Assembly (NCBI GenBank): GCA_002269645.1
Contig: NIVC01001952.1
Coordinates: 62,001-126,000 of the forward strand
DNA: 64,000 nucleotides
Origin: Macrostomum lignano
Lineage: Eukaryota
Reading direction: 5' to 3'
In this document: positions 1 through 64,000 of the stretch, one piece after another
Layout: each line of letters opens with the position of its first letter
Numbering within the stretch: position 1 is the first letter of the stretch
Notes under the pieces: generated by a model
The model's input: the letters and a program-made list of their open reading frames with translations, nothing else
Database searches by the model: none
Told to the model about the DNA's origin: nothing
Program-made: the position numbers and the translations under genes

Positions 1-164
1 ATGAAGCAACTTCGAGAATCAGGAAAAAATGGCATCATCGAGACATTCAACGATTCTCCTCGGGGTGTCTGGTGGCAAATTAAAACCCAACAACATTGGC
101 AAAATTTTTCTGCTCACAAAATCTCATCATGAAACCACGTCGGCTCAGCAAACTATGCATATCA

Positions 165-571
165 GTCGTAGAGGCCTTTGTTCTCAGCATCCTAGGCACC
201 AGGGTCCCCTTCATCACCGTCTGGAGCATCGGCGGCGACCTTCGGGACCTTCAACAAAAGCACCCGATTGGCATCTCAGAGACGGCCGCTGCGTTCCCAA
301 AACTGAAATGGAATAATCCTCTTCTGCATACAACATTCAGTCAGTAGACATAATCGGTGAATGAAATGGACGATGGCGACCCTCTAGGCTGACCTGTAGA
401 CATATAGGCGCCCTTCGGGACCTTCAACAGAGTGCCACGTGGCCCTGTCGAGCTTGCACCCCCACAATGCGGGTGCTTTTGTTGAAGGTCCCGAAGGTCG
501 CCGCCGATGCTCCAGACGGTGATGAAGGGGACCCTGGTGCCTAGGATGCTGAGAACAAAGGCCTCTACGAC
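165..571. repeat. Perfect 102-bp inverted repeat (arms 165-266 and 470-571) within a larger diverged inverted duplication (~1-800)
   Basis: 165-266 (gtcgtagaggcc...aaaagcacccg) is the exact reverse complement of 470-571. ORFs 96..347(+) and 341..610(-) share SVVEAFVLSILGTRVPFITVWSIGGDLRDLQQKHP. Weaker similarity continues outward (FNDSPRGVWWQ vs FNDSCRRHWWQ). Confidence 0.9.
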
Positions 572-3500
572 AGATGGACCCAGATTATTGAGCCAATATG
601 GATTCACCATGAAGGTTTATACAGTGTAGTGCTGGTTGTCCTTGCCACCAGTGTCTTCGACAAGAATCGTTGAATATCTCGACGATGCTGACGTCGGATG
701 ACTTTGAAAGTTGGTTCGTCGGAAAGGGCGGAAAAATTTGACCTACATGGTGGACTTTTACGAAGATCGGTAATTCTGTTTGCAAGCTATCGTGAAATGG
801 GTCGTGTGTATTTGTAATACACCCCCGTGGTCTTTCCCCATGGGGAAAAATAGCGTGGTCTTTCTACTGTTGAAGAGCATTGTAGCGTTAAACCTCGTGA
901 AGCACGAACACTGCACGCGAAACGGGGAAGTACATGTAGATTAATAAAGCCACATGCAGCCATATGTACATGAAGCAAAGCTAAGAGGTAAACGCCGCTT
1001 TTTGCGTCCCGATCTGAAGGTCGTTACGCAACGTGTCTAAGTTGCAATATTGTCTTTATATTCTTACAGACAGCAGAGAATCGCAGCCAACCTCTCCGGT
1101 TCTATTACTAATACACATCATAGGTAGCCGACGTGTTCTCAAATTGCCAGTTCAAAAGCTAGATGTACAGTTGCTAATTGCGGTAATGTATGCTTTTCTT
1201 TTTAATTCAACGCTATGAGCTAATTAAGAATCCACTAATGTTGCCGATCGGGACATTTATTTCCACTTCAAGTAGATTTACAAGTATAGTTGGAACTTAG
1301 AAAAATTAAAAAGTAACTGCGTCGGAAATGGTAACTCTCCATTTAAAATATCAAATGAGCAAGAAATCTTTTCAGCCCCGGATCAAGTACATGCATCGAA
1401 TATTTCGCGCAGTCACCCTGCACTAGTTGCTATGAACAAGTTGTTATGAAAAACAAACCAACACAGCTAACTACGAGTACCATCAGCTATATATATCCAA
1501 TCCGATTCTACTTACATGTACGAGTACGAGCGTTTTAGCATTCGCAATTAAGCTTAATGAATGAATGTACGCGCACAAAAAAGCATACCACACACCCTTG
1601 CCATCTATAAATGACAGGATGTTAAATACATCTTGATGCATGTGACTTGGACTGTTGTCCGACAATCGCGCTCGTGTATTTGAAAGTGAACTTACTACTC
1701 TTAATAGTTTGCCGGCTATTAACGGTTGTTGCTTTTGGCTTTAAGCAAATAGAATTGCCCTGATAAGATTGTCATCGAAGGCGTACTCGGCCCGGAGGGC
1801 TGTGGTGCGGCTTGGGGCTTCTGGCCAACGATCTTGTACCGCTGGTCAGCTGCCCGAATTTCAGGAAGAGTACCGCGCTCAGCTGTGCTGCTTTGAGCTG
1901 CCATTGCGCTTGGTGAACCTAACTGTACAGGGAGCTGGTACATGTAAATGGACCGCCTGGTCAGGTCTCGGCCTCAGAAGCATGGTTCCACCAAGGCGCC
2001 ACCTTGAAAGCATGAGCCCCAGAAGTTGATAGGTACCCTGCCAGTGTGACCCACCGGGAATTCGGGGATCCTAGGCTTTGGAGATGTGTTCGGCGCCAGA
2101 GTGACAGGCTCTCACCTGTTTGCGGCACAGCCCGGTTGATCTCCCAGCTGCCCACGGCGACCCTGCCTGAGAGGTAGTTTCAGCTGGAGGATGATAGTCT
2201 CTAAGGAGGCCGGACCTGGGTCCACTAATGCGGGTTGGTGGGGCCAGACTGTGCAAAAAATAAAGAGCTTACCAGTTAGGACCACCCGAAATCTGTCGCC
2301 TCTGCTGGCGCCCAATCTTTGCACTTACGGATATAAGGCTCACCCCCGGCTCATCTCCAAAATTCTGCGAATCTTAGTGACGCAGCCCGAAATTGCTTTG
2401 GGCTACGAAAAGGGGATTCCAAACTCCAGGTGGCCCGAGTCTTTTAGACTGCTGGTGGACCCACCCCACCCACCGTGATCCGCGCTTAGCCCAGCCAGGC
2501 AACCCGGTTTAACAACAATATTTTTTGTTAAAATCCTCCTTAAATTTTGCAACAAACGTATATTGAGTTGTCCTTGATACTGCATCAGCTGACTCTCATA
2601 GGCAGTATGTTTGTTTAGGCAGTGTACTTAGCTATCTGTTATAATTCTGTTATTTGTATGTTAAATCAACGTAGATAGAAGATGAACGCAGATAGAAGAT
2701 TGTAAAAAAATTTTAAGTATAGTTTGACTTTGATTTATAATATGTTATAATCACCAAAACGGTATTGTAACTAAATTGAAATACATTTTTACTTTAAATT
2801 TACGTATACACGCAGCGAATGGTATGGATTATTTGATATTAAGGCAGCAAGTGGGTCTGAAGCATATTTCAGTAAGAAGTCAGTTTTCATTAGAAAAATT
2901 GACATACCAGCAAACTTCAACATTCGAGCGGGGGAGAAAGTCTTGGAGTTGGCAAATAGTGTAGAGTTAATAGGTGTATCATGCAATTTAAATGCAAATG
3001 GGGCTTTAGCAGATCATAGAGGGACAGTAAAGTGTGGAATATGATAGGATGGGATATGATAAAATAGCAGAAATTGCATAGATCAGGCAGGGTTACAGCT
3101 AATGCCCTCCAAGCTAAACAGATCTGAGCTGACAAGGCAGTCTTTATGTACGAGTCGTATGTATAAATAGATTGACTGTGATTTGGATTTAACATGCAAG
3201 CAAGGAATATCAGATAGCTAGTAGTAGTATATAAGAGAAAATTCTGTTCCAGCAGTAATTTTAGTCTGTTTTTGGGTAATTCTTCGGGACATTTTTGAAG
3301 CGTTGCCTGCTTTCTGCAGCAGCTGCGGCGGAATGACGAAGCATTTAGAAGCAGTCGCTGCTGCTACAAGTTTTTTTAGATATGGACGTCATTCTTCTCT
3401 GCCTCATAGCAACCACTGAGATTATCTTGGATACGGGCTTCTCTTTCAGCTGACACTGCTCACCTACTGGCTGGCACAGCACTACAGATTCCACATCCAA

Positions 3501-4594
3501 AAGTAAGCAAGCACCATCCCAGTTGCCATGAGGCTGAGAAACCGAATTTCAGTGATAAATGTGAGACAGTTCATTAGGAGTGTATAAAAAAGTTAAAACA
3601 ACAGAATGTAACTAACTTCACAGTAGCTATACTTGACAGAAAGAATAGAAAAAATGTAATGGAAAATGATTTTCTAAAATATAGTTCGCTTTTGCTAACA
3701 TGCTGCTCATTAACTCAGTTTTGAGTCATATTTATAAAACAAATTTTATCAAAATGCTTACACGAACGTCTTTAGATTACAAAAGTGTCTTTAACTTCTA
3801 ATTGTGGTGACAAGTGGCTAGTTACGGTCACGGACTCACGGCACAGAATTGCGGACTCGAAATCGATAAATATTCGAAGTCACATCACAGACGTAGATCT
3901 ACATGTTAAAATTGTAAGATAAAATTAAATTTCTAGCGATTTAAACGCTTTTACAGACATTTTTTAATCTTGAAAGGTCTTGCTCAGTTGCAGAAAAGGT
4001 CGCTAATTACACAAGGCTCGAAAAATAGGGTGGGAATTTGTCTTGCAAAAATACAGCGTTGCTAGGCAACATGGAGTAATTTTGGTCTTTGTGATCCAAT
4101 CAGCTTTTCGACAATTGGTTTAAGTGAAATTTGTTAATGATTAGAGCCGAGGGTTCTATATAACCCTTGACTTAGCTACATGGATGTTGAGAGTAAACCC
4201 GGAAGCGACTATTTCAAAGCATAATAACAAAGTCATGTAATCTTTTTAAATAAGTAGCCATTTTTGTTTGTTGATTTAAAAAAATATATTAATTGCTTTG
4301 TTTTAGGCTGCAGTTTTTACCGCAATACCCCGTTGGATCTAGCTAATTGACAGCTATTAAACACTGTACTGACAAAAGTCTGCCACAAAAAGTCACTAGA
4401 TAATAAATAATAGCTCGTACTTATTTTTCTATAGAACTCACTAATGCAAATTATGCAGGAAATCATCCATACCCAATCAAAGCTGAAGATTCCACATCGT
4501 GCCTTGCTTATGCGATCCTAATATTAAATATTTTTTGTTTTCACCAGACTGAAGACAAACTACGAGCAAAGCGAATAATAAAATAATTCTGTTA

Positions 4595-5050
4595 TCAAGC
4601 CAAGTATTCTTTGCGCTGCGAACCCGTTTCAACGTTCCACACTGGCGGCTGCGGCTGCAGTGCGGGTGCAGTCGTACCGCTCATCGGCCTGTAGATCGGC
4701 TGGTTACCCCGACGGTTAATCAGCGGATTGCCGCTTTGCTCGCGTCGCTGGCGCTCCTCCTTGGCCCTGTGCTGGCGGTGCCGCCGGACCAGAAAGAAAA
4801 TCACTACGCACAGTATAATAATAGCGATGACAACCACCAGTGGTATGACAACAACCATTTTGAGGTCGGCTGCGCCTAGAAAGTCCGGCGTATCGCAGAT
4901 GTCATTCTTCCAGCCCTCCAAGCACTGGCAGTAGAGCTTACCTGGCGGTATCTTTCTGCAATAGCCGCCTTCCAGGCAGTAGCTGTGCAGCTGGATGCGT
5001 AGCCTCTCACGCTCTTCCGCCGTGCAGTTGGTAACGCCATAGTCTGACAT
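4595..5050 (-). CDS. Single-pass membrane protein with one EGF-like domain (EGF/TGF-alpha/neuregulin-type ligand-like), 151 aa
   Basis: Six-Cys EGF spacing C-x15-C-x5-C-x9-C-x-C-x8-C (CTAE..YCLEGGYCRKIPPGKLYCQCLEGWKNDIC), a short stalk, TM helix VVVIPLVVVIAIIILCVVIFFLV, basic stop-transfer RRHRQHRAK and a cytoplasmic tail. Confidence 0.8.
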   Translation of the reverse strand: MSDYGVTNCTAEERERLRIQLHSYCLEGGYCRKIPPGKLYCQCLEGWKNDICDTPDFLGAADLKMVVVIPLVVVIAIIILCVVIFFLVRRHRQHRAKEERQRREQSGNPLINRRGNQPIYRPMSGTTAPALQPQPPVWNVETGSQRKEYLA

Positions 5051-7338
5051 GGCCAGTCTTCAGCGCTAGAAGATCACTAATCTGGTTTTAGAGGCCTGCT
5101 TACAGACTGCGGCGGTTTTTACGCGCTTTTTTCTGAGTAAGCTCTGTCCCTTATACTTAATTGAGTATAAGAAGCAGATTGTTGCCAGACTGCTGTGCTA
5201 TTAGTGTTGAGAACACCAAATGAGGAGAGGGCTTCGCCGATAAAGGCCTCGCTTTGTGCGCAGTCGTTTGGAATGCCCGCTCTGTATGTACATTTGCTAA
5301 CAATGTTCACTTCTCTCCCTCCTCTCCCCCACTCCTGCCCAGCCGGACTGGACATAGCCCTCTCTAGTGGGGTGGGTTGGAGCAGGAATGTGAAACACTT
5401 CTTGCGGGAATGGAGAGGGAAAGGAACGGAAAGCCGCGCCCACCACCCCAGATTCCTCCTCCTTCTAATGCTTGTGGCGAGACCAAACAAGAGTGGGTGG
5501 GTGGGGTGCATTCCGCATTGTGTGGGCTGTTTTGAGCTTGTATGGACCTATTTGGCAATTTTTATTTAATTTATTAGCAAGAAAAATGCTCATTATACTT
5601 ATAGATTACAGTAATCCTACAGCAATCACAGCATAAATGACCGTTTTACTTTTGTAAATGCATGCGACACAATGTATTGTGTCGACGGCGAGCTTGAAAT
5701 CTGTTGTGTGTGTCCATAATCGGCACAAGTCCAAGATCTTACACACATGAAACAATTTACAGGTATTGCATAGATTTTATAAAAGAGTGCTTGACTCTTC
5801 AATTATAAGCGTTAGGATTTTGCAGTGGTACGAGCGATAGATTTCAAAATTTTCTGCAAAAAATGTTTTTCGCCTACTGTTAATAGTATCGCTTAAGTTA
5901 CAGATAAAGTCACTCAGACAGCACTCAGAAAAATCAAATCAAATCAGACCTAAAAAGGTAAGATCATTATTAATTAGTCTAATAATATGCAAACACAGAG
6001 AATTACTTTATAAACCAGTTCATACACCATTAACGCATTAAAAACGTTTATTCAAAGAGATTATTTAGAAATTTCACGATTTTACGAAAACAAGGTTTTC
6101 ATTCAGAAAGGTAACGGTAGTTCTTTATTTGGAGCTGAAAGAAATACCTTAGTTTTCCAAGATCATACTTTTAGGGATCATTTCTATAGTATGTATCGCC
6201 AGGACGTCAACCAAAATTGACCCTGGACCCAAACCCGCGAGGACGAATTCTAGCCTGCCTTTCTGAGCGCGAAGCGGGTTGCAGCTGGCAGCGAAGTCTG
6301 CCTCGGCTGCGACCATTGATGACCGCTTTTCACCCTCTCGGGTGGAAAGGGAAGGCAGGCAAGCTGAGCGGTTTTTTCAGAAACGAAAGATACACAGTTG
6401 TACCTACTCAAAAGGTTCCGCAGATAAGCAAGAACGGGTAAAAATAATGATGATACCGAATATGCCTCTATTTGACTCAATAAAGTCAAACCTGGGAGAA
6501 ATAAATCGATTCATGTGATTTAAATCTCTTCTTCACACTGCAGAAAAACAAAATTCTATGAATAGTAACTTTTAGCAAAGCGAGCAGCCTGTCTTTCACA
6601 GATTAATGGAATTGCAAATTGAAGAGTGTATTAAAATTTTAGTGTTGCTTTCAGAGTGGCAGCAGAAATTTGGCAATAAACTCCGATGAGTCGAAAATAG
6701 AGCTCATAAGCAATGTGAATAGCGCTTTCAATTTTCCCGATGGATTCCATATTTGGCTTCTCATATTCTCGACGTTGTCCTTGGGAGATTACTCGAACAG
6801 CAGTGCAGGTCTGTCTTGCCAAGTGCATGCCAGATAAGGCCTATAATCTGGGCTTTTAACCTTGGCTCTGCAGTAATATTGATTTCTATGCTGAGCAAAC
6901 TGTTCTATACGGAAACTAAGAGAGCGGCGCCTCGTAGTCACGCTTCTGAAAATCCTCTTGGCCGCCGCTGCGCCATCCTTATCAAGTTGTCATCCCTGCA
7001 ACCTGCCTTGGCGAGGGGGGGGCTATTTTTGTGCCTTGTTTTATTTAGCTTTGCCTGTTGTACGGCTGATTTGCTTATACATGTAGTGGAGAAGTGTTGG
7101 CTCGGACTCAACTCAGAATCAACGGGATCGAGAGCTACCTCAGTCAAGGTGGAGTAAATTGCATAATCTACCCCTAACCCTCTCAAAAGTGGCGACCACA
7201 GACGGAATCTTCTGTGATAGCGACTTTTCGATGTTGCTGAGCATAGCTTACATACTCGAAGGCCATGCGTTTATGTGATCTGATTGAGTTGACTGTACAG
7301 CACTATGCTCTCAAATTCAATGTTTGTTCCTGCAACTC

Positions 7339-8241
7339 GGGGGGGGGGCATCACAAACCCAAAAACTCACAACTCCGAAAAGCGCTTTCCATCATAAACC
7401 CCTAAATATCATAAACCCGAAATATCACAAACCCGAAATATCACAAACCCGAAATATCACAAACCCGAAATATCACAAACCCGAAATATCACAAACCCGA
7501 AATATCATAAACCCGAAATATCATAGGTCCGAAAACCAAAATAGCAGCGCCCATCACAAACGGGTTTCGACGACTTATGATATTTCGGGTTTATGATATT
7601 TCGGGTTCGTGATATTTCGGGTTTAAGATGGGCGCTGCTATTTTGGTTTTCGGACTTATGATATTTCGGGTTTATGATATTTCGGGTTTGTGATTTTTCG
7701 GGTTTGTGATATTTCGGGTTTGTGATATTTCGGGTTTGTGATATTTCGGGTTTGTGATATTTCGGGTTCGTGATATTTCGGGTTTGTGATGGACGCTGCT
7801 ATTTTGGTTTTCGGACTTATGATATTTCGGGTTTATGATATTTCGGGTTTATGATATTTCGGGTTTGTGATTTTTCGGGTTTGTGATATTTCGGGTTTGT
7901 GATATTTCGGGTTTATGATTTTTCGGGTTTGTGATATTTCGGGTTTGTGATATTTCGGGTTCGTGATATTTCGGGTTTGGGATGGACGCTGCTATTTTGG
8001 TTTTCGGACTTATGATATTTCGGGTTTATGATATTTCGGGTTTGTGATATTTCGGGTTTGTGAAATTTCGGGTTTGTGATGGGCGCTGCTATTTTGGTTT
8101 TCGGACTTATGATATTTCGGGTTTATGATATTTCGGGTTTGTGATATTTCGGGTTTGTGATATTTCGGGTTTGTGATATTTCGGTTTTATGATGGAAAGT
8201 GCTTTCGGAGTGTGACTTTTCGGGTTTATGACGGCGACCCC
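7339..8241. mobile_element. Non-autonomous foldback-type DNA transposon (MULE/FB-like or hAT-like) built from 16-bp subterminal repeats
   Basis: Direct flanks TGCAACTC at 7331-7338 and 8242-8249 (9 bp CTGCAACTC if the end is placed 1 nt inward). Imperfect ~50-bp TIRs (7351-7400 vs 8181-8230). The 16-bp unit ATCACAAACCCGAAAT switches orientation at ~7565, with a 32-bp module GATGGGCGCTGCTATTTTGGTTTTCGGACTTA interspersed. Confidence 0.8.
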
Positions 8242-9073
8242 TGCAACTCTATATTCTAATTGAGCAATATTTTAAAGAAGAAATCCTCACATGATAGTTT
8301 CGTTTATCAACTTGTCGAATTAAAAAGAGCCATAAATCTTCGTCATTAGTATGATCTGTATGTATTGCTCACAATGTAAAAAGAAATTTTGGTTACAGAA
8401 ATCTGTCATGCTGTTTACTGGCCATTGAACTCGTCCGACTCGTCTCGTCCGGTGGGCGAACTTTTTTCTTAGCATCATGCCCATTAAAATGCTCTCTGGC
8501 CTCTGTGGAGAGGCAGCCAACAAAGATGGTTAAAGAGATTCTCAGTCTTGCATTCCATTAGGCATCAATATTGCATCAGTCCACATGTATAGAGGCTAAA
8601 ATGTACAGTTAGAGCAGCTCATCATAGCAGTTCTCTGCTTTGTAGTTCACTCAGACCCACACGTTTGGATACATGATGCCTCGATTTCATACTCGAACCA
8701 GAAGCTGAATGTCGAGCTAAAAATAAAAGCAGAGTTGGCATTTCTGGTTCTGTCGAACGTCGATCGCAGTTAAGCCGACTTGCTCGTATAAGGGAATACA
8801 TTGTATAAGTTACTGTTTCAGGAGGATCTTCATGTGACTTAGCAGGCGAAAATAACTCTTAAGTCTTGGCCCGACACCAGGAGGGGGACCGCTAGTGACG
8901 GACTCTTCCCAGCGTTCTAGCTCAAGGGCGCGGTGAAAACCTACGTGTTAGGCGTTATAGGGTACGAGAAGGATCTTCAGTTGCCTTCACTAGTAAGCAG
9001 CCGTCAACAGATTTCAAGTGTAAATTCAACAATAAACATAAGACAGGAATATTGTGAGAAAGACTCTTCGCAG

Positions 9074-9841
<768 letters not shown>

Positions 9842-10051
9842 GGGTAGACTCATAATCGTCAAAGTATGATGAGCCTTGACATCTTCTCAATTATTTTGCC
9901 ATCGTTACATGTCTTGGCTAAAATACAGAGCTAAAAATATACACGTGAGGAAGTCAAGAAAATTTTATTTCTAAAATAGCTCGTACTCGTATCTCTTATA
10001 ATCCTCTACTAGCTATTCAATTGCTGAGTTGAAGCAGTGCACAGTTGCTAA

Positions 10052-11297
10052 TGTTATGCCGTGGCTTTCGCCTGAGATAGAACAAGGATTTCCCTGGGTG
10101 GTCGGGTAGGTCTTGTTATCCCACCGCTGCCACCAGTGTAATGGCTGTGCCTACTGCTTCCTCTGTCTGTCCTCGCTATCTAGCACGGCCGGTAGCTGGC
10201 CTGAGTGGTCTAGCACTATGGTCCGAATTAACCCCTCTTAGTCTCCACTGAGTACAGTTAGATAATAACCGAGTATTGGTAGTTGGGTTGCTGCCACCTT
10301 GTAGGTCTACAGGTGATATCCTCGACAGGTTACCCCTAGGTAGGCCTACTGATAAGTAGAAAATAAATAAGACAAACAAGTCAGTTAAACGTTTATTAAT
10401 GTGAGTAACGGTCACAGGCCGATCCTAAAATATCGTTTAATAGCTCAACTGGTGTCGCAGTAACAAGTCCCAACCCTATTAGGTGTCACTGATGTTGCCC
10501 AACAGCGTAGGTTGTAGGCCACGAGACCAGGTCCAGACGGTGTCGAAGGTCTGGCGAGCTGATGACACAAAGACCTGCGGCAATCTTAATGAGCAAATGG
10601 CAGCTGCAACAAGGATTTGTTAGCAGGTTATCCCTAGGAAAAGCGTCTAGCGATCTGCCTAAGCTAGTTCGTCTAGGAAAAGCATCTAGGAATACTAGCC
10701 TTTGCTCGAAGCCAAGCAGGCGGTCTCCGAGAGGATCGAGATCGTCTCCTGAACGAGGATGGTCTCTTTGGGCCTTCACCTACTCTGTATTTATACTAAA
10801 ATTCGGGGGTCTTAGGGCCAATGGGAAGCTCAGAGGCAGTTCCGTGGCAGATCCCATGGCAGTTCCGTGGACTACCCGGAGCCAGGAGCGATCTTGGAGA
10901 TGCCCATAAGACATCTGCCTCATCATGCAGCCTCCGCATGGCCTGCTGGTACACTGCTTGCATGTTGCCGCATGCAAGGAGTGCAACCAAGACCCCACGA
11001 GATCCTACCCCGGGCGGAGAGCTATGCTCTCACTCCCGCTGACTAAATAAGCCTGTACTAAAGGAGAAATATCCCACTGACTAATGTTTCTATTTTTAGC
11101 CCATTGCAGACTGCGCCAGGGGGAGAGGGGGAGAGAGTTTCTCTCCCTGTCCCGCGACAGCTGCACACCTGAGCCTGCACAAGGGAAGGGGAGGAAGGGA
11201 CAGCCCTATGCCCAGCTCCCACTGCTGCAGCCCAAGCACTAACTGACTAAGAGGGGATCCCAGGAGCAGCCTATGCTAGCTACGCTGGATCACCACA
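10052..11297 (-). repeat. 3' LTR of the Gypsy element (1246 bp)
   Basis: Minus strand TGTGGTGATCC...GGCATAACA. TATAAAT-like box at 10789-10795 and AATAAA at 10392-10397 on the minus strand. The ORF track is identical to the other LTR at a constant offset. Confidence 0.97.
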
Positions 11298-11309
11298 CCC
11301 ACCCCACCT
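11298..11309 (-). other. Polypurine tract (PPT)
   Basis: AGGTGGGGTGGG on the minus strand, abutting the TG of the 3' LTR. Confidence 0.75.
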
Positions 11310-11504
11310 GAAAAAGAAGAAGCGACACCAGGAGGTTCTTCATCAAGTAAGGTAAGTCAATGTATTTAATAAGTCATGTAGGTATCAATTAGAGAAAGGC
11401 CATAGGCCAATACACAGAAGCTGATAGTTATACTGAAAGGCCTGAGCCAATACGCCTGTGAGGCCATATGCCCCACGATGAGCTACTGTAGACGAGCGTC
11501 TCCG

Positions 11505-14500
11505 TTAATGGGCCGGCCTCGCCGTATTCAGCAGAGCGAGGGCCTCGGCTGATAGGGCCGGCATGCGGCCGAGATCTTGAGCTGCTCTGCGTACTGCGGC
11601 CTCCAACGCCACGGCGTAATGCCGATATGGCATGAGCAAAGAGCGCGTTCTCGTGAAGGCTTCGTTGATGAGGGCGCGCCGCTCATCCTCAGCCATAGCC
11701 TTTAGTGCAATGGTTTGCGGTGTGGACCAGGCTGTTATTTCTCCGGTATACGCGGCTTTCAGCAGAATGGCCGCGATCATCTGCTTGATAGGCTCCCTGG
11801 CCGGCTGCGACTGGCTGCTACAGGCCGTCCCGCCACTGCTGGCCGGTGCCACCTTGCTAGGAGGGGGGCGGCTTCGCCCTCCCAGCCTTTCCAAGGCCGT
11901 CGGCCGTCCAGCGGGCTGCCAGTTGGCCGCGCGCTGCCGGGAGCGACTCCTCGATGGTCCTGCCGCTGCCCGGCCTCTGGCCGGGGGCTTCTCCAACAGC
12001 GCCGTCTTCCTAGGGGTTGGCTCTGTTTGAGGCCCGGCCACAGCCTGGACGTTCGTGTCGACTCGCAATAATGTACGGCGGGTAATGCCGATGGGCGCTG
12101 TAACCGGCGGGCCAGACGGTATTGGCGTTGGCTGGGTCTTCACCCGCCCTTCATCGGGACGCGGTGATGATGACTCGATCGGCTCGAAAGAGTCGTTCGA
12201 AGCTGACAGAGAGAGCTGCTGCTCTAGAGGCATCTCGTCCTCGCTCATGATGGTGCTGGAATGCGGAAAGAAGCGCCTTATTGAAGAGGCGAGCGCATCC
12301 CTGATCCTAGCAACATAAGATTTAGCTCTAGGATTCATTATTAGTCTATCTGGGGCTCGGCGGTCTCTCCGCGGGCGCTCAGCAACAGGCTGAGGGTCCG
12401 GGGGCACCGCTTCGGGCTGTTCTATGTCCCTAGGTGTTTCAGGTTGCTCATGAACAGCTACCCCATTTTTATTCATTTCAGGTTCGGCGACTTCTGGGAT
12501 CGCTGCTAGTGCTGCGGCCGGACGCAGAAAGTAGCGCGGAGCCCAGTCGTCATTATCGTCATCGAGCTCGTCAACGTCATCGGCGACTTCGCCGGTATTC
12601 TGAGAGGCAGTGGTTTCTATGGCAACGCGACGCTTACGCGGCGGCCCAGCACGGTGCTCAGCTGCCCGGCCAGCTGGCTCTGGATAGTCAGCTTGCGGAA
12701 CCGGTAGCATATTGCGACGGTGCACCACCAACTCCTCTCGACGAGCCCTAGGATTCCGGAGGCGAGGTCTGATCTTGTAGACAACTTCTCCTTTGCGCTC
12801 TACTACTTCATACACAGCCTTGCGCGGTCTGTGAAATTTCTGCGCTTCCCAAGACTGATCTAAGACTGGATTGTTCAGGAAGACTAGGTCACCCGGTGAG
12901 AGCTGCTTGGCCTTCGGGCGATTCTCATAATGTTCATCGCGAAGTTCTTGATGCAGCTTCACACGGTCCTGGGCTAACTGATTAGCTTCCTCTAGTCTCT
13001 TCTGGAAGTCTTGGACGTACGTTGGCAAGTCCGGATATTCAGGTGGGACCCGAAGCTCATTATCAATGGGCATCCGGATTCTCTTCCAAAGACCAAGAAG
13101 TAGGGCGTAAACCCTGTAACCGGGTGAACGCTAGATCGCAGAGCGATCATGCATGCTGGGAGGAAGGTGTCCCAATCCTGGTGATTCTTCTCCAGCAAGC
13201 ACGTGAGTACACTCTTGATTGTCTTGTTGAGATTTTCCACCTGGCCATTCGAACTAGGATTATACGGCGTTGTAGTCGTGTGCCTAATGCCGTACAGCTC
13301 ACAAAACTTCTTAAAGTCCTTTCCAGTGAAATTCGTTCCTTGGTCGGTGTGCAGCCACGCTGGTACACCGTACTCCGGAAACAATCTTTCCTGAAGAATC
13401 TTGACTACGGTCTTGGTCTTCTGGTTCCGCATAGGGAACGCAAAAGGGTATTTTGAAGTAGCATCGCATAGCGTCAGAATATAGCGGTGGCCAGCTCGCG
13501 AAGGCTGCGAGATTGGGCCGACAACGTCGCAGTGTAGCCGCCCCATCACTTCACAGACTGGGAAGCTCTGCACAGGCACGGCTTCGCGACGGCGAGTCTT
13601 GCTCTCCAGGCAAACTCGACATCGGGCCACGTAGGCCTTAACCGCTTTGCTCAAAGACGGCCTCCAAAACCTTTGTCTAACCCGAAGATAGGTCTTAGTT
13701 TCGCCAAGGTGTCCACTCAAGGGAGCATCATGGAGCTCTTTGAACACCTGGTCATCTAGACTCTTCGGCAGCACAATGCGCGGTGGACGGTCTGCTATGT
13801 CTTCATCGTAGACGAGCAGGTTGTCTACTAGCCGCAACATATCAAAGTAGCCTAGTAGGTTGCGCGTATCCCTACTAAGACGTAGTCGGGCGTCAAAGGA
13901 CGGCTTGGGCGAACTAGTCGCTAAAAGATTTCTGACGAACTCAATGTCCGGGTCCTTCTGCTGCTCGAGGAGCAGTTGGTCTCGCTTCAGAGGTTCGGAC
14001 AGAAAATCACTAAGCAGAACACGACAGCGTGGAGGAACATCCTCACTAACGCTACGGTTCGCTGATTCCGTTATTGAAGCAGATAATGGCCTTGCTGCGT
14101 CGTCGGTCCGGATTCCTGCGGTCAGGTCACCTGAGACACGAGGGCGAACAGCTTCTATGGCCGTAGGTGCGGTAGTGTGGCGTCCAACTGGGGCAAAGTC
14201 CACAGCTAAACCAGCAACCTTGGCTGCCCATTCTGAGCGGCGGTCCACTGAGGGACAACATGTCGCATCAGTCTGGCAGACAGCCTCGGACGCTCCAGCC
14301 GAACAACGGTTCACTGAGGAACAACATGTTGAGTCGGCAGAAACGGCCGCAATAACGGGTGTCGGACATCGGTCCACTGAGGGACAACATGATGAGCCGG
14401 CGACGGCAATACGAGATTCCTGCGAGGCAGAACTGCTGGATGTTACTTGGTCGGCGTCTTCGACTAATCCGAGGGCTGAGGGTACAGTGGCCTCATTTTC

Positions 14501-16876
14501 TGTCTGGTTGGGTGTCCGTGCTCCAGGACGACAGTCATCGAACTCCGGACCGTCCGGCTTTCTTGATAAGCTGTCTGCGTTCTGGTGCAAACTTCCCTTC
14601 CGATGAATGACAGCAAAGTCGAATTCACTTAGCCGTTCGACCCAACGACCCAAGATCCCTTCGGCTTCAGTCTGGCGAATGAGCCAAAGAAGAGCCCTGT
14701 GGTCTGTTCTAACCTCAAATCTCTTGCCGATTAAGTAGTAACGAAAGTGCCTCATCGAGTCAACAACGGCCAAAAGCTCACGCTTGGTGTTGTTGTACCT
14801 CGTTTCAGGCTCGCGCAATTTCCGACTAAAATAGGCAACAGGCCGCTCCGCACCATCGGATTGGCGCTGGCCTAAACAGGCGCCGATTCGGAAACCTGAG
14901 GCATCACAATCCAGGACGAAGACTGTGTCTGGGTCTGTGTTGTACTCTGGGTACGCGAGGACCTCAGTAGAGCACAGCTTCTTCTTGAGCTCATCGAAAG
15001 CTTTCGAGTGTTGCTCTGTCCATAGCCCCTTGAACCCAACAAGGTTCTTCCGAGTCAATTGATGCAACGGGGCAGCAATTTCGGCGTAATTCTTAACGAA
15101 TTTGGCATAGTAGTTACAGAGACCTAGAAAGCTCTGCAGCTGCTTGACTGTCTGAGGACGCGGCCAGTCTAGTATCTGCTGTACCTTGTCTTCATTAGTC
15201 CTAATGCCTCGTCTATCGACTACATGTCCGAGATAGTGCAACTCTGTCTTAAACAGATGGCATTTGCGTGGCTTTAGCTTAAGATTGGCTTCAATGAGCC
15301 GCCTGAACATTTCGCGAAGATGTTCGAGGTGCTCCTCGAAGGCAATACTATGAATGACAATGTCATCCATGTATCCTAAGCGAACTTAGTGATACCGTCT
15401 AGCAGCATATTGATGCATCGCTGGAAGGCTCCAGGGCTATCGCGAAGCCCCATAGGCAAGACGTTGAACTCAAACTGACCTCGATTGATCACTGAGAAGG
15501 CTGTGCGAAAACGATCCTCTTCACGCAACGGGATCTGATAGAACCCTTGAGCAAGATCCAAGCTGCTGAACCATTGAGATCCCCGGAGACATGCAAACGT
15601 CTCCTGGATAGATGGCAACGGATATGGTCGATATTCGCATCGTTCATTCAGCTCGCGATAGTCGTGGACTATGCGGACTGATTTATCCTTCTTAGGCACT
15701 ACTAAGATAGGAGAGCTGTAGCTTGAATAAGATGGCCTGATCAAGCCCTTCTCTAGCATCTCATCTAGCAGCTGATTGACCTGATCTTGCAGGTGCGGGG
15801 GACCCTGCGAGCTGGAATCCTAACTGGAGTCTCGTCCGCATGACGATCTGATGGGTCACCAGGTGAGTCAGACCGTGATCAAGAGTGTGCGTGGAGAACG
15901 CATTACGCGACTCTCTGATCAGCTCACGAACCTGGGACTTCTGGTCCTCCGTGATCGAATCGCCTATCTCTATCTCATTGATCCAATCGTCACTGGCTGA
16001 ATTGATGTTATCGTCTAGGTGCAACTTGCGCACAGGTGTTGCTTTCAGTTCTGGATAGTACTCGAGGTCTTGCGTCCGGAGCGGTGTGGCAAGGCCCACC
16101 AAGGCTCCTTTGGCTATATTAACTGGAAAGTTGTTAGGATTAACAACTTCCATGCAGCCTTTGCCTTCATGCATCGTTACCAATGCTGCAGATGCGCGGA
16201 CCTGGGAAAGCCCAGCGCGGAGTCCAGATCTGAGTGGTTCAACCACTGCTGGCACTCCATAATTCGATTCTTTGCCACGTGCCAGTTGCACAGATATGAG
16301 GCCAGAACTTCGAGCAGGAATCTGATGTTTTCCGGCAACATAGACTCTGCACGAGGTTGGCTCACGGCGCGTATAGCGCACGGGTACACAAGTACCAGTA
16401 GTGAGGGTAAGCATTCCTGTCTGGAACTCCAAGGTCCGACAGTGCTTCCTCATAAAATCAATGCCTAGGAGATTCTCCTGATCGCCGCTTACAATGTAGA
16501 ATTCAGCTTCAGCTGAGAAATCTCCGAAGACAACATCAAGCATAACCTTACCGGTTAGCTGTAATTCAGAACCATCATAGGTTAGAATACGATCGGAATA
16601 AGTAGGTGTAACTACGCATGCATGTGCAGTACTGCGCGATAACAATCGCCAAGTAGAAAGGCCCATCAGGTTCAGTCTGCTCCCGCTGTCGAGAAGCAAG
16701 GGAACCTGTTGGCCGAAAATAAGCGCAGTTACATAAGGATCAGCACCAGAGTTATATACATTATTTACAAAGGAAGAGTCTACGGTATCGCCAGACTCTC
16801 CAGACTGCTTTAGTGCGACTTCGGGGGTTGGCCCTGGAGAGGGTCCTGGTTGGCAACCCCCGCCCGGACGTTTCCC
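11505..16876 (-). CDS. pol: Gypsy Pol polyprotein (protease, RT, RNase H, integrase, long C-terminal extension), broken by four single-base deletions in this assembly
   Basis: Protease LLDSGS; RT SSPILVVPKKD, DYRELN, LDLAQGFYQI, MGLRDSP, GYMDD; RNase H LDCDAS/RELLAV/RTDH; integrase H-x7-H..CRVC, LHCDVVGP, HTDQGTNF, VENLN. Frame breaks at ~15841, 15797-15801, 15378-15379 and 13079-13080. Confidence 0.95.
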
Positions 16877-17775
16877 GGCTTCTGAGCCTTGAACTTAGGA
16901 CAGTCAGGCCTCTTGTGGCCTGGTTTACCGCACTCGTGGCACACAATGCCTTGCAGCCTATCTCTGACAGGTGCGGCTGGCGTCTGCTTGAGAAGCTGCT
17001 CAAGCATCTGCTGCTGCTTCTGCAGAACCTCATTCTGATGCCTGATTAGATTCTTAAGCTCATCGTCCTGTCGGGGAACCGTAGCTTTGTCCCCACCAAG
17101 GCTGCGACAGGGTGCGTCTTTGCTGCGGGCAGCAAGCTCACGCGCTGTCTCGATGCGCTTGAAGGCGAACTTGGCGTCCTGTAGAGTCTCTGGACGACCC
17201 CAGTACAGCCGTTCTCTCGCCTCAATTGTAGTTCTGACACCTTTCAGGAACTGATCAACAAGTTCTGATTCGAGCTGAGCTGGCAAGAGATAAGGATAAG
17301 CGAGTTCTCCGAGTTCGCGGAGAGCATCTGCAAACTCGTCAATGTCCTCGTTCTTGCGCTGAGTTCGGCAGCGGAAATCTTCTCGGAATTCCTGTGAGCC
17401 GCCTCTCTTTGAGAATCTCTCAATCAGCGCTTCCTTAAACTCTTCGTACTCCAGATGGTCTGGCAAGTTCAGGCGCAGGACCGAAGCATACGCCGTGTGC
17501 ACGTCAAGGTTGGCGAGCAACTCCGCCTTCCTGTGGCAGGCACGAATGTCTTCGGTATCGCAGCGAAGATCGAAGGCTTTGATCCACGTGCGGATGTCTT
17601 GGGATGGCGTGTATTTAGCCATCTTGACATGCTGCCTGACTTGGCCTATACCAAGCTGGCGCTCCAGTGCATCAGCGAGACGATCAAGACGTTCGCCTAG
17701 TACCGGTTCCTCAGCTCCTGCTCCAGCACCATCGTCAGGTGGTGCCATTGAAGCACGACTGCTGGCAATAGACAT
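16810..17775 (-). CDS. gag: Gypsy Gag with CCHC zinc knuckle, 321 aa
   Basis: Retrotransposon capsid-like region (FREDFRCRTQRKNEDIDEFADALRELG) and knuckle CHECGKPGHKRPDC. Starts 66 nt after the PBS. Confidence 0.95.
   Translation of the reverse strand: MSIASSRASMAPPDDGAGAGAEEPVLGERLDRLADALERQLGIGQVRQHVKMAKYTPSQDIRTWIKAFDLRCDTEDIRACHRKAELLANLDVHTAYASVLRLNLPDHLEYEEFKEALIERFSKRGGSQEFREDFRCRTQRKNEDIDEFADALRELGELAYPYLLPAQLESELVDQFLKGVRTTIEARERLYWGRPETLQDAKFAFKRIETARELAARSKDAPCRSLGGDKATVPRQDDELKNLIRHQNEVLQKQQQMLEQLLKQTPAAPVRDRLQGIVCHECGKPGHKRPDCPKFKAQKPGNVRAGVANQDPLQGQPPKSH
16822..16876 (-). promoter_or_regulatory. Programmed -1 ribosomal frameshift signal (gag to pol)
   Basis: Slippery heptamer G GGA AAC (plus 16870-16876) in the gag frame, a 7-nt spacer, then stem CGGGGGTTG...CAACCCCCG (16862-16822). 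The -1 frame is open from there into the protease. Confidence 0.85.
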
Positions 17776-17840
17776 TGCTATGATTACTAAGTGAGACTAA
17801 GACGTAGGTGGACGAAGGATTGACGTGGTCGTTTTACCGG

Positions 17841-17858
17841 ATCCCACCGCTGCCACCA
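17841..17858 (-). other. Primer-binding site complementary to the tRNA-Leu 3' end
   Basis: TGGTGGCAGCGGTGGGAT lies 1 nt after the 5' LTR. Its complement ATCCCACCGCTGCCA+CCA matches the familiar 3' end of metazoan tRNA-Leu(AAG/TAG). Confidence 0.9.
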
Positions 17859-17859
17859 G

Positions 17860-19105
17860 TGTTATGCCGTGGCTTTCGCCTGAGATAGAACAAGGATTTC
17901 CCTGGGTGGTCGGGTAGGTCTTGTTATCCCACCGCTGCCACCAGTGTAATGGCTGTGCCTACTGCTTCCTCTGTCTGTCCTCGCTATCTAGCACGGCCGG
18001 TAGCTGGCCTGAGTGGTCTAGCACTATGGTCCGAATTAACCCCTCTTAGTCTCCACTGAGTACAGTTAGATAATAACCGAGTATTGGTAGTTGGGTTGCT
18101 GCCACCTTGTAGGTCTACAGGTGATATCCTCGACAGGTTACCCCTAGGTAGGCCTACTGATAAGTAGAAAATAAATAAGACAAACAAGTCAGTTAAACGT
18201 TTATTAATGTGAGTAACGGTCACAGGCCGATCCTAAAATATCGTTTAATAGCTCAACTGGTGTCGCAGTAACAAGTCCCAACCCTATTAGGTGTCACTGA
18301 TGTTGCCCAACAGCGTAGGTTGTAGGCCACGAGACCAGGTCCAGACGGTGTCGAAGGTCTGGCGAGCTGATGACACAAAGACCTGCGGCAATCTTAATGA
18401 GCAAATGGCAGCTGCAACAAGGATTTGTTAGCAGGTTATCCCTAGGAAAAGCGTCTAGCGATCTGCCTAAGCTAGTTCGTCTAGGAAAAGCATCTAGGAA
18501 TACTAGCCTTTGCTCGAAGCCAAGCAGGCGGTCTCCGAGAGGATCGAGATCGTCTCCTGAACGAGGATGGTCTCTTTGGGCCTTCACCTACTCTGTATTT
18601 ATACTAAAATTCGGGGGTCTTAGGGCCAATGGGAAGCTCAGAGGCAGTTCCGTGGCAGATCCCATGGCAGTTCCGTGGACTACCCGGAGCCAGGAGCGAT
18701 CTTGGAGATGCCCATAAGACATCTGCCTCATCATGCAGCCTCCGCATGGCCTGCTGGTACACTGCTTGCATGTTGCCGCATGCAAGGAGTGCAACCAAGA
18801 CCCCACGAGATCCTACCCCGGGCGGAGAGCTATGCTCTCACTCCCGCTGACTAAATAAGCCTGTACTAAAGGAGAAATATCCCACTGACTAATGTTTCTA
18901 TTTTTAGCCCATTGCAGACTGCGCCAGGGGGAGAGGGGGAGAGAGTTTCTCTCCCTGTCCCGCGACAGCTGCACACCTGAGCCTGCACAAGGGAAGGGGA
19001 GGAAGGGACAGCCCTATGCCCAGCTCCCACTGCTGCAGCCCAAGCACTAACTGACTAAGAGGGGATCCCAGGAGCAGCCTATGCTAGCTACGCTGGATCA
19101 CCACA
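17860..19105 (-). repeat. 5' LTR of the Gypsy element (1246 bp)
   Basis: Appears identical to 10052-11297 and is followed on the minus strand by the PBS. Confidence 0.97.
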
Positions 19106-20298
19106 CTAAGGAATTTTCCGGTAAACAGCTCAAATAAATTAAAAACAGTTAAATGGAGAAGCAACCTAAACAAGCTCTTGTAACGACTCTGATTATCAAT
19201 AAATCAAGCGTTCCCGAAAATAGCCGGCTTTTCAACAGCAGCTTTTTAATTGCTGCTTTCATAATTGATTGATTAGAGATAAAACCATTTTGAACGATAA
19301 AAGCCCACCTAGGAAATATTTTTTGTTTTAATAGAGTGAAATGAGCAGTTTTCCATTTTTTCAGGGTGAAATCGGCCGAACTGCTGTCCCAATAATTATC
19401 CAACTTCAAAGCTGCTTAAAGAGAAATTTCCCAGCAAAGAGGCAGAGTCATTCTCTGATAATACCCGAAGGATTATGTCAGTCCAAATCGATAATCGAAT
19501 TGAATTATTTAAAAAATCTTTTGTTTTGATCAAGCCAGATGTTACGTGGGCGGATCAGCCCACGCAACTGTGCTCGCAGCGTTGCCAATGCACTCTCCGA
19601 GAACTGTTCTCACTCTGGCCTGCAGCAACTGAGTTTCATTTAATGAATTTCATTCATCTGGCCATGAGAGAAGATGGAAACAGAATCTCCATTTAAAGCC
19701 AGTCAGTCAGTCAGATGGACAATAAAAAGTCGGATCAACGGCGGTAATTTGTATCTGACTGCCGATCTCGGGCGACGGCATTTTGACCATCCCATCCATC
19801 TGCGGACGTAGCTATCTGATAAAGTGCAACTTCACCCACAGCTGCAAAGCTTATTGACGGCTACTCAATCGTGTGTTACAAGTTCTCGCACGCGAATAGG
19901 GACAGAACGGTGTTTATAACCAAACATGGCAGAGTATAATTCATGCCAGCTCTTATCTTTCAATTTCGTAAAATCTACCCACGTTCCCAACACCACTGAG
20001 CGCTCTTCATCCTGTATCCTCCAACCTCTCCATTTCTATTCTAATAATGAAAGCCCTCCTACGCTGATAGGAGCCCCTAGCAGCCTTTAAAGCAGAAATC
20101 AGAGATGCTCCGAGCCAATCGGAAGCCTCCGGTCTCCATTCCAACCCCTATTTCTCTGCCTTGGCATAGCCTTGATATTTGGCGTCACCAGAGCTGCACC
20201 GGGGTTCGCTTGACTTGACGGCTTCGCGACAAGGCGGAGGAGAAAATCGCACAGACTTCATAAGCTTCGAACCCCATAGCAACTGCAACCGAGCGCCA

Positions 20299-20482
20299 AT
20301 GACCTCAAGTGCTCCGGTGAGTCTGGCAGCCGTAGCCGGTTGCCTGCTGCTGCTCCTGGCGGCAATCGCCTCGGCGGCATCGGCGGAGTCGCCACTGTGG
20401 CAGCCAGCGCGATGGGACAACTTTCAGTCCATCGACAGTGAACGAGCCGCTGCAGAGCCGGTGGTGGCCGAACTCCGCTCCG
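20299..20482 (+). CDS. Exon 1 of candidate neuropeptide precursor (signal peptide + propeptide)
   Basis: MTSSAPVSLAAVAGCLLLLLAAIASAASA is a typical signal peptide. GC-rich codons, ending at a phase-1 donor CCG|GTGAG. Confidence 0.6.
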
Positions 20483-21888
20483 GTGAGCTTGCGCCTACCT
20501 GTTGACAAAGATTCAGATTACTCGTGGGGATGATGATTGTGCAGATTTGTTGAGACTTGAGCACATCTGTCAATTATAATTTTACGGCGGCAACCGCTCT
20601 CTAATAAAGGAACTGGTCTCAAATTCAGACATCTTTGAAAATACCTTATATGGCATGCGCCTTCACTAAAAGGCGCCCCTCCCTCCTTCTCGAGGTTTGA
20701 AGTCACACACGCTGCGCAAATGAAAAATCACAATAATTGCTGCAAAGCATACATAATTGCTAATTTTCTTCTCCTATCTGTTGATAGCTCGGCAACTGAG
20801 AAAGCTGGCCATTGATACAGGCTTACACCGGAAATTGGCTCTACTACCTTGCAATTTTGGCCGCTGCAGAGGTTATAAAAAATACGAGTATGATGCACTT
20901 AAATGGCCTAGCACTAACAATACAAGCGTACCTGCGTGACTTAATTATTCATTTCTACGAGCTACGAGCTACGATTTGCATTTTAAGGCAAATAATCAGT
21001 AATTGAGTACTCGTATCCCACAAATCATTCACGAGTCTGTTGGCAGTCCGTTTGAAAGCATTCTATGTACTACAGTTGAAGGATTATGAGCTCGTAAGCC
21101 AATTAGAGAGATTAAAAATTGAGCTTAAGCGCACCAGCAAAGCATGCCGTATTCATAGCATGCAGAGCACCTTTTATATGCTTGGCATGATGGGCCTTGG
21201 TCTCAGCGCATCTGTACTGAAGCATCAATACTCGACTATTCAACTGCCTCTGCTGCACAGCCTTCAAAAATAGGCATTAATTGGGCTTACAATTGGCAGA
21301 GTACGGTGGCATGGAAATCGCATTCCTTTTATGGTATTCGGCAGGTCTAGTCTGCAATGACGCGTGCTCCGTCATGCTGACGCAGGCGCAGAAATGAAAG
21401 CATTTCTTTAAAAATTCAATTTTAATTTAAGATTAGACGCTAATGTGAATTTCATTCAGGATATCTTAGCGTTTTGTTTGAGACGTTCTTCGCTGAACAG
21501 CTACTGAATAATTCTACGTATTTTATTGATTGAATGAGACGCGTTCGTCGAATTAAAGCGTGTTTTTCCATTGCTGAGGAGACAAATTTAACATTGTTTC
21601 CCTTTCTCTCGATTGCTAACTCATACAATGGGGCATTTAATAAACTTAATTTGTTTCTCTATTCAGCTTCTTTTTAATTACCAGAGTGGGAATAAAATCG
21701 TTGGGCGTAACAAACCAATGCCGTTAACCAAGTCAACTGATGCTTGAGATAAGTGCTCAATTTTGGAAATCACAGTTTATTTGGTTGGTGGCATAGCTGG
21801 TTGAGGTCACCTGCTGCTCTCTATTGCCAAAGCCAGTAGCGCTGCTCAAGACTCAATCCCATGCTACCGTGCGAATTCGAACCCGCAG

Positions 21889-22133
21889 AGCGCCGCTCCG
21901 GCCACTGGCCGTTCCCGATGAGGCTCCGTCGGGTGGCCCAGGCGACCAGGCTGCGCAGACTCGCTGCTGAGCTGCGCGCCGCCATCGACGCCGCCGACAC
22001 CATTGACGAAGACGCCGAAGCAGACGTCGAGGAGCCTGCCGCTGGCGGACCGAGGATCGACCAGCCCGGCAGCTACCGCAGGCGGCTCAGCAAGCGCTGC
22101 CGGATCGGTAGGCTGTCCTGCCCCATCGGCTGA
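21889..22133 (+). CDS. Exon 2 of candidate neuropeptide precursor; C-terminal cyclic peptide CRIGRLSCPI(G)
   Basis: Acceptor CGCAG| at 21888 is in the phase matching exon 1 (joined ORF 142 aa). Acidic spacer, multiple RR/KR sites, terminal KR-C-x6-C-PIG-stop, and AATAAA at 22188. Confidence 0.65.
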
Positions 22134-23151
22134 AGCCTGCGCTGGTCAAAATGTTCGAAATACGCAAAGAGTTGAACTGCAACTGGGAAATAAACAGCCA
22201 TAGAATATTCTCTCGCATATACAGTGCATTCGCGACCAATCCTAAGTTCCAAAATTAATCCATGGTCTACTCAGAAAAATTGTTTGGCCCGCCATTGCCG
22301 CCCACCTGGAGAACTTTGAGACTGAAATAAAACACGAGACTAAGCGATGAACAGTCCCGCTGCTATTCATGCATATCCGCGCTTAACCACCTCGCAGTTT
22401 ATTCGTTTCTTTTACACTGGCGTTGCCGCATCGCTGGTGAACTTTTTCGGCTGTTGGTGCCGTCGTTAGAAAAACAAAATCCGCCTACATTTTCCCTGTG
22501 GGATAAGATCGGCTTTAATCCGATTTTAATCGCCCTTTATTGCTTGGCGGATTAGGAAAAACTGTCAATTCAATTGGAATCGAGTCCCTGTTGAGGCATG
22601 CGGCTTTAAGTATTAATAATATTCGGCGCAAGGCTTGAGAAGTGAAATTCTCGCTGCTAAAATTTGGGCCCGAAGTGGAGCAAAACGTTGGCCAAACAAA
22701 TCGCTGAGACAACACAGGTGACCCCAGTCTAACCGCATGTGCAGGCAGAGTATAGCCTAAGCTATCTTATCAATGAGCCCCTCCCTTTTCGATTGTACTT
22801 TATGCCAGCTCGCAAACTTGCGGCTCATTGTGGCTGCTTTTGGTTGTTCAAAATAGCAAGCGGTGTTTCATCGCAGAATTTTCCAGTACATGATAAAATA
22901 TTTTCTCTCAGCGACCTTGAATCTCTGTTTCATGGTTGGTCTGAGTCAGCTTTAGGCACACGTTTATCTTTTATTGCCAAAGCAAGGAAAAATTCGACTG
23001 CTAACTCTGACTCTGTTGTCATGGCAACGGATAACGATTTTTGAATCTGTTTATCTGGCGGTATTTACAGTATTTAAATCAAAGCATTAGAAATTAGTGG
23101 CCTGATCAAACCCCCTGCTGACAGCCTACCATTTAAGTTCTCGCTGCAACC

Positions 23152-24102
23152 ATGGCCTTGAGCTTTGCTCAGTTCGGACTTGTCCTGCTCTTTGTGGCCT
23201 CAGGCAGTGCTCAACTGGTTGAATTCTGCCCATTGCTGGGAGGCGTTAACTCGATCAATTGGAATGTCAACCAGGATGAAACCCTCGAAATTAACACTCT
23301 GCTGAGAGGAGTAAACAATTATGGGCCCAGCATGGACTGCACCTTTTCTATCGAGGCCAACGCCCCAGGTAGAATCATCGTCCGGGTGATTGAGAGCAAC
23401 CTGCAGTATTATGCGGCCTCCATAAGCATCCGCACGTACGCTCTTGGCGGCTATCTAGCAAGTTGGAGCCAGCTTACCTACGACAAGGATAGGGATGACA
23501 ACTTCATAGGCCTGACCAACAAGCTTTACATCAACTTTAATAGCCGCAGTTCGCCGCCTGGGAATGCCGCTGGCGTGCGCCTTTTGCTGACCTTCATGCG
23601 CGCAAACGGCTGCCCACCGCGCTGGACCCCAATGACGCTGGACGGCCGATCGCAGTGCGTCGGCGTTCCCACGCAAAATGTCTACAAGTTCGGAGCAGCT
23701 CAGCGCTACTGCAACCTTCAGCGCTCCAATTTGCTAATATCTGAGCGCGACAACATCGCCACAGTTCTTCAACGGGCCAACGCTGCCAATGTCTGGATCG
23801 GTATGACGGCGGAACCTAGCGGCTCTTACTCAACGTACCGTTGGATTAACAACATCCGCGTGGCAGCCAATCATAACGTCAGCTGCACCGGCGGTTGCCG
23901 ACCGGGCAGCACCACGCACCGGTGCGTGTACGCCAGGGACCCGCGCTCGCTGATCCAGATCGAGTGCGGCCAGTCGATCCGGCCCGCCTGCTTCATGCCG
24001 GTGGGCGGCACCGACACTTTCTATGCCGGCTCGTCCGCCGTCAGAGCCAGCGGCGCCCTGCTGGCTGGCGCGGTGCTTCTTCTCTGGGGTCTTCTGAACT
24101 AG
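23152..24102 (+). CDS. Secreted/GPI-anchored CUB-like + C-type lectin-like domain protein, 316 aa, intronless
   Basis: Signal peptide MALSFAQFGLVLLFVASGSA; CUB-like (MDCTFSIEA..RIIVRV..LYINFNS); CTLD (CPPRW..QC..AQRYC..VWIGM..YRW..RCV..EC..PAC); small-residue omega region plus hydrophobic C-terminus; AATAAA at ~24150. Confidence 0.85.
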   Translation: MALSFAQFGLVLLFVASGSAQLVEFCPLLGGVNSINWNVNQDETLEINTLLRGVNNYGPSMDCTFSIEANAPGRIIVRVIESNLQYYAASISIRTYALGGYLASWSQLTYDKDRDDNFIGLTNKLYINFNSRSSPPGNAAGVRLLLTFMRANGCPPRWTPMTLDGRSQCVGVPTQNVYKFGAAQRYCNLQRSNLLISERDNIATVLQRANAANVWIGMTAEPSGSYSTYRWINNIRVAANHNVSCTGGCRPGSTTHRCVYARDPRSLIQIECGQSIRPACFMPVGGTDTFYAGSSAVRASGALLAGAVLLLWGLLN

Positions 24103-25825
24103 AGACATCACTGTTCACGACTGTTCAGGGAGACTTCGATATGCGCCTTAATAAAGCAGTACACACTGATTCCCCAACACACAGATTTCCCCATCGTAGT
24201 GCAGCTTGTTGATTCCCAGTCATTCGATTTATTCGATCACTACAAAAGCCTCCAAATCTATCTAATACGAGCTAGACTATGCTTGAGTAATAAATTACTT
24301 GTGAAATAGTCTCTGGATAAGAAAATTGTTTTGCCAAATTAAAAAAGCATTCGACATTGTTCGAATTATTGCACAAGAATTCTGTTCACTTTGAACCGAG
24401 CAGAAAATTTGTGACTCCAATATAACAATTTTTGGATGGAGATTCGCAGAAATTCTGAGCATGAGAACTAAATATACTCAGGTTTAAGCTCGCCCAAGCC
24501 AAATAATAGTGGAAATGGCCTTCATTGATCGAATATTGCACTTAGCTCCTACAACATAAATATCCTATATATATTGAGTCAGTTTGTGTCATGACATTTT
24601 TGCTTGCATCCATGCTACATGCTTTCAATAAAATGCGAGTCTTACCTGCAGCAGATACTCGCAGATTGATTATTTAACTGTAAAACTGCTCCAGAAATTG
24701 CTTTTTAATATTGGAAAGCCTGTCGCGAGAATTGAGCTCAGCGCTTGTTGATGTGTAATGCCGTGTTGCTCACTTCAGATGCATTGATACCGAAGCTTAT
24801 GCATTTTGGGGTTCATTCGATTCAATGCAATACATTTTCTCAATATTCTGGCGAATTAATCAAGTGAATTCAATTCAAAAGCATTTCACATAATGGTATC
24901 GCAATGAAAATATGCAAGAATTTTGACAGATTATATTAAAGGGATAAATTGAAATTGAAAATATAGCAAAGCCAGGGACTACTAAAGTAGAAGGATGCAA
25001 CACGCGAAATCTATGGAAAATGTTTTGAAGGCCACTCTCTCTACGCCCAAAATAATACACTACGGAGATAAGAAGTTTTCATTTTTTCAGCACAAAAATT
25101 GTTATTTCTTTCGATAGGAGGCAGATCCAATGTTCATCTTTTGATATGTTGTGTCTTTCTTATAAATCTATTTATATTCATAAAGCTTTTCGTAGTCATT
25201 CTTAGCTAACTGTACCAAAATGTGCAACAGAGATGATAAAATAGATTCATAAAACCAAAGATTCGAACTGTGCCATGCATTTTTATGATTTTTAGGCACA
25301 GGACATATGCAATTGTGGCGCTCAAAAACTGCACTTAAACGGGAATTGAACTGCACTTTCCAGCTGCCCCTCACACATGGTAGAATGGGCGGATTCTATA
25401 TTTCTTGCAATTCTCGGGGATCTTTGTTCTACAGTCCTCATAATTGTTTCGCAGGCGAAGGTAAACTGTGCTGAGCTGGAGTTGCGCAATAATTCTGGAC
25501 TGGAAATTTCTAGGACATACGCGCCCTCGTACTTTTCGGTTGAGTAGTGCCATTTGAAGCTATAGTAAGAGACCTTACCGAATTAACCTTATATTTATAC
25601 TGTATCTGCAAAATACCCGAAAATCCAACAACTCTCGATGAATATTTGATGCACATGCATTTTACCTGGAGTTTTTTGCGCTTTCTTGAGTTCTGTGTAC
25701 CGGTACTTACAATATGATAATAAGTTTTTGATAAGAATTCCTTGATCGTGGATTAGTTCAACGGTGGTAAGTTTTTTTAATAAATTTATACTGCTTTTTA
25801 TTGGGAGGGGCAAGCTAGGGGTCAT

Positions 25826-26438
25826 GCAGACACTTCGGTGCCAGACAGTTCGGTGCCAGACAGTTCGGTGCCAGACAGTTCGGTGCCAGACAGTTCGGTG
25901 CCAGACACTTCGGTGCCAGACAGTTCGGTGCCAGACAGTTCGGTGCCAGACAGTTCGGTGCCAGACACTTCGGTGCCAGACAGTTCGGTGCCAGACAGTT
26001 CGGTGCCAGACAGTTCGGTGCCAGACAGTTCGGTGCCAGACAGTTCGGTGCCAGACAGTTCGGTGCCAGACAGTTCGGTGCCAGACAGTTCGGTGCCAGA
26101 CAGTTCGGTGCCAGACACTTCGGTGCCAGACAGTTCGGTGCCAGACAGTTCGGTGCCAGACACTTCGGTGCCAGACACTTCGGTGCCAGACAGTTCGGTG
26201 CCAGACACTTCGGTGCCAGACACTTCGGTGCCAGACACTTCGGTGCCAGACAGCTCGGTGCCAGACAGCTCGGTGCCAGACAGTTCGGTGCCACACAGTT
26301 CCGTGCCAGACAGTTCGGTGCCAGACACTTCGGTGCCAGACAGTTCGGTGCCAGACATTTCAGTGCCAGACACGTCGTTGGCAGTCATTTCGGTGCATGC
26401 AGACACTTCGGTGCCAGACATTTCAGTGCCAGACACTT
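25826..26438. repeat. 15-bp tandem repeat (GCCAGACA[G/C]TTCGGT), left part of the array split by the LINE
   Basis: About 40 units are directly visible. Confidence 0.97.
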
Positions 26439-26528
26439 ACTTACTTACTTACTACTGACGGGGGGCGCAGGCGCCGCGAATAGGCCGCGAGGCCCCTATC
26501 GCAACCCCAAGGTAAAAGAGCACAAGGA

Positions 26529-31651
<5,123 letters not shown>

Positions 31652-31881
31652 GCAATTGTGGAAGCTTTGCGAGAAGGTGGAGTTTCAGAGAATTTTTCCT
31701 TTTGCATGAATTTAAGTAGTATCTCAGTACCAGCCAAGAGACAGTACCAGTTTTAAAGCCCGCTGTGTGGCAAGCTAAAATATAGAAGAACCTTAAGAGG
31801 TCTGGAGCGTAAGAAGTACGCAATTATTTTGCAGCAATACTTGACGACTTGTGCAGCTTATTTTAAATTCAAGACATAACA

Positions 31882-32702
31882 ATGGCATCGCTGTCTCGAG
31901 AGAACCTGCGGGAGCTTCCCTGGACAGAAGACAAATTCGAGGCCTGGATCGAGCAGTTTGAAGCCGTCTGCAGGAGATCCGGCGTGAAGGATGAGAAGGA
32001 GGAAGGGTTTTCGCCCAAGGCCGACTTCTTCATAAGCCTCATGGTGAAACTGCCTACGACAAGCTGCGGAACCTGGTCGCTCCGGCGAAGCCAGAGAACA
32101 AGACCTTCAAATAATTGAAGAATGAAATTGAGAAGCATGTCGTGTCACAGAAGAAACTGGTTGTAGCTGAGCGCTACAAGTTGAACTTACTGCATGAAAC
32201 AAGATGAATACGAATCAGCGGCAGATTTTGAAAACAGGTTACGTGCTCAAGCTGACCGATGTCAATTCGGAGATTTTTTACAGGAAGCTTTGAGAGACAG
32301 ATTCGTGGCACGACTGCGCAGTGAGTCGGTGGTGAAAGAGCTGCTTATCAACCTGGAGCTGACGGTGGAGACTGCCACGGCGCAAGAGCAAGTAAGCAAG
32401 AGTGCCTTAAGCGCAATGGAAAGGTGGAAACAGTCAGTGCGACTAAGGGCAGAGTACGACAACAAAAAAGGGCCCAAGCTCAGGGACGCACTCCGCAAAG
32501 CTTGCAATTTCTGTATGAAGAGGCACCCGCCAAAGACATGCCCGCGTTTGGACCAAAATGTCGAAAGTGTGGGAAAATGAACCATTTTGAAGCTGCATGT
32601 AAGCTTAACAAGCCAGCTAGCTCACATGGAAGGATGGCATCCGGCTCCATCAAAGGAAAGCCGTCGATGCGAGTGTGCAGGAATCGAGGAGGATCAGGAT
32701 AA
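31882..32702 (+). pseudogene. Degenerate Mag-type Ty3/Gypsy gag remnant
   Basis: Stitching frames gives WIEQFE..FFISLMGETAYDKLRNLVAP..LVVAERYK..RLRAQADRCQFG..ALRDRFV..CNFC..H...CPAFGPKCRKCGKMNHFEAAC, with frameshifts and a stop. No pol or LTR seen. Confidence 0.75.
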
Positions 32703-35700
32703 ACCAGCCAAGGTTATCTTAAAGGGTGAAATATATATGGCTTTATATAGAAAATAAACATATGCGTACATGTACGTATGTATACGTGTACATTTTAGCT
32801 AATTCATAAACATATACATACATGTACATGCACGTATAAGCGCAGGCATATTTAAATGGACATAACATGTACATGTACGAGTAGGACCGATGCACGCGTC
32901 GCCACAGAAACAAAAGATTGCTGTTTACAATGCACGAGATCAGTACATGCATGCACCTAAAAATAAAGTTTTCCTACCTTTGTGAATTTTATTCGTCACA
33001 CAGGCTGTCTCTACCCAAGCAGCCACTGTAATAATAATAGTTAACTGTACTACAGTAAAGTTTTTGTCCTCTACCCTAAACTGAAAAAATCCTCGCTGTG
33101 CTTCTATTTATACATATGTGTGGCATACATTAAAAGTTACAAAGAGAAAAATACAAAATTGTTGCATTAATTAGCACGAAAAAGATACTCCTTGTCAATG
33201 ACAAAATCTGAATTGGATAATTCCAACGGTTGCATGCATTTTTAGTCAAATAAAGGTTTCGTACTAGCAATAATAAAATAGTTAATGATAAAGTTAATCC
33301 TGTTGAAGTCGAGTAAAACTTTTAATGTCAAATACAATAAAACAATTTTTTGACGAAATTGGTTTCTGACAGTTTTGTTTTGTTTTAACTAGTATTATTT
33401 ACTACAAGTTTAAATGCTGTTCTTCCATCAGATCCGGGGTAGTTCTCAAATTAAGGTCATGATGTTTTGGTACAGAAAAAAAAGTTTTTGAATAAAGTAA
33501 TTATTTTGCAAAAACGATTCTTTCGTCAATTTAATTAAAAAACTGCCGTTAAAACCACAAGAAACCAAATATTTAAGACGAAATCTAGCAATTTGTTATT
33601 TTTCGCAACGGAAAATAAAACGACCAAAAATTGTGAAATAATGCAAGTTTTCTTTTATTTTTTTATGAATTAGATACATCTTTTATTCTATGTTTACTAT
33701 TTAATAAGTATTATTTCAATAGAAAATGTTATTTTTAAATCAACATTTTGTTTTTTTCGTATAAATTGCTTGTATTTAAAATTATCGCGTAACAAGAAAC
33801 ACCCGAAATAATTGATATTGTACCACTCAAGAACTTAATTATTGTACTTAAACACCGAAATATGAAGCTTAAAATATACAAAACTGGTTTAGCTAAAAAT
33901 TAGGCTTGCAAAATATGTCTTTTAAAGCATTAAAAGTTTTTTGAATTAGAATATATATAGTAAACGAGCTAGGAAGCCATTTCTTTTAAAACCTAAAATG
34001 CATGTATCTTTTTTCGAACAGACTTGCGTTTTTAAAAAAAAATACTTCAGCAAGCATTTATATTCTGCAACATAGCTTTAATACTATTTTACTATTTTAC
34101 TATACTATTTTCTTATGTAATTAGGCTGCATAACTACTAAAAGAACAGCTTATAAATTTAAATTAAATACTTTGGTCTTGGTAAGTTAATTAGCCTATTA
34201 CAGACGTCTGACTCGGCAGCCACATGGATCACTGCAATTGCTCTGGCGAACCTCTGTAATCGATTCTGGCCCTGCACTAGCTGTAATGCTCGGTATACAA
34301 TTCGTCTCATTTGATAAATTACGTCGATGCCTGCAGAACTAACCACACCCAAAGGACCACTGCACATCTTAGCATTGTGGCACATACAATGATGCTGGTG
34401 TTCTGGCAGAGAAACAGGTAAAAGTGCAGCAAATGGCATTACATATCCGTCCGAGAGGTGTGCAGTTTACAGTGCTTTAGCCAATTGGGTCAGTAGAATT
34501 AAATCGATCACATTAGAATAAAAGTAGATGTTCGCTGTACATGTAACAAACCAATAGCAAGACACTATTGGATGTCTTTCCCTTCTACTGATGCTCGTAC
34601 ATCAGCTGGCTGTCTCCACAGGCCACAGCTCATCGCATTCTCTGTTAACCGCCGCTTCAGTGCTGTCAGCCGCACTTAACTGTGTCTGGCCTCGGTATAT
34701 AGAGTCAGTCCCAATGGAAAATCATCATCTAAAACATATCTAAAGCGTAATTGTCAATCGAAGAGTAATATAAAATATAGTATGTCTGTTATGGTACTGC
34801 CATGACTTATCTGTTAAACACTTCAAAAATTCGTGTGGCAGCACTCTCTGTAGAGATTTCATCTTTCTGTACCATATTTAATATTACATTGCCAGCATCA
34901 ATGGCAATTAAGTTTTTTCTTTTGTCTTTTTTCTTGTTAGTAGCTATATGCATCCAAAGGTGGAAAGTATCAACTGAATGTTTAAGTTGCTACATGTATA
35001 TCTTTAATGAATTGCAGAACATATGAGAATGAATTTAATGTTTCAAAAAAATTAATTTTTTGTGCTTCAGACAGCTAATTTCATTGATAATAAATCAGAT
35101 ACAAAATTGTTTTAATACTATTTCTTGACTAATCAAATCATGCAACTTTTTTATTATTCGTTACTCTTATTTTCTTTTCAGTTTCTACTACTCTCTTTCT
35201 TCTACTACTACTTTCTACTACTTTCTTCTACTCTTGTTTTGACTCATTATGTTTACTTGTAACTTACAATACAAATTTTAAATCAGTTGAAAAAATTGTG
35301 TGAAAACAACAAAAAACGACTGTTTTTAAGAGAAAAAAAGTCAATTTTATCTACATAAATCAAATTCTGTTTGTTCTGACTAACATATTGGGTGATCAAT
35401 AGCAAAAATTCATCTAAATTACGAGCGTACATAAAAAAACATCCAAAAAACCTAACAATGTGCTGAGAAAATTTTTTTTCATAACTAGAGACAAAAAAGT
35501 GGTACTTTTTCTCATCCCACAGATGAGGACTTTAAATTAAAATAACTTTGGTGCTACTTGCTTTGTTGTAGTCAGCGAAATCTCTCTTTGTTAGGTTAAT
35601 TTTGTGCTATTGAAAAAAACTTAAAATTGAATTTATTTAACTTTTCTTTCTTAATATAGAATGAAACTGCCTTAATTGATACTTTAGTGTTAGATATGAC

Positions 35701-38700
35701 TATCTTTCTTAAAAAACAGCAGAAAACGCAGCTATTAGCGTATTCTATCAACAGAACAAATTAATTAAAAGTGGATTTTTTTATCATTCATAATGTTACG
35801 TTTCTAGCAAAAATCGAAATAGCAACATCTGCTTTGCAATCGAAAGAGTTAAATGGGTTCTAGGTTGTGCTAACCAAAGTTATAAATAACATTTATCAAT
35901 TTTCTTCTTTAATAAGACCACGTGAACAGAATGTAGCTTCTCTAAAGTGGGTATTATAACTCGTGCGATAATAAAAATATATATCGAAAAATGAAATAGC
36001 GCACTCTGATGAGATTAACATCAAAAGTTCAATGTTAAAAAAGATTAAGACCCATGAGAGGCATATATTTTTTAAGTCCTTTTAGAGCTAAAATAAGAAA
36101 AGATTCAATATTTCAGGCTGATTTTCAAAAATATTTGTTTCACTGCTTACGACTAAACTTTGAGAACGACCCTCCGTTTTTATTGATTGTGATAATTTTT
36201 TACTAACTAGGGCCTAGATGTTTACTGAATAATGAATGCTGCATATATTTATTCAAGGATTCTGCCGCACACATTCGTCCAAGTCTCTTGTTTTAGAAAG
36301 AGTAGCAGCTTTATTAAGTGTTTTTTTTCAGTTACATTTGATTCTGTATAGTTTAATACAATTTATAGTAGGCCTAACCTCTTTCGCCGACTCGGGGCAG
36401 CTGTCCACTGGAAACGCCCGCACAGTCGTCGCTGGCCGTCTGCGGGAGGCCCGCTGAGTTTTAATTCCTGCTTTTTACACCCCTCTAAGCTTTTGTATGG
36501 TCTAGGGCTAGGCTAGAAAGTTGTCATAGTTATAAGAATTTTAGGCCTACCATTTTTTCTTTTTATTAGAGCCTATTTCTTTAATTTCATGCACATTTCT
36601 AGTTCTAGTAATAAACTTTTCACATAATGATCGACTTTACACTGTAGTTATAAAAATTTCTAGATTTCATGGTGCAATTGTCCCATAGGGCCTAATCAAA
36701 CAATGAATAAACTCTTGCTAGATGCCAATGGTGCATTGGTGCAACAATGGCCTAGGCTGCTTTCTGCCAATGGCAAAACTAGAAATTTGTTGAGAGGGGC
36801 AGATTCTAGAGTGTAAAGCCCTAGGGGGATACAAGGGTGGCTCTATACTTTGGCAAAAATGTGCTTGGTCCCCCTTTTGGCTTTTGATTTTTTTGGGTAC
36901 AACTATAAAGTTGTACTTCGTATAGTAGAACTATGTAGTTGTGGCTTTTTAAGCTACATAAAATGTGTTCAAATTAGGCAATCTTTTATTTTACTGCATT
37001 TAATAATTTAACCATTTTTTTATTTCAGAATATTAAGATAGTAGAAGGATAAAGATAAGTGTTTTTAAGTATTAGGTAAATCAATTAGTTAAGTAATAAT
37101 AAGCCACCCAGTATAAGAAGTTGCCAAACTCCTTTCTAGGAAAGAGCTGGCACCAGAGATACTCATTGAGATGGGTTTCAAACAGAGCTTCAGAAGTGCC
37201 ATGCATCGCCCAGAATTTTGCCTTGACATGGGCCTATGACTAGCAGCTATGTAGCGTGACATCAATGTTGCATAGCTCGGCTGCTGGTCTTAGATTGGCC
37301 TCGGGCACAATTGTAGTAGGAGCAGACTACAGAGGGCCTTCCAGCCATCAGTAAATTGGTTGAAATGAGAAAGAAAAGTAAAAAATTATTAAACATAGTA
37401 AAGTAAAAGATTGCCTCAAATTAAACATTTGAAAATGCAATTTTGATTAACAAATATTTATTTTTTATGATATGATTTAGAAGTCATATGACTTATATTA
37501 GGCCAATTAAACTCTATGCTAAAGATGACATGTTGCAAGACCTAAATGAGATAAGAGTTATGATAAGATTCTTGTTTTAGTAATCTTAGGTTTTTGACAA
37601 AAATTAGATAAGTCTAATAAGATTTAAGATTTTTAATTAAAAAAAATGGTGCCAAAGGAAAAAATTAAAAATCATATACATAGTCATAGGGTTAAAAAAT
37701 TATATAAAAATATAATCCATAGTCAGGAAGGTATCCTGTATGCCAGCCACAGTTTAAAACAATCTTTAACATAAATTTTTTTTTAAATGAAAAATGTTTG
37801 TATATACGCGCCGCATCTTGCACCTCCCCTCCTAGTCTAGGCATTATTCCTTGCGTACAGTGCATAAGCCTGGCATAAGTTTTTCATCATTTCATCATTT
37901 TTCCTCTGGCATAGCTCTAAGCATGAAATGGACTATGATAATTGCATCCCAGAAAAAAATGACCAATTTTTTGGTGTATACCAATATATGCTAAATACAT
38001 TCATTACCTTATAACAAAGCTTCAAATTGGTAATTTTTAACAGTACTATTAGACTAGTGCTTTTTGGTATTTAATTTCAATTAGATAAGTTAAAAACTCT
38101 AGATAATAATTATATTTGTATAATGTTTTATATAAATAAAGAACAAAAACAAAAGTTGTAAATTTTTGTTAAAACTTCAAATTGTTACCTTGTAAAAAAC
38201 ACAAAAAACTGTTTTACATTAAATTCTTATCAAATTGTACAATTATAATGATAGACAACTATTGTGACTATTATTGATAATATATTTTTTTAATTTTGGG
38301 TACATGTCATACAAAAATATTATAATATAAAATATATATATCAAAAGCCTAAAATCACTTTTTGTATATCAATACAAATGCAAAATTTCTTGAGTGTGCC
38401 TTAAAATTTTTTGGTATATATGCCTTCTTTCTGACTAAGGTATGCCAGAATTTTCTAGAGTGCATTAGCCTTTCATAGTTCATTGGCATACATATTTGAT
38501 GTGCTTGAATCTTAAAAAGTTGTATTTGGCATAGAAAAAGTGGTTTACAAAGCTATTTAAAATAGGTGCAAGTATCTTCTAGTTTCTATAATGAAAGGTA
38601 AAACATTTTGAAGAAAAAGGTAGTGGTTAAGATCTGACGAGAGTACAAATGAAAAAAATATTATTTGAGTATGATTGATAGTGCTATTTTATAAAATTTA

Positions 38701-41136
38701 GGTACTAAAACTTTGTGTAATTGCAAGATGTTGTAAAGAGTAATAGAGTAATAGACATGACACTTTTTTATTATAATGTACATGTAAACATCAAGTATAA
38801 TAACAAAAGGGTCCATGATTGTCATAACATAAAAAAGGTCCTTTATTGTCATAGTCATATATGCCCAACTTCAAAATTTTACCTGGCTATGTGACTTACT
38901 TTTTGACCAAAAATGTAACTTATATGAAAAAACCCTAAAGCAAATTTTATGTAATTTTGGATAAATAGAAAGAGTAACTATAACTATATTATTAAGGTTA
39001 AATGCTTCATAATCTAATTAGTATTATGTATATGTATTTTTGGATTAGCATTTTTGCAACTTACCTTGGCCAGACCTTTTGCCACCTGACCAAATTGGCC
39101 AGGTTGGCTGGGTGTTGGGCGTGTATGATCATAGTGCAAAAGAAAGGTTGCATAACTTAGAAATTTTGGTATACATGACAATCACATTTCCAATTGTTAG
39201 TGTACTTGGCATATACCTAAAATTTTGCCTAAAGAAACTGGCCTACACTGGATACCTTCTTGACAGTAGAATATTAAAAAAGATAATATATATAATTTTT
39301 TTTAAAATTGATATAAAATTTCTTCATAATCTTTTCTTTTGGCTTTATAAGATTTATTATCACAATATTCTGCAAAAACAATTTTTCATTTTTTAATTTA
39401 ATAATTGCAGTGGTTGCTAGTTAAATTGGTAATAAGCCATTTTGGTGTCAGATTTCATCTAGTTTGTGATAGTCTCAGTTTATTTGGTGACATCATTGTT
39501 TGTATATGCAATTATGTATAAAATTATAATTTATAGTTTTGAGTTTAGTTTTTGAATTGAAAGTTATTATTGATATATAGTTTGCTTTGTTTTTCTCCTT
39601 TCATTTCTGCCTATGAAATAGTTTAAAAAGCAAATAAAAATGCAATTCTTGTTATCCTGCCATCCTATTCAGCCAAATGTGATAGCTTTCTAAGTCATTG
39701 TTAGTATAGATTTGCTGCCAATAAATATAGATGTCCTCTGTGCACCAGCAATTGACTTCTTTCAGCTAATCAAGTGCTTTTGATATATTGACATAGATCT
39801 ACTTGTCTCTGGTTAGCAAATTGATTAGCAAAGGCTTATAGGTAAAGAAAAGTGAATACAATGCAGTTGCTGGGCAAGAAGGCAAAGGCATCAATTTTCA
39901 AATGAAGTGCTATGTGCCTTTGTCTTGATTGTATGAAAGTTGAAGACTGAAAGACTCTATTCATACATGCGCAACAGTTGGCCAATCCGGCTGACCGATT
40001 TGGCGGCCAACCAAGGAAGTTGCAAAAATGCCCACTCAAAAAAATGCAAAAGGAGTAGTACTAAATAGCTGACGAGGCATTTTGGCTTAATAAGACAGTC
40101 TTAGTTACTCCTGCCGTTTACCCAAAGTTGCGTTAATTTTGCTTTAGTGTTTTTTACATGTAAGTCGCATTTTTGGCCAAAAACTATGTCGCATTTTTGT
40201 TAAAACTAAGTTGCATGGCTGACTGAATTTTGGAGGTTGAGCACGTATGACAGTCTATGCTATATAGCTTGCATCCAATGGAAGTTCCAGCCCATGGCAT
40301 GCACCTATGGAAACTTTTGCTAGATTGCATTCAATATAGCTTTCTCAAAATATAGTACAAACAAAGTAAATCCAGTAAACAAAGAATTGGTTTTTAAGAC
40401 AATGTGCTTTTTTATTGTTTTCCATAAACTATTTTTGCTCCTTGCTTATTGGGGGCCCCAAAAGGGGCACTAGATTGCTAGTCATGAACTAAGCATGGCT
40501 CTAGATCATCAATATCAATATCGTTTCAATCTTGTTGATCCTGCTGATAGTCACAATGCATATCATGCTATTTTTCAAAATGAATGATTATACAACATGC
40601 ATAAAAGAATTTAATTTATATGGGTATTAGCCAAATAAGTAAAAATGAAGTATCTATAATAGTTAAGTAGATTTAGTAATTTAGAGCTAGCATGTTTATA
40701 TGCTTATAATACAAACAGATAATTACATTAGTTATCATTTTAATATTATTTTAATATTTTGATTAAACCTATACCTATAGGAAGCTAAAGAAATTGTTCA
40801 TCTATGTTAGAATTTATTTTCTTATAAAACTTGTATGTCAGTATCTTATTTACCAATTTAAACAAGTATATGATATTCAAAAAAATAATTTCATTTGATT
40901 AAATCTTTTTATTGGTTATAAAAAGCTAAAAACAATTATGAGTATAAATACTCATATTCAAAATAAAAGTTTTTGTGCTTTATTTATATTGAATATATTT
41001 GTAACAATATTTTGATATGAAAGACTTCAACTTAATATATGCCATATTATATAATATATGCAAATTTTGTAAAAAGGCTTTAACTTACTCTAAGTTCTTT
41101 TCATGTGTGCTATTGCTTTTATTGTATTTTTAAATG

Positions 41137-41404
41137 CCCATTGAAAACAAGGGTTAATCTTGAAAGTAAATGGACAAAAAAACTTTTGGTTCGTTGGTTA
41201 TTTTACTGCAGTTTAACTCTCAAAAGGCAAATTTACATTAATTAACTACACACTTTGTAGGCTAATTTTGGTTAACAAACTTGTAAATTTATGTAAATTA
41301 ACCCTCCATAAATTAAAGTAATGTTTATTTACCTAAAATCACATTAATTAACCTTCCAGCTATTAGTTAATTAAACCCCAATATTAAACCTTGTTTTCAA
41401 TGGG
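41137..41404. mobile_element. Possible small AT-rich MITE
   Basis: 24-bp terminal inverted repeat with 2 mismatches (CCCATTGAAAACAAGG[G/T]TTAAT). TTAA lies 3 nt outside each end. Confidence 0.45.
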
Positions 41405-41692
41405 TGATTAACATAACTAGATAGCCTTTTATAAATAGACATTAGGCTATTGTCTATACTGTCACAATAATACACTTTATCATATATTATTAATTAGTGA
41501 CTAAAATGAGGGTTTATTATTTTGTTATTGAATATAATACAAAAATTTTTTATTCTTGTAATCTTGTTCCATCTTTAAAATTATTAATAGGATTTTTAAA
41601 ATAACATTTTTCTTTCAATCTGCAAGGACTACTTCCAGTAGTATAGCAATTCTAAAGCACATTTTTCGCCAAAAAAATTAACAATTCATGTC

Positions 41693-42043
41693 ATGCCGCC
41701 CAAAGTTGCAAAGAAAGTCGATTCAAAAAAGGCCGCCCCGGCTAAGAAGAAGGACGCCGGATCCAGCGGCGGCAAGGCCAAGAAGAAGAAGTGGTCCAAG
41801 GGAAAAGTTCGCGACAAGCTCAACAACATGTGCCTGTTCGACCAGGCCACCTATGACAAGCTGTACAAGGAGGTGCCAGCCTACAAGCTCATTACGCCGT
41901 CTGTTGTTAGCGAGCGGCTGAAAATCCGAGTTAGTCTGGCCAGGGCTGCCCTGCTGGAGCTCGACCGCAAAGGCCTAATCAAGCCGGTCTCTAGGCACCA
42001 CTCGCAGTTCATCTACACTAAAACTACCAAGGCTGAGGCTTGA
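41693..42043 (+). CDS. RPS25: 40S ribosomal protein S25 (eS25), 116 aa, intronless CDS
   Basis: Hallmark [63 protein letters not shown] at 42172. Confidence 0.98.
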
Positions 42044-42344
42044 ATCTGTTAGCCAAGCCAACCAGTAGTTTCAGTCTGATGATGATAGCTGATCGGTGTG
42101 GACAGTTGTGTGTGTGTGTGTTAACTATGCCAAGTTATTCCACACTATTCTCAATACGCGCGGCTGCTTTAAATAAACACGTGTAGTTGTTGATCGGCAA
42201 TTTCTTGGCATTGCCTTCTGGATTAAATTGGCTTGGATGGGCCGGTTTTTATGGTGTTCGGTATTTTTGATGCACTACTTTTGCTTACATCTAGTTTAAT
42301 GGGAGGTCCTGGCACGGGTTTTGCTATCACTCTCCTCGGGTCTT

Positions 42345-43659
42345 TAGGGGTCACTGCCCTCAGAATCTTCAATAGGGGTCACTGCCCTCCCTAGATTCTT
42401 CAATAGGGGTCACTGCCCTCCCTAGATTCTTCAATAGGGGTCACTGCCCTCCCTAGATTCTTCAATAGGGGTCACTGCCCTCCCTAGATTCTTCAATAGG
42501 GGTCACTGCCCTCCCTAGATTCTTCAATAGGGGTCACTGCCATCTCCCTAGATTCTTCAATAGGGGTCAATGCCATCTCCCTAGACTATTCAATAGGGGT
42601 CACTGCCATCTCCCTAGACTATTCAATAGGGGTCACTGCCATCTCCCTAGATTCTTCAATAGGGATCACTGCCATCTCCCTAGATTCTTCAATAGGGATC
42701 ACTGCCATCTCCCTAGATTCTTCAATAGGGATCACTGCCATCTCCCTAGATTCTTCAATAGGGGTCACTGCCATCTCCCTAGATTATTCAATAGGGATCA
42801 CTGCCATCTCCCTAGATTATTCAATAGGGATCACTGCCATCTCCCTAGATTCTTCAATAGGGATCACTGCCATCTCCCTAGATTCTTCAATAGGGATCAC
42901 TGCCATCTCCCTAGATTCTTCAATAGGGATCACTGCCATCTCCCTAGATTCTTCAATAGGGATCACTGCCATCTCCCTAGATTCTTCAATAGGGGTCACT
43001 GCCATCTCCCTAGATTATTCAATAGGGATCACTGCCATCTCCCTAGATTATTCAATAGGGATCACTGCCATCTCCCTAGATTCTTCAATAGGGATCACTG
43101 CCATCTCCCTAGATTCTTCAATAGGGATCACTGCCATCTCCCTAGATTCTTCAATAGGGGTCACTGCCATCTCCCTAGATTCTTCAATAGGGGTCACTGC
43201 CATCTCCCTGGATTCTTCAATAGGGATCACTGCCATCTCCCTAGATTCTTCAATAGGGGTCACTGCCATCTCCCTAGATTATTCAATAGGGATCACTGCC
43301 ATCTCCCTAGATTATTCAATAGGGATCACTGCCATCTTCCTAGATTCTTCAATAGGGGTCACTGCCATCTCCCTAGATTCTTCAATAGGGGTCACTGCCA
43401 TCTCCCTATAATCTTCAATAGGGGTCACTGCCATCTCCCTATATTCTTCAATAGGGGTCACTGCCATCTCCCTATATTCTTCAATAGGAGTTACTGCCCT
43501 CCCTAGAAGGGTCACTGCCATCTCCCTAGATTATTCAATAGGGGTCACTGTCCTCTCCCTAGATTGTTCAATGGGGGGTCACTGCCATCTCCCTAGATTC
43601 TTCAATAGGGGTCACTGCCCTCTCCCCAGATTCTTCAATAGGGGTCACTGCCCTCTCCC
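42345..43659. repeat. 33-bp minisatellite (AATAGGGGTCACTGCCATCTCCCTAGATTCTTC), with 30-bp variants at the left end
   Basis: About 40 units visible. Confidence 0.97.
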
Positions 43660-43825
43660 GGGTTACAATCCTCTTCCCGAGTGTTTTAAGGTAGATCGCT
43701 TCTCCCCTAAAGTTAATTAAGGTTAGCCTATTAATTCATCTACCGTTCATGCTCGTCAGCCTTCCACAGCTGTGCCTAAAAGTTTAATTGAAAGAATCAA
43801 CCAAGCAGTCAGTCAGCTATCAACC

Positions 43826-44086
43826 ATGCAGTCGCTATTCGCCGTCGCCTTCCTAGCCGTTATCTTCGTCGCCGTGCTGCCATCGGGCGTTGATTGCATC
43901 ACTCTCAATGACGCCCGGGCTGACCCAGACAGGTACATCCTGTACGACACCACCCAGTTCCACATTGGCATGCACTGCGGCATCTCGCTGGTGATTTGCT
44001 ACGCCATTCTCTGCGCTATCTGGCTGACCATTATGGGCGTTATCTACGCCACCGGCGGCAAGAAGATGCGCCGTCAGGCTAGCTAA
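43826..44086 (+). CDS. Small type-I membrane protein of unknown function, 86 aa
   Basis: CAACC-ATG context (as in the 23152 gene), GC-rich codons, signal peptide MQSLFAVAFLAVIFVAVLPSGVDC, a ~22-aa ectodomain, TM GISLVICYAILCAIWLTIMGVIYA and basic tail KKMRR. Confidence 0.75.
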   Translation: MQSLFAVAFLAVIFVAVLPSGVDCITLNDARADPDRYILYDTTQFHIGMHCGISLVICYAILCAIWLTIMGVIYATGGKKMRRQAS

Positions 44087-44211
44087 GCTGCTAGCTCATT
44101 AACATAATTAATGCTGAGTTTGACAGCAGTCATTTGCATATAAACTGTATTCATATACAATTTTACTAGGCGTTTGGATATTCTGAAATTCTCTTTACCT
44201 ATTCTAGTCTA

Positions 44212-45546
44212 GGACTCAGTAGATTCTGGGACTCTATTAGTAGATTCTGGGACTCACTAGTAGATTCTGGGACTCTATTAGTAGATTATGGGACTCTATT
44301 AGTAGATTCTGGGACTCACTAGTAGATTCTGGGACTCTATTAGTAGATTATGGGACTCTATTAGTAGATTCTGGGACTCACTAGTAGATTCTGGGACTCT
44401 ATTAGTAGATTCTGGGACTCACTAGTAGATTCTGGGACTCTATTAGTAGATTCTGGGACTCACTAGTAGATTCTGGGACTCTATTAGTAGATTCTGGGAC
44501 TCACTAGTAGATTCTGGGACTCTAATAGTAGATTATGGGACTCTATTAGTAGATTCTGGGACTCACTAGTAGATTCTGGGACTCTATTAGTAGATTCTGG
44601 GACTCACTAGTAGATTCTGGGACTCTATTAGTAGATTATGGGACTCACTAGTAGATTCTGGGACTCTATTAGTAGATTCTGGGACTCTACTAGTAGATTC
44701 TGGGACTCACTAGTAGATTCTGGGACTCTATTAGTAGATTATGGGACTCTGTTAGTAGATTCTGGGTCTCTATTAGTAGATTCTGGGACTCTATTAGTAG
44801 ATTCTGGGTCTCTATTAGTAGATTCTGGGACTCTATTAGTAGATTCTGGGACTCTATTAGCAGATTCTGGGACTCTATTAGTAGATTCTGGGACTCTATT
44901 AGCAGATTCTGGGTCTCTATTAGTAGATTCTGGGACTCTATTAGTAGATTCTGGGACTCTATTAGTAGATTCTGGGACTCTATTAGCAGATTCTGGGTCT
45001 CTATTAGTAGATTCTGGGACTCTATTAGTAGATTCTGGGACTCTATTAGTTGATTCTGGGACTATTAGTAGATTCTGGGACTATTAGTAGATTCTGGGAC
45101 TCTATTAGCAGATTCTGGGACTCTATTAGCAGATTCTGGGACTCTATTAGTAGATTCTGGGACTCTATTAGCAGATTCTGGGTCTCTATTAGTAGATTCT
45201 GGGACTCTATTAGTAGATTCTGGGACTCTATTAGTAGATTCTGGGACTCTATTAGCAGATTCTGGGTCTCTATTAGTAGATTCTGGGACTCTATTAGTAG
45301 ATTCTGGGACTCTATTAGTTGATTCTGGGACTATTAGTAGATTCTGGGACTCTATTAGCAGATTCTGGGACTCTATTAGTAGATTCTGGGACTCTATTAG
45401 TAGATTCTGGGACTCTATTAGTAGATTCTGGGACTCTATTAGCAGATTCTGGGACTCTATTAGCAGATTCTGGGACTCTATTAGCAGATTCTGGGACTCT
45501 ATTAGCAGATTCTGGGACTCTATTAGCAGATTCTGGGACTCTATTA
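44212..45546. repeat. 21-bp minisatellite (TAGTAGATTCTGGGACTCTAT)
   Basis: About 63 units visible. Confidence 0.97.
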
Positions 45547-46396
45547 AAAGGCTATAGGACTTAAGTAAGAAACAGAACTGTTTAAGTATGCTCAAATAAT
45601 TCTGTCACATAACGATAATTTTTAAGTGACAGGTTTTACTTCTGGGTTTTATTTCTAGAGCAGTCTCATTTTTAGTACTTTTTCCCGTAAATATTTGCTT
45701 TGCCGGCCCCTTTTTCTACTGCAGTTGAATTTTTTTTCAATAATTATATTGTGTCGGGGAGATGCTGGCACCTGTGGCGCGCAATAGTTTTAAGCATCGT
45801 TTTCTTTAAGTCGCTTTTAGACATCTGTGTAGAAATAGCAATACACTGCTTTTAATTTGCCTTCAGTTCTTATTCCCTATTAGGTCAAGCAATCGCACCA
45901 ATTATTCAATTTCTAAGTCACGCTGAGTTCATTTTGAGTGCAATTTCTATACTAATCTGAGTTATACAAAATACAATTTTCTATTGCTTTCGTCACCTGT
46001 TGGCATATTGATTGTGCAATAAATCTTATTTGATTATAATTAGTTTGCACCCACCTTTCCTCATTTAATTTAATCATAGAAGTTTTTTGTTTACTGTTTT
46101 AGGTAATTTATTAGTAAAGCCTACCTTCTGCCTCTGCTATTATCGTTGCTCGCGTAAGCGGCATTCCCTCTTTTTTATTAATCTCTAATAATTGACATCC
46201 TATTGTTTAGGCTGCGCTCTACTGTAGTAGTCAATTATCTTCATATAACTAAATATACCATAGTTTTCTCTCTGCTTAGCTAGTTTGTACTCCCAACCAG
46301 TTTTGGGTGAAAGTTTTAATCCCCGTTTTAATCCGACTTTCATGTTCTTCATTTACAGGCTAACATATTGTTTCCAAAGTAATTATTTCAAAATAA

Positions 46397-47116
46397 AATG
46401 ACCCGTTCTCAAACTGAGAATGATCATTAGTAGCATAATGACCCGTTCTCAAACTGAGAATGATCATCAGTAGCATAATGACCCGTTCTCAAACTGAGAA
46501 TGACCATCAGTAGCATAATGACCCGTTCTCAAACTGAGAATGATCATTAGTAGCATAATGACCCGTTCTCAAACTGAGAATGATCATCAGTAGCATAATG
46601 ACCCGTTCTCAAACTGAGAATGACCATCAGTAGCATAATGACCCGTTCTCAAACTGAGAATGATCATCAGTAGCATAATGACCCGTTCTCAAACTGAGAA
46701 TGACCATCAGTAGCATAATGACCCGTTCTCAAACTGAGAATGACCATCAGTAGCATAATGACCCGTTCTCAAACTGAGAATGACCATCAGTAGCATAATG
46801 ACCCGTTCTCAAACTGAGAATGATCATCAGTAGCATAATGATCCGTTCTCAAACTGAGAATGACCATCAGTAGCATAATGACCCGTTCTCAAACTGAGAA
46901 TGATCATCAGTAGCATAATGACCCGTTCTCAAACTGAGAATGACCATCAGTAGCATAATGACCCGTTGTCAAACTGAGAATGACCATCAGTAGCATAATG
47001 ACCCGTTGTCAAACTGAGAATGACCATCAGTAGCATAATGACCCGTTCTCAAACTGAGAATGACCATCAGTAGCATAATGACCCGTTGTCAAACTGAGAA
47101 TGACCATCAGTAGCAT
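46397..47116. repeat. 40-bp tandem repeat with internal hairpin TTCTCA-AAC-TGAGAA, ~18 copies
   Basis: AATGACCCGTTCTCAAACTGAGAATGA[T/C]CATCAGTAGCAT arranged head-to-tail with no spacers. Confidence 0.97.
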
Positions 47117-47589
47117 AAATATAATTGTTCTTCACTATCTCAAGTGGCTTCAGTCTTGACAGAAGCGCATTTTCTAATGACTTTGAGCAGGATTCTGCTC
47201 CAGTGTCACACCCAGTGGGTTAGGCAGTGAGGTACACTGCGAGTTATCGTGCAGCATGCAGCATCTACATTTCAAGAGTAGTATAGGAGCATGATTGGTG
47301 ACACGGAGCGGGATCTACTTTCTCATATCTTCCCTGTCAACCCGGCTGAGCTATAAGCTTATTGAAACGCGTGCAACGCGCGGCTTAGCCTGGGAAGTTG
47401 TGCTCACTTTCTCGAGTTACAATAAGACAGATCTGGGCGGGGCGCTCCAGCCAGTGATGATGACTGGTTCGACTGACGAAGGGGTGCAGAAAGTGAGCCT
47501 AAAAAGCCACACCTTTTTCATACTTTGCCAACTTGACTGTTTGATCACTAAGATCGTTTTAAAGCTACGAGTATTCTCAGTATTCTCTG

Positions 47590-48610
47590 AGTATTCCACT
47601 CAGTCAGTCTCATTCTATTCCTCATCTTCCACTCAGTCAGTCTCATTCTATTCCTCATCTTCCACTCAGCCAGTCTCATCTAGTCTATTCCTCATCTTCT
47701 ACTCAGCCAGTCTCATCTAGTCTATTCCTCATCTTCTACTCAGCCAGTCTCATCTAGTCTATTCCTCATCTTCTACTCAGCCAGTCTCATCTAGTCTATT
47801 CCTCATCTTCTACTCAGCCAGTCTCATCTAGTCTATTCCTCATCTTCTACTCAGCCAGTCTCATCTAGTCTATTCCTCATCTTCTACTCAGCCAGTCTCA
47901 TCTAGTCTATTCCTCATCTTCTACTCAGCCAGTGTCATTCTATTCCTCATCTTCTACTCAGCCAGTCTCATTCTATTCCTCATCTTCTACTCAGCCAGTC
48001 TCATTCTATTCCTCATCTTCTACTCAGCCAGTCTCATCTAGTCTTCCTCATCTTCTACTCAGCCAGTGTCATCTAGTCTATTCCTCATCTTCTACTCAGC
48101 CAGTCTCATTCTATTCCTCATCTTCTACTCAGCCAGTCTCATTCTATTCCTCATCTTCTACTCAGCAAGTCTCATTCTATTCCTCATCTTCTACTCAGCC
48201 AGTCTCATTCTATTCCTCATCTTCTACTCAGCCAGTCTCATCTAGTCTATTCCTCATCTTCTACTCAGCCAGTCTCATTCTATTCCTCATCTTCTACTCA
48301 GCCAGTCTCATCTAGTCTATTCCTCATCTTCTACTCAGCCAGTCTCATCTAGTCTATTCCTCATCTTCTACTCAGCCAGTCTCATCTAGTCTATTCCTCA
48401 TCTTCTACTCAGCCAGTCTCATCTAGTCTATTCCTCATCTTCTACTCAGCCAGTCTCATCTAGTCTATTCCTCATCTTCTACTCAGCCAGTCTCATTCTA
48501 TTCCTCATCATCTACTCAGCCAGTCTCATTCTATTCCTCATCATCTACTCAGCCAGTCTCATTCTATTCCTCATCATCTACTCAGCCAGTCTCATTCTAT
48601 TCCTCATCAT
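47590..48610. repeat. 37/33-bp pyrimidine-rich minisatellite (CTATTCCTCATCTTCTACTCAGCCAGTCTCAT[CTAGT/T])
   Basis: Directly visible. Confidence 0.96.
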
Positions 48611-49259
48611 CATATTCAGTTTAACATTAAAACCGATATACTGAGGTCACAATAGGAGCAAATAGGGAAATCGCCACCTCCCTGACATGATGATGATGAT
48701 GATGGCCAAGGGGCCCGGCCGCCGGCATCTATATGCGAAACCCTAGTACGCTAGTATACTTGCCGCCCAGTGAGGTACGGCGCTATCTATCCAGACATGC
48801 ATCGAGCCGTGACCGCCTCAAATCAAGCCATTCATTCATTCCACCTTGCCTAGCATCAGTCAGGCTTGAAATATTTTGTGTTGCTCGATTGTTTTGCCCT
48901 CAGGTTTGTTTGAGGCGCATCCTATCCAGCATGTTACGCACCAAATGTGCTCAAAGCCGAGCTCTGTTCCCTTATTTGGATTGGGCTTGACGCTTCACGG
49001 AGCAGAGGCGTAATAGCGCTTCTGGGCTGTTGTGTGCAGATCTTGAACAGCTTCCCATTCGCTTCCCCCTGCTGTTTATTGATTGTAACCGCCTGCTTTG
49101 CTGGCGATTCTTATCTGACTGTGCAGATTTAAAAACCGCTCGCTTTGTTTATGATCCATTGATTGCCTTGGTCATTAGCGGCGGGATGACTTGCGTTTAT
49201 CGACTCAGTTATCGTTATTAGTTATTAACGTTATTAGATATTGTTACTAGTTACCGACT

Positions 49260-51312
49260 TATCTTTGGCGTTGAAACACACCCAACCTTGGCGCTAAAAC
49301 GCACTCTTTTTGGCGCTTAATCTCATCTTGGCGCTTAATCTCATCTTGGCGCTTAATCTCATCTTGTCGCATAATCTCATCTTGGCGCTTAATCTCTTCT
49401 TGGCGCTTAATCCCAGCTTGGCGCTTAAACACACCCATATTGGCGCTTAAACACATATCTTGGCGCTTAATAAAGACACTCATCTAGGCGTTTAAACACA
49501 CTCATCAAGGCGTTTAAACACACTCATCAAGGCGTTTAAACACACTCATCAAGGCGTTTAAACACACTCATCTAGGCGTTTAAACACTCATCTAGGCGTT
49601 TAAACACTCATCTAGGCGTTTAAACACTCATCTAGGCGTTTAAACACTCATCTAGGCGTTTAAACACTCATCTAGGCGTTTAAACACTCATCTAGGCGTT
49701 TAAACACTCATCTAGGCGTTTAAACACTCATCTAGGCGTTTAAACACTCATCTAGGCGTTTAAACACACTCATCTTTGGCGTTTAAACACACTCATCTTT
49801 GGCGTTTAAACACTCATCTAGGCGTTTAAACACTCATCTAGGCGTTTAAACACACTCATCAAGGCGTTTAAACACACTCATCTAGGCGTTTAAACACTCA
49901 TCTAGGCGTTTAAACACTCATCTAGGCGTTTAAACACTCATCTAGGCGTTTAAACACTCATCTAGGCGTTTAAACACTCATCTAGGCGTTTAAACACTCA
50001 TCTAGGCGTTTAAACACACTCATCTTTGGCGTTTAAACACACTCATCTTTGGCGTTTAAACACTCATCTAGGCGTTTAAACACTCATCTAGGCGTTTAAA
50101 CACACTCATCAAGGCGTTTAAACACTCATCTAGGCGTTTAAACACACTCATCAAGGCGTTTAAACACACTCATCAAGGCGTTTAAACACACTCATCAAGG
50201 CGTTTAAACACTCATCTAGGCGTTTAAACACACTCATCTTTGGCGTTTAAACACACTCATCTTAGGCGCTTAAACACACTCATCTTAGGCGTTTAAACAC
50301 ACTCATCTAGGCGTTTAAACACTCATCTAGGCGTTTAAACACACTTATCTTTGGCGCTTAAACACACTCATCTTAGGCGCTTAAACACACTTATCTTTGG
50401 CGCTTAAACACACTCATCTTAGGCGCTTAAACACACTCATCTTAGGCGCTTAAACACACTTATCTTTGGCGCTTAAACACACTCATCAAGGCGTTTAAAC
50501 ACTCATCTAGGCGTTTAAACACACTCATCAAGGCGTTTAAACACACTCATCAAGGCGTTTAAACACACTCATCAAGGCGTTTAAACACTCATCTAGGCGT
50601 TTAAACACACTCATCTTTGGCGTTTAAACACACTCATCTTAGGCGCTTAAACACACTCATCTTAGGCGTTTAAACACACTCATCTAGGCGTTTAAACACT
50701 CATCTAGGCGTTTAAACACACTTATCTTTGGCGCTTAAACACACTCATCTTAGGCGCTTAAACACACTTATCTTTGGCGCTTAAACACACTCATCTTAGG
50801 CGCTTAAACACACTCATCTTAGGCGCTTAAACACACTCATCTTAGGCGCTTAAACACACTTATCTTTGGCGCTTAAACACACTCATCTTAGGCGCTTAAA
50901 CACACTCATCTTAGGCGCTTAAACACACTTATCTTTGGCGCTTAAACACACTCATCAAGGCGTTTAAACACTCATCTAGGCGTTTAAACACACTCATCAA
51001 GGCGTTTAAACACACTCATCAAGGCGTTTAAACACACTCATCAAGGCGTTTAAACACTCATCTAGGCGTTTAAACACACTCATCTTTGGCGTTTAAACAC
51101 ACTCATCTTAGGCGCTTAAACACACTCATCTTAGGCGTTTAAACACACTCATCTAGGCGTTTAAACACTCATCTAGGCGTTTAAACACACTTATCTTTGG
51201 CGCTTAAACACACTCATCTTAGGCGCTTAAACACACTTATCTTTGGCGCTTAAACACACTCATCTTAGGCGCTTAAACACACTCATCTTAGGCGCTTAAA
51301 CGCACTCATCTT
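49260..51312. repeat. 18-23-bp minisatellite family (GGCG[T/C]TTAAACA(CA)CTCATCT) with higher-order blocks
   Basis: The unit changes along the array from an 18-mer to 20/22-mers to a 23-mer. Confidence 0.96.
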
Positions 51313-51705
51313 TATAAAATATTTTCTAGATGGGTTGCATGAAGCCCTCTATTTTCATGCAGAATAGCATAAAAATTTATCTTTACTTCTTACACTTGGT
51401 TTAGAATAATTAAGCATTAGCATGACCTCGCGCCATTGTCGGCATCTGTTTAGCAGCATGTGAAAATCAGGCAGCTTTTTGTCAGCTCAATCTCTGGAAA
51501 ACTCAAGTCAGATTGAAAAAGACAGCAGCAGAATCTCTTCGAGATTCTCTTGGCGACTTCCGGACCGCCTGCTGCTGCTCCTCAAAGATTTACGAGCGGA
51601 TGCCCGTCCGCTTTTTGTCACTTCCTGTCTTCCTTCTTATCTGTAAAAAACTGGTCCAGGAAATTTCAATCCTGATGCTTTTTTGTTCAAGCAACAATAT
51701 ATTTT

Positions 51706-52529
<824 letters not shown>

Positions 52530-52923
52530 GTCAGTCAGTCGATTCAACTATAGAAATGGCCAGTCTTGGTATGAATTGGTGTGAAAAGAGGAAGTACAAA
52601 ATGGCTTCCAACCCCCTCAAGCCCTCTCTTATCTTTAAGAATGCAGAGGGCAGCTGCGAGTTCAATTCCAATTGAGCAGCAGCTCAATCGACACGCAATG
52701 CCAGCCAGTGCGGATCTTTGCTTTTTCCGGTCGCTCAATTTTGGTGGCTTAAAGGGTATGAGATTTGAGTAGGTAAGCACTAGATCAGTATGATTTTCTA
52801 TGCCATGCAGCTGTGCCAGTAATGACTTGTGAACTGAGTTTCAGTTTGAGTCTTATCGAAGTTAAAGGGTTTAAGAGCAGGGGGCCGCCCTCCCCCTTTT
52901 ATAGGCGCCTCTATTCCAGGTTT

Positions 52924-53471
52924 CTTGGTGCTGGCGCCCCTTGGTGCTGGCGCCCCTTGGTGCTGGCGCCCCTTGGTGCTGGCGCCCCTTGGTGCTGGCG
53001 CCCCTTGGTGCTGGCGCCCCTTGGTGCTGGCGCCCCTTGGTGCTGGCGCCCCTTGGTGCTGGCGCCCCTTGGTGCTGGCGCCCCTTGGTGCTGGCGCCCC
53101 TTGGTGCTGGCGCCCCTTGGTGCTGGCGCCCCTTGGTGCTGGCGCCCCTTGGTGCTGGCGCCCCTTGGTGCTGGCGCCCCTTGGTGCTGGCGCCCCTTGG
53201 TGCTGGCGCCCCTTGGTGCTGGCGCCCCTTGGTGCTGGCGCCCCTTGGTGCTGGCGCCCCTTGGTGCTGGCGCCCCTTGGTGCTGGCGCCCCTTGGTGCT
53301 GGCGCCCCTTGGTGCTGGCGCCCCTTGGTGCTGGCGCCCCTTGGTGCTGGCGCCCCTTGGTGCTGGCGCCCCTTGGTGCTGGCGCCCCTTGGTGCTGGCG
53401 CCCCTTGGTGCTGGCGCCCCTTGGTGCTGGCGCCCCTTGGTGCTGGCGCCCCTTGGTGCTGGCGCCCCTTG
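52924..53471. repeat. Perfect 16-bp GC-rich tandem repeat (CTTGGTGCTGGCGCCC), ~34 copies
   Basis: No variant units seen. Confidence 0.98.
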
Positions 53472-53992
53472 ATCAGATTCATGATTTGTAGCGTTTATAG
53501 CGAAGTCACTGTAGGTCCGGGACAATTAAAACACTGCATTTAGAGCTATTGCATTCAGCGATTGTTGATCTGAAAAAATATTGGTCAACTCTCTTTCTTG
53601 ATTGCAATTTGCATTTTAGGGCATTACGGGCATAGAAATCGTCAGCTTATTTACCTACTAACAGTAGTTAAATCTACTTCAACCAATGAGTCAGCAGCAG
53701 CCTTGGCATGGCCGAGTGTATAAAGCAGTCAAGTTTAATAGGTCGCTTTCAATTGGCTGGGCTGCGGCTTATATATATAGGCGGTCAGCTATCTGCTGGG
53801 TTCCCATGCTGAGCCTCTCGAACCCGTTCTGACCGCGGCTTGAGCGAGCAAAGCGTTACCCCCACCCAACCCTTGCCTTAATCTCCCGATAGCAGCTCCT
53901 GATAGCAACTGTACAATCGTTGATTGTACAGTTCAACCCCGCGGCAACTGGCTTTTTGTGGCTCTTCTTATCCAAGTAAGTGTCCAAGCAAA

Positions 53993-54719
53993 TAGCAGTA
54001 GCAGTAGCAGTAGCAGTAGTAGTAGCAGTAGCAGTAGCAGTAGCAGTAGCAGTAGCAGTAGCAGTAGTAGTAGTAGTAGCAGTACCAGTAGCAGTACCAG
54101 TAGCAGTAGCAGCAGCAGTAGCAGCAGCAGTAGCAGTAGCAGTAGCAGTAGCAGTAGCAGTAGCAGTAGCAGTAGCAGCAGCAGTAGCAGCAGCAGTAGC
54201 AGTAGCAGTAGCAGTAGCAGCAGCAGTAGCAGTAGCAGTAGCAGCAGCAGTAGCAGCAGCAGTAGCAGTAGCAGTAGCAGTAGCAGTAGCAGTAGCAGTA
54301 GCAGTAGCAGTAGCAGTAGCAGCAGCAGTAGCAGCAGCAGTAGCAGTAGCAGTAGCAGTAGCAGTAGCAGTAGCAGCAGCAGTAGCAGTAGCAGTAGCAG
54401 TAGCAGTAGCAGTAGTAGTAGCAGCAGCAGTAGCAGTAGCAGTAGCAGTAGCAGTAGCAGTAGCAGTAGCAGTAGCAGTAGCAGTAGTAGTAGCAGTAGC
54501 AGTAGCAGTAGCAGTAGCAGTAGCAGCAGCAGTAGCAGTAGCAGTAGCAGTAGCAGTAGCAGTAGTAGTAGCAGTAATAGTAGCAGTAGCAGTATTAGTA
54601 GCAGTAGCAGTAGCAGTAGTAATAGTAGTAGTAGTAGTAATGGTAGTAGTAGTAGTAGTAGCAGTAGTAGTAGTAATAGTAGTAGCAGTAGTAGTAGCAG
54701 TGGTAATAGTAGTAGTAGT

Positions 54720-54751
<32 letters not shown>

Positions 54752-54755
54752 TAGC

Positions 54756-54799
<44 letters not shown>

Positions 54800-54875
54800 C
54801 AGTAGTAGTAGTAGTAGCAGTAGTAGTAGTAGTAATAGTAGTAGCAGTAGTAGCTGCAGTAATAATAGTAGTAGT
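53993..54875. repeat. (AGT/AGC)n trinucleotide/hexanucleotide microsatellite
   Basis: Directly visible; it is the source of the poly-L, poly-S and poly-VA ORFs. Confidence 0.99.
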
Positions 54876-55455
54876 ATTAACAACATTACAAAAAAATTTT
54901 TTCTATTTTGTTACATATCATCAACCCTGAACACTACGAGTATAAAGTAGCTCAGGATAAAATGCAAAGACTACGTATTATCTGAAGGCATGAGCTAACT
55001 TCTTGAGTTCTTTCGAAAACATTTTGCTAACGAATATTTGCTGTAAAAAATCGGAGGCAGCGAGAGGCAGTCATCATCCTAGCGCTGATTCCGAGATCCG
55101 TCATACATCAACTCCCCGTGAATGGTTCATCTTCAGGCCTCTCTGCAGTGCGGTGCCAAAGCAGAAAGATAGGAGATGCAGCAGAAGGAATGCTCTGTTC
55201 AGCGTCTTCATCCACCTTTTCCAGCCGCCGCAATTGCGCTGCGCGACTTTCATTTTCGCACAGCTGTTGCCTGCCGAAGCAATTTAGTTCGATTCTCTGC
55301 TGCCGGACAGATGATGAGTGGGAGGCTGGCTTAGCAGGCTGGCTGTGGGGCAGCTTGTGCCAGATGCTTCCATGCTTCCGTGTTCCAGGCTTATCTCTGT
55401 GACTGCTGCTTTTATCTGGCTGTGCCGCTGTGTGCGACTGTCTGCTGCTTTCTGC

Positions 55456-55469
55456 TGTCTGTCTGTCTA

Positions 55470-55556
<87 letters not shown>

Positions 55557-55559
55557 TAG

Positions 55560-55593
<34 letters not shown>
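55456..55593. repeat. (TGTC)n microsatellite
   Basis: Directly visible. Confidence 0.97.
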
Positions 55594-55594
<1 letters not shown>

Positions 55595-56027
55595 GAATCT
55601 ACCCTGTCAGAACATCGCGCTAAGCTTCAGCCTTGACACTCCTTTGCCCGATTTGAACCTCAAATCAGCCGAAATTGTATTTGAGCGCGTCTATTCGCGG
55701 CCCACCGGCTCAAATTGGACGGAGGACTGTTAAGGGCGGAAGGCGCGTTGAACGTCATTAAACCCGATCCCCATCCCTAGGAGCTCAGTCTTTGATACCC
55801 GCGCGTTTTGCCGTTGAGTTCGGATCCTGAGTCGCTTATGATTTTTAAAGGTGTTTCCTACTCAAATATTCTTAACTACTCGTACAAATGAATATCACCT
55901 TATATGCATTGATAAAAATTACTTTTTTGATCTTGTGAAATAGATCCTTAACAACTGGTAAACCTGATTTGTGGATTTTGTACAACTGGTGTACGGAGCC
56001 GTTACCCCTGATGCTCCTGTATTGTAA

Positions 56028-56285
56028 ATCTGATGCTTTGATCTTGTACATCTGATGCTTTGATCTTGTACATCTGATGCTTTGATCTTGTACATCTGAT
56101 GCTTAGATCTTGTACATCTGATGCTTTGATCTTGTACATCTGATGCTTAGATCTTGTACATCTGATGCTTTGATCTTGTACATCTGATGCTTAGATCTTG
56201 TACATCTGATGGTTAGATCTTGTACACCTGATGCTTAGATCTTGTAAATCTGATGCTTAGATCTTGTACACCCGATGCTTGGATC
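56028..56285. repeat. 22-bp tandem repeat (ATCTGATGCTT[T/A]GATCTTGTAC)
   Basis: About 11 units visible. Confidence 0.95.
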
Positions 56286-56487
56286 TAAAGGACTAAAAAC
56301 ATGGCTACAAGGATTTCTATGACTATCAGAACTTCGATGCTTGAGTTTGACTATAGAAGTACAAATTTAACAGTGCTGCCTTCGGTTGTACATAGCTGGC
56401 ATTAGCTGCTTAGCTGAGATATGCTGGATAATTAGAGACAAACCAATCTGAGTAAGAGCTCTGGCGTGAGCTATGTGCATACACAGT

Positions 56488-56640
56488 ATAATTCTGGCAC
56501 CCATTTTACAGCTGGGTGAACTGAAGCAATGCAGAGTTAAGTGTGTTGCTCGAGAACACAAATTGTTCTGCGAGGTCAGGAATCGAACCCCTGACCTTCC
56601 ATTCGTGAGTCCGACGCTCTAACCACTAGGCTAAAACCCC
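56488..56640 (-). mobile_element. tRNA-derived SINE with CORE-like (MIR-core-like) domain; 3' end not defined
   Basis: Minus strand GGGGTTTTAGCCTAGTGGTTAGAGC (A box) and GGTTCGATTCC (B box), then TTGTGTTCTCGAGCAACACACTTAACTCTGCATTGCTTCAGTTCACCCAGCTGTAAAATGGG. This aligns by eye to the CORE consensus TGTGACCTTGGGCAAGTTACTTAACCTCTCTGTGCCTCAGTTTCCTCATCTGTAAAATGGG. Confidence 0.75.
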
Positions 56641-56654
56641 TACTAGTACAAGCA

Positions 56655-57125
56655 CGCAAACCTATGTACATACACAGTACCAGTACAAGAACGCAAAGTT
56701 ATGTACATACACAGTACCAGTACAAGAACGCAAAGCTGTGTACATACACAGTACCAGTACAAGAACGCAAAGCTATGTACATACACAGTACCAGTACAAG
56801 AACACAAAGCTATGTACATACACAGTACCAGTACAAGAACACAAAGTTATGTACAAAGCTATGTACATACACAGTACCAGTACAAGAACACAAAGTTATG
56901 TACATGCACGGTACCAGTACAAGAACACAAAGTTATGTACATACACAGTACCAGTACAAGAACACAAAGCTATGTACAATACACAGTACCAGTACAAGAA
57001 CACAAAGCTATGTACATACACATACACAGTACCAGTACAAGAACACAAAGCTATGTACAATACACAGTACCAGTACAAGAACACAAAGCTATGTACATAC
57101 ACATACACTGTACCAGTACAAGCAC
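56655..57125. repeat. ~37-bp tandem repeat (TATGTACATACACAGTACCAGTACAAGAACACAAAGC)
   Basis: About 12 units, starting immediately after the SINE 5' end. Confidence 0.95.
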
Positions 57126-57747
57126 GCGATCAAAAAAAACAATTATAAATTTTCCAATCATTTTTGCGTCCAAATTTGTCTGTCCATTCAGCGCGCAATT
57201 ATCCTTTTGAGTCACATTTGAGTCACAGGTTGATATTTGCCATTGCACACTGAAATCCTGCTAGCCCAAGGCAGTTTACATTTTGCAAAGGAGTTGATAA
57301 AAGAAATTACTTCAATGCTGTTTTTGCGTGAGATTTCTTATCCAATTTGAGCACAGCAACAAGGCTGATGCCGCCGCCGCCCCCCGCCCAAGTTTATGAC
57401 TTCTGACGCCGCTCCGCCGCCCAAGGAGTCATAAAAACTTGCGCGGTCACGTGTGACCCCCGCCGCACTCTGAACCTTTTCAAGACTCGATTTGAGAACA
57501 AAGAGATTCGAAAGTTTGCTGGCAGCTCGAAATTGAGCACCTGGCGGACAAATTTTACAACTTAGCGAGTTCGTCTCGGCCGCCCCCGCTTTTATTTAGA
57601 CATCTCTGTGCATTGCTACTTGAAGTAGGCTCGCATTTATATTTTCTAACGAATTTATTAAAAGAAAGAGAAAACAAAACCGCATTAATATTTGACATGT
57701 TGATTTGACAATAAAAATGAAATAGAATATCGGCATCTTAAAGTCAT

Positions 57748-58740
57748 TATTGGCATCTGAGATTCAGGATTGGCATATGGAATTCAGGATTAGCATATGA
57801 GATTCAGGATTGGTGTCTGAGATTCAGGATTGTTATCTGAGATTCAGGATTGGCAGCTGAGATTCAGAATTGGCATCTGAGATTCAGGATTGGCATCTGA
57901 GATTCAGGATTGGCATCTGAGATTCAGGATTGGCATCTGAGATTCAGGATTGGCATATGAGATTCAGAATTGGTGTCTGAGATTCAGGATTGGTGTCTGA
58001 GATTCAGGATTGGCATATGAGATTCAGGATTGGCATATGAGATTCAGAATTGGTGTCTGAGATTCAGGATTGGTGTCTGAGATTCAGGATTGGCATCTGA
58101 GATTCAGGATTGGCATCTGAGATTCAGGATTGGCATCTGAGATTCAGGATTGGCATATGAGATTCAGGATTGGTGTCTGAGATTCAGGATTGGTGTCTGA
58201 GATTCAGGATTGGTGTCTGAGATTCAGGATTGGCATATGAGATTCTGGATTGGCATATGAGATTCGGGATTGTCAGCTGAGATTCAGAATTGGCATCTGA
58301 GATTCAGGATTGGTATCTGAGATTCGGGTTGGCATTTGAGATTCAGGATTGTCAGCTGAGATTCAGAATTGGCATCTGAGATTCAGGATTGGCATCTGAG
58401 ATTCAGGATTGTCAGCTGAGATTCAGGATTGGCATCTGAGATTCAGGATTGTCAGCTGAGATTCAGAATTGGCATCTGAGATTCAGGATTAGTGTCTGAG
58501 ATTCAGGATTGGCATATGAGATTCAGGATTGGCATATGAGATTCAGGATTGGCATATGAGATTCAGGATTGGCATCTGAGATTCAGGATTGGCATATGAG
58601 ATTCAGGATTGGCATCTGAGATTCAGGATTGGCATCTGAGATTCAGGATTGGTGTCTGAGATTCAGGATTGGCATCTGAGATTCAGGATTGGCATCTGAG
58701 ATTCAGGATTGGCATCTGAGATTCATGATCTTGATCTGAA
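57748..58740. repeat. 20-bp minisatellite (TGGCATCTGAGATTCAGGAT)
   Basis: About 49 units visible. Confidence 0.97.
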
Positions 58741-59154
58741 ATTCCTGATCTAAGCAAAAAGAGTTCACTATCAATGTTCTTGGCTTTATCATTTGCAATA
58801 AAACAATCTTGAACTCTCGTGACCCCTAAAACTCGCTATTGATGCTCCCATTGTCTAGCCTGAGCATGGTTCCCCCGCTTCATCGGCATCCTGTTTGGGG
58901 CAGGACCAAAGCATGGGACTGCAGTCTGGCCGTGAGAATTCGCAGGCGTTGCGCCACAAAGATGAGCTGGAAAATTATTGGGGACGGGAAATAATGGGAT
59001 GACTTTGAGGAGAAATTCTGCTCTGGAGGGATCTAGAAGCCAACAGGTGTGATTACGAGTGTTGTATTGTCGCATCCCTTCCACTTGTCTGTAATGATCT
59101 TCAAACACTCGATCGGGGACAGCTCAGCATTGAGACGGAGTCTAATCCGCTTAC

Positions 59155-59890
59155 CAGCTCTCTGCGCCGCTACCAGCCCTCACTGTCTCATTCTGGTGGC
59201 CCTCACTGTCTCATTCTGGTGGCCCTCACTGTCTCATTCTGGTGGCCCTCACTGTCTCATTCTGGTGGCCCTCACTGTCTCATTCTGGCTGACGCCGCTA
59301 CCAGCCCTCACTGTCTCATTCTGGTGGCCCTCACTGTCTCATTCTGGTGGCCCTCACTGTCTCATTCTGGCTGACGCCGCTACCAGCCCTCACTGTCTCA
59401 TTCTGGTGGCCCTCGCTGTCTCATTCTGGCTGACGCCGCTACCAGCCCTCACTGTCTCATTCTGGTGGCCCTCACTGTCTCATTCTGGCTGACGCCGCTA
59501 CCAGCCCTCACTGTCTCATTCTGGTGGCCCTCACTGTCTCATTCTGGCTGACGTCGCTACCAGCCCTCACTGTCTCATTCTGGTGGCCCTCACTGTCTCA
59601 TTCTGGCTGACGCCGCTACCAGCCCTCACTGTCTCATTCTGGTGGCCCTCGCTGTCTCATTCTGGCTGACGCCGCTACCAGCCCTCACTGTCTCATTCTG
59701 GTGGCCCTCACTGTCTCATTCTGGCTGACGCCGCTACCAGCACTCACTGTCTCATTCTGGCTGACGCCGCTTCCAGCCCTCACTGTCTCATTCTGGTGGC
59801 CCTCACTGTCTCATTCTGGCTGACGCCGCTACCAGCCCTCACTGTCTCATTCTGGCTGACGCCGCTACCAGCTCTCACTGTCTCATTCTG
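59155..59890. repeat. Composite 23-bp/36-bp repeat forming a 59-bp higher-order unit
   Basis: Shared core CCCTCACTGTCTCATTCTGG followed by either TGG or CTGACGCCGCTACCAG. Confidence 0.95.
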
Positions 59891-62049
59891 AGAAGGTCTT
59901 CAAATTTCACGAGCCCAAAGCAGATCGAATCGATCAGAGCAAAAAGCGACATTGCAGCGATGCAGAGACGGCAGAGCAGAGCAGGTGACTTGCCTGTCCT
60001 TGCAACTGCAGCCAAGTCCAAGTCTGGCACCTGTGCATAGCCAGGCACGGCCCCCCTGCGCGTGAAAGAAGTCCTGTGTTGAAGCCCCCCTCCCAGTCGG
60101 ACTCACAGACGGCAGCACACACAGACAGGGGATAAAAAGCACACAAAGTGAGTTGCTAATTAGGGGATCCACTCTGCCGCATCACTGCAGGTCTGGGAGT
60201 TGATTTTTGTTTTGGAGATCCCTCGCGAGGAAGGAGAGGATAAATTAAGCATGAAGCGATCAGAAAAAGCTGTCTTTCTGGATTGGGGATGCAGGATCTC
60301 TTAAATTGGGATTCCGATGCAAAAGATGTGGAAGCCAAAAGGGGAAGATGGAGAGGATAGAGGGGTTTGAGCGTCTGGGAGGCAAAAGATTCTGCTTGGA
60401 GGGCCGCGCGCCACACGACTTCTCCCAAAGAGGCATGGGAGTCCGCCCAGCTGCAGCAGCGGCGGCAGCGGCGGCAGCAAGAGCCGCTTTTTTCCCGTGC
60501 GCAGCAGCGGTCCCCCGCGGCGCAAAAGAAGGAAGAAGCAAAATCGGCTGAATGATAGCCATAATCCCATAACCCTAATTATCTTGAAGATGAGCGTGAA
60601 AAAAAGTTATTTTCTGCATGTTGCAAACTGAATGTCACACAGTTGAGTCGAAATCAAATGCGCAGCACGACAGCACAGGACAGACAATTATGAATTATTA
60701 TTTCTTCGAGTCCTAAGGGAATTGTTGGGTAAAGATTCATTCACCGCAATGCCGGCATTCGCGGTTGCTATGCAAGGCTTGGAAATGCAAAGTTTTCTTA
60801 GTTTAAAAAATTAAACATAAAAATAAACAATAGCTTGCATTTTCCCGCATTTTAAAATGAATATTTCATTGTTACTATACTCGTACATGGGCATTGTTCC
60901 ATGATTCCATGAGTCAAGTTTATGTGGTTGAATAATTTGGGAAGATTTTTCATTTTTTTCGCGTCCTTTGGGTCGCAATTGTTGGAATGTATCGAAGATC
61001 ACAGTCGAAGTGTAGAGTAAGGATGTTCCCCCATAGAATGCTTCATCATATAGTAGGCCTATAATTCCAGAATCCTTTGCCCAGCTTCCTTAACCCGCTG
61101 TGCCCTGGCGGTGCCCTCCCACGGTGCTCTGCACACTCGAGAGTCCCCGTGCAGAGGCGACGCTGCGGGATGCTTGAGCACTAAGCGTGACTTAAATTGA
61201 TGGAGACAGTATGGAGCAGCTCGGCTCGAGCTTGGAGGGCGTGAGGCAAGGCCGGCTCAACTTCTAAATGAAAAAAAGATGAAGGAATTGTTAATATTCG
61301 GGCTTCCCGTTAACCCCGCGAGTCCGTGCCACACCCTCCTATAGGCCACAGACACTTTCCCAGCCTCTCTTATCCTCTCTTCATCATCATTGTCTCCGCA
61401 TCAGTTGCGATCCCCCTCACCTCGAACCTCATTGTCTGGCGACCCCCTTGGCCCCACCCATAGCCCATCCCGCCACTGAGGTCCGCTGACTCCCCTTCAA
61501 CCCCCCCTCAGCCGGACCGCCTGTGGATTCGTTAAAATCCCGCGGACAGTGCAACAATGTCGCAGAGCCTCGTGGAAAAAAATAGAGTTTTAGCAACAAA
61601 TCCTTCTCACAATGCCTCGCTTCCCATAACGGAACTCACTATACGAGTATTCCGTGAAGAGGTAATGCTCAGTGCATATACAACAGCCTCTTATCTATTC
61701 AGATGTTTAAAGTTCGTTTAAAATCAATTGAGCAACCCCCGGTCCCCAGAGCGGATGCCACTCGCCCGTTATGGTAGTGCACCTTAGCGACTGCTAATTA
61801 ATTCCCTGATTAAGCGAGCCAATCAAACTGTTTCTCCATGAGAGTGAATAACGACAGAGGCTATAGATTCAAAGAAAAAACTGCTGTTGAAGTTGCAGGT
61901 GCAACGGCCCCTCCAGACCCAGTTTGTCTGCTTCAAATTTCTTTTGTTTTGGGACAAAGTAATCGTGTTCTTCGCTTTAAATCTAATCTATCGAGAGTGA
62001 AATTGGATCTGTGATAATCTATTTAGATCGAGGTGAAATTGATGAGACT

Positions 62050-62475
62050 ATATCGAAAGTGAGAGGACATCTCTGAGACACTGGATACAGTGAGATGAGA
62101 TCTCTGAGGCATTGGATAGAAAGTGAGATCTCTGAAACATGGGTCATGAGATACAGTGAGATGAGCTTGAGATCTCTGAGACATGGGTCATGAGATACAG
62201 TGAGATGAGCTTGAGATCTCTGAGACACAGGAAGCAGTGGAGATCTCTGAGACACAGGAAGCAGTGGAGATCTCTGAGACACAGGAAGCAGTGGAGATCT
62301 CTGAGACACAGGAAGCAGTGGAGATCTCTGAGACATGGGATACAGTGGAGATCTCTGAGACATGGGATACAGTGGAGATCTCTGAGACATGGGATACAGT
62401 GGAGATCTCTGAGACATGGGATACAGTGAGATGAGATCTCTGAGACACGGGAAGCAGTGGAGCTCTCTGAGAATC
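62050..62475. repeat. 27-bp minisatellite (GAGATCTCTGAGACACAGGAAGCAGTG / ..CATGGGATACAGTG)
   Basis: Visible, with degenerate edges. Confidence 0.93.
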
Positions 62476-63032
62476 TATTGACAAGGACAGGAGAGCCCTC
62501 TAATGGTCAATAGATGGTCTAATCTTGCTACTGATAGAAAAGCTACGGAGTCCTTCTGTACCCGTCATAAACTATTGCCAATTAGAACTTCATAACAGCT
62601 CCACCAGCGGGAATTCGCCAAAACAGTATAACATTTGAGCATCCCTTGAGCAGTCAGCCAATAGGAAGGCCCAGTCTGACCGCCTCATTGGCTGCCCCGG
62701 CCGGCCCAGCGGCCCACCTCCGATCCCCCACTGATCGCCTGGCCTCCCCCCTCCGACCCACCACCCTGCCGGTCCCAAGGCCGCACCTGCTGCGCTCCCA
62801 ACATTTTCCCAAGCCAATTTTTACTCCTCTCAGTCAGGCAGTCAGCGAGTCGCGAATTCCGCTCCCGCCACCCCCTGGCCCGCGGCCACCCCGCCTCCGC
62901 TAACAATTCTCCCATTTAAAAGGCTCAGTTTAGCCACCCTCTGGGGCTCCGCATCCAAGCATCCAAATTAGTAACTCCCTGCTATTAATACAGAAGTATT
63001 AATTAAACAATTAGTTGCCGTAAAATAAAACA

Positions 63033-63141
63033 ATGCGACTCGGATACCAGACCCCGGCCAGGCATCATCACTCGTCCACTATTGACGGCGGCCTTGGCCA
63101 GGGATCGCCCGAGCACGCGGCATCAGCGCTGAAGACTCCAG
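63033..63141 (+). CDS. Probable first coding exon of the nuclear receptor gene
   Basis: MRLGYQTP...ALKTP ends at a strong phase-1 donor CCAG|GTGAG, in phase with the acceptor at 63785. Confidence 0.65.
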
Positions 63142-63785
63142 GTGAGCAGTTTTGCTGGCAGAATCCGGCTGTAATTCTTCATCAGTCTTCTTCTTCTCTA
63201 AAGCGCCAAGTCGCGTCGATAGCGTGCCCAACTGGAATTTGAGCCTCTTGTGTGTTCGCTGCGATAGCGAACTTCCGTCGGTATTCAAGTCTTTGTGCCC
63301 CAGATAACTCTATAGGCATATATCGGTGCTTAGCCAAGCGTTAATAAAGAGCTGCTGCATGCGCAATAATAAGCCTTTGATTTTCTCACCTTCCTATACT
63401 GCTGTTCCGTGTAACAGCAGACTTGTTGAAGCGAGAGAAGTCTGTCATTGGCGCACCAGCACTGACCTATTTCGGTTTGATAATCGCTCGACCCCTGTCG
63501 TGACGACGGCCCGCAGAACAGATGGTGGCAGGGCTGGGGTTTCGAAGAAATCCATTGTAATGAGCGGTTCCGCGATGTATCTCAAATATGTTACACAGAA
63601 TCAGGAGGGACTTGGGGTAGAATTAAGCTTGCTCAGATGGAAGATTATTTTCGTCTTGAAATTTGACCGTTCGATAGTCTTGACTCCTTGCGGTCGAGGT
63701 TCTGTGAATCTGAGGGCAGCGGCGTCTAATTCAGTAAATTTTCTCTATTGAATATTTGCATTGTCCGTCTCCCCCACTCATGCAG

Positions 63786-64000
63786 ACTCCCCGAGCAGCC
63801 TCATCAACAACAACAGCATCATTGGGAACGGGATCGGCATTGGAGGCGGCATCGGCGGCGTCAGCGGCGTCGGCGGCGGCGGCAGCGCCGGGAGCAAGAA
63901 GCTGGACGCCCTGTGCCTGGTGTGCGGGGACCGCGCCTCTGGCAAGCACTACGGAGTTCTCAGCTGCGACGGCTGCCGAGGCTTCTTTAAGCGCTCGGTG
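63786..64000 (+). CDS. Nuclear receptor DNA-binding domain exon (NR2E subfamily; NR2E6/PNR-like P-box), partial
   Basis: After acceptor CATGCAG| the exon reads DSPSS..GG-rich..[30 protein letters not shown], the first C4 zinc finger. It continues beyond the window. Confidence 0.93.

Follow-up and report, generated by a model that had tools for sequence, protein, structure and literature searches.

The end of an LTR and its neighbouring primer binding site (PBS) are usually treated as one fixed junction. This is called into question by a retrotransposon in contig NIVC01001952.1 of Macrostomum lignano, both LTRs of which contain a second, complete LTR end and PBS upstream of the terminal one. 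Is this inner unit a relic, or a place at which the LTR boundary can move? In the 64-kb stretch of DNA analysed here (referred to as the window) and in related copies, this Gypsy clade has at its U5-PBS junction a series of cassettes, each composed of a spacer, an LTR end and a PBS, with zero to three units among copies. It is a natural array with a moving LTR boundary, seen in young copies and in several families.

The element is a Ty3/Gypsy retrotransposon located on the minus strand at 10052-19105 of the window, about 9 kb in size and coding. It shares with the canonical junction of Ty3/Gypsy elements (Metaviridae) the direct LTRs with TG...CA ends, a 4-bp target site duplication (TSD; CTAA on the plus strand at 10048-10051 and 19106-19109), a polypurine tract adjoining the 3' LTR (11298-11320), an 18-nt PBS after a 1-nt spacer and the order of gag, RT, RNase H and integrase. 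It differs from the canonical junction in that one or more complete units of end and PBS lie within the LTR, in numbers that vary among copies and between the ends of a copy, and in having a conserved fold-back motif. The 3' LTR (10052-11297) and the 5' LTR (17860-19105) are both 1246 bp long with no differences between them, as in a young insertion.

Pfam matches followed the Gypsy order (gag, then RVT_1, RT_RNaseH, Integrase_H2C2 and rve), but the coding region as assembled is split over five separate frames, all on the minus strand. These are a gag with a CCHC knuckle, for which both Pfam matches were just below the cut-off (16810-17796), a frame between gag and RT without a Pfam match (15761-16894), the N-terminal part of the RT in a frame of its own (15376-15819), a pol piece with the C-terminal part of the RT, RNase H and the integrase (H2C2 and core; 12992-15385), and a 541-aa open frame after the integrase core (11505-13130), the only Pfam match of which was a weak one to Integrase_p58_C under the curated cut-off, with its C-terminal part left unassigned. 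By position, the protease would be expected in the frame at 15761-16894, where no Pfam match to an aspartic protease was obtained. The relatives of the RT were Ty3/17.6/297/412-related Pol proteins and unnamed Macrostomum lignano proteins (61-68% identity), and a search of other species with the gag yielded one relative. From the long LTRs and the 4-bp TSD we take the Gmr1/Osvaldo cluster to be a candidate placement. Three imperfect repeats of 63-66 nt occupy the linker between RNase H and integrase (14215-14391), and just outside the 3' LTR are a 16-nt tandem repeat (8000-8225) and a long tetranucleotide microsatellite (about 8900-9850).

The original prediction of a perfect 18-nt tRNA-Leu PBS in each LTR, 85 bp from the outer one, was confirmed to the nucleotide. 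The window contains exactly three exact copies, and the next best match has 3 mismatches: the outer, canonical PBS followed by the leader (17841-17858), the inner PBS of the 5' LTR (17926-17943) and the inner PBS of the 3' LTR (10118-10135), all on the minus strand, like the features below. Both copies at the 5' end of the element are preceded by an ACA end and a 1-nt spacer. The inner LTR end is at 17945-17952 in the 5' LTR and at 10137-10144 in the 3' LTR, where it reads CCATTACA in sense; in other copies this end is flanked by TSDs. The cassette spacer and outer LTR end occupy 17860-17925 in the 5' LTR, where together with 17841-17859 they form the 85-nt repeat unit, and 10052-10117 in the 3' LTR. 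The 66 nt predicted between the inner PBS and the LTR end were correct in length, but already include the terminal GCATAACA (58 nt plus 8). An anti-PBS motif within the spacer (17905-17918) is predicted by RNA folding to form a 12-bp fold-back on the inner PBS at -18.2 kcal/mol, and by LTR identity the same pairing is predicted for 10097-10110 in the 3' LTR.

A TATAAA (18598-18603), likely to be the promoter box, and an AATAAA (18200-18205), likely to be the polyadenylation signal, are located at LTR positions 503 and 901, as identified by motif only, while the inner PBS starts at 1163. Both PBS are downstream of the two motifs, which would place the inner PBS inside U5, and we infer that the genomic RNA has both of them in its 5' end. 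The PBS matches the tRNA-Leu(AAG) and tRNA-Leu(TAG) genes of the host (12 genomic matches; 4 of 4 loci scanned were tRNA-Leu). Exact matches to the PBS numbered 666 genome-wide versus 0 for the reversed control, so the match is not due to chance. Contigs from an independent short-read run covered the outer PBS and spacer (17841-17923) with 0 differences and the spacer, inner PBS and U5 (17894-18247) with 1 difference; since they span both junctions, the two-PBS form is no assembly artefact.

To describe family A, the family of the window element, we read all 65 of its LTR sites, 63 of which were obtained with an anchor upstream of the cassette and two in another search, and collapsed them by hand, by flank, to 39 insertion events. 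The 85-nt cassette was present in 22 events, in up to two copies per LTR. Ends after one or two cassettes were verified by TSDs in 18 of these, including one solo LTR with two cassettes, while four were without verification. Seven recent events (at least 92% identical) ended at the inner end, five of them with TSDs; U5 is longer in these short copies (about 1245 bp) and only one PBS is present, as exemplified by a full-length copy with TSDs and 1 LTR difference (C1746). The 85-nt cassette was lacking in ten older events (77-92%), among them one with three intact PBS in 35-nt units (C251). Copies thus end with TSDs at either of two LTR ends, as the original prediction had it, and its suggestion that further modules of end and PBS could be added holds for up to two per LTR in family A and three in a sister family. 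Nor is the inner PBS decayed: for the 22 cassette insertions, minority cells amounted to 0 of 396 in the PBS, 1 of 308 in the anti-PBS motif and 192 of 7480 upstream. Since variation was low in the remainder of the spacer as well (5 of 506 cells), the constancy of the cassette in family A is partly a matter of youth.

The long U5 variant of family A holds decayed remnants of end and PBS, indicating that U5 keeps a record of earlier rounds; absorption of old ends is a concrete route by which U5 can grow. In C616 the adjacent cassettes are of different haplotypes, and in three groups the same U5 haplotypes were present in both short and long forms. These observations bear on the reading that the inner PBS never primes and is the relic of a duplication that serves as a site of recombination or landing, the short copies descending from persisting single-PBS lineages that swap ends. 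The ten older events without the 85-nt cassette and the single-PBS copy C1746 agree with this reading. The shared haplotypes do not, and short and long forms also intermix on a tree of 28 family-A LTRs (one per event; built without the cassette region and limited to events with a full LTR start), so a single short lineage does not account for them. The seven short copies required at least 5 changes on this tree, all forced by starred branches, compared with a mean of 6.4 after shuffling (58 of 500 shuffles were as low as 5), and four of the seven nested within long-form clades, although the tree is mostly based on U3 and recombination can shuffle U5 onto a different U3 history. Short family-A modules without the fold-back motif decay by deletion, which also argues against a passive relic.

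We extended the comparison to the sister families B-E, which are 55-69% identical to family A in the RT-RNase H region. All four contain a related cassette. Between the LTRs of family A and those of families B, C and D, alignment was confined to the cassette, with one further motif of 20 nt in the case of family B, and each family's cassette ends with that family's own LTR end. The conserved spacer start after the 3' part of the PBS was found at 363 genomic sites; the B-E form had 226 matches and the A form 38. In the sister families the arrays comprise one to three inner PBS. Multi-cassette arrays were present in the two LTRs of individual copies (C224, C659 and C981) and in solo LTRs flanked by TSDs, and neighbouring cassettes often differ in sequence. 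The arrangement is real, varies among copies and extends across the clade. That a perfect PBS and the fold-back motif are kept across families with otherwise unalignable LTRs is not what one would expect of a neutral relic. We consider the passive reading rather unlikely. In its favour, an exact cassette match downstream was found in only 32 of the 100 C/D-type LTRs listed, and young full-length copies with a single PBS are frequent in family D. Cassette-free copies transpose well, and the cassette is thus dispensable. Three further copies are of the single-PBS type and short at both ends (C181, C199 and C251).

Arrays also occur beyond these families. A family F (L086, C246) has three or four units of end and PBS with an AT-rich spacer that lacks the fold-back motif. 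Marine metagenome contigs contained three stretches with 2-5 tandem units of an end and a tRNA-Leu PBS (L095-L097), which belong to an unrelated element. This is small, with a palindromic core and no coding frame nearby, and one of the stretches has a 4-bp TSD (L096).

In retroviral replication the priming site fixes the end of U5, and the plus-strand strong-stop DNA ends in a copy of the tRNA that anneals to the PBS complement on the minus strand. Applied to an array of cassettes, the tRNA priming site would set the end of the new 3' LTR, and the plus-strand strong-stop DNA, with the tRNA-copied PBS as its tail, could land on any PBS complement of a minus strand, possibly one made from another RNA packaged in the same particle. 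A cassette would be added if priming is outside and landing inside, and lost if it is the other way round; with both inside, short LTRs followed by PBS-spacer-PBS would result. The predicted hairpin would push priming outward and favour retention of the cassette. The products of gain, loss and asymmetry were all observed among integrated copies, and it is likely that cassettes are gained and lost during reverse transcription.

The asymmetric products were identified among two-ended copies. Of 29 pairs, 26 were scored, the three copies short at both ends (C181, C199 and C251) being read separately. C616, C2657 and C136 are unscored since their 3' ends were absent from the stretches examined, and C255, C1140, C85 and C184 were outside the table. 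In four of the 26 pairs, which were picked by pattern so that the fraction is no rate, the ends differed by one cassette and were flanked by matching TSDs. A family-D copy (C163) has a 996-bp 3' LTR, PBS-spacer-PBS at the 5' side and 1 other LTR difference. In family A, both LTRs of C1967 have one cassette, a second is present at the 5' side only and there are 3 other LTR differences. The remaining two have one cassette more at the 5' side (C440) or at the 3' side (C206), and all their LTR differences are confined to the downstream part of the LTR, which is the signature of two RNA templates. A fifth copy with matching TSDs has unlike cassette sequences at the two ends (C511). Copies marked in this manner log how often the two ends of one insertion stem from different RNAs.

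Priming at the inner site had been predicted to yield 1161-bp LTRs followed by PBS-spacer-PBS. A product of this type exists in family D (C163) and, one cassette up, in family A (C1967), whereas none of the 10 two-ended copies of family A had the 1161-bp form itself. C163 could have arisen by inner priming or by landing of a short-form RNA on a long-form template, routes between which integrated DNA cannot tell. As the passive reading would have it, all four asymmetric copies can be made from two RNAs without inner priming, and since C163 and C1967 are obtainable by inner landing, no copy proves inner priming. Priming at the inner site is what we infer, and landing at the inner site also explains the integrated copies. 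Taken together, the variation in copy number, the TSD-flanked ends at each cassette boundary, the young insertions with unequal ends and the conservation of the PBS and fold-back motif make it probable that the array expands and contracts like an accordion, through the choice of priming site and of plus-strand landing site, with some priming at the inner site and with the hairpin biasing priming outward. In line with this, HIV-1 mutants with altered PBS spontaneously acquired multiple PBS in culture, according to the part of the source consulted (PMC1084362).

Cassette numbers could also have changed in the integrated DNA, if the 26-nt repeats of end and PBS underwent unequal crossover or slippage, or the multi-cassette copies could be assembly errors. 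The extra cassette in C1967 would suit this explanation, being an exact tandem copy with a cassette-cassette junction that was not bridged among the short-read contigs listed, and the assembly is redundant with several duplicated flanks. Arrays present in the 5' and 3' LTRs of one copy, as well as in solo LTRs with TSDs, however, indicate that arrays were transposed, and adjoining cassettes often differ in sequence. Moreover, C511, C206 and C440 need a second template, and the asymmetric C163 and C1967 are very young, as judged from their other LTR differences.

A variant PBS with a 2-nt insertion, hereafter the bulged PBS, argues in the same direction. It was present at 43 places in family D, and at all 30 loci examined (L178-L207) it adjoined the leader and in no case occupied an inner site. 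All 12 inner PBS located upstream of a bulged PBS were unbulged, 11 of them exact. Although the numbers are small, the pattern fits an inner PBS that is copied from the tRNA or inherited with the cassette, and it fits crossover at the DNA level poorly. We consider changes in the DNA or assembly errors extremely unlikely as the source of the arrays. The first 7 nt of the bulged PBS resemble what we take to be a tRNA-Trp PBS. Searches for a tRNA gene corresponding to the bulged PBS gave 0 genomic matches at up to 1 mismatch, and priming by a separate tRNA was rejected on this basis, which falls short of proof of absence. In young copies with identical LTRs, the bulged PBS next to the leader is the sole PBS; two family-B loci (L082, L139) are also listed with this observation. 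Altered PBS in HIV-1 tend to revert, as stated in the part of the report consulted (PMC1084362), so the persistence of the bulged PBS, which is not restored by copying from the tRNA, is unexpected.

The hairpin postulated above derives from the conserved spacer start, which is similar to the tRNA's 3' end and for which pairing with 12 of the PBS's 18 bases is predicted. For the PBS plus 30 nt, the inner sites of A-D yielded -18 to -20 kcal/mol, with 2-9 of 300 shuffles as good, compared with 227-295 of 300 for the outer sites (PBS plus leader); these figures are post hoc since the hairpin was noticed by eye before testing, and the families share the motif by descent while the PBS side cannot covary. 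For family E only a weak hairpin is predicted, matched by 41 of 300 shuffles. The local hairpin was present in both the minimum-energy and the centroid folds of the wider region. The fold of the whole region at 17780-18140 was unremarkable (z = -1.04; 13 of 100 shuffles as good), and we therefore claim only the local hairpin. Of 95 sister cassettes, most of them found with a pattern that overlaps part of the fold-back motif, four break one hairpin pair each. Opening energies within +/-120 nt of context were 16.0/14.9, 13.1/15.0, 14.5/9.0, 17.7/14.9 and 15.8/13.9 for inner versus outer sites, the gaps being small and one of them reversed. No inner-site hairpin was predicted for family F or the metagenome arrays, which are kept nonetheless. 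As modelled, the hairpin may keep the inner primer sites mostly shut. If it proves to be a priming switch, reverse transcription here has a regulatory element that is amenable to tests on short fragments of the natural RNA.

Alternatively, the inner PBS may have another job at the RNA level, as a decoy or sponge for 3' tRNA fragments or as a second tRNA loading site in packaging or dimerisation, with the spacer bound to the D arm. There are indeed further tRNA-Leu complements in U5. A post hoc scan of family A identified a tRNA-Leu complement at 17999-18045, covering the tRNA's 5' end, D arm and variable arm at -56 kcal/mol, the best of 450 windows and only slightly lower than the next (-54.3). 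A 9-nt half-PBS motif at 18098-18106 has counterparts in the LTRs of families B-D, and its C/D form had 553 exact matches in the genome, in C/D-type LTRs. In families A-D (L076, L078 and L081) this motif, which is followed by a short complement, precedes the first full PBS by 100-180 nt; it may represent an old cassette that has collapsed, or else a conserved small hairpin. Multipartite tRNA binding is also known from Ty1, Ty3 and Drosophila gypsy, according to the portion of the source consulted (PMC1635307). A spacer that acts as complement to the D arm was rejected as the main reading, however, since spacer-tRNA duplexes were mostly no better than shuffles (12-212 of 300 as good). Copies without a cassette transpose well. 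The decoy for tRNA-fragment silencing put forward in the original prediction found no support; a site folded into a hairpin would be a poor decoy, and a second site in cis would add a target for silencing. Overall, we regard a separate role for the inner PBS in the RNA as very unlikely.

The arrangement has partial counterparts in known systems. Like the window element, engineered HIV-1 and MLV vectors can contain two PBS on one genome, seen here in the DNA. Such vectors were described by Voronin and Pathak, in 2004 and in a paper on MLV, and initiation at both PBS is reported to be frequent. That multiple PBS can arise during replication is a likeness to the HIV-1 mutants cited above, but the laboratory vectors and HIV-1 revertants are constructs or transient, whereas here the extra PBS is natural, is accompanied by an integrase-competent end, has been retained in diverged families and is apparently masked. 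The genomes of Ty1, Ty3 and Drosophila gypsy also have more than one site complementary to the tRNA, described as a bipartite or multipartite PBS in the part of the source consulted (PMC1635307). Their second site pairs with another region of the tRNA and is near the 3' end (gypsy) or spreads the pairing, whereas here it is a full second 3'-end PBS with an LTR end of its own, able to redefine the LTR boundary. A bipartite PBS of the Ty3/gypsy type was rejected, since the inner site is the same 18-nt complement of the tRNA 3' end and pairing of the spacer to the D arm was mostly at the level of shuffles.

Helenus TRIMs are similar in having tRNA-related sequences in their LTRs, and animal forms have 4-bp TSDs, some of them using tRNA-Leu; Helenus elements are non-autonomous with a tRNA-derived Pol III promoter, and the accessible part of the report mentions no role of complementarity in priming (PMC10886601). 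Helenus/TRIMp3 elements are non-coding, under about 1 kb and have a tRNA-derived LTR promoter, and were rejected as candidates since the element here is 9 kb and coding and ARAGORN predicted 0 tRNA genes in the window. A paper that lists element clusters makes no mention of PBS, primer binding or tRNA in the portion of its main text consulted (PMC12801592). The literature searched describes no natural array of ends and PBS, an arrangement that subscription papers, the earlier classification of elements from this species or Repbase may mention. What is new is the natural, variable array of ends and PBS inside an LTR; the LTR-PBS junction itself is known. It is the natural counterpart of two-PBS experiments so far made with engineered retroviral vectors.

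Finally, we tentatively raise the possibility that the cassette is a selfish element within a selfish element, that is, a 60-95-nt unit that copies itself by plus-strand transfer out of register, draws on the host's tRNA to renew its PBS, is protected from loss by the hairpin, which would suppress priming at inner sites, and can move between families via the shared PBS. The ten older cassette-free events suggest a recent arrival of the cassette in family A. If this reading is true, LTR ends are movable in such clades and U5 is a fossil record of former ends. Annotation of LTRs from consensus sequences will hide or misplace ends in such clades.

Three features of the copies were recorded in addition. 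In family B, the tRNA complement continues in the leader (L076, L082 and L139) for another 4 nt, reaching into the T loop, and gives way to a short tandem repeat. A tandem array of family-A elements with common internal LTRs (C255; L017, L018, L019 and L041) is surrounded by a single TSD, and its last LTR is truncated. Some family-D copies (L142, L153 and L164 versus L089) have LTRs that are only about 82% identical while the start of the leader is nearly the same, a contrast that suggests swapping of LTRs onto a common internal region.

Follow-up and report, generated by a model that had tools for sequence, protein, structure and literature searches.

At positions 20299-22133 of the window (the whole 64-kb stretch of Macrostomum lignano DNA analysed here) lies a two-exon gene on the plus strand. 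Its joined coding sequence of 429 nt runs from the ATG at 20299 to a TGA stop codon at 22131-22133 and translates into 142 amino acids. Coding exon 1 (20299..20482, 184 nt, GC 66%) encodes residues 1-61 and the first base of codon 62, and coding exon 2 (21889..22133, 245 nt, GC 71%) encodes residues 62-142 and the stop codon. The two exons are separated by a phase 1 intron of 1406 nt (20483..21888, GTGAGC...CGCAG, GC 42%) with a donor site CCG/GTGAGC after 20482 and an acceptor site ...CCCGCAG/A before 21889. By tblastn, exon 1 corresponds to residues 1-61 at 100% identity and exon 2 to residues 61-142. An in-frame stop codon is found 40 codons upstream of the ATG at 20299, with no ATG between them, and read-through of exon 1 past the donor site reaches a stop after seven codons. 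An AATAAA polyadenylation signal is located 56 nt past the stop codon (22189..22194, plus strand), and the GC3 of the coding sequence is 78%, similar to the 70% of the neighbouring gene. The contrast in GC content between exons and intron, the high GC3 and the polyadenylation signal support a real gene. No convincing open reading frame (ORF) was found inside the 1406-nt intron. An unspliced ORF of 90 amino acids from an ATG at 21861, which lacks the signal peptide, was dropped because the transcript-derived spliced model was preferred.

The 142-residue product matches exactly PAA62312.1, deposited in GenBank as a "hypothetical protein" of M. lignano (BOX15_Mlig011401g1), and exon 1 is identical to the start of that entry. 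The same model is present in three database entries, PAA62312.1, PAA55320.1 (g2) and A0A1I8JG77. The variants relative to PAA62312.1 all fall in the signal peptide (V7A and L17V in PAA55320.1; V7A only in A0A1I8JG77), and the UniProt name given to entries of this 142-residue protein is "Secreted protein". The sole source of the Mlig_3_7 GenBank annotation was a genome-guided RNA-seq transcriptome (StringTie/TACO, TBONE and TransDecoder; PMC5730564). Since the annotation was made only from RNA-seq transcripts, a spliced transcript carrying the 20482/21889 junction was assembled. Thus, the junction is backed by RNA, indirectly, through the transcript-derived annotation, and the gene is a real, previously deposited and uncharacterised orphan of M. 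lignano. No searchable literature text mentions the gene identifier or contains the peptide strings. The identifier is also absent from the searchable supplements of M. lignano studies, including lists of reproduction genes and of germline and neoblast genes, and a literature search found no neuronal single-cell resource for this species.

The product has the layout of a secreted precursor. The predicted signal peptide spans residues 1-29, MTSSAPVSLAAVAGCLLLLLAAIASAASA (20299..20385, plus strand), with putative cleavage after A-S-A at positions -3 to -1. Kyte-Doolittle means over 11 residues are 2.4-2.8 across residues 7-26 and are followed by the small residues A-S-A, and residues 8-28 form a helix in the AF2 model. 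The signal peptide was called from hydropathy, from the AxA site recognised by eye and from the UniProt name. The full order of parts reads MTSSAPVSLAAVAGCLLLLLAAIASAASA/ESPLW...ERR-SGHWPFPM-RLRR-VAQAT-RLRR-39-residue acidic spacer-RRR-LS-KR-CRIGRLSCPIG-stop, and it includes five basic motifs predicted to serve as cleavage sites. A pro-segment of 33 residues lies between the signal peptide and the ERR motif. The segment SGHWPFPM (residues 65-72; 21897..21920, plus strand) sits between ERR and RLRR. It has no Gly for amidation and a calculated [M+H]+ of 958.424, and its release by processing would make it a possible by-product or second, non-amidated peptide. The acidic spacer, LAAELRAAIDAADTIDEDAEADVEEPAAGGPRIDQPGSY, occupies 39 residues between RLRR and RRR (21960..22076, plus strand) and is modelled by AF2 as a low-confidence helix followed by coil. 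It is followed by the double basic motif RRR-LS-KR (residues 125-131; 22077..22097, plus strand), at which cleavage would be expected from the specificity of convertases for KR and RR.

The last 11 residues, CRIGRLSCPIG (residues 132-142; 22098..22130, plus strand), are preceded by KR and followed directly by the stop codon after Gly, the arrangement of a convertase site and an amidation signal. The predicted product is CRIGRLSCPI-NH2, with a Cys132-Cys139 disulfide closing an eight-residue ring, a calculated monoisotopic mass of 1113.590 and an [M+2H]2+ of 557.802. Other than Cys15, which belongs to the signal peptide, the precursor has no cysteines but these two, seven residues apart, immediately after KR and near the terminal Gly. 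The precursor combines a predicted N-terminal signal peptide with the absence of any transmembrane or globular domain. The AF2 model (pLDDT 58.6, pTM 0.25) contains isolated helices only and no fold, which fits a processed pro-protein and not a folded domain.

An initial annotation had proposed this gene from the DNA alone as the source of a novel cyclic, amidated neuropeptide. Its start codon, its junction at 20482/21889 and its stop codon are exact and equal the transcript-derived GenBank model. The signal peptide that it placed at the N-terminus is borne out by the hydrophobic segment, the AxA site and the UniProt name "Secreted protein". The arrangement that it described is likewise the generic grammar of prohormones: signal peptide, pro-region, basic sites, acidic spacer, KR, Cys ring and terminal Gly. 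The word novel holds for the peptide, which has never been described in the searchable literature, but not for the protein, which had already been deposited as hypothetical or secreted.

How far this arrangement departs from chance was assessed by composition-preserving shuffles of the protein. Arg accounts for 19 of the 142 residues (13%, rising to 17% past the signal peptide) and Ala for 27. The observed number of dibasic pairs was reached in 6.6% of shuffles (P≈0.07), so that in an Arg-rich protein the count of "cleavage sites" is not remarkable. A C-terminus with a dibasic site, two Cys 4-12 residues apart and Gly as the last residue was obtained in two of 100,000 shuffles (2e-5), a statistic that is post hoc. 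A six-frame scan of the 64-kb window finds the pattern [KR]R..C-x4-10-C..G-stop a single time, at the CRIGRLSCPIG site. Although recognised post hoc, this C-terminal pattern is the standard grammar of a disulfide-cyclised, amidated peptide.

Relatives of the protein were confined to M. lignano. A word-indexed search of 5.8 billion proteins (E≤10) returned the M. lignano cluster only, and phmmer, run exhaustively against 1.84 billion representatives, recovered the same cluster and no homolog outside M. lignano, both in collections where other Macrostomum species are not represented by transcriptomes. Phmmer also returned P0004 and P0005, two giant repeat proteins of bacteria, which were rejected as compositional; their matches cover residues 3-57 and are summed weak alignments to Ala/Ser/Val-rich "DWDSFQSV" repeats. 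A Pfam search at E≤10 gave no domain in the 142-residue protein, and in particular no Somatostatin, Pro-MCH or neurophysin. JGI metagenome contigs contained no match to the degenerate DNA pattern back-translated from CRIGRLSCPIG-stop. The relatives found are thus two M. lignano copies only, at 99% identity. A second locus, on NIVC01002771.1 (L001), is about 98% identical to the window over 7.3 kb, with the intron and flanks also about 98-99% identical, and it shares the downstream neighbour. The coding sequences differ by three substitutions: two are non-synonymous and fall in the signal peptide, the third is synonymous and lies in the ring (T>C at 22109, the sole difference in 22098..22130). 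Four substitutions and a 12-bp indel distinguish the introns. Because the copies are too young and near-identical throughout, their comparison is uninformative on selection.

Taken together, the layout makes the gene a reasonable candidate precursor of a new lineage-specific cyclic peptide. The chain would enter the endoplasmic reticulum by way of its signal peptide (residues 1-29), which would then be removed, and Cys132 and Cys139 would form their disulfide there. Along the regulated secretory pathway, prohormone convertases of the subtilisin-like type would cut after R63R64, RLRR76, RLRR85, RRR127 and K130R131. A carboxypeptidase would trim the basic residues, and peptidylglycine alpha-amidating monooxygenase would consume Gly142 as the amide donor. 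Such processing would yield as its main product CRIGRLSCPI-NH2, a cationic cyclic decapeptide that would probably act through a receptor as an intercellular signal, either a neuropeptide or a peptide hormone. That this orphan, prohormone-like gene yields CRIGRLSCPI-NH2 is probably correct, and neuropeptide status for the product is plausible. The fuller statement, that Mlig011401.g1 is a prepropeptide gene whose product is processed and used as a signalling peptide, is put forward tentatively, at a little under an even chance.

A true processed neuropeptide of this kind would found a cyclic amidated family specific to macrostomorphans or to flatworms, with its own receptor, or, less likely, represent an extremely derived flatworm form of allatostatin-C (AstC) or somatostatin (SST). 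This more specific claim is possible but doubtful. Most flatworm neuropeptide precursor families are described as only slightly similar to the families known from other bilaterians. Lineage-specific flatworm prohormones, such as the spp and npp genes of Schmidtea and the npp families of parasitic flatworms, are likewise small secreted precursors with dibasic sites, an amidated product (predicted in the present case) and no homolog outside their lineage. Flatworms have been shown to make amidated, convertase-processed peptides, and mass spectrometry, pc2 RNAi and in situ hybridisation have all served to validate prohormones in planarians (PMC2953531). The Schmidtea and parasitic-flatworm families stand on such validation or on conservation between species, whereas the M. 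lignano gene is a candidate put forward from its sequence and its transcript-derived annotation.

The same cyclic peptide could also be the product of non-neuronal secretory cells, such as epidermal, pharyngeal, adhesive or prostate glands, and be released outside the animal or into the mate in a defensive, antimicrobial or reproductive role. We consider such an origin unlikely, though several features of the precursor would suit it. The acidic spacer contains DEDAEADVEE directly before the cationic C-terminal peptide. The motifs RLRR and RRR are furin-type sites for which no neuroendocrine pathway is needed, and since the RLRR sites are furin-like, processing is equally possible in non-neuronal secretory cells. 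Rings of similar size are found among host-defence peptides, and tigerinins, bactenecin and contryphans are small ring peptides of this kind. The precursors of frog-skin peptides (tigerinins, Rana-box peptides) and of cone-snail contryphans share with the M. lignano precursor a signal peptide, an acidic pro-region, KR, a short C-terminal ring with a single disulfide and a Gly donor. The frog-skin and cone-snail rings differ from the M. lignano one in coming from unrelated taxa, in spanning x5 and x7 residues and in showing no sequence similarity to it. They are also exocrine products, whereas the M. lignano peptide may be neural or glandular. Orphan status is itself typical of fast-evolving genes for secreted effectors and reproductive proteins, and reproduction-related genes of Macrostomum have been shown to evolve fast (PMC7336406). 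Against a glandular origin stands the absence of the gene identifier from the searchable supplements of the reproduction-gene and germline/neoblast studies mentioned above, although these files may be incomplete. In addition, ten residues with two Arg make a weak membrane-active antimicrobial, and an amidated terminus is most typical of neuroendocrine peptides.

Alternatively, the gene could encode a small secreted orphan protein, rich in Ala and Arg, that is left uncut at these sites. Its "prohormone grammar" would then arise from GC-rich codon usage, with its many Arg codons, and the CxxxxxxCPIG tail would be a coincidence. The Arg and Ala content and the ease with which shuffles match the dibasic pairs agree with such a protein, and conservation is seen only between near-identical M. 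lignano copies. The long helices of the AF2 model also cross the RLRR sites, albeit at low confidence. What speaks for processing is the rarity by chance of the whole C-terminal arrangement in the shuffles, and the placement of the only two cysteines outside the signal peptide, seven residues apart, directly after KR and near the terminal Gly. The lack of a fold in AF2 and of a Pfam domain also speaks against an uncut protein, which is judged decidedly unlikely.

The generic precursor layout does not by itself establish family membership, and the processed peptide was compared with known ring peptides. AstC rings share the core C-(Y/F/A)-F-N-(P/A)-(I/V)-(S/T)-C-(F/Y), and somatostatin carries FWK. 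AstC, somatostatin, urotensin-II and MCH precursors all have a signal peptide, a long pro-region and a single ring peptide at the C-terminus after KR, as does the M. lignano precursor. Descent as a highly derived flatworm ortholog of the AstC/somatostatin peptides, acting on a rhodopsin-gamma GPCR of the AstC/SST type, would account for a lone peptide at the extreme C-terminus after a dibasic site, for the equal Cys-x6-Cys spacing and for the Ser ahead of the second Cys. AstC is widespread among lophotrochozoans (PMC8557429), and a literature search found no statement on an AstC peptide in flatworms. This descent is nevertheless very improbable, as only one of the six ring residues of RIGRLS (the Ser) is common with AstC. 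Both the (Y/F)-F-N-(P/A)-(I/V) core and the aromatic residue after the second Cys are missing. The first Cys has no N-terminal extension ahead of it, and the tail behind the ring is P-I-NH2 where AstC has a single aromatic residue. Neither the Pfam search for somatostatin nor the searches of 5.8e9 and 1.84e9 proteins gave a match to an AstC/SST precursor. Of the likeness to AstC, somatostatin and MCH that the initial annotation had pointed out, the C-terminal single-ring layout, the x6 spacing and the Ser are retained. Kinship with these families is not, given the one shared ring residue of six and the absence of Pfam somatostatin and MCH domains.

A comparable partial likeness is found with the arthropod CCHamides, which are amidated at the C-terminus and likewise have Cys-x6-Cys with Ser in front of the second Cys. 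Peptides of the CCHamide/EP type differ in lying directly after the signal peptide, in their G-H-S-C core and in a tail of four residues. The M. lignano peptide is C-terminal in its precursor, and its ring identity to this type is again one of six.

The initial annotation had also noted that the CPIG tail mimics isotocin and mesotocin. These are CYI(S/Q)NCPIG-NH2, and the flatworm member of the vasopressin/oxytocin (VP/OT) family is platytocin. A -C-P-I-G ending and an amidation signal are indeed encoded in M. lignano, but Gly is the last residue. With Gly142 as the amide donor under the PAM mechanism, the mature tail would be CPI-NH2 and not CPIG-NH2, one residue shorter than in these hormones, and the likeness shrinks accordingly. 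A VP/OT-type paralogue that has lost its neurophysin is effectively refuted: apart from the encoded CPIG, three of four defining features fail, as the ring encloses six residues and not four, the peptide lies at the C-terminus (132-142) and not directly after the signal peptide, and there is no neurophysin in the Pfam search of a protein with two Cys only outside its signal peptide. Furthermore, M. lignano is reported to have bona fide VP/vasotocin precursors encoded by other genes (PAA85176.1 and others; PMC8896804). Kinship with the VP/OT family is not supported.

M. lignano is a transgenic flatworm model whose peptidergic signalling is almost uncharted. If validated, a cyclic amidated peptide such as CRIGRLSCPI-NH2 would give GPCR deorphanisation a further ligand and would mark a neuronal or glandular cell type. 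Functional tests would be cheap, since ring peptides are stable and easily synthesised. The general understanding of peptide precursors would be left unchanged; prohormones confined to one lineage are frequent among flatworms, and the model of this gene was already public.

Several other features were observed in the window. On the plus strand, 1 kb downstream of the gene, a single-exon ORF of 316 amino acids (23152-24102) encodes a protein with a signal peptide, an N-terminal region weakly resembling CUB and a C-type lectin domain that exceeds the Pfam gathering score (Lectin_C, E=4.9e-5). Its C-terminus is hydrophobic and could be a GPI or transmembrane anchor. The same lectin ORF is also found beside the paralogous copy (NIVC01002771.1, L001 7867-8817). 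On the minus strand, a Ty3/Gypsy-type LTR retrotransposon (11505-17775) lies 2.5 kb upstream of the gene. Its ORFs are long and look largely intact, with a gag ORF carrying a zinc knuckle (16810-17775, minus strand), a protease-region ORF (15761-16699, minus strand) and an RT-RNaseH-integrase ORF (12992-15370, minus strand). Since the paralogous locus is homologous to the window only from 19106 onwards, this element may be specific to the window copy.

A non-LTR (LINE-like) retrotransposon at 26529-31619 on the minus strand has an ORF of 813 amino acids with RT and RNase H, and further ORFs upstream. Arrays of a 15-bp minisatellite that translate as VWHR(T/S) or CLAP(N/K) border the element on either side (25595-26483 and about 31120-31760), and the same minisatellite is present at the paralogous locus at about 90% identity. 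A 10-kb block at 32000-42000 is AT-rich (GC 28-36% versus 47-57% in its flanks) and is without long ORFs. Long tandem-repeat arrays were found at 8955-9890, 45065-45595, 52813-53543, 53933-54950 and 56664-57221. They comprise a tetranucleotide type with strong GC skew (8-10 kb), a CTG/AGC-type trinucleotide array of about 1 kb (at about 54 kb) and minisatellites, and all of them yield long spurious ORFs in several frames. On the minus strand at 4595-5050, an ORF of 151 amino acids contains cysteines in an EGF-like pattern (CLEGGYC...CQCLEGWKNDIC), and after them a transmembrane segment and then a basic tail on the cytoplasmic side. In Pfam it matches TMEM154 and Sema4F_C weakly and below threshold, and it may encode a small membrane-anchored EGF-like ligand or be one exon of a larger gene.
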